A stretch of DNA of 64,000 bases from an uncultured Actinomycetota bacterium (GCA_963848065.1 CAWKBZ010000003.1:13147-77146); one strand, 5' to 3'. Shown: positions 1 to 64,000, counted from the stretch's first letter. Notes: generated by a model from the sequence alone, not told the origin. Program-made: numbers and translations.

Positions 1-86
1 GCAAGCGCGGGAAGTCGAGGCGCACCGAACAGCAACAGGATGACGACAAGAACAATGACGCCGGTCCAGCCGGAGAGGTTAGGCAT
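1..86 (-). CDS. tatA: Twin-arginine translocase subunit TatA/E; N-terminal part only, gene runs off the left edge
   Basis: Minus-strand ATG at 84-86 gives MPNLSGWTGVIVLVVILLLFGAPRLPAL, the TatA TM helix plus FG-P hinge. AAGGA lies ~9 nt upstream. It follows pafBC as in mycobacteria. Confidence 0.75.
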   Translation of the reverse strand, partial: MPNLSGWTGVIVLVVILLLFGAPRLPAL

Positions 87-259
87 ATGCGGACATCCTT
101 TTCAAAATAGCGGGTGCGTGCACCATTTTAGTCCCGTACCGGAGTATTGCCTGCATGCTGCCGTGTCTGCTCCCCGGCAGTGACCGCGCCCGGAAGGCAC
201 GCCGGCGCCCGGGCGCCCGGGCGCGGATGTCCCGAGAGGGCGCGGTTGCCACAATCGTG

Positions 260-1228
260 CTACTCGTACCGTGCGGCACCGGCGGCTGCCCACTCGGCGA
301 CGGCGCGTCGCGCGCCGTCCGGCGCGATCACGGTCGCGGCCCCTGGCATTGCCGCGATGAGTCGCTTGAGGCCGTGAAAATGTGAAACCCGAACGGTGGT
401 TCGAACCCTGCCCTCTGCGTCCGCTGCCTCGATGCCCTCAGGCAGATAGTCGGCCAGGAGGGGCAGGGAGGCCGCGGACACCTCGATGGTCACAGCCAGG
501 TCGTCTGCCGAGGGTTCGAACAGCGTGTCGGGAAGGGCAACCTCGCCCGCACGTCGGGCAATCGGTTCCGTGGAGACAACCGGGTTCGACATCCGGTCGA
601 GCCGGAAGGTGCGTACGGCCTCGCGGAGATGGCACCAGGCCCGCAGGTACCAGTCGGCATCGAGTGATTCGACCCGCAGCGGGTCCACCCGACGGCGCTC
701 GTGGTCACCACGCGAGGTCTGGTAGTCGAACTCGAACTGTTTGCCTGAGGCGACGGATTCACGGATGAGCGCGAGGGACGCATCCGTCTCGGTCGCCTCG
801 ACGGCGACCGGATTCGGAGCCGCGGATGCTCCGCGCGACAGTTTCGCCATGAGGGAGGCGACCGCGGCACGGTCGGCATGCTCAGGCAGCGCCGACAGGT
901 ACTGGAGCCCCGCGATGAGCGCGGCAGCCTCGCGTGCCGAGAACCGCGGCGCTTCGTCGATGGCGACGCGGTGCGTGAGCACGATGTGGTCGTTCTCCTC
1001 GAGGTCATCCCACGAGATGTCGAAAAGGTCGCCGTCGAGGTACTGGGCTGTCTCGCCCGGGATGCCGGAGACACCGATCAGGCGCACCGCGGTTCGGATC
1101 TGTTCCGGCTCCATGCCGAAGTGGTGTGCGACATCGCTCACGCTGATGCGGTCGTGATCCATGAGGTAGGGCACGAGGGAGAGCAGGAAGGTGAGCTTGT
1201 CCTGCGCCTGAAGCGGACGATCAGCCAT
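260..1228 (-). CDS. pafC: PafC-like wHTH/WYL transcriptional regulator
   Basis: 322-aa ORF. wHTH (ISVSDVAHHFGMEPEQIRTAVRLI) plus WYL-type region (FEFDYQTSRGDHERRRVDPLRVESLDADWYLRAWC). Overlaps the upstream paralog by 8 nt. PafB-PafC-TatA gene order. Confidence 0.75.
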   Translation of the reverse strand: MADRPLQAQDKLTFLLSLVPYLMDHDRISVSDVAHHFGMEPEQIRTAVRLIGVSGIPGETAQYLDGDLFDISWDDLEENDHIVLTHRVAIDEAPRFSAREAAALIAGLQYLSALPEHADRAAVASLMAKLSRGASAAPNPVAVEATETDASLALIRESVASGKQFEFDYQTSRGDHERRRVDPLRVESLDADWYLRAWCHLREAVRTFRLDRMSNPVVSTEPIARRAGEVALPDTLFEPSADDLAVTIEVSAASLPLLADYLPEGIEAADAEGRVRTTVRVSHFHGLKRLIAAMPGAATVIAPDGARRAVAEWAAAGAARYE

Positions 1229-2213
1229 GAGCCGCCGCCGTTCCGGTCAGCCGGGTACGCACAGCGTCGCGCAGTGCGGGCGGGGAGACGACCAGCACCT
1301 CGGGGCCATAGCCCGCCAGTTCGTCGGCGATGAGCGCGAGGTCACTGTAGTGCAGTTGCAGCGCACCCGAATCGAGAACGGTTGTTCCCCTGCGCTTGTG
1401 CAGGCGGGTTGCCGCATCCGATTCGTGCACGACCTCGACGACCGCGGTGCGCTCGTTCCAGATGCGGTCGAGCTCCGCGAAAGCGTGGGTTGTTGCATCC
1501 TCCGGAAAGCCCTCGAAGCGCGTCGTTGTTGCCGTGACGGGTGAAACAATGCGCTGGAGCAGGAAATTGCGTGACGCATCCGCGTCCTGGTCGTGGGCAT
1601 GCAGCAGCCAGCGACCGTGGTGCTGGAGCAGCGCAATCGGCGCAACCGTGCGGGTGCGCGGCTGCTGCTCCCCCGGCTTGAGGTAGTCAAACCGAACGAT
1701 GACCTTCTTCTCCAGTGCGCTGTTGAGCGGTTCGAAAGCCGCATCACGTACGCGCAACCGCGGGGCGTAGCCGACGACAGGTTCCACGGAAATCTCGCCG
1801 AGCGACTTCAGTTTGACCAGGGCGCGGCGCGACTCGGCCGACAGGGTGCCCTCCCGCCACACCATCGCGGCGAGATTCAGCAGCGTCGTCTCCTCCGCCG
1901 AGAACCTGACATCCGCCGGCAATTCGTAGGCTCCGCGCGGAATCCGGTAGCGCAGGTTCTGGTTGTTGCCCGGCTGGTCCGGCTGTTCGATCGTCTCCAG
2001 CGGCACTCCGAGTTCGCGGATGTCATCCTTGTCCCGCTCGAACTGCCGCTCCAGGTTCGCGTTGTCGCCGGAGTGCACGTAGCGCGATCGATACCCCTGC
2101 ACGGTAGAGAGAATCTCGTGCTTTGTCAGGCCCTTCTCGGTCGCGAGCAGCGCGAGAACAAGGCTGAAGAGCCGCTCCTCGACCGGGACCTTGAGGGGAC
2201 TCGCTGCCGACAC
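1221..2213 (-). CDS. pafB: PafB-like wHTH/WYL transcriptional regulator
   Basis: 330-aa paralog of the gene above. wHTH (GLTKHEILSTVQGY) plus WYL region (VIVRFDYLKPGEQQPRTRTVAPIALLQHHGRWLLHA). Confidence 0.75.
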   Translation of the reverse strand: MSAASPLKVPVEERLFSLVLALLATEKGLTKHEILSTVQGYRSRYVHSGDNANLERQFERDKDDIRELGVPLETIEQPDQPGNNQNLRYRIPRGAYELPADVRFSAEETTLLNLAAMVWREGTLSAESRRALVKLKSLGEISVEPVVGYAPRLRVRDAAFEPLNSALEKKVIVRFDYLKPGEQQPRTRTVAPIALLQHHGRWLLHAHDQDADASRNFLLQRIVSPVTATTTRFEGFPEDATTHAFAELDRIWNERTAVVEVVHESDAATRLHKRRGTTVLDSGALQLHYSDLALIADELAGYGPEVLVVSPPALRDAVRTRLTGTAAAHG

Positions 2214-2219
2214 GATCGC

Positions 2220-4824
<2,605 letters not shown>

Positions 4825-4926
4825 GACCAGCAATTCTAGTTGTCGCAGAGCGCCGGACGATGCGTCACGGCGGCTGGCGCCAACTATCCTTAGGTGTAAG
4901 GCAAGAGCGACCGCAGAAGGATTTTT

Positions 4927-5821
4927 GTGCCAGACAAGTCGACATTCACGAGCGGGAGGCTCCTCGTCGTCGCGTTCGAAGGCTGGAACGACGCCGGCGA
5001 AGCCGCGAGCGCTGCGGTGAGAATGCTCAAGGACGGCCTCGATGTCTATCCCGTCGCCGAGGTCGACCCGGAGGACTACTTCGACTACCAGTTCAACCGT
5101 CCGAGTGTCGTCATGGACGAGGAGGGCTCGCGCCAGCTCGTCTGGCCGAGCGTCACTGCCTACGCGCCGGTGAACCCCAGCGATGGTCGCAAGAGCAACA
5201 TCTACCTGCTCGCCGGTACTGAACCGTCCCGCGGCTGGCAGACTTTCGCCGCCGAAATTCTCGAGGTTGCTGAGGATGCCGAGATCACGGGGAATGATCC
5301 TGCTCGGAGCGCTGCTCGCGGATGTTCCGCACACCAGGCCGATCTCGGTTTTCGTCAGCAGCGAGAACACTGCGGTTCGGGACGAACTCGACATTGAGCG
5401 CAGTACATACGAGGGGCCAGTCGGTATCCTCTCCGTTCTCGCGCATGCCGCGGAGAAGGCCGGAATTCCCACCGTCTCGATCTGGGCATCCGTTCCCCAC
5501 TACGTGCACAACGCTCCGTCGCCGAAAGCCACCCTCGCACTCATCGAGAAGCTCGAGGAGATCATCGAGATCGAGATTCCGCGCGGCGAACTCGTCGCAG
5601 AATCGACCGCATGGGAAACGGGGATCGATGTGCTTGCCGGTGATGACGACGATATGGCGGCCTATATCGAGCAACTCGAGCAGGCTCGTGACACTGTCGA
5701 CTCGCCGGAAGCCAGCGGCGACGCCATCGCGGAGGAATTCGAGCGCTACCTGCAGCGCCGTGACGGTAAGGACGGGCGCGGTTCTGCCGGCGATGAGCCG
5801 TGGAGACCGCCAGGCATCTAG
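4927..5821 (+). pseudogene. PAC2 (proteasome assembly chaperone 2-like) family protein; reading frame interrupted by a 1-nt indel near 5293
   Basis: ORF 4927-5397 carries the N-terminal half (LLVVAFEGWNDAGEAAS...EDAEITG). ORF 5183-5821 carries the rest in another frame (MILLGALLADVPHTRPI...SIWASVPHYV). The join EITG|MILLGALLADV is restored by removing one A at 5293-5294. Confidence 0.7.
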
Positions 5822-5833
5822 AAGAAGTACGGG

Positions 5834-6013
5834 CTAGAAGAAGTACTGGTTTCCGAAAGCTCCCGAGTTGTGATCCAGTTCGTCTTCAGAGAACGGGATC
5901 GCTTGCGATGTGTGCATCCGTTTCCAATGGACCACAGAAGCATCCTCGGCCTGCACTGCCAGATCGTTCCAATCCTCAGGATCGATGACGATCCTGGCAA
6001 GAATCTTTGTCAT
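5834..6013 (-). CDS. Small hypothetical protein (59 aa)
   Basis: ATG at 6011-6013 is preceded by GAGGAGAAAAA (strong SD). MTKILARIVIDPEDWNDLAVQAED... No family recognised. Confidence 0.4.
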   Translation of the reverse strand: MTKILARIVIDPEDWNDLAVQAEDASVVHWKRMHTSQAIPFSEDELDHNSGAFGNQYFF

Positions 6014-6156
6014 TTTTTCTCCTCGGCGCGGCACAACCGTCAAGCACCGAGGTCTTGGGTGCACTAACCACGTTACTCCCCGAGCACGGAGGGGTCGAGT
6101 TTGAGACAAATTCGTAATACGTCGGGCCGCCGGAGTGAGGCCGTACCCAACGCCAG

Positions 6157-6876
6157 CTAAAGGCTGAGTGTTCTCTCAACAACGCGGTTCGCCACGTCGC
6201 GCAAACTCTCCCCGTTGCTTCGAGCGTAAGCGCGGAGGATCGCGAAAGCCTCCTCCATATCCACACCGCGGGTCTGCGCGACCACACCCTTCGCCTGTTC
6301 GATCACGACCCGGCTGTTCAGTGCGTACTGCAATTGCTGCTGTGCGATATCACTCTCACGAAGTGCGCGCTCGTGAAGGATGCCGATCGTGGCGACATCC
6401 GCCAGGCCCTGGGCGACGGATGCGTGCTCCGGGGTGAGCTCGCCCGTCACCGCGCGGAACAGGCCGAGAGCTCCGATCGTGGTTTCCCGCAGCCTCATCG
6501 GCACCGCGTGCACCGAGCGGAAACCCTGTTCAAGCGCCTCAGTTCGGAAGTCACTCCACCGGTCGTCGAGGGCGGCAATGTCGGAGACTGCAACGGCAAC
6601 TCCAGTGGTGTAGCACTGCACGCAGGGGCCGAGCCCAGACTGTGCCTGCATCATCTCGACGAGTCGGCTCTTCTCGCTCGTGGCTGCCACGACTTCGAGG
6701 TCGTTCTCGGAATTGGCCAGAAGGATGCCCGCGGCAGAGGCGTCGAGCAGCTCCGCGCAGGTGTCCACGAGGTTTTGCAGCAGCTCCACGACGTCGTACC
6801 CGACAACCATGGTGTCCGCGAGTAACACGAAAGCGGAAGCAAGTCGACTTTCGCGCGCTTCAGAAATCACCGTCAC
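6157..6876 (-). CDS. GAF + ANTAR domain RNA-binding antiterminator-type regulator
   Basis: 239 aa. The C-terminal ANTAR signature is NSRVVIEQAKGVVAQTRGVDMEEAFAILRAYARSNGESL. The N-terminal two thirds look GAF-like. Confidence 0.8.
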   Translation of the reverse strand: MTVISEARESRLASAFVLLADTMVVGYDVVELLQNLVDTCAELLDASAAGILLANSENDLEVVAATSEKSRLVEMMQAQSGLGPCVQCYTTGVAVAVSDIAALDDRWSDFRTEALEQGFRSVHAVPMRLRETTIGALGLFRAVTGELTPEHASVAQGLADVATIGILHERALRESDIAQQQLQYALNSRVVIEQAKGVVAQTRGVDMEEAFAILRAYARSNGESLRDVANRVVERTLSL

Positions 6877-6919
6877 ATCCTATCTTTTCGCGCATCAGCA
6901 ATCAGCTTGGACTTCCCTG

Positions 6920-7630
6920 CTAATCGAACCGGAAACGTCTCTCGACCACCTCGGTTGCGAGTTCTCGAACCGTGAGTCCAGCACTGTACGCATGTGCCCG
7001 GAGCAGCAGGGCTGCATGTTCCGCACTCACGCCGAGTTGGGCGAGCACCATGCCGGTCGCTTGATGAACCACGCGCCTGCTGGTGCCGGTGTGGTCGTCC
7101 TCAAGGTGCGCAGTGCCGCTCGAATCATCCAGTGAATCACCGAACACCCGGCGGAGAACCTGCCACGCGACCAGGCGGGCGAGTACGGTCGCGTTCTCGA
7201 CCTGCAGAGCGTCGAACCTGCCCCGCCTCACCGTGTAGAAGTCGATCGCGCCGATCGCCAGCGAGCCGATGGCGAGCGGGAAGGCGAACATACCCGACAC
7301 CCTTTTCACGGCATCATCCGACTGGAGTGCCTCACTGAAGAGCGCCCACTCGGGGCGCGAGTCCTCTGCCATGTGGGGTGCGAGCACCGGCAATCGAGTT
7401 GCGAGGGCAGTCCAGCAGGGGCCTTCACCGAGGTCGAACTGGAGTTCGTCAAGCCGCATCGCCGTCGCATCCGATGCGTAGATGGTCGACTGGGCGATCG
7501 GTCCCGCGAGGACGGAAACGGCTGCCCCGTCAATGGGAAGCACCCGGAGGAACGGTTCGCACAGCCCGCTGGCGTTCAGGTGGGAGGAGGCGATCGCCCG
7601 GCGCGCGTCGTCGAAGTCGAAGTCGCTCAT
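6920..7630 (-). CDS. GAF + ANTAR domain regulator (second tandem paralog)
   Basis: 236 aa. C-terminal HQATGMVLAQLGVSAEHAALLLRAHAYSAGLTVRELA is ANTAR-like. N-terminal part is GAF-like. Confidence 0.75.
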   Translation of the reverse strand: MSDFDFDDARRAIASSHLNASGLCEPFLRVLPIDGAAVSVLAGPIAQSTIYASDATAMRLDELQFDLGEGPCWTALATRLPVLAPHMAEDSRPEWALFSEALQSDDAVKRVSGMFAFPLAIGSLAIGAIDFYTVRRGRFDALQVENATVLARLVAWQVLRRVFGDSLDDSSGTAHLEDDHTGTSRRVVHQATGMVLAQLGVSAEHAALLLRAHAYSAGLTVRELATEVVERRFRFD

Positions 7631-7747
7631 GGCCCGTGCGCCCGTACCTTGAACTGGACAGTCATCGTGGCATCGCCTTTTCGCCAGCAGGCTGGTGCAC
7701 CGTGAGCGCTACTGCCAGTGAACCCAACACTACGCTTCCTTCCTGAT

Positions 7748-8599
7748 CTAGACAGGCTGCAGGGTGCCGGTTGACAGCAGCACGATGATGAAGCTTCCGA
7801 GCGCGATGCGGTAGATCACGAAGGGCAGGAAGGAGTGACGCGAAATGTAGTTGAGGAAGAACGCGATCACTCCGAAGGCCACGGCGCCCGCAACCACCGT
7901 GGCGACCGCAGTCTCAAGAGGGCTGAAGATCTCCGGCGCGCAACCGGTCGCGATGTCGATGCACGGTTGGGTCGTGACCTTGTACAGCTGGTAGAAGCCG
8001 CTGCCAAAGACTGCCGGGATGGCGAGGAGGAAGGAATAGCGCGCCGCGGCACCGCGCTCGTACCCAAGGAAGAGTCCGCCCGTTATCGTTCCGCCCGAGC
8101 GCGAGACGCCGGGGATAAGGGCGAGAGCCTGGGCGAAGCCGAAGACGATCGCGTGCGGCCAGGTGAGCTTGGTCAGCGGTCGACGCTTCGAACCAATCGC
8201 GTCGGCGATGCCGAGCAGGATGCCGAAACCGATCAGGGTGAAGGCGACAATCCAGAGGGAGCGCAGCGTTGTCTCGATCGCGGTCTGGAAGATGAGCCCG
8301 AGGATCACGATGGGCATGCTGCCGATGATGATGAACCATCCGAGCCGAACATCGGGGTCATCCTGTGGCACACGGCGACCGAGCGCCCGGAACCACTTGC
8401 TGACGATCCGTGTGATGTCGCGCCAGAAGTAGATGACGACGGCGGTCTCGGTGCCGATCTGGGTGATCGCCGTGAACGCGGCCCCGGGATCATCCCCTGC
8501 ACCGAGAAATTCCCCGACGATGCGCAGGTGCGCGCTGGAGGAGATGGGGAGGAACTCTGTCAGGCCCTGGACGAGGCCGAGGATGATCGCCTCGAACAC
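7748..8599 (-). CDS. uppP: Undecaprenyl-diphosphate phosphatase
   Basis: 283 aa, polytopic membrane protein. BacA/UppP signatures [14 protein letters not shown] and [10 protein letters not shown]. Confidence 0.9.
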
Positions 8600-8613
8600 A
8601 CAAGCTCCCGGTG

Positions 8614-9968
8614 CTAGTAGTTACGGAGCAGGTCGCCGAGAACCTGCCTGCCAAAGACTAGTGCGTCAAGCGGTACCCGCTCGTCAACTCCGTGGAACAG
8701 GGCTGGAAAATCGAGATCGGCGGGAAGTCGCAGCGGGGCGAACCCGTACCCCTTGATGCCGAGCTTGGAAAGCGCCTTGTTGTCGGTGCCCCCCGAGAGC
8801 AGGTACGGCAGCACGGGAACGCCGGGATCGTGGGCCTGGAGCGTGCGGACCATCGTTTCCACGAGTTCGCCCTCGAACGGGTTCTCCAGACCGACATCGT
8901 GGTGCATCACAACGATTTCGATGTCGTCGCCCACGATCTCCTGCACTTCGGCGAGAACGGCATCCTCCTGGCCGGGAAGCGTGCGAATGTCGATCCGAGC
9001 CTCCGCACGATCGGGAATGACATTGTGCTTGTAACCGGCAGCGAGCATCGTGGGGTTGCTGGTGGTTCGCAGGGCGCCCGGAAGGAACCCGCCTCCTGTC
9101 CCTGTCGACGCGACAATCTCATCAGGGGTCATCCCGGCGTCCTGGTGCCCCAGGATGCGGGCGATCTCGTCCACAAGTTGTTGCGTGGTTGCGGTCAGTT
9201 GCACCTCCCACTCGCGCCTGCCGATTGCGGCGACCGCCTCGGCGAGCCGTGTAACAGCGTTGTCGTGAATCACGCGACTGCCGTGGGCAGCAGTGCCCCG
9301 CGCCACAAGCTTGATCCAGACGAGCGCCTTCTCACCCGTTTGCAGCACATAGGCACGCTCGCCGTTCAGTGTGAGCGAATAGCCGCCCACCTCGCTGATC
9401 GCTTCTGTTGCGCCAGCGAACAGCTCCGGATGATTGTCGACGAGATAGTGGGAGCCGAAGACTCCCCGTTCTCCTCGTCGGCGAAGAACGCAATGGTGAG
9501 GTTTCGTGCCGGCAGGCGGCCGGAGCCCAGGATGTCGGTGAGCGCGCCGATCATCATGGCATCCATGTTCTTCATGTCGACGGCGCCGCGGCCCCAGAGC
9601 ATGCCATCCCTGATTTCGCCTGCGAACGGGTCGACGCTCCAGTTCGCCGGATCGGCGGGGACGACATCGAGGTGGCCGTGCACGACAAGCCCCGGACGGT
9701 CGGAATGCTCGCCTTCGACCTGGGCGATCACCGAGGTGCGGCCAGGTTCGGAGTCGAAGTACTTCACCCCAAGGCCAAGGGATTCAAGGAGTGAACCCAC
9801 ATATTCTGCCGCGTCGGTCTCGCCGTTTGAGACCCCCTCGCCGTAGTTCGAGGTGTCGAACTGGATGAGACGCTGGGCAATCGCGGCGGTTTCTTCGAGC
9901 ATGCCGATAACGCTACCGTTCGCGCTCAGGAACGTCGTGCTGGCAGGGTCGAGTGCCCCGCCCAGCAT
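8614..9968 (-). pseudogene. M20/M25/M40 family metallopeptidase; frame interrupted at a G4/C4 run (9464-9467)
   Basis: ORF 9366-9968 gives HGHLDVVPA...GRGAVDMKN...FFADEENG. ORF 8614-9390 continues in another frame (VFGSHYLVDNHPELFAGATEAISEVGGYSLTLNG...). One extra G in AACGGGG|AGTC restores a single ~450-aa protein. Confidence 0.75.
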
Positions 9969-10013
9969 GCTATTCTCGTACGTCGGCAGGTTCTCATGGA
10001 GCCCGTCGATTGC

Positions 10014-10097
10014 GCGCGGATGGCGGAAATGGCAGACGCGCTAGCTTGAGGTGCTAGTGCCCTAACGGGCGTGGGGGTTCAAGTCCCCCTTCGCGCA
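10014..10097 (+). tRNA. tRNA-Leu, anticodon GAG (class II, long variable arm; CCA not encoded)
   Basis: Manual fold. Acceptor GCGCGGA/TTCGCGC (one G-U), D-arm GGCGGAAATGGCAGACGC, anticodon stem CTAGC/GCTAG with loop TTGAGGT, variable arm TGCCCTAACGGGCGT, T-arm GGGGG-TTCAAGT-CCCCC. Near-identical in layout to E. coli tRNA-Leu. Confidence 0.9.
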
Positions 10098-10120
10098 CTG
10101 TTGTTGAGACAGCAGGAATC

Positions 10121-10147
10121 GGCCCCGGTGAGTAACTCACCGGGGCC
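10121..10147. terminator. Perfect 12-bp hairpin between tRNA-Leu and the convergent EEP gene (likely bidirectional terminator)
   Basis: GGCCCCGGTGAG-TAA-CTCACCGGGGCC. Located 24 nt after the tRNA 3' end and 5 nt from the stop codon of the minus-strand gene. Confidence 0.55.
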
Positions 10148-10151
10148 GGTC

Positions 10152-10910
10152 TCATTCCCTGGCGTCTTCCCTCGCGTCGCGGTACGAGCTCCGGACGAAA
10201 ATCGGCATGTGGTCAGATCTGTCTCTCGGCAGCGTTTGCACCTTCTCGATGTTGAGTCCCGACGAGGTCACGAAATCGAAGTGGCCCTTGAAGAACTTGT
10301 AACGGGTGTAGGTGTTGCTGTCGCTGAGCGAGAGGTCGTACCCGGTCACACCGACGCGCTCGCTCAACCGGTCTTTGAAGAACGGGTAGTTGTAGTCGCC
10401 GACCATGAGCATCGGGACGCCCTCCCCGAGCCCGTGCAGGGCGGCATGCGCGGCCTTGATCTGGTTGCGTCGAAGGGAATTGAGAGCGGTCAGCGGTGCC
10501 GCGTGGAAGGACGCGACAATGAGATCCCTGCTTTCCTGGAGATCGGTGAGGCGCGTGCCGAGCAGACGTTCGTGAGCGGGCGTGAAGAGGCGATCGTGCA
10601 GCGACTTCTTCAACTCGAACGCCGTTGTTGACACCGCCGTGAAGCGATTTCTCCGGTAGTAGAGAGCCAGTCCAAGACGATTGCGTTTGGTCGAGTCGGC
10701 GAGATGAAGATGAGAGATCTCCGCCGGCAGCGCGGTGGTGTCACACTCCTGAAGGCAGAGCACGTCGAGGTCGAACTCCTCGGTGAGCGCAACGAGTTCA
10801 CCCACGGCCTGGTGCTTCCTGAGGTTGTAGCTGATGACGCGGATGGTGTCCCCTGCTGTCTCGATCTGGCGGGCCGATATCGCGGGCCATCGAAGTGGTC
10901 TGCCCGACAA
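10152..10910 (-). CDS. Endonuclease/exonuclease/phosphatase (EEP) family protein
   Basis: 252 aa. IRVISYNLRKH...DVLCLQECD...MVGDYNY...SDHMPIFV are the EEP catalytic motifs. Confidence 0.8.
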   Translation of the reverse strand: MSGRPLRWPAISARQIETAGDTIRVISYNLRKHQAVGELVALTEEFDLDVLCLQECDTTALPAEISHLHLADSTKRNRLGLALYYRRNRFTAVSTTAFELKKSLHDRLFTPAHERLLGTRLTDLQESRDLIVASFHAAPLTALNSLRRNQIKAAHAALHGLGEGVPMLMVGDYNYPFFKDRLSERVGVTGYDLSLSDSNTYTRYKFFKGHFDFVTSSGLNIEKVQTLPRDRSDHMPIFVRSSYRDAREDARE

Positions 10911-11033
10911 GTTTACCCACCGACCTCATTTCGGTGGCCTGCGGGCGCAGCGCCACCCATTGCCGCCCAGGTGATCAGCTGCCTAACGTGAGAGTGGGAA
11001 AGGAGCAGCCTTTCCGCTAAGAGAGGATGCGTC

Positions 11034-11249
11034 ATGAGCGACCCGGAACTGACCCCGAGCTTCGATGAGAACCAACCGGAGAACGGTGAACCAGGGCACG
11101 CGAAGCCCCAAGATGTCGACACGGATGACGACACGGATGACGAAACGATTACGGGCTCGGATGGTGCGGAGCGCGACATCCACTACCCCGACTCTGACAT
11201 CACAGAAGCTGGTGCGCCGGACGATTTCGAGGATGGCGTCGTCGGCTGA
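11034..11249 (+). CDS. Small highly acidic hypothetical protein (71 aa)
   Basis: ATG has GAGAGGA 6 nt upstream. Asp/Glu-rich low-complexity product. No family recognised. Confidence 0.35.
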   Translation: MSDPELTPSFDENQPENGEPGHAKPQDVDTDDDTDDETITGSDGAERDIHYPDSDITEAGAPDDFEDGVVG

Positions 11250-11535
11250 CAGCACACGCTCGCCTTCACAAATTGTGCTGTGCAAGGGCTTGATTGCGCG
11301 GGCGAGGTGCGGTGGTGTTGGAGCGAGGCTAAGGAGCAGTGAAGTACCCCATGGAAACACCCGAGCAGCACGCAGGACAGCACGCAGGACAGCAATCACC
11401 TACCGAGCCCCCCGGCTCCGCACCAGATCGAACACACGTTGACGACGGCCGCATGGCGGTGCCCGAAAGCGGCGACGCTGGCCTGCCAACCGTGCCGTGG
11501 ATCGAAGCTGCGGACTGACTCGCTAACGTGGGGGC

Positions 11536-11814
11536 ATGAGCTCCGATCCGATACGCCGTCGCGCGATCATCCGCGGCAGTGTTCAGGGTGTTGGTTTCCG
11601 GGCGAGCACGCGAGTTCAAGCGCGGCGCCTCGGGCTGTCGGGTTCGGCGCGCAACCTGCCCGACGGGTCTGTCGAAGTGCAGGTCGAGGGCCCCGAGCCC
11701 CACGTGGACGAGCTCATCCGGTGGTTGAACGTCGGGCCTGTGTGGGCACAGGTGGAGGGCGTTCAGGTGGATGACGTGGCGCCCCGCGGCGGGTCCGGGT
11801 TCGACATCAGCTGA
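11536..11814 (+). CDS. acyP: Acylphosphatase
   Basis: 92 aa. IIRGSVQGVGFRASTRVQARRLGLSGSARNLPDGSVEVQVEG is the acylphosphatase signature. Confidence 0.85.
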   Translation: MSSDPIRRRAIIRGSVQGVGFRASTRVQARRLGLSGSARNLPDGSVEVQVEGPEPHVDELIRWLNVGPVWAQVEGVQVDDVAPRGGSGFDIS

Positions 11815-11839
11815 TCGGGCCGTGAAGTAGCCTGAACCA

Positions 11840-13933
11840 ATGCCAGCACAGCCACCCGCCGCGGCGCAGAAACCGTTCGAACGCGCTCACCACGGCGACG
11901 TCTTCATTGACAATTACGAGTGGATGCGCGACAAGACCGACGCCGACGTCATCGCCCACCTCACCGCCGAGAACGAGTGGACGGATGCGCAGACCGCAGA
12001 CCTCGAAGTGCTGCGCGAGCAGTTGTTCGAGGAAATCCGCGCCCACACGAAGGAAACCGATCTGAGCGTGCCGGTGCGCAAAGGCGAGTGGTGGTACTAC
12101 TCGCGTACGGTCGAGGGCAAACAGTACGCGATCCACTGTCGGGCACCGATCGGGCAACCGGATGACTGGACCCCACCGACTCTCGACGCGAAAGCACCGG
12201 GCGAGCAGGTGCTGCTCGACAGCAATCGCGAGGCGGAGGGTCACGACTACTTCTCCCTGGGCAGTTTCGATGTCAGCGGCGACGGTTCCCGGCTCGTGTT
12301 CGCTGTCGACACTGTGGGCGACGAGCGCTACCTGCTGCGGGTGCGTGATCTAACGACCGGCGAGAACCTCGCGGACGAGGTTCCGAACACCTTTGCGGGA
12401 GCAATCTTTGACGCGACAGGCGACCACATCTTCTACACGACAGTGGATGACACGTGGCGACCTGACACGGTCTGGCGTCACACGATCGGAACCCCCGCGT
12501 CGGCTGATGTCACAGTTCATCATGAGCCCGACGAGAGATTCTGGCTCGGCATCGACCTGACCCGCAGTCGGCAACTGCTTGTGATCGAGGCGGGGTCGAA
12601 GATCACTAGTGAGGCGTGGGTGCTGCCGGCGGATGACCCCACCGGCGAGTTCCGTTCGGTGTGGCCGCGGCGCGTGGGCGTTGAGTACTCGGTCGAGCAC
12701 GCCGTCATCGACGGGGCGGACCGCCTCCTGATAGTGCACAACCATGACGCGCTCGATTTCGAGCTGGTGGATGTCGCGTTGGCCGACCCCACGGGCGAAC
12801 GACGTGTGCTCGTGCCCCACTCCCCCGGAACGCGCATAGAGAGCGTCGCGGCGTTCGCCGGCCACCTCGTGCTCGAATACCGGCGGGAGGCCCTGCCGAG
12901 GGTCTCGGTGGCAGTTCTCGGCACGCAGCTCACCTGGCAGGAGATCGAGTTCGCTGAGGCACTCTTCTCGGTGGGCGCGAGCGGCAATCCTGACTGGAAC
13001 CAGCCTTCGGTGCGCCTGACGTACTCGAGCTTCGTCACCCCCGCGACGGTGTACGACTACGCCATGCGCTCGGGGCACCTCACGATGCTCAAACAGCAGC
13101 CCGTGCTCGGTGACTATGATCCCGACCGCTACGAGCAGCGCAGGGACTGGGCGACCGCGAGTGACGGAACGCGGGTGCCGATCTCGCTCGTCTTCCGCTC
13201 CGATCTGGTGACCCCGGGTGAATCGGCCCCGACACTGCTGTACGGTTACGGCTCGTACGAGCACAGTATCGATCCGGGGTTCTCGATCCCGCGCATCAGT
13301 CTGCTCGACCGCGGCGTCATCTTTGCCGTCGCACACGTGCGGGGTGGCGGTGAACTCGGTCGCAACTGGTACGAGAGTGGCAAAACGCGGAGCAAGCGCA
13401 ACACCTTCACCGATTTCATCGCGTGTGCGCGGCATCTCACCGACACCGGGGTGAGCTCCCCCGACCGCATGGTTGCCGAGGGTGGGAGCGCGGGCGGTCT
13501 GCTCATGGGTGCGGTGGCCAATCTGGCGCCCGAAGCCTTCGCGGGTGTGCTCGCGGTTGTCCCGTTCGTCGATCCGCTGACGAGCATCCTCGACCCGTCC
13601 CTCCCCCTCACCGTCATCGAATGGGATGAGTGGGGCGACCCCCTGCATGACGCGGAGGTCTACCACCTGATGAAGAGCTATTCCCCCTACGAGAACGTTC
13701 GGGAGACGCAGTATCCGCAGATCCTTGCGGTCACGAGCCTCAACGACACGCGTGTGCTCTACGTTGAGCCGGCCAAATGGGTCGCGCGACTGCGTGAAGT
13801 GGATGCGCCGGTGCTCCTCCGTACGGAGATGAGTGCGGGGCACGGTGGGGTGAGCGGACGCTACGAGAACTGGCGCAAGAAGGCATTCGAATCGGCGTGG
13901 GTGCTCAGGACTCTCGGCCTGCACGCTTCCTGA
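11840..13933 (+). CDS. ptrB: S9A prolyl-oligopeptidase family serine peptidase (oligopeptidase B-like)
   Basis: 697 aa. N-terminal beta-propeller region. Catalytic Ser motif EGGSAGGLLMG, and a downstream D...SAGHGG acid/His region. Confidence 0.85.
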   Translation: MPAQPPAAAQKPFERAHHGDVFIDNYEWMRDKTDADVIAHLTAENEWTDAQTADLEVLREQLFEEIRAHTKETDLSVPVRKGEWWYYSRTVEGKQYAIHCRAPIGQPDDWTPPTLDAKAPGEQVLLDSNREAEGHDYFSLGSFDVSGDGSRLVFAVDTVGDERYLLRVRDLTTGENLADEVPNTFAGAIFDATGDHIFYTTVDDTWRPDTVWRHTIGTPASADVTVHHEPDERFWLGIDLTRSRQLLVIEAGSKITSEAWVLPADDPTGEFRSVWPRRVGVEYSVEHAVIDGADRLLIVHNHDALDFELVDVALADPTGERRVLVPHSPGTRIESVAAFAGHLVLEYRREALPRVSVAVLGTQLTWQEIEFAEALFSVGASGNPDWNQPSVRLTYSSFVTPATVYDYAMRSGHLTMLKQQPVLGDYDPDRYEQRRDWATASDGTRVPISLVFRSDLVTPGESAPTLLYGYGSYEHSIDPGFSIPRISLLDRGVIFAVAHVRGGGELGRNWYESGKTRSKRNTFTDFIACARHLTDTGVSSPDRMVAEGGSAGGLLMGAVANLAPEAFAGVLAVVPFVDPLTSILDPSLPLTVIEWDEWGDPLHDAEVYHLMKSYSPYENVRETQYPQILAVTSLNDTRVLYVEPAKWVARLREVDAPVLLRTEMSAGHGGVSGRYENWRKKAFESAWVLRTLGLHAS

Positions 13934-14131
13934 GGGCGGCGAACGTCGCGTCGAGGCGCCGCTCATCGTCAGTACGAATCTGTTCCGGTCGTCCTGCAGT
14001 TGCGGCCGCGTCTGCCCGCAGAAGTTCTTTCTCGAGGCGGCTCACGGAGCGCCGGAAAGCCGCATCCTTTTCGTGCGCGAGTGCCATGAACCCACGCTAC
14101 CGAGTTCTCCGGCGATTCGAAGCATGGGCAC

Positions 14132-14656
14132 TCAGCCCAGCAGGTTCGCGAACATGAGCGCGATACCGGCCCACCAGAGCAGTACTGCGAGGGCGAGGCT
14201 CACCAGCGGAACCCAGAAACTGATCCTTCGTTTCACCATGAGCACAATTGCGACGATCACCGAGGGAAACCAGGCGATGCTCGGCCCGATCAACGCGAGC
14301 GTCCAGCCGAGCGTGTACTGGTAGAAGTCACACGTTGGGGCTGCGCACTGGTCGCGTCCGAAGATCTGCAGCACGGTGTGCGCTGTCAGCCCCAGAATCA
14401 CGGCGATCCCGAAAAGCATCACGAGGCACGACGCAGCAATGTCCCAGACGATCAGTCGGCGGCTGGCCGGGGCCGTCGTGGCGGCTGCAGCGTCATCCGC
14501 TTCCTGCGTGAACTCAGTTACCGGTGGCGGGGTTGTGAACGCGCCCACCGGCTCGTAGTCGGCGGTTTCCTCTTCGAGGTCGGGTTCCAGTTCGGGTTCG
14601 TATTCCGTCTCGGCTCCGTAACCGGTTACTGGTGGCGCGATCTCTGGTGATGACAC
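14132..14656 (-). CDS. Hypothetical membrane protein (acidic N-terminus, ~4 TM helices)
   Basis: 174-aa ORF with good hydrophobic periodicity. No family recognised. Confidence 0.5.
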   Translation of the reverse strand: MSSPEIAPPVTGYGAETEYEPELEPDLEEETADYEPVGAFTTPPPVTEFTQEADDAAAATTAPASRRLIVWDIAASCLVMLFGIAVILGLTAHTVLQIFGRDQCAAPTCDFYQYTLGWTLALIGPSIAWFPSVIVAIVLMVKRRISFWVPLVSLALAVLLWWAGIALMFANLLG

Positions 14657-14794
14657 GAGTGGGCTCCTGTTCGTACAGACCCAGCATTATTGAGTCGAGC
14701 GGCGCTCGTCAACCGGTGGCGCCGCCAGCCGATACCGCTGTGCCTGTCGATGGACCGCACATTCTGTGGTTCACCGACCTAGGCTGGAACCCTC

Positions 14795-15469
14795 ATGCGA
14801 CTCCTCCTGATTCGTCACGGCCAGACCCCATCCAACGTGCTGGGACTACTCGACACGGCGGCGCCCGGGCCCGGGCTCACCCCCTTGGGCGTGCGGCAGG
14901 CAGGAGAAGTGGCGGTGGCGCTTGAGGGCGAGGAGATCGGCGGGATCTTCGCCTCCCGGCTCGTGCGCACCCAGCTCACCTCTGCTCCGCTCGTCAACGA
15001 TCGGGGCATCTCTCCCGAAATCGGTGACGGTCTGCACGAAATCGAAGCGGGCGCCCTGGAGGGACTGAGCGACCGTGAGTCGGTCATCCGCTACCTGCAC
15101 ACCGCCTTCTCCTGGGCGGACGGCAAACTGGATGCCACGATGCCGGGCGGAACTGACGGGCACGAGTTCTTCGCCCGCTTCGACGCTGACATTGCGGAGA
15201 TCGAGAGAACTGTTGCCCAGACGGCGGTTGTGTTCAGCCACGGGGCCGCCATCCGGGTCTGGGTTGCCAATCGGGCGCGCAACGCACCGTCTACGTTCGC
15301 AGCGCGCACTGAACTCGCCAACACGGGCGTGGTCGTGCTTGACGGGTCAGTGGATAGCGGATGGCAATTGCTCAGTTGGGCGAGCATGCCGGTCGGTGGA
15401 GCGCAGTTGGACGACGCCGCGGCGCCCGATCCCACGGGCGAGACCCTGGGGCAGGCGGAAGCGGGCTGA
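14795..15469 (+). CDS. Histidine phosphatase (phosphoglycerate mutase) family protein
   Basis: 224 aa. MRLLLIRHGQTPSN is the RHG catalytic motif. Confidence 0.85.
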   Translation: MRLLLIRHGQTPSNVLGLLDTAAPGPGLTPLGVRQAGEVAVALEGEEIGGIFASRLVRTQLTSAPLVNDRGISPEIGDGLHEIEAGALEGLSDRESVIRYLHTAFSWADGKLDATMPGGTDGHEFFARFDADIAEIERTVAQTAVVFSHGAAIRVWVANRARNAPSTFAARTELANTGVVVLDGSVDSGWQLLSWASMPVGGAQLDDAAAPDPTGETLGQAEAG

Positions 15470-15494
15470 GCCCGGATTGCCTAAGGTGGGAAAG

Positions 15495-15785
15495 GTGAGC
15501 AAGGAATTCATGCACGAACCGGACGCTCGTCGATATGTGCTGAGGGTCGGGGGCGAACTCGCTGCCGCACTCGACTACACCGTGAGCGGGTCTGCGGTGT
15601 CATTCACCCGCACCTACACGGCACCCCACCTGCGCGGTCGCGGCTTCGCGGCGGAGATCACCCAGTTCGCGACGGATGATGTCGAGAACAACACCGACCT
15701 TCGCATCGTTCCGATGTGCTGGTATGTCGCAGACTGGTTCGAACGCAATCCGGAGCGAGCCGGGCTGCTGACGCGGGGAGCGTGA
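15495..15785 (+). CDS. Small GNAT-fold N-acetyltransferase (YjdJ-like)
   Basis: Tail of ORF 15075-15785. RGRGFAAEITQFATDD...IVPMCWYVADWF. Start is GTG 15495 or ATG 15510. The stop overlaps the next gene's start (GTGA). Confidence 0.7.
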   Translation: MSKEFMHEPDARRYVLRVGGELAAALDYTVSGSAVSFTRTYTAPHLRGRGFAAEITQFATDDVENNTDLRIVPMCWYVADWFERNPERAGLLTRGA

Positions 15786-16543
15786 CAACGCGCGCGCCGA
15801 GAAAACGTTTCGGGGTCTTCACCGGAATCGGATTTCTCGGCAAAGGGCTGGGCATGTGGCTCACCTCGCCCGGCCTGATGCTCCTGGGGGCGCTGCCTGC
15901 GCTCATCGTCGGAATCGTGTACGCGGGCGGCATCGTGCTGTTCCTCATGAACATCGACCCCATAACGGCCTTTGCGACACCGTTCGCTTCCGGGTGGGAT
16001 GAGACCGGGCGGGCTATTGCGCGAGTGGTTGCCGGTCTGGCCATCGCGGCAGCCGCCGTGCTTGTGGTGATTTTCACTTTCACCGCGGTCACGCTCGCTG
16101 TGGGTGATCCGTTCTACGCACGCATCTGGCGTGCAGTCGAGGAGAAGGCGGGCGGGGTGCCGGAGCCGATCGAGGAGAAGTTCGCAACCTCTCTTCTGCG
16201 GGGGCTCGGCAATGGGCTGCGGCTGTTCCTTTTCACTGCGCTCGTGGGAGTGCTGCTGTTCGCTGCCGGGTTCATCCCGTTCGTGGGGCAGACGGTTGTG
16301 CCCGCACTGGGCGTGCTCATGGGCGGATGGTTTCTTTCGCTCTCGCTCACGGGATTCGCGTTCGACGGGCGCGGTATCCGGTTGCGTGGCAGACGAAAAG
16401 TGCTCGGACGCCAGCGCTCGACCACGCTCGGGTTCGGTGCCGCGACGTACCTGCTGTTCCTGCTGCCGCTCGGTGCGGTCGTGGTGATGCCCGCCGCCGT
16501 CGCGGGGGCGACGCTCATGGCGAGGGCAGCTCTGGAGGACTAG
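15782..16543 (+). CDS. EI24/CysZ-like polytopic membrane protein
   Basis: In-frame GTG at 15782 overlaps the upstream stop. ~253 aa with 5-6 hydrophobic helices. Family call is from overall pattern only. Confidence 0.55.
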   Translation: MTTRAPRKRFGVFTGIGFLGKGLGMWLTSPGLMLLGALPALIVGIVYAGGIVLFLMNIDPITAFATPFASGWDETGRAIARVVAGLAIAAAAVLVVIFTFTAVTLAVGDPFYARIWRAVEEKAGGVPEPIEEKFATSLLRGLGNGLRLFLFTALVGVLLFAAGFIPFVGQTVVPALGVLMGGWFLSLSLTGFAFDGRGIRLRGRRKVLGRQRSTTLGFGAATYLLFLLPLGAVVVMPAAVAGATLMARAALED

Positions 16544-16631
16544 GGTCTCGACGGGCTCGACCACCGCGCGGTGGAGCCTGTCGAAATCTCACCGGCGAAT
16601 TGACCAGGGTCTCGACGGGCTCGAGCTGCGG
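16543..16631. repeat. Two copies of the intergenic GGGTCTCGAC(G/A)(G/A)GCTCGA.. element between convergent genes, with the CCACC-GCGC-GGTGG hairpin
   Basis: GGGTCTCGACGGGCTCGACCACCG at 16543-16566 and GGGTCTCGACGGGCTCGAG at 16607-16625. The same element recurs at 60169-60255. Confidence 0.7.
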
Positions 16632-16636
16632 CTGGT

Positions 16637-18538
16637 TCAGCGGCCGCCGCCGCCTCCCCCACCGCCACCGCCACCGGACGACCCACCGCCTGAGGAACCA
16701 CCCGAACTGCTTCCGCCACTGCTGCTCGACCGCGAGGCGGTCGCCGAACTCGAGATCGATGAAATCGAGGTTGCGAAAGTCGTGGGCGAGAACCCGCCCG
16801 GGCCCGCATACCAGTCGGGGTTGGCATCCGGACCCATCTTCACCGCGAGTTCCTGCAGCCAACTCTCTTCAACCCCCCACAGCACGGCGAAGGGAAGCAG
16901 CCTCTCGTAAAGCTTGATCACCTGCATATCGTCACGAATATTGACCCGTTCGGCGCCGCCGCTGCTCTGCAGAACCCGGAACCGCTCCTTCTCCGCGAGC
17001 TCGAGGTACTGCTTCATCCCGATCAGGTAGTCCCGATGGTCAGCCCCGGCGGCCGTGAGCCGGGCCGGACGCTGCGAAACCAACGCGGTGACCGCGAAAG
17101 CGAAGAACAGCAGGAAGCCGGAAAGTCCCAGCCACCAGCTCGCGTCGACGCCCGGCGTGTCAATGAAGATGAAAGTGAGGATCCACATGACCATGATGGC
17201 GAATGGGATAAGGCAGCCAAGGCTCTGGCCCTTGGGCTTCAACCGGAAACCGCTCTTGATGACCTGGGGTGGCACCGATCCGACGACGGGGTTGAGCGCA
17301 CTGCCGAGTGTGTAGTCTGCCCGCGCGATGTCGCGCACTGCGCCGGGCTGCGGGTTCGGGCTGCCGAATATGGCAGTGATGATCCGCTTCTCGAGGTCAT
17401 CGAGGCCGTCCGGACTGAGGAACTGGAGGGCGTACTTGCCTGCACTGGACTTGACCGGATACCCGAGAATGCGCAGGTTTCGCCGAACAGCGAGACTCAC
17501 CAGTTGCGCAGGAAGTGCAGCCTTCATCCGGCCGGCGAGTTGCGCGGCCATCATGATGTTCAGGTCCTTCGGCACGCTGTATTGGGGGACGATGATTCCC
17601 CGCCCAGGGTGATCCCGACCCGACATGGCCCTGAGCACTATCGACAGGATGGTGAGCAGCCCCGCGAGTGTGGAGAACAGGATTCCCATGATGTGCTGCC
17701 ACAGCGGCGTCGCGCGAGGATCGACCGCTTCGACCTGCACGAATGTGCCATCGGTGAAGGCGATCGCGAAAGTTAGGGTTTGCCGGGGGGCGAGTGCCGA
17801 GGCGACCGCACGGAACGTGGTGGTGCCGTCGGCGGCGACTTCGATTAGCTCGATCGAGTCGCACGGGTCGGTGCCGCCTTCATCGCCCTGGTAGCAGGCG
17901 AAGGAACCGGTGAGTTCGGTCGCGACCTCCGGGTCGACGATGACGGTTGCCGTCACTGAACCGAATGGCTGCGACCAGCCGGTTCCGTTCACATCCCAGT
18001 AGAACTCATCCACTCCTGTCGTCGACGTGAAGTTGCGCACGACATTCTGCTGCGAGTAGCTGATCACATAGGTCTGGCGCCCCTGCACGAAGTCGTCCGT
18101 ACCGAGTGGCAGTTCGAGGAAGCCGCTGTACCGATCGACCTCGTAGTGCACAGGCGCACCGTTCTCGTCAACTACGGAGTGGATGCTGGTTTCCAGCGGT
18201 ACGCCGTCATAGTCGGTATTCAGTTCGCGGATGATCCCGCGGTTCTGGTCGAAGTTCGGGAACAGCGCCACAATGGTTTCCGTGATCTGCACCTGGGATC
18301 TGCCGTCGTCCGTGCGTGAGAGTTCGTAGACGACATCCATTGATATGAACGCGAAGTTCTCGACGTTGGCAGTGGCGTTGGTGTTGCTGCCAGCAGACTG
18401 GGCAGTGCCTTCAACGGTTGCGGTGACCGCGACAGCGGCAAGGCCGATTCCGACGCCAGCAAGCGCGATCAATACCCCAAGGCGCGGACGTCTGGTGCTG
18501 TTCACCACACGCTCAGCATAGGGGTGAAGTTCGCACAC
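16637..18538 (-). CDS. DUF2207-like membrane protein with C-terminal Gly/Ser-rich tail
   Basis: 633 aa. N-terminal signal/TM, large extracytoplasmic domain, several TM helices, and a C-terminal SSSGGSSSGGSSGGGSSGGGGGGGGGGGR tail typical of DUF2207. Confidence 0.7.
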   Translation of the reverse strand: MCELHPYAERVVNSTRRPRLGVLIALAGVGIGLAAVAVTATVEGTAQSAGSNTNATANVENFAFISMDVVYELSRTDDGRSQVQITETIVALFPNFDQNRGIIRELNTDYDGVPLETSIHSVVDENGAPVHYEVDRYSGFLELPLGTDDFVQGRQTYVISYSQQNVVRNFTSTTGVDEFYWDVNGTGWSQPFGSVTATVIVDPEVATELTGSFACYQGDEGGTDPCDSIELIEVAADGTTTFRAVASALAPRQTLTFAIAFTDGTFVQVEAVDPRATPLWQHIMGILFSTLAGLLTILSIVLRAMSGRDHPGRGIIVPQYSVPKDLNIMMAAQLAGRMKAALPAQLVSLAVRRNLRILGYPVKSSAGKYALQFLSPDGLDDLEKRIITAIFGSPNPQPGAVRDIARADYTLGSALNPVVGSVPPQVIKSGFRLKPKGQSLGCLIPFAIMVMWILTFIFIDTPGVDASWWLGLSGFLLFFAFAVTALVSQRPARLTAAGADHRDYLIGMKQYLELAEKERFRVLQSSGGAERVNIRDDMQVIKLYERLLPFAVLWGVEESWLQELAVKMGPDANPDWYAGPGGFSPTTFATSISSISSSATASRSSSSGGSSSGGSSGGGSSGGGGGGGGGGGR

Positions 18539-18662
18539 GCGGCCAGTTTCGCGTTGGCACAGATTGACCGGTCTGCCCCGCTAATAGGGGCGTGCGGGGT
18601 GAGCGCGAGCGCAACTAGGCTCGAACCGAGGCGGGGGTGGCCTCTAGCGTGAGGGGGTTCGC

Positions 18663-19760
18663 ATGTCGCAAGTGCAGTCGCATGTGCAGACAGAGGTTGT
18701 TCCTGCGGGCTGGTACCAGGATTCGCCGGATCCGACCCAGGTTCGCTGGTGGAACGGTACTGAGTGGACTGACCACGTGCAGGTTCTGCCGTCCGACGTC
18801 GCCAACGCACCGGATGTCGAGTCGACCTTGACGCGTCGCCAGCTTCGCGAGCAGAACGGCACGATGTTTACGGGGGAAGTCGACATCAATTCGGAGAGGG
18901 ATGCCGCCCAACTTGCGCAGCAAGCCCAGGTGGCGAGCGTGGCCGCCGAGCGTGCTGCTGCAGGCGCGCCGGCGGCGGCCGCCGAGCGCGCTGCCGCCGA
19001 GCGTGCGGCTGTCGAGAATGCGGAAGCGGTGCGCCTTGCCGCCGAGCGTTTCGCCGCAGAGTCGGCCGCTTCTGAGCGCATCGCGGCGGCGAACAGCTTT
19101 GCTTCACTCGTAGCCGACGCTCCCTCGACTCAGGCCAGTACCACGTCGGCGACCGCCGCGACCCCTGCGACCCCTGCGCCGGCTGGCTCCCTTTTCTCGC
19201 CGGCTATCGCCGATTCGGAAATCTACGTACCGCCGAGTTTTGCGCCGGCGATCGCGGAGTCGGAAACGTATGTTCCCTACCGCGACATGCAGAACATGCA
19301 GCACCCGCCATCGATCAACAACCTCAACCGCACTCGTGTGTGGGACAACGCTCCCACCACGATCACCGCCAAGGCGGTGGGAACCCAGACGTTCCCGGTG
19401 TGGCTTTTCGCGCTGCTGCCGGTGTGGTCCACGGCGGCTGCGTGGCAGCTGCCGCTGATCCAGGGTTTTCCGGATGCTCGTCTGCCGTATCTCGCTGTCG
19501 TACTTCTCACGCTGCTGCTGTCGGTCGGCCTTGCCCAGAGTGACCGGCAGCGGCTCAGCTATCGCGGTTTCGATCGCAGTGCCGCCACCGTTCTCGGGCT
19601 GGTTCCCCCGCTGTTCCTGGTGGTCAGGGCGATCAGGCTGGGTTCGAGTGGATTGGCGCCGCTGATCACCTTCATCCTGCTTCAGGTGGGTGTGCTCGCC
19701 GCAATCTACCTCTTCGCGATGCCGATGGTGCTTTCGGCGCTGGCGGTCTTCGGCCTGTAG
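18663..19760 (+). CDS. DUF2510 domain membrane protein with Ala/Glu-rich repeat linker
   Basis: PAGWYQDSPDPTQVRWWNGTEWTDHV (DUF2510 motif). AAERAAA-type repeats. 4-5 C-terminal TM helices. Confidence 0.75.
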   Translation: MSQVQSHVQTEVVPAGWYQDSPDPTQVRWWNGTEWTDHVQVLPSDVANAPDVESTLTRRQLREQNGTMFTGEVDINSERDAAQLAQQAQVASVAAERAAAGAPAAAAERAAAERAAVENAEAVRLAAERFAAESAASERIAAANSFASLVADAPSTQASTTSATAATPATPAPAGSLFSPAIADSEIYVPPSFAPAIAESETYVPYRDMQNMQHPPSINNLNRTRVWDNAPTTITAKAVGTQTFPVWLFALLPVWSTAAAWQLPLIQGFPDARLPYLAVVLLTLLLSVGLAQSDRQRLSYRGFDRSAATVLGLVPPLFLVVRAIRLGSSGLAPLITFILLQVGVLAAIYLFAMPMVLSALAVFGL

Positions 19761-19808
19761 CCGCCCCTCCGGACAAACTGCCAGCTAGGGAGCCTTTGAG
19801 GTCCTACG

Positions 19809-20339
19809 ATGGACTGCGCAACTGAACGCGTAGGAGGGCACATGGAACTGTTCGATATCGGTCGGGCACTGCAGACCCAGATTTTCGGCTCACGTGAGGA
19901 GATGGAGGAGCATCCACTTTTCAGCGAGCATCCGCAACTGTTGAACCGTCTGGTGTCGAAGTTGACCTATTGTGTGCGGGATGCTCCGCCACGCTACATG
20001 GCTGTTGACATGTCGGGTGTCTCGGGCGCGTCGGGCGAAGGGTTTTTCACGATTGCGGTGTACACCGATGATCACCTTTTTCATCTGACCTACGATCCGA
20101 CGGTCGACCACATCATCACGTCAATTCGCGACCGCAAGAGCATTATCACTCTCGAGGTGCTTTCTGCCCCGAATTTAATGCGCGGCGATGTGCCTGGCAC
20201 ATTCGATGGTTCGCTGCGGGTTGCCGCCACCTACAACAATATGAAGGTTGCGTTGCCAGGTGACAACCGTGCGAGCGTGAAGAATCGCGATCAGTTGGAT
20301 GCGTTCTTCCCGACGCTGCTGAAGGATGTCGCGCAGTAG
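19809..20339 (+). CDS. Hypothetical protein
   Basis: 176-aa ORF; an alternative ATG is at 19842 (MELFDIG...). Composition looks coding. No family recognised. Confidence 0.45.
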   Translation: MDCATERVGGHMELFDIGRALQTQIFGSREEMEEHPLFSEHPQLLNRLVSKLTYCVRDAPPRYMAVDMSGVSGASGEGFFTIAVYTDDHLFHLTYDPTVDHIITSIRDRKSIITLEVLSAPNLMRGDVPGTFDGSLRVAATYNNMKVALPGDNRASVKNRDQLDAFFPTLLKDVAQ

Positions 20340-20439
20340 CTGGCTGGCGGATGATTCAGGCTCTAGTGTGAGCTTTGCTGACAGAACTTCCTGTCGGCTC
20401 TTGTGATCACTGCCACCGGTCTGTCTTTCGGAGCTGCCA

Positions 20440-21339
20440 ATGTACCGCGCCATTGCCCGCAATCGGCGGTCATCCATTTTTCTGATTGCCGTGTTCGTGG
20501 TCATCATCTGCGCGGCAGCTGTGGCGGTCTCGTTCGCGGTTGAGTCGTGGTGGCCGGCGGTGCTGATCCTGCTGTTCACCGGCTTGTACACGTGGTGGCA
20601 GATTGCGACGGCGATGAAGAATGCGGCGAAGATCGCGGGCTGTGTTGAGGTGACGGCGAAGGATGAGCCGCGCCTCTATCGCACGGTGGAGAACCTGGCC
20701 ATCCGTCTGGGGATGCCGACGCCGACGGTGGCGGTGATTGAGGATCCTGCGCCGAACGCGCTCGCCCTCGGTATGAAGGAGGACAGCGCGCTGGTCGCGG
20801 CGACTCGTGGTCTGCTCGACATGCTTGAGGATTCGGAGCTCGAGGGTGTGATGGCGCACGAGATGGCGCACATTAAGAACGAGGATTCGCGGGTCAAGTT
20901 GACGATTTTCGCGATCATCGGTTCCGTGGCAGCGCTGTCGTACATTCTCGCGCGTGGTGCGTGGGCGATCATGCGGCACCCTGGACGCGGCAAGGGTGCT
21001 GTGGCGGTGCTCGCCTTCGGGCTCGCACTGCTGGCGGTTGCGGGGTTGTTTGCGTTGATCGCTTTCCTGATCGGTCCGCTGGTGAATGCTGCGGTCTCGC
21101 GCGAGCGGGAGTTCCTGGCGGATGCTTCAGCCTTCGAGATGACCCGTTTCGCTGATGGGCTCGCGAGTGCGCTGCAGAAGATGGATGCTTCGGCCGTGAC
21201 CGGCAAGGCGGCGCTGGGTACGCACAGTTTCTATTTTCTGAATCCCGCGCGACGGAGCCGGTTCGCGAGCTGGTTTTCGAGTCATCCGTCGACCGAGAAG
21301 CGGGTGGAACGTCTCCGCTCGATCAGTCGCACGTTCTAG
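20440..21339 (+). CDS. htpX: M48 family zinc metallopeptidase (HtpX-like)
   Basis: 299 aa. Two N-terminal TMs, HEMAHIKNED (HExxH), two further TMs, and EFLADASAF. Confidence 0.85.
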   Translation: MYRAIARNRRSSIFLIAVFVVIICAAAVAVSFAVESWWPAVLILLFTGLYTWWQIATAMKNAAKIAGCVEVTAKDEPRLYRTVENLAIRLGMPTPTVAVIEDPAPNALALGMKEDSALVAATRGLLDMLEDSELEGVMAHEMAHIKNEDSRVKLTIFAIIGSVAALSYILARGAWAIMRHPGRGKGAVAVLAFGLALLAVAGLFALIAFLIGPLVNAAVSREREFLADASAFEMTRFADGLASALQKMDASAVTGKAALGTHSFYFLNPARRSRFASWFSSHPSTEKRVERLRSISRTF

Positions 21340-22777
21340 CCGGCTGCGCGACGGGTCGACTGCATCCGCCGGTATGCTGCGCTCTTGCTTTCGAGAAGGA
21401 TGGGTGTCTGCGTTCGATCGATATCGGGCGGCGGGGATAAGCCAGTACCGACTGTCGCGTCTCTCGATTTCCCATTCGTTGTTGTGAAACAGCAGGTGAT
21501 GATGCTTGCAGAGGAGTATGCCGTCGTCGATGTTTGTCGGGCCGGTATCCCGATGCCACTGGACTATGTGATGAGCCTCACACCAGGAGGGCGGCCGATC
21601 GCATCCGGGAGCCATGCAGCCGCCGTCCCGGGATTCGAGGGCTCTTCGCTGCTTTTTGGTGAATCTGCGCTGTTCGCGCCCCACGTCGAGCGGATTGCCG
21701 TTCTCGTTGAAGATGATGGGGACGATTCCGGCGGCGCACGCGATCCGCTCAACGGTTCTCATTGAGACGGGGTCGGGGTGCCCTTCGAGGTATCCCCTGC
21801 CATCCGGTCCGTTTGAACCAGCTGCGAGGTCTTCTTTGGTGACGAGCACGCGCACAGCGGGTACGGTGTCGCCGAGCATGAGGCTCGAGTCGGCAGAGAC
21901 TCCGGCGACGAGCAGGTGCAGGAACACGTCTGAGGCGATCTGCTCGGGCGTGCGCGGGTCGTCGAGAATGCTCTTCGCGGTGAGTTCGTCTCTCGTCTGG
22001 AAGCGTGGACCCCCGAGTTTGGGAGAGGTGACGCGATCGAAGACCTCTTTCGCTATGAGGTAGTCCTCGGGGTCCAGATCCCACGTGAGCCTGCCCATGC
22101 CATCCGGGAAGGGCGCGCAGACGAAGAGCGCGCCGCTCCCGCCGCTCCTTCTCGCGATCGGCGATTCCGCAGGCATCCAGTTCGTCGCGTTCGGCCCGGG
22201 CGCGCTTGTAGAGCCGGTCGGGGTCGAGGGTGGCGGCTGAGTCGCACAGGCGAGCCGCGGCATCCGCTATCGCCTGCGCGGGAACGTTGTCGGTGGGCGC
22301 ACCGAGCCCGTTGCGGATGGCGTCAGCTGCAGCGACAGAGAGCGTTCCGTTCGTGAGCGCGCGGGCGATGGGTGCGAGCCACGGCTCGGTTGGTGTTGAG
22401 AGCTCGCCCGTGACTGGGTCTGCTTCGCCCTCTGACTGTGCCTCGTGCACGAGCCGGCCGATGCGCACGGCTTTGGTGGCGTCCTGGCCGGTCGCGCCGG
22501 TTGTCACCCGCACCATCTCTTCTGGCGTGCGGTGGCCGTGCCTCTGCGCGAGCCCGTTGCTGCCGAGTTCTGGCCGGGAACGGTGCGCGATCTCCCCCGC
22601 GACGACAGCATTGACGGTCTGCGAAATGCGGTGGAGTTCGGTGGAGAGCCTGCAGACATCCGCTAGCTCAGCCTCGGACAACTGCCGGTACTCCCCCACG
22701 GTTGTCGGAACGCTCGCCGCAACATCCACTGACGCGGCAATGGCGTCGAGGAGGGTGGCGGTGGCGGTTGCGGTCAT
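21336..22777 (-). pseudogene. DUF222/HNH endonuclease (13E12-repeat-type); at least two frame disruptions
   Basis: N-terminal DUF222 part is in ORF 21749-22777. The HNH part (CMAPGCDRPPSWCEAHHIVQWH...LLCKHHHLLFH) is in ORF 21127-22263. The frame switches near 22110 (..RRALRLRA|PFPDGMGRL..). It switches again near 21435 (WLIPAA|DIDRTQTPILLESKS..AAG*), which gives a stop at 21336-21338. Confidence 0.7.
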
Positions 22778-22841
22778 GTGAGAATTCTCTCACATTCGAA
22801 GCTATGTTCGAAAGAGTTTTGAGGAATCTGTGGATAAGTTT

Positions 22842-23048
22842 TTAGTCCTCGACCCACTCGAGCAGCTCGCCGGGCTGGCACTGCAGGGTGCGGCACATGG
22901 CATCCAGTGTGCTGAATCGCACCGCTTTCGCGCGCCCGTTCTTGAGCACCGCGACGTTCGCGGGGGTGAGGCCGATGCGTTCGGCGAACTCCCCCACGCT
23001 CATTTTGCGTTTGGCGAGCTCGACATCGATCCGCACGATGATGGGCAT
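22842..23048 (-). CDS. XRE-family HTH transcriptional regulator (YozG-like)
   Basis: 68 aa. MSVGEFAERIGLTPANVAVLKNG. The start shares 1 nt with the stop of the upstream DUF2975 gene (TGATG). Confidence 0.8.
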   Translation of the reverse strand: MPIIVRIDVELAKRKMSVGEFAERIGLTPANVAVLKNGRAKAVRFSTLDAMCRTLQCQPGELLEWVED

Positions 23049-23545
23049 CAGATCACCTCTTCGAGGTCGCTGTGCAGGGTGGTCGCCTGCCGCAGCAGGG
23101 CCCGCATGATGACCATGAGCAGTACGAGTACGGCCCCGAAGAGCACGAGGCCGAAGAGTGCGATCGGGATGCCCGGGTCGCGCAGTTGCGGCGTGAAGTA
23201 GATGACCGCCGTGAGGTACGCGGCGAGGCCGGCCAGCAGCACCCAGCCGGCGATGAAGGTGTAGACGATCACATTCACCCAGGTCATGGATGCTTCGCTG
23301 AAGATCCGGTCTTTCGTCACCATTGCGAGAAGCTTCCAGATGCAGACGATGACGACCTGGATCGCGAGCACTCCGAGTTGCATGACAACGAAGATCGGCC
23401 ACAGCAGGTGGGCAGCTTCCGGCGCGCGCTCGAGGTCGTGGGCGAAGTCGCCGGGCAGGCTGAGCGTCTGCATGACGATGAGGAAGAGGAAGAGCGTCGC
23501 AAGGAAGACACGGAGCACGATCACGTGCCATTGAAGTTGCGCCAT
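23048..23545 (-). CDS. DUF2975-like membrane protein
   Basis: 165 aa with 4 TM helices. The DUF2975 + small XRE regulator pairing is a recurrent two-gene arrangement. Confidence 0.65.
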   Translation of the reverse strand: MAQLQWHVIVLRVFLATLFLFLIVMQTLSLPGDFAHDLERAPEAAHLLWPIFVVMQLGVLAIQVVIVCIWKLLAMVTKDRIFSEASMTWVNVIVYTFIAGWVLLAGLAAYLTAVIYFTPQLRDPGIPIALFGLVLFGAVLVLLMVIMRALLRQATTLHSDLEEVI

Positions 23546-23711
23546 GCATCGATCTTCAAGTGAAACCTATCGAATGTCAATAGGTCACACAACTACCGAT
23601 ACTGCTGCGCCCACCACTCCCCCAGACAGCTTCTGCAGCGCGCGGCATGCACAGTTGTGCTTGGCGTCCTGAGCCACGATCTGTCGATCGCTAGATTTCT
23701 CGAATCGACCG

Positions 23712-23993
23712 ATGGACAATGAGGGAGTGATCAGTGTGACGGAACCGCAGGTATGGGTGCTCATAGGCATCTTCGCCGCCGCAATGTTCGGCATGATCGG
23801 CATCGTCACCACGAGCTTCAACCGCACGCTGAGCGCCACAATCAACGGGCTGCGCGAAACGATGGACGCACGCTTCGAAACGATGGATGCCCGGTTTGAT
23901 GCTCTTGATGCGAAGTTCTCGGGCAAGTTCGAAGGGCTGGACCGTGACATCCAGGCGCTGTCCCGTCACGTGTTCGGCTCTGACCCGCACTAG
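23712..23993 (+). CDS. Hypothetical single-TM protein with MDARF(E/D) repeats
   Basis: 93 aa. One TM (VWVLIGIFAAAMFGMIGIV), then RETMDARFETMDARFDALDAKFSGKFEGL. Confidence 0.45.
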   Translation: MDNEGVISVTEPQVWVLIGIFAAAMFGMIGIVTTSFNRTLSATINGLRETMDARFETMDARFDALDAKFSGKFEGLDRDIQALSRHVFGSDPH

Positions 23994-24076
23994 CCCTTCG
24001 CGCTGCACGCCCCCTTCGTCAACCGGTTGAACCCCGCCACTCGCGGGTGTGGGCTGGGTAGCGGAAGGAGCAAATC

Positions 24077-24472
24077 ATGCCCGCTAAAGAGGAGTTGCCT
24101 GACACCCTCAGGCGCTCGGACAAGCACGCGCAGTCAGTGTGGTCGAAAGCCCACGATTCGGCGGTCGAGAGCTACGGCGAGGGTGAGCGCGCCCACCGCA
24201 CGGCGTTCTCGGCGCTCAAACACCAGTACGAGAAGGTCGGGGATCACTGGGAGCGTAAGAAGGAGAAGGGTCCGTCGGATGCGAAGGCGGCCGGCTCGCG
24301 CGGTACGAAGGCGAAAACCCAGGGCGGGGTCGACGCGAACGCGTCGAAGGAGCATCTCATGCAGTTGGCGCGCCGCCTCGATGTGCCTGGCCGGTCGAAG
24401 ATGAACAAGCCGGAACTGGTGGATGCCCTGCATAAGGCGAACGAGAGGGAAACCAGGAAGGCGCGGAAGTAG
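24077..24472 (+). CDS. ChaB-family protein with C-terminal Rho_N-like helix pair
   Basis: 131 aa. LPDTLRRSDKHAQSVWSKAHDSAVESYGEGERAHRTAFSALKH (ChaB). KPELVDALHKANE (Rho N-terminal-like). Confidence 0.7.
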   Translation: MPAKEELPDTLRRSDKHAQSVWSKAHDSAVESYGEGERAHRTAFSALKHQYEKVGDHWERKKEKGPSDAKAAGSRGTKAKTQGGVDANASKEHLMQLARRLDVPGRSKMNKPELVDALHKANERETRKARK

Positions 24473-24476
24473 CCAG

Positions 24477-25793
24477 CTAAGCCGTCGGCTCGACGTTGTG
24501 GTTGCAGCGGAAGACGTTGCCGGGGTCGTAGAGGGCTTTGGCACGCGCAAGCCGCTGGAGGGTGCCGGGCGGGTAGATGCTGCCGAGAACTTCCGGCCCC
24601 ACGGTGTTGAAGAAGTTGCCGTACCCGCCCTCGGTGTGTGGCACGACGGGTGCCCACGCCGAGTGCACGGTGTCGGCGTAGCCGGCGGCATCCGCTGGCA
24701 GCATCGCGGCGGAGATGATGAGGACTTCGGCGTCGCGGTGCGCGAATGCGGTCGCGTCGGCGGGAACTCGCGCGAATGCGCCGCCCAGGCTGCGGATCAT
24801 CAGCACGGCATTCAACCGAGCGCTGATGCTGCGATGGGCTGAGGCCAGAGCGTCGATGAGTTCGTCAGTGAACTCCCGCGCGAAGGCGTTGTTGCTGGCA
24901 ACGACGATGTCGTCGGGCAGGTCTTCGTTGTCGACCAGCAGCTCAGAATACGCGCGTCGGGCAAGGTCGTGCGACTGCATGCCGTCGAGTTCGAGCAGCG
25001 GCGCGAGCGCGGACATCGCGGCATCCACGTCGTCGCCCGGGTAGCAGCAGTGGATGACGTAGCCGCCGGGCATGTCCGGACCCATTGGTGGCGACGCCAG
25101 GAACGTGGTGTTGAGTTCGTCGGACGCCGCGCGCATGCAGTCGCGCCACGCCCGCAGCAGCTGCTCGAGGTTCTCTTCGCGGAACATGATCTTGCCGCCC
25201 ACAACCCCGGCGAGTGGATGCGCGACAAACGTGAAGCGCGTGACCACACCGAAATTGCCGCCCCCTCCCCGAATCGCCCAGAACAGTTCGGGTTCGCTGG
25301 TGTTGCTCGCGGTGACGATCGCACCTGACGCGGTGACGATTTCGGCTTCGACGAGGCTGTCGAGGGCGAGTCCGTGGTGGCGGACGAGCCAGCCGACTCC
25401 TCCCCCGAGGGTGAGCCCGCCGACGCCGACGCTCGTCGTGTCGCCCGACGAGATCGCCAGGCCGTGCGGGGTGAGCGCGGCCGCGACCGCGCCCCACGTC
25501 GCTCCCCCGCCGATGTGCACGCGGCGGCCGTCAACCGAGATCACGTTGAGAGCCTCGAGGTCGATCAGCAGGTGGTCAACGCCGACGGTGAACAGCGCGT
25601 GGGTGTGACCGCCGCCGAGCACGGAGACCGCGAGCCTGCGGTCGGTGGCAATCTTGATGGCGGCCACGACATCCACTGCTGTCTCTGCTTGCACGACGAG
25701 GGTCGGCAGGGTTCCGTGTGCGTAGAGCTCGCGGTAGCGCTCAAATGCCGCGTCTTCGTGCGAAATCACTCGTTCGCTCGGGTGTGCCGTCAT
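24477..25793 (-). CDS. FAD-binding (PCMH/BBE-type) oxidoreductase
   Basis: ATG at 25791-25793 (MTAHPSE...). FAD-binding region VSVLGGGHTHA...GGGATWG. C-terminal YGNFF...LARAKALYDPGNVFRCNHNV is the BBE-like tail. The upstream 145 codons of the ORF are rejected. Confidence 0.85.
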   Translation of the reverse strand: MTAHPSERVISHEDAAFERYRELYAHGTLPTLVVQAETAVDVVAAIKIATDRRLAVSVLGGGHTHALFTVGVDHLLIDLEALNVISVDGRRVHIGGGATWGAVAAALTPHGLAISSGDTTSVGVGGLTLGGGVGWLVRHHGLALDSLVEAEIVTASGAIVTASNTSEPELFWAIRGGGGNFGVVTRFTFVAHPLAGVVGGKIMFREENLEQLLRAWRDCMRAASDELNTTFLASPPMGPDMPGGYVIHCCYPGDDVDAAMSALAPLLELDGMQSHDLARRAYSELLVDNEDLPDDIVVASNNAFAREFTDELIDALASAHRSISARLNAVLMIRSLGGAFARVPADATAFAHRDAEVLIISAAMLPADAAGYADTVHSAWAPVVPHTEGGYGNFFNTVGPEVLGSIYPPGTLQRLARAKALYDPGNVFRCNHNVEPTA

Positions 25794-25836
25794 ACCAGCA
25801 GGATAAGAAGTGCGTGCGACACTCGCTGCGAACCGG

Positions 25837-27126
25837 TCAGGCTGAGGTTGCTCTGCGTGACCGCGCGAACAGCACGGCCCCCAGCCCGAGTACGCCAAGC
25901 AGCGCCGACCCCAGGAGCAGCGGTGAGGCATCCGCTCCCGTAGCGGCAAGAGCGGCGACATAGGTGAAGCCGGCGGTTCGTAGGGTCTCGCGTACAGGGC
26001 CGACGACTGCGACATCCACTGCACCGAGTGCATGGGCTGGAACAATTGCGGTGATTGTCGTGGAGTTGACCACCACGACCGATGTGCCCGGAACACCATC
26101 GAACGCCACAGTGGAGCCCCCGGCGAAGTTGACGCCAGAGATCGTGACGGCTGTGCCCTCGTGCCCGGTCGCAGGCGAGATGCCCGTGATGATCGGTCCT
26201 GCGGCATACACGGTGATCGTCGCGGCATCGTAATTGGCGACGTGCAGGTCGCCGAGGGGGCCGAGTGCGATGGAGAAAGGTCCGTTGATGCCGGTGAGCG
26301 CCCCGGCTACCGCATCGATCGGTGCAGCGGTGCCGGTCGCTCCAGGCGCGTAAACGAAGATCGAGCCACTGAGATAGCCGGCGACATAGATTTCGCCCTG
26401 GCTGTTCACTTTGACATCGTAGGCACTGCTGGCGTCAGGGGAAACATCGAGGGTGCGTAGTGGTGCCACATTCCCGTCGGCTGTGCCGCTGTACACCGTC
26501 ACGGCTGCGTTATTGAAGTTCATAACAACTATGTCGCCGTTGGGAGCAATGGAGATGCCGGTTGGCCAGTTCAGCATCGTTGCCGCTCCGGCGATGGTTC
26601 GAAGTGGTACGGCCGCGCCATCCGCCCCGGCCGCGAACACCGCGATGGTCGAGTTGTTCATCGCCACATACACCCTTTCGGATGCGTCCAACGCGACTGC
26701 CAAAGGCTGACCAGCCAGGCCGGTGATGGCTCGGATGGGCGCGACGTCACCGTTGGCGGCCGCGCTGAACACGGCAACCCTGTTATTGCCGTTGGATGCA
26801 ACATAGATGTTGCCGCTGCTGTCAAGGGCGAGTCGTTCGGGCAAGGCCAGTGTCGTGTTCACGCCGGAGATTACTCGGAAGGGAGCGACGTTGCCGTTGG
26901 CCCCTGCCGCCCACACCTGGATGCGCGCAGCACCATTATGGTCGGCGGCGTAGATCGCTCCGCCCGGGTCGACGGCGAGCCCTCTTACCTGGCCGACATC
27001 GGCTGTCGCCCCGCCAATCGTGCGGTCGGGGGGCATGTCGGCCGCAGTGGCCGTGGACGGTACTGCACCCAGAACAAGCAAGGCGGCGACGGCGGCAACG
27101 AGTGCGGATTTGGTGACTGCCTGCAT
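25837..27126 (-). CDS. Secreted NHL-repeat beta-propeller + IPT/TIG domain surface protein with LAATG sorting signal (paralog 1)
   Basis: Signal peptide. Repeated G.IYVA..... units with V..FA.GA.G.VAP.R.I motifs. IPT-like GTAVTISGVNFAGGSTVAFDG. C-terminal LAATG + TM + RSRR. Confidence 0.7.
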   Translation of the reverse strand: MQAVTKSALVAAVAALLVLGAVPSTATAADMPPDRTIGGATADVGQVRGLAVDPGGAIYAADHNGAARIQVWAAGANGNVAPFRVISGVNTTLALPERLALDSSGNIYVASNGNNRVAVFSAAANGDVAPIRAITGLAGQPLAVALDASERVYVAMNNSTIAVFAAGADGAAVPLRTIAGAATMLNWPTGISIAPNGDIVVMNFNNAAVTVYSGTADGNVAPLRTLDVSPDASSAYDVKVNSQGEIYVAGYLSGSIFVYAPGATGTAAPIDAVAGALTGINGPFSIALGPLGDLHVANYDAATITVYAAGPIITGISPATGHEGTAVTISGVNFAGGSTVAFDGVPGTSVVVVNSTTITAIVPAHALGAVDVAVVGPVRETLRTAGFTYVAALAATGADASPLLLGSALLGVLGLGAVLFARSRRATSA

Positions 27127-27203
27127 GCTCGGATCCTTCCGATGTACGGATGCGCCTGAAACATGCTCAACGCAGGCTCAGGGTAGCGCACAATGGGTGC
27201 CCA

Positions 27204-28499
27204 TCACGCGGTTCTGCCGCGAACCCGCCTTCGTGCGGCTACTCCGAGCGCCAGCAGAAGTACCGCGATGCCAGCGAGCGCAGCCGATCCTTCTGCTCCG
27301 GTCGCCGCCAGCGTGGCTGCTTCTATCGTGACGCCGTTGGCGAGGGTGGCGACGCCGCCCGGGGTGGTGATGGTGACATCCACCGCACCGAGGTCGAGTG
27401 TCGGCAGCACGGCGGTGACCGTTGTCGTGTTCACAAAGGTGATGGATGTCGCGGCGATTCCGCCGAAGGTCACCGTCGTGCCGGGCGTGAAGTTGTAGCC
27501 GCGAATCGTGACGACATCGCCGGAGGCGGCGGTGGCAGGAGAAACGGAGGTGACTGCCGGTGCGGTGCCGTACACGGTGATGGCGCTCGTGTTGTAGTTG
27601 CCGGCGTAGATGTTTCCGGCCGAATCGGTGGTCACCACAAACGGCGCAGCCAATCCGGTCGATGGCCCGTCGATGGTGCGCACCGGTGCGACGTTGCCGT
27701 CCGCACCGGGTGAGAACACGAGCAGCGCATAGCTCACGTAGCTTGCGACGACAAGTTCGCCGACCGGGTTCAACTCGAGGTCGTAGATGAACGACATTTC
27801 GGTAAGGCCGCCGGAGATCGTTCGGATTGGTGCGACGTTGCCGTCTGCTGTTGCCGAGTACACGGTGACCGTGTTGCCGCTATTCGCGACGTAGAGTTCG
27901 CCCGATGGCGCGATGCTCATGCCTCTTGGGAGGTCAAGCAGTGTGAGGCCGCCATTGATGGTGCGCTCTGGTGTGACATCGCCGCCCGCCCCTGGTGCGA
28001 AAACGAACACAGAGCCGCCGTAATCGGCCGCATAGATGTTGCCCGCGTCATCCACTGCGATTCCTCGGACGGTGACCAAACCGGTGCTGGCTCCCGCAAT
28101 CGTTCGGGTCGGTGCCACATCACCATCGGCACCGGCAGCGAAGATGACAATCGTGTCGGAATCCACGACATAGATGTTGCCGGCGGCGTCAACGTCGAGA
28201 TCCTGGATGGACTGAAGCTGGGTGGCTGCACCGGTGATCGTGCGCCCCGGCGCAGCATCACCGTCGGCTCCTGGGGCAAACACACGAATCGCAGGTGGGC
28301 TGCTGGACACACTCACGTAAACGGCGCCGGAGTTGTCGACGGCGATTCCCCGGACGGAGTGGTTGCCGATCAGAGAACTGTCGATGGTGCGGTCCGGCGG
28401 GGTGTCGGCCGCGTGCGCTGCGGTCGGCAAGCCAAGAAGGAGAAGTGTGGATGCCGCGGCGACAGCAATTGTTCGGACTAGCGGTCGTGCGATCTTCAA
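27204..28499 (-). CDS. NHL-repeat + IPT/TIG surface protein, LAATG sorting signal (paralog 2)
   Basis: 431 aa. Same architecture as paralog 1. C-terminal ATLAATGAEG + TM + RRRVRGR. Confidence 0.7.
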   Translation of the reverse strand: MKIARPLVRTIAVAAASTLLLLGLPTAAHAADTPPDRTIDSSLIGNHSVRGIAVDNSGAVYVSVSSSPPAIRVFAPGADGDAAPGRTITGAATQLQSIQDLDVDAAGNIYVVDSDTIVIFAAGADGDVAPTRTIAGASTGLVTVRGIAVDDAGNIYAADYGGSVFVFAPGAGGDVTPERTINGGLTLLDLPRGMSIAPSGELYVANSGNTVTVYSATADGNVAPIRTISGGLTEMSFIYDLELNPVGELVVASYVSYALLVFSPGADGNVAPVRTIDGPSTGLAAPFVVTTDSAGNIYAGNYNTSAITVYGTAPAVTSVSPATAASGDVVTIRGYNFTPGTTVTFGGIAATSITFVNTTTVTAVLPTLDLGAVDVTITTPGGVATLANGVTIEAATLAATGAEGSAALAGIAVLLLALGVAARRRVRGRTA

Positions 28500-28540
28500 C
28501 TTATCCCCTTGGTGATGAAACGCTTTCGTGCCTCAGGAGC

Positions 28541-28730
28541 CTAGTGCACTACTCGCCGGCGGTGGGCGTCACGGGTTGTGCGTGTCACGGCAAGTCCACC
28601 GACATCGACCGCTCCGACGGCGTGTGCCGGAGCGACAGCCGTGATCGTGGTCGCGTTGACGACCACCGAAGTGGCGGGGATGCCATCGAATGTCACGGTG
28701 GAGCCGCCAGCGAAGTTGATGCTTGGTGTT
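28541..28730 (-). pseudogene. Orphan IPT/TIG-domain fragment of a further NHL/IPT paralog
   Basis: The minus strand reads SINFAGGSTVTFDGIPATSVVVNATTITAVAPAHAVGAVDV..., colinear with ISGVNFAGGSTVAFDGVPGTSVVVVNSTTITAIVPAHALGAVDV of paralog 1. There is no propeller upstream and no sorting signal downstream. Confidence 0.55.
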
Positions 28731-28851
28731 CGCCAATCCGACGGGCAGTATGAAAGAAACGGAGTTGCATCGGGGCGATTAGTCGGTCGAGGCCGCGCTC
28801 ACACCGCCAGGACTCGGCGAAGTCCGGCATCCACCTCGCTCATCAGGACGG

Positions 28852-29250
28852 TCACCGGCTGGACCACAACGTGCGCACTCCACCCAGTGTGCCGAACACG
28901 GGGTCCGAGGTGACGAGGGTGACGCTTTCGGTGATGCTTTGTGCGGCGAGGAGCCGGTCGAACGGGTCGCGGTGATCCCAGGAGAGTTCGCCCGCGACGA
29001 TGCCGTGATGACCTGTGATTGCGATCTCCTGGGCGCCCAGCGTGTGCAGGAAGTCTTGGTAGGCCAGTAGCAGCCGCTGCGCCTCCGGGAACTTGCCGAT
29101 GCGGTGCTTCGTGGCCAACTCGAACGCGGTGACGGCCGACACGTACAGGTCGTTGGCCGGATCTCGCAGACGTTCCAGTGTCTCGGCGGGGATTCGGTCG
29201 GGTTCTGCGAGCATCCAGACAAGTACGTGCGTGTCGACGAGCAGCTTCAC
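28852..29250 (-). CDS. vapC: VapC-type PIN-domain toxin
   Basis: GTG at 29248-29250. 132 aa. PIN acidic residues in LLVDTH, TAFELA, DPFDRLLAAQS and TSDPVF. 4-nt overlap with the antitoxin stop. Confidence 0.8.
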   Translation of the reverse strand: MKLLVDTHVLVWMLAEPDRIPAETLERLRDPANDLYVSAVTAFELATKHRIGKFPEAQRLLLAYQDFLHTLGAQEIAITGHHGIVAGELSWDHRDPFDRLLAAQSITESVTLVTSDPVFGTLGGVRTLWSSR

Positions 29251-29477
29251 CGGCCTTCCCACCGGTCCAGTTCGTCTGCCGGCAGCGAGTCGAAGAACGA
29301 TTCGGGCAGCGTTAGGTCTGGAACGAACCCAACCTGGCGGTGCGTCGGGGCAACGGCAGTGAGTCGGGCCACGGGCTTGCCTCCTCGGGCGATGACGATC
29401 TCGTCGCCGCGTTCGACTCGGGCCAGCAGCTCCGACAGCCGGGTCTTCGCATCCTGAACATTCACTTGTTCGATCAT
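29247..29477 (-). CDS. Phd/YefM-type antitoxin
   Basis: 76 aa from ATG 29475-29477. MIEQVNVQDAKTRLSELLARVERGDEIVIARGGKPVARL. Confidence 0.75.
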   Translation of the reverse strand: MIEQVNVQDAKTRLSELLARVERGDEIVIARGGKPVARLTAVAPTHRQVGFVPDLTLPESFFDSLPADELDRWEGR

Positions 29478-29500
29478 GTTGACCAAGTTTAGTTGACCAA
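29478..29500 (-). promoter_or_regulatory. Direct repeat TTGGTCAAC-N5-TTGGTCAAC abutting the antitoxin ATG (candidate autoregulatory operator)
   Basis: The minus strand reads TTGGTCAACTAAACTTGGTCAACATG. The second copy ends at position -1, leaving no room for an SD. Confidence 0.35.
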
Positions 29501-29854
29501 CTAGTCGCACCAGGAGCTCCAAGTGGGGTTGCGTGGATTCTCGGATGCCATGCGTCGACACTACGAATTTCTCCAGGCATCACCTCACCTGCACTTCAGA
29601 ACCGTGGAGAACGTGGCACAACACAGACTGTGGATGAGTATGTGCCACGTCTTGGGCGCAGCGCCTCGCTAGGCAGTAGTCGCTCGACTTCAGCCGGCGA
29701 GCGAGAGGATCTCCGGCCGCGGCTTCTGCCGTTCCACCCACAGGTCGTAGCTGGTTTGCATGCCGAGCCACAGTTCGGCGCTTGTGCCAAGCAGGTGCTG
29801 ACGTCGCCCAGATAGTCGCCCCTGAACTTGTCGAAGGGCGTAGCCGACTTGTAG

Positions 29855-31189
29855 TCAGGCGGCCGTAGCGCGCACCCGTCGACGAACTGCGATACCGAGC
29901 GCGAGCAGCAGCGCCGCCAGTCCCGCGAGCAGCCCAGCGCCGTCAGCACCGGTCGCCGGGAGCGTCGCGACGACAGTGAGACCGTTCGCGAGGGTCGTCG
30001 CGCCCCTTGAGGTGGTGACCGTGACATCCACTGGTCCTGCACTCAAGGTGGGCAGCACGGCGGTGACGGATGTTGGGCTCAGGACCGTCACGGAGGTCGC
30101 TGCAACTCCCCCGAAGCTCACGTTCGTGCCCGCTATGAAGCCGTAGCCGGTGATGGTGATGGTGTCGCCGACCGCGGCGGTCGCGGGCGAAACCGCGTGG
30201 ATGCCCGGACCACTTTCGTAGATCGTGATGGCGCTGTTGAAGTAGTTGCCGGCGTAGACGCTGGCGTCGGCGCCGACGGCCAACACCCAGGGGCCGTTTA
30301 GTCCGGTGGCCGCGCCCTGGATGTCGCGACTAGGGACTATCGTGCCGTTGGCGTCTGCAGGAAAGAACAACAACGAATTCTGTTGGTACCCACTAACAAC
30401 GAGTTCGCCGGTCGGGCTGAGATCGAGATCGTAGGGAAGCTGGTTACCAAGCACATCAATGTCAATTGTGCGGATCGGGGCAGCATCGCCGGCGGCATCT
30501 GCCGCGTACACGGTCACACGGTCACCTGAGTAGTTGGCGACGTAGAGTTCGCCACTCGCAGCAACGCTCATTCCGCGTGGGCCATTCATCAGGGTTGCGG
30601 CACCCGTTATGACTCGCGCCGGTGCAATATCGCCGTTCGCACCGGGTGCAAAGATGCGGATGTTTCCCCCGCCGGTCTGATCCGCGACATAGATCGCGCC
30701 GCTTGCGTCGACTGTGATGCCTTCGATGGCGCCTAATCCGGTGTTGCCGCCGACGATGGTGCGCACGGGCGCGATATCGCCGGTGGCTCCTGCGGCGAAG
30801 ACGGAGATTTTTCCGTTGTTGGCGACGTACATGTTGCCCGCGGCATCCACTGCAATATCTTCCGTCGCCGCGAGCCCAGTGGTTCCACCGCTGATGGTGC
30901 GCACAGGGGCAGCGTCACCGTCTGCGCCGGGGGCAAAAACGTGCACGGCTGCGACGGGCCCGGAGACGCTGACGTAGACGTAGCCGGCGGGATCGACTGC
31001 GATTCCCCGAATCGTATTGTTCTGAATCGCCGAACTGTCGATGGTGCGGTCGGGCGGGGTGTCGGCTGCGTGAGCGGCCGTTGGGACGCCGAGAACGAGA
31101 AGGGTGGATGCCGCAACAACGGCAATCACGCGGAGCATGGATCGGATGGAGCGTCGCACGGGTTCCCCTACTCGCTGAAGCATTCTCAA
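29855..31189 (-). CDS. NHL-repeat + IPT/TIG surface protein, LPATG sorting signal (paralog 3)
   Basis: 444 aa. Same repeat architecture as paralogs 1 and 2. C-terminal ATLPATGADG + TM + RRRVR. Confidence 0.7.
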   Translation of the reverse strand: MRMLQRVGEPVRRSIRSMLRVIAVVAASTLLVLGVPTAAHAADTPPDRTIDSSAIQNNTIRGIAVDPAGYVYVSVSGPVAAVHVFAPGADGDAAPVRTISGGTTGLAATEDIAVDAAGNMYVANNGKISVFAAGATGDIAPVRTIVGGNTGLGAIEGITVDASGAIYVADQTGGGNIRIFAPGANGDIAPARVITGAATLMNGPRGMSVAASGELYVANYSGDRVTVYAADAAGDAAPIRTIDIDVLGNQLPYDLDLSPTGELVVSGYQQNSLLFFPADANGTIVPSRDIQGAATGLNGPWVLAVGADASVYAGNYFNSAITIYESGPGIHAVSPATAAVGDTITITGYGFIAGTNVSFGGVAATSVTVLSPTSVTAVLPTLSAGPVDVTVTTSRGATTLANGLTVVATLPATGADGAGLLAGLAALLLALGIAVRRRVRATAA

Positions 31190-31271
31190 TCGACGTTGAG
31201 CCTAGCGCACTGCGTGTACGGCAGGTGGCGTTGCCAGCAGCCCGATTCTGAGCCCAAGCTCGCGCCTGCCC

Positions 31272-32708
31272 CTACTGCCCCGCGACCCGCCGCACGGCCT
31301 CCACGAGAAACCCCTGCGGCCGCGCGTCGGGCAACGTGGCCACCACCTCCTCAAGCGCCCGCCCGATCGGGACCCCACAATGCCGCGCCGCATACAGCGC
31401 GGCGACCGCGGGAGTTCGGCTGAGTGCCTGCACGCAGTGGAGCAGCACGGTCTTGCCTTCCGCGCGGAACGCCGCAACCGCATCCGCCGCGTCGGCCACC
31501 ACCAAATCAAGGTGCGGGTTCTTGGCTGGGTCGTCGTCGTCGACGAGCCACACCTCCACGTGCTCAGACGCGCGCACCTGCGCCGTGCCGACCCGGCACA
31601 GCGAGACGACGGCATCCACTTCGGCGGTATCCAGGGCGCCGACCGCGCCGATCCAAACCCCGTCATCATGTGGATGCCGCACCAGCGCCGAAACATCGCC
31701 CCAGTTTGAGTAGTCGAAGCGTTCCCCGCTCGGCCAGCCGTCACCCTCGGTCCCTGAGCCTGTCGAAGGGCCGCTCCGCGCCGCCAACACCGCCAAGGCT
31801 ACGAGGTCGCGCGAGCGGAGCCCCGGCCAGCCGTGCACGATGCGCCGCCATGCGGACGGAACGGCGGATGCTCCCCACCGCGCCCCCGCGAGCGAGCCTG
31901 CGATCGCGGCGACCGTGTCGGTGTCGTTGCCGCCGCGCACGGCCCGCTCGAGAATGTCGACGAGGTCGTCCCTGTGGGTGATCGCTGACCAAGCGCCCTG
32001 CAGCGCCTGCACGACCCAGCCGTTGCGGTTGAAGTCCGATGGATGCTTCGCCTCGGCCTCATCGATCCGGTCGCCCCAGACTCCCTGTCGTTCGACGGGC
32101 AGCGCGGCGAGCCCGGCTCGCAGGTCGTAGAACCCGGTGAGCACGGCATGGCGGATTGCGAGGCACCACAGCACGCACGCATCGCCAGCGTCATCCTCGT
32201 AGTGGGTGAGCTCACTGATCGCGCGGGCGGCCTCGACGAGTCCGTCGGGGTCGTCGAGGTAGGCGAGCGCGACGGGAGCGGTGCGCATGAGGGAGCCGTT
32301 GCCGCCGCTGCGTCCGTGCTGCTCGTGGTAGCTGCGAGATCGCTCCCGCGCGGCAGCTGCGGTTGGTTCGCTCCCCCGGAGGATCGCGCGGGTCTGGACG
32401 CCGACACCCTTCGCTGTCTTGGCCCAGTCGATCCAGGCTGCGACGATCTCGTCGAGGACGGTTTCGTCACGCAGGTCGCGGCCCGCTGCTGCGGCCCGGG
32501 CGATTGGGATGGCCATGGAGGTGTCGTCGGTCCACTCGCCCGGTTCCCAGCGGAAGCTGCCGCCGCCCTTCATGCTGACGGGCGCGTCATCCGGCATCGG
32601 CGGACCGAACTCGTACCCGGCGCCGAGCGCGTCACCGCAGGCAAGCCCGAGCATGACGCCGGCGGCTCGGTCGAGTTCTGGGGTGAGAGTCGCGCGCATC
32701 TTGTGCAC
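31272..32708 (-). CDS. ADP-ribosylglycohydrolase fused to a C-terminal Cys-X5-Arg (dual-specificity-phosphatase-like) domain
   Basis: 478 aa. ARH motifs LACGDALGAGYEF and GGNDTDTVAAIAGSLAGA. C-terminal ~150 aa contain LLHCVQALSRT (HCx5R[S/T]). Start is GTG 32708 or ATG 32699. Confidence 0.75.
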   Translation of the reverse strand: MHKMRATLTPELDRAAGVMLGLACGDALGAGYEFGPPMPDDAPVSMKGGGSFRWEPGEWTDDTSMAIPIARAAAAGRDLRDETVLDEIVAAWIDWAKTAKGVGVQTRAILRGSEPTAAAARERSRSYHEQHGRSGGNGSLMRTAPVALAYLDDPDGLVEAARAISELTHYEDDAGDACVLWCLAIRHAVLTGFYDLRAGLAALPVERQGVWGDRIDEAEAKHPSDFNRNGWVVQALQGAWSAITHRDDLVDILERAVRGGNDTDTVAAIAGSLAGARWGASAVPSAWRRIVHGWPGLRSRDLVALAVLAARSGPSTGSGTEGDGWPSGERFDYSNWGDVSALVRHPHDDGVWIGAVGALDTAEVDAVVSLCRVGTAQVRASEHVEVWLVDDDDPAKNPHLDLVVADAADAVAAFRAEGKTVLLHCVQALSRTPAVAALYAARHCGVPIGRALEEVVATLPDARPQGFLVEAVRRVAGQ

Positions 32709-32801
32709 CTACTGCAGTCCTACTCGAAACTTTACGATCCGTCAAAATCAGTACATAAGTTACTTACCGATATTGCTGCCTCTCCCCCACGACCAACAGA
32801 G

Positions 32802-33158
32802 GTAGATACGAGTCGTCCGCTGCGGGCCAAGCAGGCCCGGAATGAGGAGACTGATCTTCTTGTCGCTAGGTATCAAGAGTGTAGGAATGTCCGGCAAGTT
32901 GCACGAGAGTTCAGGATGTCCCGTGCGACCGTGGCGAGGCTACTTGCCACCCGCGGCATCGACACATCCCGCAGGATGAAGCCAGCCGATGTGAAACAAG
33001 CGGTTGAACTGTATGGGCAGGGTCTATCGAGCATGACGATCGGAAAGCAGCTTGGTTTTGATAATCACACTGTTCTCAATGCGCTGCGAAGTGCAGGGGT
33101 GAAAATTCGGCCAAGACTTACCGACAAAGGAAAAGAGCCTGACGCTCGCAGTGGATGA
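32802..33158 (+). CDS. Double-HTH DNA-binding protein; start codon unresolved (possibly 5'-truncated)
   Basis: Tail of ORF 32043-33158. LLVARYQECRNVRQVAREFRMSRATVARLL and AVELYGQGLSSMTIGKQLGFDNHTVLNAL are two HTH units. There is no in-frame ATG between the 32703 GTG and the first HTH unit (first in-frame ATG at 32916, inside it, then 32970). The only in-frame candidates are GTG 32703 and CTG 32820. Confidence 0.45.
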   Translation, partial: VDTSRPLRAKQARNEETDLLVARYQECRNVRQVAREFRMSRATVARLLATRGIDTSRRMKPADVKQAVELYGQGLSSMTIGKQLGFDNHTVLNALRSAGVKIRPRLTDKGKEPDARSG

Positions 33159-33229
33159 CTCGTCGACGGGATTCGGGGATATAGCGACCAACGAGGCCCG
33201 TAGCAGGAATCCTCAGACGCAGGGTTTGG

Positions 33230-35929
33230 CTACGCGGTCTCCAACCCACGCCGTGCGACGAGCAGGCTCACGTCCTTGTTGTTCGAGCTGTGCGCAAGAT
33301 CCTGTAACACTGCCTGCTGGGTCTCTGGAGTCCAGAAGATGCGGAGCTTCTCACGCGCCCGTGTGATTGCCGTGTAAAAAATACTGTGAGTCACGTCTTC
33401 CTCATTGGCATCCGTAACTACAACTTTCACGGAATCGTACTCAAGACCCTGCGCCTTATGGATCGATACTGCGTAGGCGACCTGAAACGGTATCACCACG
33501 TTTACCGGCTCTGCATCATCGTCCCCGTCCCCGGATTCGAAAACATCGAAGCGGACTGTGGACCCTTCAACCCAGGTGAGATCCATAAGGCCCCAGGTGT
33601 CGAGTTCGCTGACAGGGCGGTCGAGCTCGATATCGAAGGAAACCTTACCCGGAGCGGCGCTAACGTCGACGATTCTGCCCTTCAGATTGTTGTAAATGAG
33701 CGGCTTGAATCGGTCGGTTTCATTGAAGAGGACCGGGTCGCCAACCCTGTAGGTCACTGCTCCACGCACCACAGCCTTGCCAGTATTGCTACTTTGCAGG
33801 AATCGGTTGATGTTGTTAATGCCGTATAGCCCGTCGTAGTTAAGGCAAAGAATAATTTCGTCTTGCTCCTGCGCCTGGAACAACGAACCATCGAGAATCG
33901 ATGAGTACCTGTTCGACGCAAGCGCTTCAGCAATATCATCGTCGATGTTACGGACCTTCGACCACAGGCCCAGGAGATCCCTGTTTCTTGTGCGGTATGG
34001 CGTAGTCAATTCGAAGACCGCAGTCGCAGGGATGAAGGAGTTGATGATCCTAAACCAGTTTCCAAATTGGATTGACTCGATTTGAAAGACGTCGCCGACG
34101 AGGACAATGAGCTTAAAGGGGACAGTCTCCAACACCTTCAGCAAATCGGCATTACTCACGGTGCTGCACTCGTCGATGAAAAGAACGTCGTAATCTATTC
34201 CATCCGCGCGACGAAGTTGTCCAGAGATAGTGCTGAACGTGGAATTCGGTGCATTCACACGGCGTTTCAAATTGTCCACCGCTGGGTTAGTCTGCGCTAT
34301 AAAGAGCTTCTGGCTCTCCCCGAAGTAGCTTGCGATGTGGTTAACCATGGTCGATTTGCCTGTGCCCGCCGCACCATAGATCACGGCCACGCGGGACTGG
34401 TCGAACAGCCGCTGAAGCGCCTCGTGCTTCAGCGGGTCATCAATCTCCGGCGTCGTGGGTTGCTCGAGCCAAACGTCCACAGCGGTTGAATAGCCACCCA
34501 CACCAGAGCCGGCGAACTGTTGCAGCTTCTCGATGATGGCGACGGTGCCGTCCTCATACTCCCGGACGAAGACGTGTCCCATGTCGATTATGAGTCGCCT
34601 TGCGGTGTGCTTGTAGTAAAGCTTCGCGTTGTAGGCCGCAACGAGCCTGACGACATCGCCGAGGTCTTCGAGCTCGACGATCGGCGTGTAGAGGACGCCG
34701 CGGATTTCAATGTTGTTCTTAATCCTTCGCGCGAGGAGCTCGTGATCGCGCCCTGAAACTTCCAGGCTCTCAGCGAGATCTGTGAAACGCGGGTTATGCC
34801 CGGGGAGCGATGTGCAGAACGGCATTGTCTCGAACGGGATACAGCCATAAGAGAGCTTCAGGCTCGAGAGCCGCTCACAGCCGTCCCATGTGTATTGCTG
34901 CTTAATGATGACGTTGTTCATTCGGAGCATCAGGTAGCGCAGAACGTTCGTTCCGGATGCGTTGGCGCGGACTATTCGACGAACTTCGTCGAGCATAGGC
35001 ATGATGCGTGGGGTCTGCGCTCGCTCAAGGGCCGCTGCCCGGATTACCGCGTAGTCCTCGTCTGGCGCATCGATAATATCCAACAGATTCGCGGCGTTCG
35101 TGGTGAGGTAATTCATCACGTAGCGGTACTCGACGTTGCCCGGATTCACCTTCGTCGACTGGCCAAGGAGTCGTGCAAAGTTGTCGAGCTCACAGGGGCG
35201 GATTGACACCTGCCAGTCGCGAATTATCAAGATTGGCATCGACTGCCCAAGTACCTCGATGCCGTCGTTCGCGAGGATGAGGCGAGCCGCATACTTGTCA
35301 GTCATATCGACGTGCGTAAAGGCGATGATGCGGTCGAATTTGCTGGCGCGATCGACAGGCGCTGTGAAGGTCACCTCGTAGTAGATGCGCCCGTTCACAA
35401 AGAACGGCCGGACCTTCCGGATGTAGTACCTATCCCACTTCTGCCTCTCTTCGGACGGAGTATCCCGCATCGCGTCGATCCGGTCGGCGATGCTCAGGTG
35501 GTACTCCCGGAGGGACGGGTCGAGGTCCACCGGAAAGGCTTCGAGGTTGGCGAGGATCGCCATGCCGCAACTGTCCCGGGCGAGGTCGCGGAGGCGATGC
35601 AGGTGCTCGTAGTACTTGAGCATCAAGCGCTCCGACGCGTCACCGTCGAGCGTATAGTGCGAGGCACTGATCTTCAGGAGATCGTGAAACCGACGAAGTG
35701 AACTGAGCTTGCCATTAGATCGCATGTGGGCGACACCAGACTCGATCGCTGCGTAGTCGAAGTCAACATCAGCGTTGCCGGTGTGGATGCAGACGGCCAG
35801 CCCTTCAATGAGGTTCCGCATCTGCGACAGGAGGTTCCTGGAAAGCAGCGCCCGATTGGTACTCAGAGTAGCGATGTTGTCAGTAATCGTTCGATCAGCG
35901 TTGCGTATTTGGTCTTTAACTGTGCTCAT
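33230..35929 (-). CDS. 899-aa protein: unassigned ~470-aa N-terminal region + RecD/Dda-like SF1 helicase core (candidate system gene 3)
   Basis: Walker A IYGAAGTGKST, Walker B VLFIDECS, LVGDVFQIES, VSIHKAQGLEYDSV, YTAITRAREKL. The ATG is preceded by GGCGGAG. Lies 15 nt after the upstream gene's stop. Confidence 0.8.
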   Translation of the reverse strand: MSTVKDQIRNADRTITDNIATLSTNRALLSRNLLSQMRNLIEGLAVCIHTGNADVDFDYAAIESGVAHMRSNGKLSSLRRFHDLLKISASHYTLDGDASERLMLKYYEHLHRLRDLARDSCGMAILANLEAFPVDLDPSLREYHLSIADRIDAMRDTPSEERQKWDRYYIRKVRPFFVNGRIYYEVTFTAPVDRASKFDRIIAFTHVDMTDKYAARLILANDGIEVLGQSMPILIIRDWQVSIRPCELDNFARLLGQSTKVNPGNVEYRYVMNYLTTNAANLLDIIDAPDEDYAVIRAAALERAQTPRIMPMLDEVRRIVRANASGTNVLRYLMLRMNNVIIKQQYTWDGCERLSSLKLSYGCIPFETMPFCTSLPGHNPRFTDLAESLEVSGRDHELLARRIKNNIEIRGVLYTPIVELEDLGDVVRLVAAYNAKLYYKHTARRLIIDMGHVFVREYEDGTVAIIEKLQQFAGSGVGGYSTAVDVWLEQPTTPEIDDPLKHEALQRLFDQSRVAVIYGAAGTGKSTMVNHIASYFGESQKLFIAQTNPAVDNLKRRVNAPNSTFSTISGQLRRADGIDYDVLFIDECSTVSNADLLKVLETVPFKLIVLVGDVFQIESIQFGNWFRIINSFIPATAVFELTTPYRTRNRDLLGLWSKVRNIDDDIAEALASNRYSSILDGSLFQAQEQDEIILCLNYDGLYGINNINRFLQSSNTGKAVVRGAVTYRVGDPVLFNETDRFKPLIYNNLKGRIVDVSAAPGKVSFDIELDRPVSELDTWGLMDLTWVEGSTVRFDVFESGDGDDDAEPVNVVIPFQVAYAVSIHKAQGLEYDSVKVVVTDANEEDVTHSIFYTAITRAREKLRIFWTPETQQAVLQDLAHSSNNKDVSLLVARRGLETA

Positions 35930-35944
35930 AGACTTACGCTCCGC

Positions 35945-37312
35945 CTACCAATAGATGGCGATTACATCGACGTCGAGGAGGCGCGGGGCATCGACAGGTT
36001 CATCTATTGCCGGGGTAGACGCCGTCACGACAGCGCTGGCCGTGAGAGACGGGAAGAGGGAGAGACCAGCCGCTTGCCGGGCCGCCTCTCGTAGCTCCAG
36101 TGCCCTGGCGGCTTCTGGCCGTTTACCGACCATCTCGACAAGCGCGTCGGTCAGCGCACCGAAAGCGGCTCGCTGCCCTGACACCAACGAGGCCCCTGGC
36201 TTCAGCTGTTCAATTAGCATGCCGATCATGCCTGTTTGTTCGTCGGTTAGTTGCTCGCCAAGATCGGCGAGGACTGCATGGGCGTATGACTGAAGCGCCT
36301 TGCCGAGTCGCCCCTCATTGACGTTCTCAGTGTGCCCCGATCCAACAGCGCCGAACGGAACCTTTCCCGCAGCGTTGATTTGATCGACCAGATTCGGCGT
36401 AACAAGGCGGAATAGATCGGCCAGCTTGACTGGCGTCCAGCTCTCACTAAGGCCGGGCCTCGATATCCGGCACATCATCGTGAATTCGGCGTCCGAGAAC
36501 AGGACGCGACGAATGTCCTTCCAATACGCGAGATGCTCGGTGACCCCTACCACCTCCAGAGGCTTTGCAGGCAGGCCCAATCCTTCGACCAGCTCACGAT
36601 GAGCGACGTACTCGACCTTGTCCAGCTCGATGACGACATAGTCGACGGCAATCGCACGGATAGGAATGAGTCCGGCAAGTAGTCGCTGGAGAATCTTGTT
36701 GATTGGCTGGACCTCTTGAAGCGACGCCAAGCCGTTTCCAGCAGCAAACATCTCTGGGTAGTCCTCAGCCATTCCCGTGAACTCAGAAACCATTGTGCCT
36801 AGATGGAAGACGGGGTCTGCAGAAAGCCGAACACGAAACTCGACGAGCTTGCCACGCTGCAGCCCGTCGGCCTTGACTATCAAAGATGGTTCACGCACCT
36901 TTTTCAGCTCGACCAAGTCCTTTGCGGGTTTCGAAGCCCTCGCTGGCTGAATGAGCCGCAGGCCCTCGATTTCATGGAGCTCCCGGAACCAGGACTGCAC
37001 GGTCGACTTGCGGGATGTCTGAATTGTGCTGCTGTTGCTGGTCTGGTAGCGCGACTCGAGCTCAGCCTTCGCGATGAGCGGTGAATTCACCCCCATCGTT
37101 CCTGCGAGAGCAGCCTCACGCGCATCAGTGGCTTGCTCCGATGTGGAGTCGGTGACACCGCCCTTCTGCGAAGAAAGCAGGCTGCGGAGACTGACTTCAT
37201 CTAGATAGACGAACTCGCGAAGGTCCGGCTTCTCCGCGTCGACAGCACTGTGTTCCGGCTCAGATGCGACAAGCTTGTTCCGACGCCAGAGCCAAGACCT
37301 TGACAAGCTCAC
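35945..37312 (-). CDS. 455-aa protein of unknown function (candidate system gene 2)
   Basis: Uninterrupted ORF. GTG start overlaps the upstream stop (GTGA at 37309-37312). No TM helix and no catalytic motif recognised. The N-terminus is EFVYLDEVSLRSLLSSQKGG. Confidence 0.7.
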   Translation of the reverse strand: MSLSRSWLWRRNKLVASEPEHSAVDAEKPDLREFVYLDEVSLRSLLSSQKGGVTDSTSEQATDAREAALAGTMGVNSPLIAKAELESRYQTSNSSTIQTSRKSTVQSWFRELHEIEGLRLIQPARASKPAKDLVELKKVREPSLIVKADGLQRGKLVEFRVRLSADPVFHLGTMVSEFTGMAEDYPEMFAAGNGLASLQEVQPINKILQRLLAGLIPIRAIAVDYVVIELDKVEYVAHRELVEGLGLPAKPLEVVGVTEHLAYWKDIRRVLFSDAEFTMMCRISRPGLSESWTPVKLADLFRLVTPNLVDQINAAGKVPFGAVGSGHTENVNEGRLGKALQSYAHAVLADLGEQLTDEQTGMIGMLIEQLKPGASLVSGQRAAFGALTDALVEMVGKRPEAARALELREAARQAAGLSLFPSLTASAVVTASTPAIDEPVDAPRLLDVDVIAIYW

Positions 37313-38535
37313 GCGATCACCTCGAGTCCATTGCCACGGCGCGGCCTCATGGCGACACGTTCGAAGGCTTGGGCGACGTCTTCAGACGAAATCATGTCGC
37401 GCGAGTCGCCAGCCGCCAGGAGGGCCGCCTCTGTCCAAATCGAGGTTAGGTCCGCAGCCGACCAGCCTTCCGACAGACCCGCGACATCTTCAAGCGGTAG
37501 CTCATCAGCCGTCTTCAGTTGACTAGCCCGAACCTTCAGGATCTCGTACCGATCTAATATGGTTGGCAGGCCGAACTCGACTTCCCAGTCGAAGCGGCCA
37601 GGGCGAGTAAGTGCCGGGTCGAGTGCATCAACTCGGTTCGTTGCTGCGATGACGACGACGCTCTTACCCTTATCGTCGAAACCATCCATCAATGTCAGCA
37701 GCTGTGCGACCAAACGCTTTGACGCCTCATGCGACTCGCCCGTCCGCTTCTCCGCAATGCTGTCAATCTCGTCAAAAAAGATGATGGCCTTGCCGCTCTT
37801 GGCGTTTGTCGCGGCATCGAAAATTCGCCGCAAGGTGTCTTCAGCGTCACCTAGGAACTTGCTTACGATTGATGGCCCGCTGATGAGATAGAAGTCGGCT
37901 TTTGACTCGCGAGCAATAATTCGAGCCAAGTGCGTCTTGCCAGTACCGGGAGCGCCCGTGAAGAGAATTCCCTTTACAGGACGGGCACCAATGGCATCGA
38001 GCCGATCCCGCTGCTCAAGCTGAGTTTCAATGAGTTCTTTTGCCCTTGCGATAACGTCTGGGTAGCCGCCGAAGTCTTCAAACGTCGGCCCCTCTCCAGC
38101 CTTATCGACCAGATACTCGGCTTCAATGTTTTCGTTCTCGTTGCCGAAAATGCCGCTCTTAATTGGTCGTTGCGACACCACCGAAAGCACGCCCTGCGCG
38201 TCGTTGAACTCGATCATGTTCCCGGAGGCGAGCTCCAGGGCCTGAGGATTGGCGACCCGCTGGAAGCCGACTCCGCTATCGACGAGGACCGTGCCGTCAT
38301 CAAGCACCTTCCTGACTGTCGTGATCTGGCTTGATTGATGCCAGAGGTCGTCCGGCGCAAACTCCCAGTGGTTCTGGCCGACCAGCAGCACATCGCCTAC
38401 CCCGACTTCTTCCGTGTTCTCTAAACCCGAGACACGACCGATGTTCCCGCTCTGTGTCTGGAAGTGAATGGTCGTGTCGTCTGGATCGATCCGAATCACT
38501 TTGAAGAGCTGGCCGACCACCACCTGATCACTCAT
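37309..38535 (-). CDS. Classic-clade AAA+ ATPase (FtsH/CDC48-like single AAA module) with unassigned N-terminal domain (candidate system gene 1)
   Basis: ATG 38533-38535 with GAGGAGG 7 nt upstream. Walker A GAPGTGKTH, Walker B IIFFDEIDS, sensor-1 IAATN, second region of homology PALTRPGRFD. The ATG overlaps the DUF45 stop (ATGA). Confidence 0.85.
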   Translation of the reverse strand: MSDQVVVGQLFKVIRIDPDDTTIHFQTQSGNIGRVSGLENTEEVGVGDVLLVGQNHWEFAPDDLWHQSSQITTVRKVLDDGTVLVDSGVGFQRVANPQALELASGNMIEFNDAQGVLSVVSQRPIKSGIFGNENENIEAEYLVDKAGEGPTFEDFGGYPDVIARAKELIETQLEQRDRLDAIGARPVKGILFTGAPGTGKTHLARIIARESKADFYLISGPSIVSKFLGDAEDTLRRIFDAATNAKSGKAIIFFDEIDSIAEKRTGESHEASKRLVAQLLTLMDGFDDKGKSVVVIAATNRVDALDPALTRPGRFDWEVEFGLPTILDRYEILKVRASQLKTADELPLEDVAGLSEGWSAADLTSIWTEAALLAAGDSRDMISSEDVAQAFERVAMRPRRGNGLEVIA

Positions 38536-39256
38536 GACCAATCCTCCTCGGCGAGCGGTGCGTCGTTCAGTTCGTCACGCAGCGCACGCCAGTTCGGCAA
38601 GTGCTTGTCCATCAATTCCACGAAGCGGTCGTTATGCGTGCGCTCATGCAAGTGCAACATCTCGTGAACGACGATGTATTCGAGACATAGAGGATGTTTC
38701 TTGGCGAGTTCGATGTTGAACCATACGCTGCCGGAATCCGGGTTACACGAGCCCCATTTCGTCTTCATGCGGCGCACCGTCCACTTACTCACTCGTTGGC
38801 CAACTAGGGGTTCCCACTTCTCGATCAACAGAGGAATTGCAGCTTTACATTTGCCTGCGATACCAGGACTCCAAGAGTTTCCGACGTTGTACATCGCCCG
38901 TGCCGCTCGGAGCCGATAGCTGCAGTTTCGACCCGGCGACGTCGATGCCTGGGCGCGCCAGACCGCTCAATCAGTTTCAACCGAAGCCGCTGGCCCCACA
39001 CGTAGTGCGACTCGCCTGTGACCATCTCGCGCTCAGACTGTCGCTCCGCAGCTTGGAGCTGCTCTCGCTGTTTCTTGATCCACGGGAGGCGCTGCACGAC
39101 CGCGAGCCGAATAGCGTCTTCGTCGAGGCGATCCGGTGCTGCAACGCGGACCCTGCCGATTGGCGGGTACACAGATATGTGCATGTTCTTGATGTTCTTG
39201 TACACGACGTCGACGCTGATCCCGGCGACGCTCAGGTAGCCGTTAGCGGTACTCAT
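38532..39256 (-). pseudogene. DUF45/YgjP-type (M48-like) metal-dependent hydrolase; at least 2 frame disruptions
   Basis: N-terminal part in ORF 38825-39256. Middle segment IDVAGSKLQLSAPSGTGDVQRRKLLESWYRRQ is in a third frame. C-terminal part in ORF 38532-38894 has HEMLHLHERTHNDRF. Switches are near 38950 and 38850. Confidence 0.8.
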
Positions 39257-42200
39257 CGCGGGCCCTCACTAGATCGAAGAGTTCGTCGAACCGGCCGAAC
39301 TCGGCTGGCAAAACCCTCTTGATCGCGTTGGCGACGATCTTCTCTTTCATTTTGTTGCCAACCCAGTCGTGCGGCTTCGCGACGCCGATCACAGCGTCCA
39401 GTTGAATCGGCATGGCTTCGTTGTCCCAGCCAAAGTCGAACAGTGCTTTCTGGGCACCGTTCTTCGCCCAGACGGGGTAGACGGTATCGGACTCCTTCTT
39501 GCCAACCTTCGTAGCCAAGGCGATCAGCTCTTCGAGATACTGCTTGTAGTCAATCGCCTCTTGGCGACGCTGCTCGATAAGCGCATCCAACAGCGAGGAC
39601 ATCGTCTCGTAGTACTTCGGGTTCATCGCATGCTCGTCGATGATGGTCTTGCGCACGTTATTGACGATCGTTTCGGCGACGGCGTCCTTGTTTTTCTTGA
39701 TGCCGATCGGCAACGCATCGATGGCACCTGCGCCACGTTGCACGATCAGATCGACAAGGCCGGTGTCCTCGAACTCTGCGACAATCTCGGAGTTGCCCGC
39801 CTGGATATAGGTATCCAGCAGGAAGCGCATGCCTGCTTCGAACTGCTTAAAGTCGACGTTCTCGCCTGCCCCGAGCTTGACCTCGTCGCGTACTGCGACA
39901 TAGTGAGCGACTTCCTTCTTGATCGCGGCAGCCTGGCGCGGTGTAGCCCGCGGCATCCATGTCATTGGCAAGCACCGCGTACGCGCGCACAGGCCGCTCA
40001 CCGATTTGTATAGCTCCACGCGCTTCGGCTCGTTTGCCTTGAGCTGGTCTGCGTTGCCGGCCTCCGCAGCACAGAAGTAGTGCTGGTACTGCAGCGTCTC
40101 CTTCGGTGGCGCGACGGGTTCGCACAGACGCCGGATTCGCTCGATTGCCTCATCGAGGTCTTTGCGCTCCTGCTCGCTACGGTTCTTTAGCAGCCCTTCG
40201 ATATCCGTCTTCTCGTAACCGTCCAGCGCACCGGAGGTGTAGTCGGTGATGGCATCCTCGAGCGAATTGAAGAGGTCTTGGTAGTCGACGATGTAGCCGT
40301 ACTCCTTGTCGTCCCCATCGAGGCGATTTACTCGACAGATCGCCTGAAAGAGGCCATGGTCGCGCATCGTCTTGTCGATATACAGATAGGTAGCGGAAGG
40401 TGCGTCGAAACCGGTCAGCAACTTGTCGACCACGATGAGCAGACGCATCTGGCCGGGCTCTTCAATGAATCGACGCTTGACGTCCTTCTCGAACTGCTCG
40501 ATCTTCAAGACCGCTTGGTCTGCCGGTTCGTCGAAATAGTCGGCGAGCATCTGGCGATAGATGTCGTACTGACGAAGTTTCTCGGTTGCGCCGTCGCCAG
40601 CATCCTCTTTAGAGATGTCGCCGGCCTTCGGCACGTAGCTAGTGACAATCGCCACCTTGCCCTTGAACCCAGCCTGAACGAACATTTCGTAGAACTTGCA
40701 AGCCTGATAGATGCTTGAGCCGACGAGCATGGCATTGCCGCGACCGTCCATCAAGCGCGGCCGGTATCCATATCGAGCAGGATGTCCTGCACAATCTGTT
40801 TCGCGCGCGGTTCGGCGCTAGACGACCTTCTGCATGGTGCCCCAACGCTTCTTGAGCTCGGCTTTGGACAGGTCGGTCATGCCCTTGGTCTTGGCATCGA
40901 ACCACTTATCATCTTGTCGTGGCAGTTCAGGTCCTGATCGATGTTGCGCGCCTCGTAGCGAAGGTCGAGCACGACGCCATCTTTGACAGCCTCGTCGAAC
41001 TTGTAGGTATGAATGAAGCTACCGAATGTCTCGATACTGGTCGTCTTGTCGGCCTTGAGCAGAGGCGTGCCGGTGAAACCAATAAACATCGCTCTAGGAA
41101 GAAGCTTCTTCATCGCCGATGCATCTTGCCCGACTGGGTGCGGTGCGCCTCGTCGACAAAGACAAAGAAGTTGCCTTTCGCGCTGAACCGGCGGGATCTT
41201 GGCGTTCAGTTCGGCGATGAATCGTCCTCGATCTCGTCGCGCCTCTCGTCGTCGCGCCCCGGAACTTGTGCACAAGGGAGCAGATCAACTGCGGTTTGTG
41301 ATTGTTAGGCTGTGATCAGGTCAGCGCCGCTGGTGGTGCGATAGATCTGCTCGTTGACACCGCCGAACACTTTCTCGATCTGCTCATCCAACTCGGTGCG
41401 ATCGGTGATGATCAGCACTCGTGCTTCGGTTGGTGTTCACTGATCCACTTCGCTAGCCACACCATCGTCAGGCTCTTGCCGGACCCCTGGGTATGCCAGA
41501 TGATGCCACCCTCACGCTTGGCGACGCGCGCCTGGCTGCCTTCACTCCGAAGTACTGATTGTGACGGGCAGTCTTCTTGATGCCGGCATCGAACACAATG
41601 AAGTCATGAATCAGCTCGAGGAAGCGTTCTTTGGCGCACATCTGAAGCAAGCCGCGGTCCAGCGGCTCTTGGACGTCAGATGGTTCCTTCCACTCGAGCC
41701 AGTACTTCTCGGGAGTCTCGATAACGGCATAGCGAAGACCCTCGACATCATTACCCGCAAATAGCATCTGGACTGTCGTGAAGAACGGACGAATGAAGTC
41801 CTTTTTCTGGTTCCCTATGTTCTGACGGATGCCTTCCGAGACGCCGATTTTGGACCGCTTGAGCTCGATGACACCGAGCGCGATGCCGTTCACGTAAATA
41901 ACGACGTCCGGGCGTTTTGTGTGTTCGCCCTTGATCGATACCTCTTCGGCAACCACGAAGTGATTGGCCTCCGGGTTCGACCAGTCCACGAGCCAGACCG
42001 TCTCGAATTGCTCCCCGATACCGTTTGACCTTCACGCCGTATCGCAGAAGGTCGTAGACCTCGCGGTTGGCCTCGTAAAGCGTTCGACCGCCGCCGAGCG
42101 ATGCGGCCTTCTTCAGTTCGGCAATCGCCTTGTCCGCTAGCGCGGCCCGTAGTCGCGAGCGAGCAAGTTCTGGGTGAGCAGTTCGACCTCAACATGAGAA

Positions 42201-42307
42201 TTGTCTTCTCGGTACTCCCAATTGCCGAGATAGTCGTATCCAAGTTGCTGGAACAACCCAACGACTCTGTCCTGCGTCTTGCGCTCGATCTGTCCGACTA
42301 CGCTCAT
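39243..42307 (-). pseudogene. hsdR: Type I restriction enzyme R subunit; about a dozen frame disruptions
   Basis: ATG 42305-42307 with GGAGG. Fragments: MSVVGQIERKTQDRVVGLFQQLGYDY; the nuclease domain (ORF 41468-41989); GIIWHTQGSGKSLTMVW; VLIITDRTELDEQI; the DEAH box FVFVDEAHRTQSG; FIGFTGTPL (ORF 40877-41275); the C-terminal 503 aa (ORF 39243-40754). Consecutive motifs lie in different frames. Confidence 0.85.
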
Positions 42308-43492
42308 GCTGCGACCTCCACAGGTTCAGACGAGTGCGGCCGGTCAGAAGCTCCTGCATCATGCCCCGCTGACGTTTCGCAAGTGAATCGAGGCGACGTT
42401 TAAGCGCTGCGATTTCGGCATCGGCTGCGTCGAGTGCGTCGACAATTGCATTCTGCTCCTGGCGCGAAGGGGGTACTGCAACAACAAATGACTTGAAGGT
42501 CGGCAGGCGTAGCGAGTCGACTGTCGCTTCAACGCTGTTTTCCATCGCGTGCTTTCCAAAAAACTCGGTGCATGAAGTAATAGATGAACTTGCCAACCAC
42601 CTCGTCGGTGAAGTCACTTACCTTGTACACCCTTTGATGCACCTCAAACTTGCCATTGATGTAATGGAATATCGAGCCGATGTTCCCTTCGCCCGGCACG
42701 AGGATATTGCCTCGCCTTCGTAGGAATAGCTGTCGATTCTCTCCACGATCGCAGACCTGACATAAAACGGGTACGCCCACCTTCACCCTTGTCCTGGTTA
42801 ATGCGAATGCCCGTCTTGCTTCGAACAACGGCACCGAGCGTTGTTTCGGCCATGGCGTATCAAATCCGCGCAGCCGAGATTTGCCGGTCAGGAGCTGCTG
42901 CATCATGCCCTGCTTCATGGCCTGCTTTTTCGCGATCAAACGATCAACTGACATCAATCAACCGAGCCGTCGTGGATATGGAATCAGCGATGGCTACTGT
43001 TGCGAAACTGGCGGAAGGGGGATGATAAAGCGCGAAGATCGCGGGCACCAAGTTCGGCTGCGCAGCGCCGCCTGCCCACTTTTCAATCTCCTGTGCACAC
43101 AGCTCGGACGCCAAATACGCGGCGAGAAACTCCACGGTAAAGTCTTGACGTCGGGCGTCGGATTATCACGAGCGAGCTCGCAATTGCCCCGTTCGGGGCG
43201 GCAGCATCGACAAGTGCGAATTTGCCGAGCGAGCCTCGCAGGCAAACACAGAACATCTCCACTACCAAACTTTCCACTCCCGAGGCGTGCAAACGTCGCT
43301 CCGGGGATGTAGTCCACGTTAGCTGAAGTCGATACGCCCAGAGCGCAGGTGGCCAGCGTTCACAAAAGGAGCGCCCGTTGGAATCGAACGAGCCCGGTGA
43401 CGGGATAATCACGCCTCTATCTCCGTCTCAAATCGCACACAGTGCGCCAAGCGTCGATAGTGGCCAGGGTGCCGCCACAGCTGGTCGTCCAC
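42304..43492 (-). pseudogene. hsdS: Type I R-M specificity subunit; several frame disruptions
   Basis: Two TRD halves. Conserved spacers are VDRLIAKKQAMKQGMMQQLLTGKSRL and IAALKRRLDSLAKRQRGMMQELLTGRTRL. The ending SEPVEVAA* in an alternative frame overlaps the hsdR ATG (ATGA). The pieces are spread over ORFs 42189-42617, 42529-42957, 42994-43317 and 43083-43412. Confidence 0.75.
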
Positions 43493-45921
43493 TAGTGCAC
43501 CCCCATACCCAGCTAGGTGTGTAACGACCCGGGCACCGAGCGCTTGAAGCTCAGCCTCGAGATCGGCGAGCGTCTGCGTCGTAGCGCTCCCCAAGTTCAG
43601 TGATGCGTGCAATGAGCCTCTCGGTCAGACCAGCGACCTCAAGGCGAATGCGCTCCTCGGTCGTCGCCTGCCACTTGTCGTCAATGACCAACTGCTTGAA
43701 TGTCTGTCGTCGTCAACTTCCCGTATTGAGCAAGCGTGGCCTGATCGAGCTCGTGCCCCGACTCCTTCGCAGTTTTCTTCGCTGTAGCTTCTGCCTCGTA
43801 GAGCGCAATGAGTTCTGCGAGGGCTGCAACTTCGCCGCTTCGAGGATCTTCGCGTTTGGCTTCACGAAGTCGTGCGCTCGCGAGCGTCTTGCTGATCTTG
43901 CCGTCATCCATGGCATCGGCAAGGAGACCATCCTCGACCTGAGTTCTCCTCCACAAACTCCTCGATCGTCTGTGCGGCGCTCTCTACCTCGGCGTTTAGC
44001 TCGTTGACCTTCGCTTGTTCGTCCGCGAAGTAGCGCGCGACGATGAGGTGCAGGCGGAACAGGTCCATCTTGTACTTGGTGCGGTCACGCCCCGAACCGA
44101 TCACGAGGTCAGGAGTTTCGGAGAGCTTCCGATCCTTATCTTCGATAGTCTTACGCGGCTTGGCTGCGCCATCCCAGCCTTCGCTCATGATGAGCGCGAC
44201 GTCGTCGTGCATAGTCCTGATTCCAGTAGCTCATGAGCTGTTCGTAGACCGCGTACTCGTCCACGAGAGGCCGGGGTGGAAGATGTCGAGAAGGTTCTCC
44301 GAGGGTGCGCTGATGAGTTCAGCGGGTTTGGTCGACCGGTGATCCCGGCAAGCTGCTCGCGATGTCCGCTCCACCATTCCGATACGAGGTCGCGGACTGG
44401 TCGAGTTGAATACCTTGATACTCAGCCGAGCTCGTGATCGTCGCTGTGAACGTCATGCTTCTCGACAGCGAGTTCGAATATCCTTCTCGGAGAGGCTCGA
44501 AAAAGGTCGGATCTTAGTGAGGGAAACGCGTTCCAATATGCGCTCGAGCGCGTCGATGTCACGGTTCGGGATGCCGCCATTCATGTGCGCGTGGAGGTCC
44601 TGAATATCCTCAGGTTCGGAGGAGTCGATGTAGCGCGGAATGTTGAGGTTGAAGTCGTTGGCGCTCTTCGATCTCGCTCAGCGGCACCATGCGGGAGTAG
44701 CCTGGATCTCTGCCTGCTTGGTGAAAGCATCGACAATCTTGTGAATGTCCGGGGGCGCAGCCGGTTCTTCGGTCCGTCCTTCATGAAGCCTTTAGAGGCG
44801 TCGATCATGAAGACCCCAGTGCGCGCCTGGGCGTTCTCCTTGTCAATCACAAGGATGCAGGCAGGGATACCAGTGCCATAGAAGAGGTTGGCGGGCAGGC
44901 CAATGATGCCCTTGATGTAGCCGCGCTTGATGATCTCCTTGCGAATCGTCGCTTCCGTGTTGCCGCGGAAGAGCACACCGTGCGGCAAAATCACCGCGCC
45001 CTTGCCATTGCTCTTGAGCGACTTCAGCATATGAAGCAAGAAGGCGAAGTCGCCGTTCTTCTCGGGCGGACGGCCATACTCGAAGCGGCCGTATCGTTCT
45101 CAAGTCCATTGCTCCAGATTTGACCGAAAACGGCGGATTGGCGACCAGCGAAGTCGAAAGTCTCGAGCTGGTCTCTGTCGGTGAACTGCGGGCTGGCGAT
45201 CGTGTCGCCCTTGCGAATGTCTGCGATCTCGTTCCCGTGCAGGATCATGTTCATCTTGGCCAGAGCCCAGGTGGCGTTGTCTTTCTCCTGCCCGTAGATG
45301 GTCAGGCCGTGCGGCGCAGCATCCGCGACCTTGAGAAGCAGCGATCCCGACCCGCAAGTCGGGTCATAGACCGTTGTCTGGCGTGGTCGCGCTGATACCG
45401 ATCACTTGGCCAGATCGCGCGAGACCTCGGCAGGAGTGTAGAACTGCCCCTTTGACTTGCCCGACTCGGTGGCAAAGTGTCGCATCAGGTACTCGTAGGC
45501 GTCGCCGAGCAGGTCGTCGCCTTCGGCGCGGGAGCCACGGAAGTCGAGGTCCTGGAAAATCGAGATCAGGTTCGTCAGGCGATCCTGCATCTCCTTACCT
45601 TTGCCGAGCTTCTCTTCATCGTTGAAGTCCGCAAGGTCAATAACCTTCTGAAGCTCGTTGGCCTCGGCGAGCTTAGCGATCGCCTTGTTGATCTTGTCGC
45701 CGATCTCCTTGTCACCCTTGAAGGTGACCAGATCGTCAAAAGAGCCGCCGGCAGGCACATCGATCAAACTGTTCTTGTCGGACCTGCGCTTTATCGGTGA
45801 CATACTTCACGAAGAGGAGTGTAAGCACGTAGTCCTTGTACTGCGAGGCGTCCATGCCGCCACGGAGTTCGTCCGCACCTCTCCAAAAGCGAGCTATACA
45901 GGGCTGATTTTTGAGTGCCAT
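43492..45921 (-). pseudogene. hsdM: Type I R-M N6-adenine DNA methyltransferase, long form (~810 aa); about ten frame disruptions
   Basis: Fragments: MALKNQ..ADELRGGMDASQYKDYVLTLLFVKYV; GQFYTPAEVSR; VYDPTCGSGSLLLK; VANPPF (~45128-45145); GAVILPHGVLFRGN..GIIGLPANLFYGTGIPACI. The C-terminal coiled-coil region is in ORFs 43681-43956 and 43904-44212. Motifs alternate between frames. Confidence 0.85.
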
Positions 45922-45957
45922 TAGCGCTCGACCACCTTGAGCACCAAGCGCGCCTCA

Positions 45958-46161
45958 TTAAAAGTCGTTCGTCTCGCGGTAAGTCATCTCGTGCGTGTTC
46001 TCCTCGACATCGAGCGCGTCGTCGTGGTTGTCCACAAGGCGTTGATTGAGGTTAGCGGGATAGACCGACGTGGGCATGCTCTGAAGTCGATTCGCCCGGA
46101 TCTTCGGCGCGCGCACGCCCACCAATTCACCGCTCACTTCAAGCAGGTCAGGAAGACTCAC
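45958..46161 (-). CDS. Small ORF (67 aa) coupled to the exonuclease gene stop; function unknown
   Basis: GTG 46159-46161 overlaps the upstream TGA (GTGA). Ends 36 nt before the hsdM ATG. No family recognised. Confidence 0.3.
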   Translation of the reverse strand: MSLPDLLEVSGELVGVRAPKIRANRLQSMPTSVYPANLNQRLVDNHDDALDVEENTHEMTYRETNDF

Positions 46162-47382
46162 TCCCCCAGCAATCGCACCAACCCCGCTTCATCCACTATC
46201 GGGATCCCATAGTCGCGCGCCTTGCGGGCCTTGCCCGAGAGGGAGTCCGGGTCGGCGGCCACGAGCAGGCTCACCTTCTTCGTCACTGCCGCCCAGGGGG
46301 TGAAGCCGCGGGCGATCAGTTCGCCCTCCCACTGCTCGCGCGCCCGCGACATCTCGCCGGTCAGCACGATCAGGTCACCGGGTGAGAGCGTGAACTCCGG
46401 GGCCGCCCAGTCGGGGGCGAGGGCTGCCGGTTGCGGGGCGGATGCCGCATCCAGAACCGCGGTCAGCGCATCCGTTGGAATGTCGAGCAGGTTGGCCACG
46501 TCGACGAGGTCGGCCATCTCGTTGTCCGTGAGCTCGCCATCCGCCCAGGCGACGCGAGCGAGGGTGTCGAAGTACTCGAGGTGCAGCTTCTCGCAGGTGG
46601 TGCGGTTCATGCCCGACTCTTCCGCGAGCTGCACGAGCGCCTGCGCCTCATGCACCGAGAGGTGCCGGTCGAGCAGGCAGCGATCGAGCAGCGCAAGGTA
46701 GTTGAGGTGCTCGGCCGGGCCCGCAAACTCCGGCAGCTTCAGCGTGATGCGCTGCAGGAACGACTCCGCGGTGACCTCGATCGCTTGCTGCGGGCGTGGA
46801 TGCCAGTTCGACTCTGCGGCAGGCAGCGCTGGCCACTCGTATCGCAGGGCGTTGGTGAGGTGCTCGTCAGCAACTACCTCGTTGGTGAGGTCTCGATACG
46901 CGGCCTCGCTTCGCTCGGTCGCTACTCGACCAGCGGGATTGGCGCCGCGCTATTCGACAGCAGGCGGCGCAGCAGTCGGCGAGGGAACGGCCGGCACCCG
47001 GCAGAAACTCGTGGGCGAGCTGCATCGTACAGAGGGATACGAGGTCTGGCAGCATCCACTGTCCGGATCTTTGCAGTTCGGCGACGAGGAACCTCGTGTC
47101 GAAGCTGGCATTGTGTGCGACCACGACACGGCCGGCGAGCAACTGCACCAGTTGGCCGGCGATCTGCTCGAACGGCGGGGCGGTCACGATGTCAGACGAG
47201 CGGATGCCGTGGATGCGCTGCGGGCCAAGGTCGCGTCGCGGGTTCACCAGGGTCTCCCACTCCCCCTCGACCCGGCCGTCCGTGCTGACGTGCACGACGG
47301 CGAGTTCGATCACCCGGTCGTGGCTGCCGGGGAACAGGCCGGTGGTCTCGAAGTCAATTACGGCGAAGCCTGGGCCTGGCAT
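46158..47382 (-). pseudogene. DEDDh 3'-5' exonuclease (DnaQ-like) + TerB-like + BRCT domain protein; disrupted
   Basis: Exo I VIDFETTG and Exo II VVAHNASFD are in ORF 46867-47382. The Exo III H-x4-D segment is absent. The middle part is in another frame. The C-terminus (ORF 46158-46655) has WADGELTDNEMADL and BRCT-like IVLTGEMS...KVSLLVAADPDSLSGKARKARDYGIPIV. Confidence 0.7.
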
Positions 47383-47405
47383 GGCTGCTCCTTGTCCGAC
47401 GCACC

Positions 47406-48161
47406 ATGTACGTTCAGCGGATGGTGCGATACGGAGACTATGTCATATATGTGCTTGAGAGCGGGGACCACAATCTGGTGGACTTCGACACGCAATACCC
47501 GATGTTTGTGCTCGCTTTTTGCATCTTCCCCATCCAGCACTACATCGATCACATCGTGCCGCGCGCGCTCAATCTAAAGTTCGCCTATTTCGGGCACGAC
47601 ATGGTCGTGCTTCACGAACGTGAAATTCGCCAATCCAAGCACCCCTTTTACATCCTGCTCAACCCAACTGTGCGAGGCCCGTTCCTGAAGGAAATCGACG
47701 ACTTGATCGCGGAATCCCGTTTTGGGATCGTCGCTAGCGTCATTGAGAAGAACGAGTTCAAATCACGGCGCGGCGCTGACATCAGCCCGTACTCGGTAGC
47801 GCTGGAGTTCGGGCTCGAGCGGGTGTTTCTCCAACTTCAGCAGCGCAACCAGACGGGTAGGAGAACGTTCGTCGTGTTCGAGAGTCGCGGCAAGAAGGAA
47901 GATGCCGAGCTCGAGCTCGAATTCCGACGCATCATGCAAACCACTCGCATGAGGGGCATGCCTCAAACTCTGGAGTTCCTCTGCGTCAGCAAACTGACCA
48001 ACAGCACCGGGCTGCAAGTTGCCGATATGGTGGCGCGGCCGATCGGGATACACGCACTGCGGCCGGCGCAGGCGAACCACGCATGGGATGTGCTTGAGAA
48101 GAAGCTAGTGCGATCGCCGGATGAAAAAGTGTTTGGGTACGGGCTGAAGTCGTACCCCTAG
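47406..48161 (+). CDS. DUF3800 domain protein
   Basis: 251 aa. YVIYVLESGD at the N-terminus, FESRGKKEDAELE, and LQVADMVARPIG near the C-terminus. An alternative ATG is at 47421. Confidence 0.65.
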   Translation: MYVQRMVRYGDYVIYVLESGDHNLVDFDTQYPMFVLAFCIFPIQHYIDHIVPRALNLKFAYFGHDMVVLHEREIRQSKHPFYILLNPTVRGPFLKEIDDLIAESRFGIVASVIEKNEFKSRRGADISPYSVALEFGLERVFLQLQQRNQTGRRTFVVFESRGKKEDAELELEFRRIMQTTRMRGMPQTLEFLCVSKLTNSTGLQVADMVARPIGIHALRPAQANHAWDVLEKKLVRSPDEKVFGYGLKSYP

Positions 48162-48366
48162 CCGGGAAAAGCGAAAGGCCCCCGGGAATTCCCAAGAGCC
48201 AAACGCCGACCGGGCATTCCCAGTCCACTTGAGTTAACGCTAGCGCACAGTCAGCGATTCCTGACGAGTTTGTGGAAGTCCGTGAGAAATCGGCGTCGCG
48301 CGCATACGGCTCGCATCACACCCATGGGCGACAGCGGGAGGAAGGCGCACACCCTAAGCTCCCCCC

Positions 48367-49009
48367 ATGACCGCCACCACCCCAACCTGGCAGGACTACC
48401 GCCTCGACGCGTTCGGCGAGCCGTACATGGTGTGGCACGACGGCCCGGACTTCTCCGCGTTCCGGCAGCGGGTCGCCGAGGATCCGGTCACCGCCGAGGC
48501 GGTGCTGCTCGAGGGGCTCGCCCAGCAGGATCCGCTCGCCGCCCAGGCCGTCGCCGAAGCGCGCTTCGCGCCGGAGGTCGCGCAGCGGTTCATCCCGATA
48601 CTCACCGCCGCACTCCCGAGACGGGCAGCACGTTCCGGGTGAGTGTCGCGCAGGCGCTCATCCACTCACCGGCGAGCAGCACTGGTCGAGCGAGATCGTG
48701 CTCGTGTTGCACCGCGCCGCCGCCTGGAGTGACCGGCTCGACGCCGCCATCGGGCTCGGACACCTCACCCCCACCGTCGAACTCATCGCGGCCCTCATGC
48801 AGGGCATGCAAGACCCGGAGTACCTCGTGCGCTACCACTGCGCCAACAGCCTCCTCCGCTACGGCGGCGCCACCGGCGACATCTCACAGGAAACCGAGTG
48901 GTTCCCCCTCATCATCGAGGACACAAAACCTGAACAGTGGATGCTCGCAGCATCGGCCCTCGCCGGCACAGCCTCCGCTCGACTCACGCTTGGGCTGGGC
49001 GGGCAGTGA
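48367..49009 (+). pseudogene. HEAT/PBS-lyase-repeat-like hypothetical protein; two frame switches
   Basis: N-terminal part in ORF 48367-48642. ETGSTFRVSVAQALIHS is in a second frame. LTGEQHWSSEIVLVLHRAAAWSDRLDAAIGL...DPEYLVRYHCANSLLRYGG is in ORF 48698-49009. Switches are near 48625 and 48665. Confidence 0.4.
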
Positions 49010-49165
49010 TCCGATCGCCTCGCTCTGCTTCATCTCCCTAACAATGGTGCTCGCACTGCCGCTTCCGGCCACCTCCCCTCACTTTCGCGCCTGACAAGGA
49101 TCAGGTTGTCGATCATCGAGTAATGGACGCACTAAGATCCGTCAAGATATCCTTGACGATTCGGT

Positions 49166-49414
49166 GTGCAGAGGACTAACGTGGTGGGTATTGAGATCGC
49201 GATCTCCGCGCACAAGCACGGGGTGATGATAGAACAAATACTGGCCGTGATTTCCGTTCCATTTCGGCTGGTGAGAATTGGAGATGATCGAGTGTTGTTC
49301 ATCGGGGCCGATCCCAGCGGGCAGTTGCTCGAGGTCATCTGCCTGGACCCCCAAGAGAGCCCCCTGGTCATCCACGCAATGCCGCTCCGATCCAAGTTCG
49401 CGAAATACCTATGA
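49166..49414 (+). CDS. Small protein, possible TA-system toxin (family not resolved)
   Basis: 82 aa with a GTG start. VGIEIAISAHKHGV...LLEVICLD...VIHAMPLRSKF. Lies 1 nt from the downstream HTH gene. Confidence 0.4.
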   Translation: MQRTNVVGIEIAISAHKHGVMIEQILAVISVPFRLVRIGDDRVLFIGADPSGQLLEVICLDPQESPLVIHAMPLRSKFAKYL

Positions 49415-49415
49415 G

Positions 49416-49829
49416 ATGTCCATGACAGAGCGCACCCCTGCCGAACTCCGCGCCATTCTCGCCGAGACCGAGAAGTGGCTCGACGACGCGGACCCTGCGT
49501 CGCTCGACTGGGAAGACCCTGTTGACCTTCGACGCATCGGGCTCGCCGCCCGATCTTTGAACCGTGCGGACGCGGACCTGCGCGACGCCGTCGCCGCAGC
49601 GCGGACAGCGGGGCGCTCCTGGGCAGACATCGGGATCGTTCTGGGCGTTTCAAAACAGGCCGCGCAGCAGCGGTTCGGTCGGCCCGCGCCCGAGCGTCTG
49701 AATGAGATGACTGCGGAATCGAGCGCCGCCAGGCTGTACGACACTGACAGCTCCGAGTACGCCGGTGCGCTCAAGCTAGCGCGATCCATCGAGGCGGATA
49801 GGGCCAGGCGCGGGGCTTCGGACTCTTAA
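49416..49829 (+). CDS. HTH-containing protein, possible cognate antitoxin
   Basis: ATG 49416. 137 aa. RSWADIGIVLGVSKQAAQQRFG is a sigma-70 region-4-like HTH. Confidence 0.4.
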   Translation: MSMTERTPAELRAILAETEKWLDDADPASLDWEDPVDLRRIGLAARSLNRADADLRDAVAAARTAGRSWADIGIVLGVSKQAAQQRFGRPAPERLNEMTAESSAARLYDTDSSEYAGALKLARSIEADRARRGASDS

Positions 49830-50090
49830 CGATGTCGACCTGGCTCGCCGACCGTCCGGATGGCTGCCAGGTCTTCTGTGCCGCGCCGCGTCACTGTCGG
49901 TGCCCGCTGATTGCCGACGAGCTCTGCCCCGTGTGCGGCACCACCGCTCCCTACCAAGAAAGACGTCGTGCACCTCGGGCCGGCGGCGTTGGTGCGGACT
50001 ACCTCAATAGCACCCAGTCGGCCGAGACTGACCGGGACCTCGACACAGTGCGCGTGATGTTCCGGGTATCACCGGTGATACACTCAAGGA

Positions 50091-50327
50091 ATGGAATCAG
50101 TGACTGTGAGGGATCTGCGCAATCACGGTGGCGACGTGCTGAGTCGCGTGGTGGCAGGTGAATCCCTGATCGTCACGCGAGATGGAGCCTCTGTCGCGGA
50201 ACTGCGACCGGTACGGAGGGCAGGCGTTTCAACCGCCGAGCTCATCGCGCGCCGCGCCGCGCTGCCTCCTGTTGATGTGAACACATTCCGAGCTGACGTC
50301 GACGCAGTGCTGGATCCCACGATATGA
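50091..50327 (+). CDS. Phd/YefM-type antitoxin
   Basis: 78 aa. MESVTVRDLRNHGGDVLSRVVAGESLIVTRDGASVAEL. 4-nt overlap with the downstream PIN gene. Confidence 0.8.
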   Translation: MESVTVRDLRNHGGDVLSRVVAGESLIVTRDGASVAELRPVRRAGVSTAELIARRAALPPVDVNTFRADVDAVLDPTI

Positions 50328-50740
50328 GCCCGGAGCGATCGTTGGGGTTGCTCGATACATCAACCGTGATTCTGCTCGGGCGGATCACCGATCCGACGGC
50401 ACTGCCTGATGAGATCGTCATCAGTGCCATCACGCTCGCCGAATTGTCCGTCGGTCCGCACGTAGCACAATCGCAAGAGGAGCGAGTTGCCCGCCAGGCG
50501 CATCTCCAACAGGCAGAGGCGGACTTCGAACCACTGCCATTCGATGCGGCAGCAGCCCGCGCCTTCGGACGCGTCGCCGCGTCGCTTCGCCGTGCTGGGC
50601 GGAAGCCCGCGGCGCGTGCATATGGCGCACTCATCGCCGCCACTGCGATTGCCAACCAGATTCCTCTTTACACCTGCAACTCATCGGACTTCGAAGGCAT
50701 CGACGAACTCGATGTCGTCGCGGTGCCGCTGGGCGGCTGA
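50324..50740 (+). CDS. vapC: VapC-type PIN-domain toxin with Gly at the third conserved acidic position
   Basis: 138 aa. LLDTST, TLAELS, AYGALIAATA (G101, GGC at 50624-50626, where PIN toxins have Asp), and SSDFEG. Confidence 0.75.
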   Translation: MSPERSLGLLDTSTVILLGRITDPTALPDEIVISAITLAELSVGPHVAQSQEERVARQAHLQQAEADFEPLPFDAAAARAFGRVAASLRRAGRKPAARAYGALIAATAIANQIPLYTCNSSDFEGIDELDVVAVPLGG

Positions 50741-50829
50741 CGGCTGACCTTTGTCGTAGCTCGGGGTTTCAGGCCGCGCTCACAGGCTCATGCTGAGAAA
50801 CTGAGCCAGCACCTCGAAAGGAAACCGCA

Positions 50830-51705
50830 ATGCCATTCCGCATGACCAGAGGCACGAGGTCGTCAATGCGGTTCGCCGTTGCAGCAATCGCGCTCGCCGC
50901 CCTCGCTGGATGCTCGGCGGCGCCCACCACGACACCGCCCCAGCCTGCGCCGGAGTCGTTGAACCACATCCACGGGATCGTCGCCGCAGGAGACGGTCGC
51001 ACGGTGTATCTCGGCACCCACACCGGCATCTACACGGCCGACGACACTGGCATACTCGCCGGACCTCTCGGCGCCGCCGACTTTGACGCCATGGGGCTCA
51101 CCGTGATCGGGGACTCGCTCGTCGCATCCGGGCATCCCGGGCCGACCACTCCGACCGAACTTGGTTCCCCCAACCTGGGGATCATCCTCAGCGAGGACGG
51201 CGGCGAGAGCTGGCAGCCGATCGCGTTCACCGGCGTGGAGGATTTCCATGTGCTCACTTCTGCACCTGACGGGCGCCTGTACGGGATTGGGTCAAGTTCC
51301 AATGCGGTGCTGACAAGCACCGACCGGGGCGTGACATGGAGTACCGGAGCGGTGCTCGCGGCGGCCGACATGACAGTAGCCGCTGACGACGCGCTGTACG
51401 CCGCCACTCCGGAGGGCCTTCAGGTGAGCACCGACGCTGGCGCTACCTTCACTGCGATCGCCGATGCACCGCTTCTCTACGGCCTCGAAACGACACCGGA
51501 AGGCGCGATCGTCGGTGTCGACACCGACGGCACGCTATGGCGCAGCGCCGACGGTCAGCAGTGGGAACCGTGGGCAACCGCAGAGGGGGCCGTGCAAGCC
51601 CTCGGTGTCGCCGGCGACGGCACAGTCGTTCTTGTGGATGACCGTGGCCTGGTGTGGATGCTCGGAACCGGGGTCACCATCGTCCCCCTGCAAATGCGGC
51701 ACTAG
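50830..51705 (+). CDS. Secreted lipoprotein with four Asp-box (BNR-like) motifs
   Basis: Lipobox LAGCS. Asp-box motifs SEDGGESWQ, STDRGVTWS, STDAGATFT and SADGQQWE. Confidence 0.65.
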   Translation: MPFRMTRGTRSSMRFAVAAIALAALAGCSAAPTTTPPQPAPESLNHIHGIVAAGDGRTVYLGTHTGIYTADDTGILAGPLGAADFDAMGLTVIGDSLVASGHPGPTTPTELGSPNLGIILSEDGGESWQPIAFTGVEDFHVLTSAPDGRLYGIGSSSNAVLTSTDRGVTWSTGAVLAAADMTVAADDALYAATPEGLQVSTDAGATFTAIADAPLLYGLETTPEGAIVGVDTDGTLWRSADGQQWEPWATAEGAVQALGVAGDGTVVLVDDRGLVWMLGTGVTIVPLQMRH

Positions 51706-51763
51706 CCTGCCGGTTCCACTCCTCGCGCGACAACGGCGAACCGCTGGCACAATTGCAGGCGTG

Positions 51764-53263
51764 ATGTCTCTCGTTCGTATCGAGTACCTCGCCGATGAAG
51801 GCTCGCTCGAGCGCGGCCGCGACTACTTTCGGCGCGGCAAGGTGCTGCGCGCGACGATTCTTGCCGACGGGACCATCGAGGGCGTCGTCGAAGGCGAGAA
51901 CTTCTACCGCGTGCGCCTCACCGCGAGAACCTGGAGTTGCGACTGCCCTATGGGCGTGCAGGGCGTGTTCTGCAAACACTGTGTCGCCGTCGCGCTGAAG
52001 GCGCTTGGTGAAGCGGATGCCGCGGCTCCCCCATCACGGTCGGCCGCGACATCCACCACCGGTCTTGCTGACGCGCAGAAGCAACTGCTCGACGGGTTCC
52101 GCACACGCAGGGAACTCTACGACTGGCGCGCGGTGTCCGACTACGCGGGCATCGCCTACGCCTCGGTCGAGGGCTTGCGGGATGCCGCACAAACGTGGGG
52201 CGCAGCCGCGCTCATCCCAACCGTTCACAAGGCGATCGCGTCGACGGTGCGCGTCATCCATCGCGCCGATGACTCGAACGGCGAGATCGGCACCATCGTG
52301 CGGGAGCTACTCGACCTGCATGCCGAACTCTGCGCGATTGCGTCGCCGCCGCCAACAAAGCTCGCCGACTGGTTGATCGACTTCCAGTTCGACGGCAAGC
52401 AGGACTTCTTCAACCCCGACGTCGCCCTGTACGCGGATGCGCTGGGTGAGAAGGGGCTCGCGCGCTTCGATGAGAGGCTGCGCCAGATCGAGGGCAAGTT
52501 GCCGCCACCCAGCGATGACTACGACGATCGCACGATGGTCCGCTACAACTTCGAGCGTCTTGCGGTGGCGCGCCGGGATGTTGCTGGCATCATCGCAAGT
52601 TTCGGCGAACTCACGCGCTCCTACCGTTTGCACGACCTTGCCAAGGCGCTGGTCGAAGTCGGCGCGATCGACGAGGCAATCGCCTTTGCCGAGCGGGGCA
52701 CGCATGCGGAGTTGGGTTGGCAGGCGGAGCGCTGCGGGCAGTACTGGTGCGAGCTGCTGCACGAGAACCGATCCCGGGACGAGGAACTCGCGGCACGCAC
52801 CTTGATCTTCGAACGCTGGCCCACCGCGCAGAACGCGCAGGGGCTCGCCGCTGTCGCAGGCGACGGGTGGGCGACGCTGGCGGAAGACGCCTACGCGAAA
52901 CTCGAGAAGCGCGATCCGAGCGAGCTGATCAACGCGCTGCTCGGCCTCGGTCTCGATGAGCGCGCCTGGAACGAGGCGCACCGCTTCACCCTGCACGAGC
53001 GCCAGTGGACGCGACTCGTCGCCGCCCGCGAGAAGGTCGACCCGGCATCGGTCGTGCCGGTTCTCCGCGAACTCATTGATACCGATCTCCAGATAGCGGA
53101 TGCTCGCAACTACAAGTCTGCAGCGAAACGGTTGAAGCAACTGAGGGCAGCGCTGAAGGCGACCGGAGCGGGCGATGAGTTCGAGCCCATCGTCGCAGCA
53201 CTACGCGAGGAACACAGACGCCGGCCCCGCCTGCTCGAGGAACTCCGTAAGGCGGGTTTCTAG
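51764..53263 (+). CDS. SWIM zinc-finger domain protein
   Basis: ATG 51764. 499 aa. WSCDCPMGVQGVFCKHCVAV is CxCx(n)CxH. The remainder is helical-repeat-like. Confidence 0.75.
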   Translation: MSLVRIEYLADEGSLERGRDYFRRGKVLRATILADGTIEGVVEGENFYRVRLTARTWSCDCPMGVQGVFCKHCVAVALKALGEADAAAPPSRSAATSTTGLADAQKQLLDGFRTRRELYDWRAVSDYAGIAYASVEGLRDAAQTWGAAALIPTVHKAIASTVRVIHRADDSNGEIGTIVRELLDLHAELCAIASPPPTKLADWLIDFQFDGKQDFFNPDVALYADALGEKGLARFDERLRQIEGKLPPPSDDYDDRTMVRYNFERLAVARRDVAGIIASFGELTRSYRLHDLAKALVEVGAIDEAIAFAERGTHAELGWQAERCGQYWCELLHENRSRDEELAARTLIFERWPTAQNAQGLAAVAGDGWATLAEDAYAKLEKRDPSELINALLGLGLDERAWNEAHRFTLHERQWTRLVAAREKVDPASVVPVLRELIDTDLQIADARNYKSAAKRLKQLRAALKATGAGDEFEPIVAALREEHRRRPRLLEELRKAGF

Positions 53264-53664
53264 AGCCGGAGCTCCTCCATCGGCTGCCCGGTCACCTGTG
53301 CGATGAGTTCGAAGTCCTTGTCGACGTGGAGTACAATCAGGCGCCTTGCCTCGGCGATGGCCGCGACCAACAGATCCGGAATGGATGGCGCGCGATACTG
53401 GCCGCGCTCGGCGAGCAGCCCCTGCACTTCCACGGCACGCTCCTCGATCGCCGGGGTGAGGTGCTCGATGAGCAATGACACGATCGGGACGGTTGCGAGA
53501 GTGTGCCGGAGATCCTCAGCGGAGCGCGCTGAGTAGCCGACCTCCAGACGGGTGACGGTTGTGATTGCGAGGAGCCCCCGCTGTATGCGGTCCGCCCACA
53601 GCTCGGCGTCCGTGCTCTGTCCCAGTCGTGCGAGTGCGGACTTATCGACGAGCCAGCCCGTCAC
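53260..53664 (-). CDS. vapC: VapC-type PIN-domain toxin
   Basis: 134 aa. LVDKSA, TRLEVG, IPDLLVAAIA and HVDKDFE. Confidence 0.8.
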   Translation of the reverse strand: MTGWLVDKSALARLGQSTDAELWADRIQRGLLAITTVTRLEVGYSARSAEDLRHTLATVPIVSLLIEHLTPAIEERAVEVQGLLAERGQYRAPSIPDLLVAAIAEARRLIVLHVDKDFELIAQVTGQPMEELRL

Positions 53665-53882
53665 CGCCAGGCACGGCCCATGAGTTCGTCGTCCAGAAGT
53701 GCGCTCAGCCGATCATCCGACGCCCGCAGGTCGTCTGCGCTTACTGATTGGGACATCCGCCGGGCTTCCTGAATGAGTTGCCGGCGAACGTACTCAACGC
53801 GGGAGATTCCGAGCTTCGATGCCGCTGCGTCGATGTCGGCGACAACGGCGTCCGGAAGATTACGAATCAGGATGTCAGCCAT
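53661..53882 (-). CDS. vapB: Ribbon-helix-helix VapB-type antitoxin
   Basis: 73 aa from ATG 53880-53882. MADILIRNLPDAVVADIDAAASKLGISRVEYVRRQL. 4-nt overlap with vapC. Confidence 0.75.
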   Translation of the reverse strand: MADILIRNLPDAVVADIDAAASKLGISRVEYVRRQLIQEARRMSQSVSADDLRASDDRLSALLDDELMGRAWR

Positions 53883-54018
53883 GCGTGCTCCGTTCCTCGG
53901 TGATATCAAATGATAGCACCGGCTTCCGGCTCCTCCACAAACGCTCGCATGTCGCTGAAGTGCACACCCAAGAGGACTCGGACGGCGCCCTCGCAACTCG
54001 CGCCATAGCCTGCCACCC

Positions 54019-54573
54019 ATGATCATCGAAGCCGGATATGACCTGTTTCAGCTGTTCGCCCCACACCTGTTCCCCAAGAAGCGGAAGCCCGGCAGGAAAG
54101 CGATGTGGGTTATCGCGATGGACGACCAACTTCGCCAGCTCTATGTGAAGAAGGTGAAGGGCGATGCGGGTGCCACCATGGAGTCGCGCGTGTGCGACAT
54201 CGCGGACTCCCTGGCCGGGCACTTTCCTACGCCAACCGCCTACTTCGCGGTCGGATGCCTCGACACCGATCTTCGTGGTGACTACGGCGCTGAGTTCGAG
54301 CGGCAGTACGACACCCTGCGTTCCGCACCGGAACTGATCGAGCACGAGTTCATTGGCAACTACCTCTCCAACGGCAAGTCCCTGTACTCAAGCGCACCGC
54401 GCTACAGCTTCAGGGATTACGTCGGGCTGGAACATCTGCCGAGGGTCGCAATCCTGCCTGGGCCGCACGAGTACCCATGTGAGTGCCTCGCGTGTGTGCA
54501 GTTCGAGGAGAAGCTCCGCGCCAACTGGGAACGGCATGCCGCGCTCGACCTGGAGGACAGGGAGCATCCGTGA
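54019..54573 (+). CDS. Hypothetical protein (184 aa)
   Basis: Uninterrupted ORF with coding-like composition. Contains YPCECLACVQFEE. No family recognised. Confidence 0.45.
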   Translation: MIIEAGYDLFQLFAPHLFPKKRKPGRKAMWVIAMDDQLRQLYVKKVKGDAGATMESRVCDIADSLAGHFPTPTAYFAVGCLDTDLRGDYGAEFERQYDTLRSAPELIEHEFIGNYLSNGKSLYSSAPRYSFRDYVGLEHLPRVAILPGPHEYPCECLACVQFEEKLRANWERHAALDLEDREHP

Positions 54574-54619
54574 TGATCGTTGGGTGTACCACCTGTGGTC
54601 CAAGTGGTACCATCGGCCT

Positions 54620-54877
54620 ATGCCAACGAACCGACGTCGATATCAGGTCACCGAGACCGACGAGGTGGCGCGCGCGATCGACCAGGCCGCTCAGCGCTGG
54701 CCCGACGAGCCGCGGTCTCGCCTCATCGTCCGTGCGATCGTGACCGGCGGGGAGGCACTCGCCCAAGGTTCAGAAGTGCTCGAACGCCAAGCAGCGATAC
54801 GCCGACTCAGGGGCAGCTACAAGGATGCCTTCGATCCCGACTATCTACGTGACATTCGCGCGGACTGGCCCGAATGA
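54620..54877 (+). CDS. Antitoxin of a VapBC-like pair
   Basis: 85 aa from ATG 54620. MPTNRRRYQVTETDEVARAIDQAAQRWP. 4-nt overlap with the downstream PIN gene. Confidence 0.65.
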   Translation: MPTNRRRYQVTETDEVARAIDQAAQRWPDEPRSRLIVRAIVTGGEALAQGSEVLERQAAIRRLRGSYKDAFDPDYLRDIRADWPE

Positions 54878-55257
54878 TCGTGCTTGACGCGAGCGTCGTC
54901 ATCGCCTTTCTCGACCCCGCCGACGTCCATCACGCACAGGCGTCGGCCCTCCTCGATAACCACGCCGCTGACGGTTTCTGGATGCACGAGCTGACCCTCG
55001 CCGAGGTGCTGGTAGGAGCAGTGCGAGTCGGGCGTGCCAGCCAACTGCGGGACGAATTGAACTCGATCGGCATCCAGACACATCCCTCGACGATGCAGGG
55101 GCCGCTCATTCTCGCGGAGCTGCGCGCAACAATAGGGCTCAAAATGCCCGACTGCTGCGTACTCTCGGTGGCACAACACCACCAGAGCCCGCTCGCGACG
55201 TTCGACGAGCGACTCATGCGCGTCGCCAATTCATTGGGATTGTCCGTGCTCCCATAG
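54874..55257 (+). CDS. vapC: VapC-type PIN-domain toxin
   Basis: 127 aa. IVLDASV, LTLAEVL, MPDCCVLSVA and ATFDERL. Confidence 0.8.
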   Translation: MIVLDASVVIAFLDPADVHHAQASALLDNHAADGFWMHELTLAEVLVGAVRVGRASQLRDELNSIGIQTHPSTMQGPLILAELRATIGLKMPDCCVLSVAQHHQSPLATFDERLMRVANSLGLSVLP

Positions 55258-55292
55258 CGCCCGGCCCTCAGCCCCTCACTACGCTTAACCAC

Positions 55293-55847
55293 ATGCCCTC
55301 ACGCCGCACCGCAGCCGCCACCCGCGAGGCGATCCTGCAGACGGCGACCCAGCTGTTCGCCGAACGAGGCTACGCGGGCACGTCCGTTCGCGACATCGCG
55401 ACCGCCGCGGCAACGGATCCGGCGCTCGTCATCCGGCACTTCGGGTCGAAAGAATTGCTCTTTCTCGAGGCAATGCGCCCCGAGATGCACCCCAATCCCC
55501 TGCTCGAAGGCCCGATTGAGACGCTCGGGGTGCGCTTCATCGAGAGCCTCCTGGGCTCAGAAGACCAGACCCGCGGAGTGTTCCTGGCGCTGCTCCGCGC
55601 GGGAGGTTCCGGGCCGATCAACTCCCGACTTCGCGAGGTACACGAGCAGTCGTTCGTCGCGCCGCTGCGCTCCCGCCTCACGGGAGCGGATGCCGACCTG
55701 CGAGCCCGCGAGGCCGCTGCGGTCGTCGGCGGACTGCTCTACGCATTGTGGATCGTCGGCGACGACGTGCTTGCCTCAGCGGAGCCGGCCGAAGTCGCCC
55801 GTCGCTACGGCGGCGTACTGCAGCAACTCATCACCCCGGAGGACTGA
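55293..55847 (+). CDS. TetR/AcrR family transcriptional regulator
   Basis: 184 aa. ILQTATQLFAERGYAGTSVRDIATAA is the TetR HTH. Confidence 0.85.
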   Translation: MPSRRTAAATREAILQTATQLFAERGYAGTSVRDIATAAATDPALVIRHFGSKELLFLEAMRPEMHPNPLLEGPIETLGVRFIESLLGSEDQTRGVFLALLRAGGSGPINSRLREVHEQSFVAPLRSRLTGADADLRAREAAAVVGGLLYALWIVGDDVLASAEPAEVARRYGGVLQQLITPED

Positions 55848-55863
55848 GCCGAGTAGAGTGGTA

Positions 55864-55878
55864 GTCAACTAAGTTGAC
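55864..55878. promoter_or_regulatory. Perfect 15-nt palindrome GTCAACTAAGTTGAC between tetR and the SDR gene (candidate TetR operator)
   Basis: 7-1-7 inverted repeat. Lies 17 nt after the tetR stop and 36 nt before the probable SDR start. Confidence 0.4.
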
Positions 55879-55914
55879 CGACAGAGCAGTCGGCCACAGA
55901 TGAGGGAGCACCCC

Positions 55915-56724
55915 ATGCAGATCACAGACAAGGTTTTCGTCGTCACCGGCGGCGGCAACGGAATCGGGCGCGAAGTAGTTCTCGAGCTGTTGCGCCGCGG
56001 CGGTCGGGTCGCAGCACTCGACCTCAGCAAAGACGGCCTGGCCGAGACAAGCGAACTGGCCAAAGCGGACACGAAGCTCACCACCCACGCGATCGACATC
56101 ACCGACCGCAAGGCCGTCGAGGCACTCCCCGCCGCCGTGAAGAAGGCACACGGCCAGGTCGACGGCCTCGTCAACGTCGCCGGCATCATCCAGCCGTTCG
56201 TGAAGATCAACGAGCTCGGCTACGACCAGATCGAGCGCGTCATGAACGTCAACTTCTGGGGCGTCGTCAACACCACGAAGACCTTCCTGCCTGCCCTGCT
56301 GGAGCGGCCCGCGGCATCCATTGTCAATGTCTCCAGCATGGGCGGGCTCGCCCCGGTTCCCGGCCAGGCAGCGTACGGCGCGAGCAAGGCCGCCGTGAAG
56401 CTGCTCACCGAGGCGCTGTTCGCCGAGCTGCAGGGCACTAACGTCGCGGTGACCGTCGTGTTCCCCGGTGGCGTGAGCACCAACATCACCGGCAACTCAG
56501 GGGTCGAAATCCCGAACATGGCCGCGGCAATGGAGGGCGCCAAGCAGCGCAAGACCACCACGGCGCCCGAGGCTGGGCGGATGATCGTCGAGGGAATCGA
56601 GAAGGGCAGCTACCGCGTGCTCATCGGCAGTGACGCCCGGATGCTCGACCGGCTCGCGCGCCTCTCGCCGCGTCGCGCGACCATCCTCATCGCCAAGCAG
56701 ATGAAGTCGCTGCTCGGGGGCTAA
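55915..56724 (+). CDS. Short-chain dehydrogenase/reductase (SDR)
   Basis: MQITDKVFVVTGGGNGIGREV (TGxxxGxG). NVSS...YGASKAAVK (catalytic YxxxK). ATG 55915 has GAGGGA upstream. The ORF could also start at 55900. Confidence 0.85.
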   Translation: MQITDKVFVVTGGGNGIGREVVLELLRRGGRVAALDLSKDGLAETSELAKADTKLTTHAIDITDRKAVEALPAAVKKAHGQVDGLVNVAGIIQPFVKINELGYDQIERVMNVNFWGVVNTTKTFLPALLERPAASIVNVSSMGGLAPVPGQAAYGASKAAVKLLTEALFAELQGTNVAVTVVFPGGVSTNITGNSGVEIPNMAAAMEGAKQRKTTTAPEAGRMIVEGIEKGSYRVLIGSDARMLDRLARLSPRRATILIAKQMKSLLGG

Positions 56725-57420
56725 CCCAGCTTCGCCACGTACACAGTGTTCGCCGACTGCCCGCCGGTGAGCGGGTTGTCGAACGCGACCACGTGGGCGG
56801 CGTTCTCCGGGAAGTCCAAATCGAGCAGGTCGCTGTACTGCTCATCGGGCGGGTCGTCCGACCACAGCGCGAAGACTCCGCCGGGCTTCAGGTGCTTCGC
56901 AAGCCGGCGAACCCCCTGCGCGGTATAGAAGTCGTCATGCCCGTCCGCGAGCACGTGACGGGGTGAGTGATCGATGTCGACGAGGATCGCGTCATAGGTC
57001 TTCTCGGGTTCCCGCCGCATGAGCGCGAAGAAGTCGTCATGCACCAGTGTTCGTGCGCGGGTCGGAGACGAGCGAGGGCGAAACGGGCAGAAGCTGTCGC
57101 TGGTGCCAGTCGATGACGGCGTCCACGGCATCCACCACTGTCAGCGTCTCCACGCGCTCATGTTCGAGCACCGCCTGCGCGGTGTAGCCGAGTCCCAGTC
57201 CGCCGACGAGCACGTCAAGGTTGTCGCCGTCGACCTGGGCGAGTCCGAGGTGGGCGAGCTCGATTTCGGCGACCGTGAACAGGCTCGACATGAGGAACTC
57301 GTCGCCGAGCTTCACCTCGAACACGTCAACATCGAGTGTCGGCTCACGCCGCCGCCGCAGCGTGATTTCGCCCATCTCTGTGGACTGCCAGGCCAGTTCC
57401 TCGATGCGCGCGCTCATCAT
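56721..57420 (-). pseudogene. Spermidine-synthase-like SAM-dependent methyltransferase-fold protein; one frame disruption near 57060
   Basis: N-terminal part (MMSARIEELAWQ...VLVGGLGLGYTA...) is in the frame of ORF 57037-58212. C-terminal part (RTLVHDDFFALM...ILVDIDHSP...GGVFALWSD) is in ORF 56721-57131. Confidence 0.65.
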
Positions 57421-57443
57421 CGCACCGTAGCAGTGATGGCCCG

Positions 57444-58458
57444 CTAGCGGGCGACGTCGATGAGCACTTTGCCCACGATTCCGCCCTCGACCGCTTCGTG
57501 AGCAGCGGCGGTCTGCTCGAGCCCGAAGCGGTGCAGCGGCAGTCCGGCCTGCTCCCCGACCGGCAGGGCGCCGTCGCGCACGGCAGCGTTGACGTCCTCG
57601 GCGGCCGCAGCGATCGCATCGATTCCGACGGTTTAGAGCAGAACGAACTGGTAGCGGATGTTCAGCCCCATGCTCCGGCGGATGTCCGGCGCGAACGGCA
57701 CTCCGCCATCGTTCGCGTACATAGCGACCGTGGCCCGGGGCTTCACTACGGCGTGATTGAGTTCGTCGTTCGCTCCGATCGCGACCTCGACGACCTGGTC
57801 GACGCCGTCCGGGGCGATTCTGCGGATCTGGTCGGCAGCATCCGCCTCCCGGTAGTTCACGACATGGTGTGCGCCAGCGGATGACGCGAGCCGCCCCTTC
57901 TCGTCGGAACTGACCGTCGCGATCACTGTCGCTCCCGCCCAGCGCGCCAACTGGATGGCGGCGTGACCGACAGCGCCGGCACCGCCCGCCACGAGCACGA
58001 CCTTGCCCGCGAGAGCGCCGGGGTGCAGCCGGGAAGGCCCACCATCTGCAACCGTGAGCGCTCGGTGCGCTGTGACTGCCGGCACGCCGAGGCTCGCACC
58101 CAGATCGAAGTCCGCCTCGTCCGGCAGCGGGAACACGCGCTCCGCCAGCGCGAGCGTGAACTCCTGCGCGGTGCCGTGCAGCGGACGCTGCCACGCCGCC
58201 ATGACAAGCCACACCCGGTCGCCCACCGCGAAGCCGGTCACGCCCTCACCGATCGCGTCGATGACACCGGCGCCGTCCTGGTTGGGCACCGCGACATCCA
58301 CTTCACTGCCCGCCCTGCGGGACTTCCAGTCGGTGGGGTTCACGCCGGAGACGACAATGCGCACGCGCACTTCGCCGGGGACCGGGCTGCGGCACGTCTC
58401 GATCTGCGAGGGCGAGAACGGACGGGTCACCGGGCTGGCTGTAAACGATTGATCGCAT
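57444..58458 (-). pseudogene. Zn-independent quinone oxidoreductase (MDR family); frameshift plus in-frame TAA
   Basis: MRSIVYSQPGDPSVLALADRDVPQPGP switches frame at the GGGG run 58377-58380 into GEVRVRIVVSGVNPTDW...LVAGGAGAVGHAAIQLA. TAA at 57633-57635 replaces the Tyr expected in FVLL(Y)TVG. 63 more in-frame codons follow, to TAG at 57444. Confidence 0.7.
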
Positions 58459-58597
58459 ACCGGAAGCAACCTCGCCGTCCCTCGAACTATTTCCTTCAGG
58501 GATGGCCGCCCGCCGTACCCCACTGACAGGGGATATCCGGTAACGAGAAGATCTCGTACTCTCGGGAGAGGCGCCCCTGCGCCGAACTGGGGGAACG

Positions 58598-59357
58598 ATG
58601 ACGGACGTCACGGCAGCATCCCGCCCGCGGGTTGGTTCACTGACCCAGCCGGCAGCGGAGTCAGCGATGGTGGGACGGCACGGCATGGACCGAACACCTG
58701 CAACACGCCGCCACCGGCCGCAGACTGCGGTGATGGATGCGCCCGCCGCCTCCGCCGCCCCGTCACCCGCCGCGAACTGCGCGCCCAGACGGGCGCGCTG
58801 ACGTATGGGGACGAGCGGGCGGTCGTCGAGTCCGACTTTCGCCCCGGTGATCGTCGCTCCGGAGCCGGTCGAACAGTTCGCCGTGCACGCATCCGCCAAT
58901 GAGCAGCACGCCCTACTCATACACGCCCGACTACTCATACCTCAACCAGCCCACGGGCAGTGCGCAGACCGCGGGCGCCTGGCTTCTGGGGCTCTCTCCC
59001 CTGTGGCTCGGGTTCATCACCGGGATCGCGGCACGGTCTTGCCGCCAGCTTTCTTGATGGCACCTCGTGCGGATCGCAAGCGTCGCACTAGTCATCTTCA
59101 CCGTGCATGGCTTGGCCCGATGGGACATCGCCAAACTTCAGGAGCGGGGATTCCAGCGCACACCACCTGCTTGGCTTGCGCTCTTCACGCTCGTATACCT
59201 CATTGTGAGGGCGGTGCAGCTCGGCAAAGCGGGCCTGCCACCCCTGCTCAGCTATATCTTCGCGACGATACTCGTCGATGGCAATGGTGACCTGGTTCGT
59301 GTTCTCGCTGCTGTCGCAGATGATGGTCAGCCCGAATGGCACGCTCTACATGCCCTA
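58598..59357 (+). pseudogene. DUF2510 domain membrane protein; multiple frame disruptions
   Basis: PAGWFTDPAGSG, RWWDGTAWTEHL and PVTRRELRAQTGALTYGDE lie in different frames. So do the TM-rich C-terminus (WLLGLSPLWLGFITGIA; VALVIFTVHGLARWDIAKLQERGF..) and the ending MVSPNGTLYMP*. Confidence 0.5.
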
Positions 59358-59363
59358 GTTCGC

Positions 59364-59738
59364 TCAGCGGCGGTCGACGATCTCCTTGCCGAGCGGGAAC
59401 AGCGCGACCGGCACGAGCTTGAAGTTGGCGATGCCCAGCGGGATACCGATGATGGTGATCAGCAGGGCCACGCCGGAGATGATGTGTCCGATCGCGATCC
59501 ACCAGCCGGCGAGCACCACCCACACAATGTTGCCGAGCAGCGAGCCGAAGCCGGACGTGCGCTTGTCGACCACATCCTTGCCGAACGGCCACAGCGCGTA
59601 GACGCCGATACGAGCGGATGCGATCCCCCACGGAATCGTGACAATCAGGATGAACATGATGAGCGCCGCGAGCATGTAGCCGAGGAACAGCCAGAAGCCG
59701 CTGAGGATGAGCCAGATGATGTTCAGCAGGGTTGTCAT
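59364..59738 (-). CDS. yccF: YccF family inner-membrane protein
   Basis: 124 aa. Internally duplicated NI(I/V)W..L.G.W......I.......T(I/V)IG(I/W)P. Confidence 0.8.
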   Translation of the reverse strand: MTTLLNIIWLILSGFWLFLGYMLAALIMFILIVTIPWGIASARIGVYALWPFGKDVVDKRTSGFGSLLGNIVWVVLAGWWIAIGHIISGVALLITIIGIPLGIANFKLVPVALFPLGKEIVDRR

Positions 59739-59768
59739 GGTGGTGCCATTGTTGCACCGCTGCTGGCA

Positions 59769-60146
59769 TCAGCTGTGCCGGTCTGCCACCTGGGGTTCCG
59801 GCGCGGAAGGCATTCGTCGTGACCGAGGTACTCGACGGAGGTGCGTGATCGCCTCCTCCATCGTGCTGAACGTCGTGCGCACCGTGCCGCGCCCCAGCTG
59901 CAGCACATGGTAGCCGGACCCCACGCGCTCGATGAAGCCGAGCAGGCTGAAAGCGTTCTCCTGCGAGAGGCGCCTGTTTCGCACGCGCCATTCTGTGGAC
60001 GAGATCGGGTACACCTCGATGTCGTCCCGGTCGATGATCTTCTCAGCTGGGGGTTCTCGCACAGTCACTCCTATGTCCTGTCGTGTCCCGCATCCGCCAC
60101 TTTCAAAGCTAACGATGCCTGAAGCGGACCGGAAAGGGCTGGACAT
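59769..60146 (-). CDS. Hypothetical protein (start uncertain)
   Basis: 125-aa ORF. The core EKIIDRDDIEVYPISSTEWRVRNRRLSQENAFSLLGFIERVGSGYHVLQLG looks coding. No family recognised. Confidence 0.4.
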   Translation of the reverse strand: MSSPFRSASGIVSFESGGCGTRQDIGVTVREPPAEKIIDRDDIEVYPISSTEWRVRNRRLSQENAFSLLGFIERVGSGYHVLQLGRGTVRTTFSTMEEAITHLRRVPRSRRMPSAPEPQVADRHS

Positions 60147-60168
60147 AGCGAGGGTGAGTCAGGTAGTT

Positions 60169-60274
60169 GGGTCTCGACAAGCTCGACCACCGGACAAGCT
60201 CGACCACCGAACGCTCGGTATCCCGCCGGTCGGGTCTCGACAAGCTCGACCACCGTTCGACCCGCGGGATACCG
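60169..60274. repeat. Cluster of GGGTCTCGACAAGCTCGACCACCG elements; one copy sits in the loop of a 17-bp stem
   Basis: Full copies at 60169-60192 and 60232-60255. A partial tandem copy is at 60193-60209. Stem arms are CGGTATCCCGCCGGTCG (60216-60232) and CGACCCGCGGGATACCG (60258-60274), with one mismatch. Confidence 0.7.
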
Positions 60275-60281
60275 GAACCGG

Positions 60282-60968
60282 TCAGGCGTGGGCGGGCTCA
60301 ACCTGCGCTTCGGCTGCGGCAGCAGACATCCACACGTCCAGCGGGCTGCGCCACAGCGTGATCGCGAGGGCAACGAACGCCCCGAGATACAGGAGCCCGG
60401 AGACGAGCGACGCCCACTCGAAGAAGTTCGTTCCAACGAACTCGATGAGTACGAACGCCCACAGCGCGACCGGCACCCAGCGCGAGCCCACCCTCGCACG
60501 GAACACCGCGATACCGAGGAAGATCAGGCCCAGCACGGTTCCGATGGTTCCGAGCAGCATGAGCACCTCAAGCCCGACGGGCATGCTCTGCTCGAGCAGC
60601 GCCGCGTGCACCTCGAGGTTCTCTGTGTCGCCCGCCATCAGCACCTGCATGGCCTGGGTTCCGGCGTGCACGGCGTGTCCGAAGCCACCGAGCACGGCGA
60701 GGGTGCCGCCGATCGCAGCCCACTTCGGTGAGCGGTGTGCGACCAGATGCGCGACGCCGAGCAGCCCGATGATGAAGGGCAACTGTGCCACCGCGAAGGC
60801 TGTCACCGAGATCGCGGCCACGTCTCCGGCCTCACCGACGAGGGTCAGTCGCTCGAGCATGGTCTCGCCGAATGGCGGCTCGAGCACCACCCAGAGCACC
60901 GAGAGCAAGCCGGCGACGACAAGACTGATGGATGCCGCGGTGCGGCGGTAGAGAGCAGTGCCTTTCAT
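60282..60968 (-). CDS. Hypothetical polytopic membrane protein
   Basis: ATG 60966-60968 with AGGAGG upstream. 228 aa with ~6 TM helices. Confidence 0.6.
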   Translation of the reverse strand: MKGTALYRRTAASISLVVAGLLSVLWVVLEPPFGETMLERLTLVGEAGDVAAISVTAFAVAQLPFIIGLLGVAHLVAHRSPKWAAIGGTLAVLGGFGHAVHAGTQAMQVLMAGDTENLEVHAALLEQSMPVGLEVLMLLGTIGTVLGLIFLGIAVFRARVGSRWVPVALWAFVLIEFVGTNFFEWASLVSGLLYLGAFVALAITLWRSPLDVWMSAAAAEAQVEPAHA

Positions 60969-61124
60969 GATTCCTCCTGGGAAAACTGTCAAAATGCCGA
61001 TCTGCTGAGCGGCCATGACCCGACGCTAGAAGCGCATCGAGTCGCTCGTCATCGGTCGGGTGTTGACGCAACTGTCAACCTCAGGATGATGACCGCGATA
61101 CCTCGGTCGCCCTAGGCTGGCGCG

Positions 61125-62279
61125 GTGACCCGCAGAATCCTTCGCACCGTCGTCGACGTCGCGCTCGCCCTCGGGCTGGCGGCTGTCGCCGTCGCCGAGC
61201 TGTGGCTGCCGCTCGACTCGGTCGAAGGAACGGGATCACGGGAACTCAGCACCGTTGTCGCGGTTGTGCTCTGTCTTGCGCTCGCAGGCAGGAGGCGCTG
61301 GCCGCTCCCAACTGCGCTCATCGTTCTGCTCACCTGGCCGATCGTGTTCACCTTCCAACCTGTCTTTGTGCTCTTCTGGGGGCAGCTTGTGCCGATGGTG
61401 CTGGCCACCTACTCGGTCGCGCGGTACAGCACCCGTCGTGGTGCGCTCATCGGCGCGGGCGCAGCCGCCGCATGCCTGCTGTTCTTCGACTTCCGCGTGC
61501 CCGGAATGGGAGAGCCAGGCGAAGTCGTGTTCCATTGGCTCGTCATCGCGAGTGCGTGGACGATCGGCACAGTTGTGCGTCTCGCGGAGCAGCGGGCCGC
61601 GGCATCCACCCAGCTGGCGATTGAGACAGAGCTCTCGAGCCGTACGCGTACCATCCAGGCCATCTCGGAGGAACGCGCCCGCATCGCACGGGAACTGCAC
61701 GACATCGTCGCCCATGCCGTGAGCATCATGGTCGTGCAGGCGGGGGCGGCCGAGCAGGTCGTCGATGACGACCCTGCGCTTACCCGAAAATCGCTGGAGA
61801 GCATCCGCACAACGGGTGCCAACGCCCTCACAGAAATGCGCCGCGTGGTCGAGATGCTTCGCGATGATGACTCTCACGGTGAGTTGCAGCCGCAGCCAGG
61901 GGTGGCGAGCCTGCCCGCGCTGATCGAGCAATCCAGCAGCAACTCACTGGAAGTGCACCTGGTCACTGAAGGCGAACCACGAACCCTGCCCGCCGGGCTC
62001 GACCTGACCGCCTACCGGATAGTGCAGGAGGCGCTGACCAATGTGCGTCGACACTCCGGCGCGACAAGGGCTGACGTGGTGGTGAAGTACGTGCCGGATG
62101 CGCTGCATGTCAGTGTCACCGACGACGGCCGGGGGGCACCGGTAAAGCAGAAAGGCGTTGGCAATGGCGTGATCGGCATGCGCGAGCGCGCCGCCCTTTA
62201 CGGCGGCAGCCTCGAGATCGAGAACCGCACGGGCAACGGGTTCACCGTGCGCGCCGTCCTGCCGCTGGAGACACTGTGA
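61125..62279 (+). CDS. Sensor histidine kinase (HisKA_3 / NarL-partner class)
   Basis: 384 aa. N-terminal TM bundle, H-box ERARIARELHDIVAHAVS, and a HATPase_c G-box region (GNGVIGMRERA...GG). Confidence 0.85.
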   Translation: MTRRILRTVVDVALALGLAAVAVAELWLPLDSVEGTGSRELSTVVAVVLCLALAGRRRWPLPTALIVLLTWPIVFTFQPVFVLFWGQLVPMVLATYSVARYSTRRGALIGAGAAAACLLFFDFRVPGMGEPGEVVFHWLVIASAWTIGTVVRLAEQRAAASTQLAIETELSSRTRTIQAISEERARIARELHDIVAHAVSIMVVQAGAAEQVVDDDPALTRKSLESIRTTGANALTEMRRVVEMLRDDDSHGELQPQPGVASLPALIEQSSSNSLEVHLVTEGEPRTLPAGLDLTAYRIVQEALTNVRRHSGATRADVVVKYVPDALHVSVTDDGRGAPVKQKGVGNGVIGMRERAALYGGSLEIENRTGNGFTVRAVLPLETL

Positions 62280-62935
62280 TTCGTGTTCTGGTCGTCGACG
62301 ACCAGGAGCTCGTGCGCAGCGGCTTCCGGCTCATTCTCGAACGCAAGGGCTTCGACGTGGTCGGAGAGGCGGGCGACGGAATCGAGGCGCTCGCTGTCGC
62401 GGAGGCGACGCATCCTGATGTCGTGCTGATGGACATCCGCATGCCGCGCCTCGACGGAATCGAAGCGACGAAGCAACTGATGGCCCGGCCAGAGCCACGA
62501 CCGTTCGTGCTCGCGCTCACCACTTTCGATCTCGACGAGTACGTCTACAACGCCGTGCAGGCGGGTGCGAGCGGGTTTCTGCTCAAGGATGTCTCGCCTG
62601 ACGACCTGGTGCACGCGGTACGCGGGGTCGCCCGAGGCGACACCATGCTCGCCCCCGCCGTCACCCGCCGCCTGCTCGAGAGGTTCGCCCGCACTCCCCT
62701 TCCCGGTTCGAACGCAGCGGATGGCTCGGGGCTCGGCGAACGCGAACTGGAGGTGGCCCGGCTCGTCGCCCGGGGGCTGTCGAACAGCGATATCGGCGCG
62801 CAACTCTTCCTCAGTGAAGCGACCGTCAAGACGTACGTTTCGCGGCTGCTGGCCAAACTCAACCTGCGCGATCGGGTGCAAATCGCGGTATTCGCCTACG
62901 AGAACGGGCTCGTACAGGCCGGCGACAGGGATTGA
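62276..62935 (+). CDS. LuxR/NarL-family response regulator
   Basis: 219 aa. Receiver VLVVDDQ...DVVLMDIRMP. LuxR HTH LSNSDIGAQLFLSEATVKTYVSRLLAKL. 4-nt overlap with the kinase gene. Confidence 0.9.
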   Translation: MIRVLVVDDQELVRSGFRLILERKGFDVVGEAGDGIEALAVAEATHPDVVLMDIRMPRLDGIEATKQLMARPEPRPFVLALTTFDLDEYVYNAVQAGASGFLLKDVSPDDLVHAVRGVARGDTMLAPAVTRRLLERFARTPLPGSNAADGSGLGERELEVARLVARGLSNSDIGAQLFLSEATVKTYVSRLLAKLNLRDRVQIAVFAYENGLVQAGDRD

Positions 62936-63019
62936 GCCTCCACAGAATTCTGCCTCTGGCAATATCCGAAGAACGCTCGTAGAATTGTCTGTCTCTGAAC
63001 CCCCCCCGATCGGAGCATC

Positions 63020-63322
63020 ATGAGCCAAACGATTACCCTCGTTGCCACCCCCGGCTGGTTCGTCGATCCCGTCACAGGCAACCGCATGCGATGGTGGGAC
63101 GGCACCAGTTGGACTGACCACTACGCCGACTACAACCAGCCGTCCCCGGAACGATCCCTCAGCGCCGGCCGGCCGTTCGTCGCACGTTCGCGTCGAGAAC
63201 TGCGCACCCAGGTCGGCCCGCTGACCTACGGCGAGCTCGGTGACGAGATGCGCCCGCCCGGACGCGGACGACGCGCTCGTGCCCCATACGCTGTGCCCGC
63301 GGCAGCGGGGAACTTCCGCTAG
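63020..63322 (+). CDS. Small DUF2510 domain protein
   Basis: 100 aa. PGWFVDPVTGNRMRWWDGTSWTDH. Confidence 0.7.
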   Translation: MSQTITLVATPGWFVDPVTGNRMRWWDGTSWTDHYADYNQPSPERSLSAGRPFVARSRRELRTQVGPLTYGELGDEMRPPGRGRRARAPYAVPAAAGNFR

Positions 63323-63356
63323 CTCCAGTGTCACTGCACGCTGCTAGCCTGCGTGC

Positions 63357-64000
63357 ATGTTCGTCCGCGAAAACACCGTTCACTACAGCGCGAGTGACCT
63401 GACCAACGCGGTCAAGTGCGAGTGGGCGCTCATGCGCAAGCTCGACGCGAAGCTCGGGCGGATCACCGCCGTCGACGACCCCGAAGACTCCATGCTCAAG
63501 CGCGCCGGAACCCTCGGCGGCGAACACGAGAAGCGGGCGCTCGATGGATTCCTCGAGCAGTACGGCAACCATGAGCCTGGAGTGCGCGGCGGTGTCGCCG
63601 TCATCGCCGAACCGGAACCGCGCACCGACCCCACCGCACTCAAGTCCGCGATGCAACAGACGGTCGCCGCCCTGCGCGATGGCGCCGACGTCGTATTCCA
63701 GGGCACCTTCTTCACCGACGGTTTCGTCGGATTCGCCGACTTCCTCATCCACACCGGCGGCGGAATCTACGAGGTGTACGACACGAAGCTCGCCCGCAAA
63801 GCCAGGATCACCGCCCTGCTGCAACTCGCCGCATACGCCGACCAGCTTGAACAGCTCGGTATACCCGTCGGCCCCAACGTGCACCTGCTGCTCGGCGACG
63901 GCACGACCTCCACCCACCGCCTCGTCGACATCTCCCCCGTCTACCGAGACCGACTCGCGCGCCTGCGCTCGATGCTGGATGAGCGGATGCTCGCAGCTGC
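63357..64000 (+). CDS. RecB-like (PD-D/ExK) nuclease domain protein; N-terminal part, runs off the right edge
   Basis: ATG 63357. Open to the end of the window; not in the ORF track because it has no stop. MFVRENTVHYSASDLTNAVKCEWALMRKLD...GFADFLIH...YEVYDTKLARKA is a PD-(D/E)xK core, as in TM0106-type nuclease-helicases. Confidence 0.7.
   Translation, partial: MFVRENTVHYSASDLTNAVKCEWALMRKLDAKLGRITAVDDPEDSMLKRAGTLGGEHEKRALDGFLEQYGNHEPGVRGGVAVIAEPEPRTDPTALKSAMQQTVAALRDGADVVFQGTFFTDGFVGFADFLIHTGGGIYEVYDTKLARKARITALLQLAAYADQLEQLGIPVGPNVHLLLGDGTTSTHRLVDISPVYRDRLARLRSMLDERMLAA

Follow-up and report, generated by a model that had tools for sequence, protein, structure and literature searches.

The three tightly packed minus-strand genes at 33230–38535 of the window, the 64,000-nucleotide stretch of DNA from an uncultured Actinomycetota bacterium that was analysed here, are likely to represent two independent defence-island modules: a pair consisting of an AAA+ ATPase gene (G1) and a DUF6414 gene (G2), and a stand-alone helicase gene (G3). 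The two modules are probably co-transcribed merely as neighbours. Judged by its domains, the pair probably represents a widespread deep branch of the DUF6414-plus-AAA+ architecture, separate from and only distantly related to the validated Firmicutes branch Dodola. It is distributed across bacteria and haloarchaeal plasmids and, by analogy, is best read as a candidate for an anti-phage role. On sequence criteria, G3 is a stand-alone RecD-like SF1B helicase and a member of PDC-S53, which has already been catalogued by PADLOC as a single-gene defence candidate.

An earlier sequence-only reading had described the locus as three intact co-directional genes, and its layout was borne out in every respect. 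There are no frame switches in the 5.3 kb, the TGA of G1 and the GTG of G2 share the four nucleotides GTGA, and the TAG of G2 is separated from the ATG of G3 by 15 nt (gcggagcgtaagtct) that include a GGAG-type ribosome-binding site. A further overlap, absent from that reading, is the ATGA shared by the ATG of G1 and the stop of the upstream ygjP-like gene. G1 also has an alternative start, a TTG at 38541 that would give 410 aa; the record carries the 408-aa product. The defence-island setting and the low G+C, the latter previously judged by eye, were likewise confirmed, as G+C is 0.55–0.59 over 33–46 kb compared to 0.63–0.67 in the flanks, and a Pfam search of the neighbourhood found Type I restriction-modification (R-M) fragments, a split YgjP-like/DUF45 gene, an RNase_T exonuclease and DUF3800. 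The features are collected in Table 1.

Table 1. Features of the locus and its surroundings, with positions counted from the first nucleotide of the window.
Feature	Position	Strand	Details
Convergent HTH_7 ORF (resolvase-type HTH), left edge of island	32706..33158	+	HTH_7 5.6e-07
G3 SF1B helicase	33230..35929	-	899 aa
G3 N-terminal 500 residues	34430..35929	-	predicted helical domain, OB-like beta-barrel (~166-241), helical domain, low-confidence segment (338-389)
G2 DUF6414 protein	35945..37312	-	455 aa, GTG start
G1 AAA+ ATPase	37309..38535	-	408 aa from ATG
G1 N-terminal domain	38086..38535	-	residues ~1-150; profile match to PAN OB domain
ygjP-like (DUF45) metallopeptidase pseudogene	38535..39256	-	2 frame switches; both halves match PF01863
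Decayed Type I R-M operon	39246..45927	-	hsdM 43502-45927, hsdS region, hsdR 39246-42307; at least 10 frame switches

The separation of the pair from the helicase is seen in the gene content of other genomes. In all 79 loci with a G2 homolog, a full-length G1 homolog lies directly upstream on the same strand, always in the order ATPase then DUF6414, and 51 of the loci offer the 4-nt stop/start overlap. The hosts include Actinomycetota, Alphaproteobacteria, Chloroflexota and haloarchaea, and the pair is also found at four annotated plasmid loci, haloarchaea included. Pairing holds even on plasmids of Corynebacterium and haloarchaea, where G2 identity is down to 26% and the ATPases are still homologous to G1 (E 1e-57 to 1e-104). 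No third conserved neighbour accompanies the pair, the commonest neighbour family occurring in 8/79 loci, and the G3 helicase is found in none of the 79. Conversely, neither a G1 nor a G2 homolog is present in any of 91 helicase-homolog loci, 46 of which have at least 3 kb of upstream sequence. The helicase is also absent from seven further loci of the closest G1/G2 relatives (72–88% identity), wherever enough downstream sequence survives. Among the G3-homolog loci whose genes were read, contexts vary, with one homolog following a Type III R-M/AAA_13/DUF2130 cluster and another lying among housekeeping genes. Among the genes immediately beside the pair, the 79 loci carry Type I/II/IIG/III R-M, Gabija GajB, CBASS cyclase and effectors, Old, Type IV REase, AbiEi, HamB, AriA and MkoC, a descriptive list that is based on crude ORF calls and carries no enrichment statistic.

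Judging from its domains, G1 is a single-module classic-clade AAA+ ATPase behind an N-domain, as had been proposed, with PF00004 AAA (141 bits) and AAA_lid_3 (PF17862) following ~150 residues without a Pfam assignment. Every motif quoted earlier is present in the translations. The AAA core (residues 153–389) matches p97/Cdc48/VAT in the PDB (E~1e-106), and the Walker A/B motifs, the pore loop SK[WF]xG, the sensor-1 TNR and RPGRFD show at least 90% conservation among 76 homologs. All of the features that define a classic-clade AAA+ unfoldase, namely Walker A/B, an aromatic-hydrophobic-Gly pore loop, sensor 1, Arg fingers and AAA_lid_3, are present, and in these respects G1 resembles an active unfoldase. 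A profile of 61 N-domains matched the OB domain of PAN over residues ~66–123 (2wg6/2wg5, E 0.004–0.006; 6he8 PAN, 0.055), NCBIfam PAN models align with G1 from residue 66, and there is a faint Prot_ATP_ID_OB_C match, all of which are consistent with an N-domain that probably consists of one or two OB-type beta barrels.

Two groups of known systems share features with G1. PAN, ARC-Mpa and Cdc48/VAT resemble G1 in that a classic AAA module, equipped with a pore loop and Arg fingers, stands behind an OB domain (predicted in G1), and the best NCBIfam matches of G1 are PAN and CDC48. However, G1 scores 231 bits against a family cut-off of 500, has neither a coiled coil nor an HbYX docking motif at its unconserved C-terminus (...LEVIA), occurs in lineages that lack a 20S proteasome, and is always partnered by DUF6414. 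Identity as a PAN/ARC proteasomal ATPase was rejected on the bit score and the unconserved C-terminus. Similarly, IetAS and the TRIP13-HORMA branch of CBASS are defences built round a classic-clade AAA+ remodeller, and HORMA, on which TRIP13 acts, is an established example of a partner protein gated by an unfoldase. The PADLOC IetA and TRIP13 models match G1 (E 6.8e-37 and 1.7e-16), but the match is limited to the ATPase core (residues 168–393) and the partner is DUF6414 rather than a subtilase (the IetS protease) or HORMA. IetAS was rejected, with NCBIfam IteA giving 102 bits against a cut-off of 510 and the neighbour of G1 being no protease.

The profile and structure searches that had been suggested for G2 differed in outcome. 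Pfam assigns it to DUF6414 (PF19952, E 4.8e-63, 214 bits) over the full model (positions 1–283), whereas no structural relative was matched among PDB or BFVD (viral) structures. A total of 908 homologs was found, and clustering at 50% identity gave 720 clusters. The AF2 model has a pLDDT of 74 (moderate confidence), and residues 52–101 form a conserved yet predicted-disordered segment that is rich in Ser, Thr, Gln and Asn.

DUF6414 is the domain of DolA, which together with the ClpB-like ATPase DolB constitutes Dodola (Millman et al., 2022, preprint 10.1101/2022.05.11.491447). Tests of phage resistance cover Bacillus and S. thermophilus systems only. The analogy with Dodola offered by the sequence-only reading proved useful, as G2 carries the DolA domain, but the pair is not a canonical Dodola. 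Both are adjacent co-directional pairs of one DUF6414 gene and one single-module AAA+ ATPase gene, both are found in defence islands, and the validated B. cereus FM1 DolA passes PF19952 (1.2e-21) as does G2. An N-terminal (V/I)Y(F/L)DE motif is common to G2 and DolA and, by eye, so are an S/T-rich segment and a C-terminal hydrophobic strand. In contrast, the ATPases belong to different types: G1 is classic-clade (141 bits for PF00004, 18 bits for AAA_2) with a PAN-like OB N-domain, and DolB is Clp/Hsp100-type (AAA_2 72 bits, PF00004 39 bits), and a BLASTP alignment of the two covers only the P-loop core, at 22% identity. In the cloned B. thuringiensis fragment DolA is the first gene, whereas the ATPase comes first in G1-G2, G2 is 455 aa compared to 256–260 aa for DolA, and the Dodola hosts are Firmicutes, unlike those of the pair. 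The PADLOC search proposed earlier gave a match of the DolA model PDLC03837 to G2 with E 0.027 and 12.5 bits over residues 33–113 only, and no match of the DolB model to G1 even at E≤10. A comparison of the G2 family with DolA by hhalign gave E 0.02 over 48 N-terminal columns, and hmmsearch was non-significant; the proposed G2-DolA homology rests on the broad Pfam DUF6414 model. Canonical Dodola was rejected on the PAN/Cdc48-type ATPase, the marginal DolA score and the missing DolB match, and the gene order is reversed relative to the cloned fragment.

For G3, the PADLOC search was productive. PDC-S53, a model of PADLOC-DB v2.0.0, matches it end to end (1306.9 bits, E 0, residues 1–896 on model positions 1–896 of 900), no structural difference separates the two, and G3 stands alone in variable contexts as a single-gene system would; PDC-S53 is still a candidate family, and a literature search found no paper naming it. 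The earlier description as a RecD-like helicase with a long N-terminus agrees with the core domains AAA_30 (PF13604, 8.5e-19) and UvrD_C_2 (PF13538, 2.4e-12), with matches to TIGR01448 RecD2 (2.3e-28, under the family cut-off) and to the RecD2 structure 3e1s (2.7e-11), and with helicase motifs I, II, III, V and VI that are near-invariant among 42 homologs. The N-terminal ~500 residues have no Pfam match even at E≤1. Their AF2 model (pLDDT 71) gave weak recurrent OB/SSB matches in Foldseek, all with E≥0.09, and C351, C363, C372 and H378 are invariant within the segment 338–389. This region may contain an OB-like fold and a putative metal-binding site. The resemblance to Shango (SngA TerB, SngB ATPase, SngC helicase), also raised earlier, is superficial, consisting of an ATPase and a helicase in one gene train; none of the PADLOC matches for G1, G2 or G3 is a Sng model, and other genomes show no linkage between the helicase and the ATPase.

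The genes upstream of the trio are decayed. A blastx search of the ygjP-like pseudogene gave three segments in three frames against intact homologs of 241–263 aa, and the R-M remnants are recognised by Pfam as fragments of N6_Mtase, HsdM_N, HSDR_N and T1R_D3-like domains. When compared by frame-switching blastx with intact syntenic operons from four loci (L013, L014, L017 and L023), the region 38.5–45.9 kb showed at least 12 frame switches, with ~6 in hsdM, at least 4 in hsdR and 2 in ygjP. The decay and the clean trio reported earlier are real, but the switches amount to ~12 over 7.4 kb rather than dozens over 9 kb.

Three alternatives to the two-module reading have to be weighed. The sequence-only reading had favoured one undescribed three-component defence system of ATPase, DUF6414 protein and helicase, analogous to trios such as Shango, for which the tight packing, the GTGA overlap, the 15-nt spacer with its ribosome-binding site and the intactness of all three genes beside a decayed operon would speak. 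The co-occurrence data largely refute it, as the G2 homologs invariably have the ATPase as partner and never the helicase, even among the closest relatives wherever enough downstream sequence survives, and it is very improbable. G3 is moreover a full-length match to a single-gene candidate family, no Sng model is matched, and the convergent HTH gene tells against the trio too. The HTH_7 ORF of the window is homologous (31% identity, E 1e-11) to the ORF that stands immediately 3' of G2 in L181–L184, and a convergent HTH homolog also comes directly after G2 in L007, L016 and L017, whereas here that ORF adjoins G3, which lies between G2 and the HTH gene.

A role of the pair as a Type I R-M accessory, for instance with G1 as an unfoldase that strips or inactivates stalled HsdR and with co-factor roles for YgjP and the DUF6414 protein, has a parallel in E. 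coli restriction alleviation, where ClpXP acts on HsdR complexes. An intact YgjP homolog lies upstream of the G1 homolog in 7/79 pair loci, and in the window, as in 6/79 loci, ygjP stands last in a Type I R-M operon, at its 3' end, and the ygjP stop overlaps the G1 start. The pair is embedded after ygjP in operons of two different R-M lineages; in L181–184 it directly follows hsdR and an AAA_13 gene. Nevertheless, ~88% of the 79 loci lack Type I R-M genes within 10 kb, the remaining neighbours belong either to unrelated defence systems or to housekeeping functions, and in the window an intact pair adjoins a dead R-M operon, whereas a dedicated accessory should behave in the opposite way, which makes this role decidedly unlikely. 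Also unlikely is a selfish addiction (toxin-antitoxin-like) or stress-proteostasis module that is carried along by mobile islands and plasmids and has no anti-phage role. It would suit the patchy, horizontally transferred distribution, plasmids included, and genomes in which the ATPase is truncated (126 aa in L171; cut by IS4 in L173) and the DUF6414 gene intact, an arrangement which shows that G2 alone is tolerated. However, intact G2 without an intact ATPase counts against a simple model of an ATPase that neutralises a toxin, the neighbours of the pair are rich in recognised defence genes, and Dodola, the sole characterised DUF6414-plus-AAA+ pair, is anti-phage.

With two independent modules as the preferred reading, a mechanism can be proposed. 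G1 and G2 would form a translationally coupled two-gene operon that joined a Type I R-M/ygjP operon at its 3' end before the latter decayed. G1, with its PAN-like OB domain, Cdc48/PAN-type core, intact pore loop and no proteasome-docking tail, would be a hexamer-type substrate-threading unfoldase, and G2 would be an expanded DUF6414 protein. The two may form a complex in which G1 engages and remodels G2 with ATP, plausibly via the disordered segment 52–101, and this remodelling could either free an effector activity of G2 or unfold a phage protein presented by G2, stopping the infection. G3 would act alone on nucleic acid via its RecD-like motor and N-terminal region. As the 15-nt spacing between G2 and G3 allows co-transcription, functional cross-talk between the two modules is possible in this strain.

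The three genes that the sequence-only reading had joined into one undescribed defence module, an AAA+ ATPase (G1), a 455-aa protein (G2) and an SF1 helicase (G3), probably comprise an autonomous two-gene Dodola-like defence module and an independent helicase of PDC-S53, a single-gene phage defence candidate in PADLOC-DB v2.0.0. A G2-based scan of one genome per species across 185,579 species (GTDB) returned 79 loci at 28-74% identity, and in every one a full-length G1 homolog lies immediately upstream of the G2 homolog on the same strand, with a 4-nt stop/start overlap available between them in 51 loci. A G3 homolog was found within 10 kb either side of the G2 homolog in none of the 79, and any other neighbour family reaches at most 8. 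Similarly, no G1 or G2 relative was found in 91 loci with G3 homologs (57-78% identity), at least 3 kb of upstream sequence being present in 46 of them. In these loci gene 2 homologs are therefore linked to the ATPase throughout and to the helicase nowhere; on co-occurrence from both sides the trio as one system was rejected, a reading that is now extremely improbable. The association also extends to plasmids of Corynebacterium, Tsukamurella, Halobacterium and Haloarcula, where G2 homologs (about 24-28% identity) are each preceded by an annotated AAA ATPase that is a G1 homolog (E 1e-57 to 1e-104). As far as gene arrangement can tell, G1 and G2 are thus shown to be an obligate, translationally coupled pair.

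The closest relatives of the pair (72-77% identity for G2, 86-88% for G1) carry it without the helicase wherever enough downstream sequence survives; two loci, L178 and L179, end less than 200 bp past G2. In L181-184, L007, L016 and L017 a convergent HTH_7 ORF directly follows G2, and the window holds a homologous ORF (31% identity, E 1e-11) with G3 between it and G2. Two-way co-occurrence, the closest relatives and this island structure together point to two modules, G3 being separate cargo. Annotation should accordingly record two systems, the Dodola-like pair and PDC-S53, and so avoid mislabelling the locus as a new three-gene system.

The physical description of the locus stands, as translation of the window confirmed the three ORFs (see the table) and all of the motifs quoted for them. 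The sequence GTGA is shared by the G1 stop and the G2 start, the G2-G3 spacer is 15 nt (gcggagcgtaagtct), and the G1 ATG forms an ATGA overlap with the stop of the ygjP-like frame upstream. The low G+C that had been judged by eye was measured at 0.55-0.59 over 33-46 kb vs 0.63-0.67 outside. No promoter-like sites were found in a scan of 32.7-39.4 kb, where terminator-like sites were at shuffled expectation. The closest relatives found for the window's own proteins are from Georgenia.

Features of the locus and its surroundings, in window coordinates
Feature	Position	Strand	Remark
478-aa protein	31272-32708	minus	just outside low-G+C island
HTH_7 ORF homolog	32706-33158		
G3	33230-35929	minus	899 aa
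G3 Cys/His segment	34760-34880		pLDDT <50
G2	35945-37312	minus	455 aa, GTG start
G2 residues 52-101	37010-37160		predicted disordered
G1	37309-38535	minus	408 aa from ATG (product on record); 410 aa if TTG at 38541
hsdM-hsdS-hsdR-ygjP	38535-45927	minus	in fragments
ORF with TerB, BRCT matches	46158-46655		weak matches
Exonuclease ORF	46867-47382	minus	RNase_T/DnaQ-type
DUF3800 gene	47406-48161	plus	adjoins exonuclease region

G2, previously left unassigned, is a full-length DUF6414 protein (PF19952, E 4.8e-63). Its family is modest in size yet widespread, with 720 clusters (50% identity, E<=1e-3) in a set of 1.84 billion representatives. A scan of viral contigs found no relatives, and neither did a search of PDB sequences with the G2 profile (best E 0.17, Shroom). 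The AF2 model (pLDDT 74) combines a helical bundle and a terminal strand with an alpha/beta core, and Foldseek with this model against PDB and BFVD gave nothing under E 0.29. Residues 52-101 are rich in Ser, Thr, Gln and Asn and predicted to be disordered, yet belong to the best-conserved parts of the protein, with S58, S87, T91, Q98, T99, K102, T104, Q106, S107 and F109 invariant at this segment. By eye, Bacillus DolA has a similar S/T-rich stretch ahead of its first long helix. Two functional assignments for G2 were dropped: the invariant C-terminal I-Y-W as an HbYX tail for docking to the proteasome, because it is a core beta-strand in the model and a homologous strand is internal in DolA, and a PD-(D/E)xK nuclease site, for which neither motif nor fold matched.

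For G1, Pfam gives PF00004 AAA at 141 bits plus AAA_lid_3, and its AAA core aligns with p97/Cdc48/VAT (E~1e-106). In NCBIfam the top-ranking models, PAN, CDC48 and FtsH, all score far under cut-off, and the PAN alignments begin at residue 66. A profile of 61 G1-family N-domains matches the PAN OB domain (2wg6/2wg5) at E 0.004-0.006. Conservation across 76 homologs is at least 90% for Walker A, Walker B, the pore loop SK[WF]xG, the sensor-1 TNR and RPGRFD; the C-terminus shows none. Taken together, the intact motifs, the PAN OB match and the unconserved C-terminus make G1 look like a substrate-threading OB-AAA unfoldase, apparently active and lacking a proteasome-docking tail. Membership of Shango, IetAS or TRIP13 was rejected, as the matches were to the generic AAA core only, or absent; the proposed analogy with Shango falls accordingly.

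The suggested analogy with Dodola, which consists of DolA (DUF6414) and DolB (a ClpB-like ATPase), survives in part. Its sequences were taken from the supplement of the preprint (Millman et al., 2022; 10.1101/2022.05.11.491447). DUF6414 is the domain of both DolA and G2 (PF19952 at 1.2e-21 in the 256-aa DolA of B. cereus FM1), and the architecture of a DUF6414 protein with an AAA+ ATPase is common to both systems. However, the gene order is reversed relative to the cloned B. thuringiensis fragment, in which DolA comes first, and the motors differ: the 362-aa B. cereus FM1 DolB is of the AAA_2/Clp type (72 bits vs 39 bits for PF00004), whereas G1 shows the opposite (18 bits for AAA_2, 141 for PF00004), and the two are 22% identical in the P-loop core only. 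Moreover, the PADLOC DolB model has no match to G1, and the DolA model reaches G2 at E 0.027 through an N-terminal motif only. Direct comparison of the G2 family with DolA by hhalign aligned 48 N-terminal columns (E 0.02), and a broader G2-family HMM did not significantly detect DolA. Without a ClpB-like partner and without recognition by the DolA model, G1-G2 is filed as a Dodola-like variant rather than a member; it forms a well-defined DUF6414/unfoldase branch, for which PADLOC-DB v2.0.0 gives no Dodola call. That DUF6414 invariably occurs with a different AAA+ clade in Actinomycetota, Proteobacteria, Chloroflexota and haloarchaeal plasmids suggests that the essential partnership would be DUF6414 with any substrate-threading unfoldase.

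No mechanism for Dodola was found in the papers that discuss it. In the pair, G1 hexamers could engage G2 via the disordered polar segment or the conserved N-terminal strand, and ATP-driven remodelling by G1 might then either activate G2 as an effector or unfold a phage protein presented by G2. TRIP13-HORMA in CBASS is a precedent for an unfoldase gating a partner protein. Any specific step of this gating model is doubtful. A broader view, somewhat less likely than not, is that DUF6414 is an unfoldase-gated immune component with a fold unlike solved structures and at least two partnerships with AAA+ motors that are not orthologous, one of the PAN/Cdc48 type (here and in haloarchaea) and one of the ClpB type (Firmicutes Dodola). 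With about 460-720 clusters (50% identity) in bacteria and haloarchaeal plasmids, the G1-G2 branch would then be a functional anti-phage system unmatched by the DolA/DolB models of PADLOC-DB v2.0.0, with the disordered segment as a handle for the ATPase OB-ring or pore. Dodola is one of the validated systems, and the pairing points to this conserved G2 segment as a testable handle.

Two close relatives have a cut-down ATPase and a whole DUF6414 gene: L171 (8582-8962), with a remnant of 126 aa, and L173 (2857-4890), with a remnant of 227 aa and an IS4 transposase directly upstream. A truncated ATPase beside an intact DUF6414 gene implies that cells tolerate the DUF6414 protein by itself, and so speaks against a simple toxin-neutralising role for the ATPase. 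That the pair is a selfish or addiction module is unlikely. It is still less probable that G1-G2 serves as an accessory of Type I R-M, a role favoured by its position at the 3' end of Type I R-M operons of two distinct lineages in 6-8 loci. In six of these, as in the window, ygjP overlaps the G1 start, and in L181-184 (1-7004) the pair follows hsdR and an AAA_13 gene, two AAA_13 genes (355 and 803 aa) lying among the Type I R-M genes. The wider setting of the pair is one of defence: by crude ORF calls, its immediate neighbours in the 79 loci include restriction enzymes and methyltransferases (Type I/II/IIG/III), GajB, CBASS cyclase and effectors, Old, Type IV REase, AbiEi, HamB, AriA, MkoC and PDC candidates.

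Upstream of G1 in the window, a Type I R-M operon and a YgjP-like/DUF45 gene lie in fragments. Against the intact syntenic operons of L013, L014, L017 and L023, hsdM-hsdS-hsdR-ygjP has at least 12 frame switches; the decay reported earlier is real, at about a dozen disruptions rather than dozens. G1-G3, directly downstream, have none, as had been claimed. Sequencing error was dropped as the source, since the frameshifts are confined to 38.5-45.9 kb and flanking genes are intact, and this confinement likewise makes an assembly artefact unlikely.

G3 is RecD2-like (AAA_30 and UvrD_C_2 in Pfam) and is a new member of the catalogued candidate family PDC-S53, whose PADLOC model it matches end to end at 1306.9 bits. 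Helicases of this family (P0121-P0240; loci L080-L170) are unusually uniform, at 895-918 aa and 57-78% identity, across Actinomycetota, Proteobacteria, Bdellovibrionota and one Nitrososphaerota archaeon, which implies strong constraint on the whole protein, including the N-terminal 500 residues, and frequent horizontal transfer. Pfam gave no match at E<=1 for the first 500 residues of G3, and viral contigs yielded no relatives. Besides helical domains, the N-terminal AF2 model (pLDDT 71) contains a beta-barrel at ~166-241 and a segment of low confidence with invariant C351, C363, C372 and H378 (plus C246). This Cys3His pattern may bind a metal, with folding dependent on the ion or a partner. 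An OB/SSB theme, weak but recurring, emerged from Foldseek of the N-terminus against PDB (nothing under E 0.09). We conjecture that the RecD-like motor, possible OB fold and Cys3His site serve in sensing or unwinding single-stranded nucleic acid. In L080 an AAA_13 gene precedes the helicase, together with Type III R-M and DUF2130; genes of this AAA_13 kind recur beside both modules (L181-L184 for the pair).

Beyond the decayed operon, the exonuclease ORF and the ORF with TerB and BRCT matches may be one gene (46158-47382) split by a frameshift. On the other side of the locus, the 478-aa protein has an ADP-ribosylglycohydrolase domain (E 2.7e-55) fused to a C-terminus weakly like dual-specificity phosphatase.
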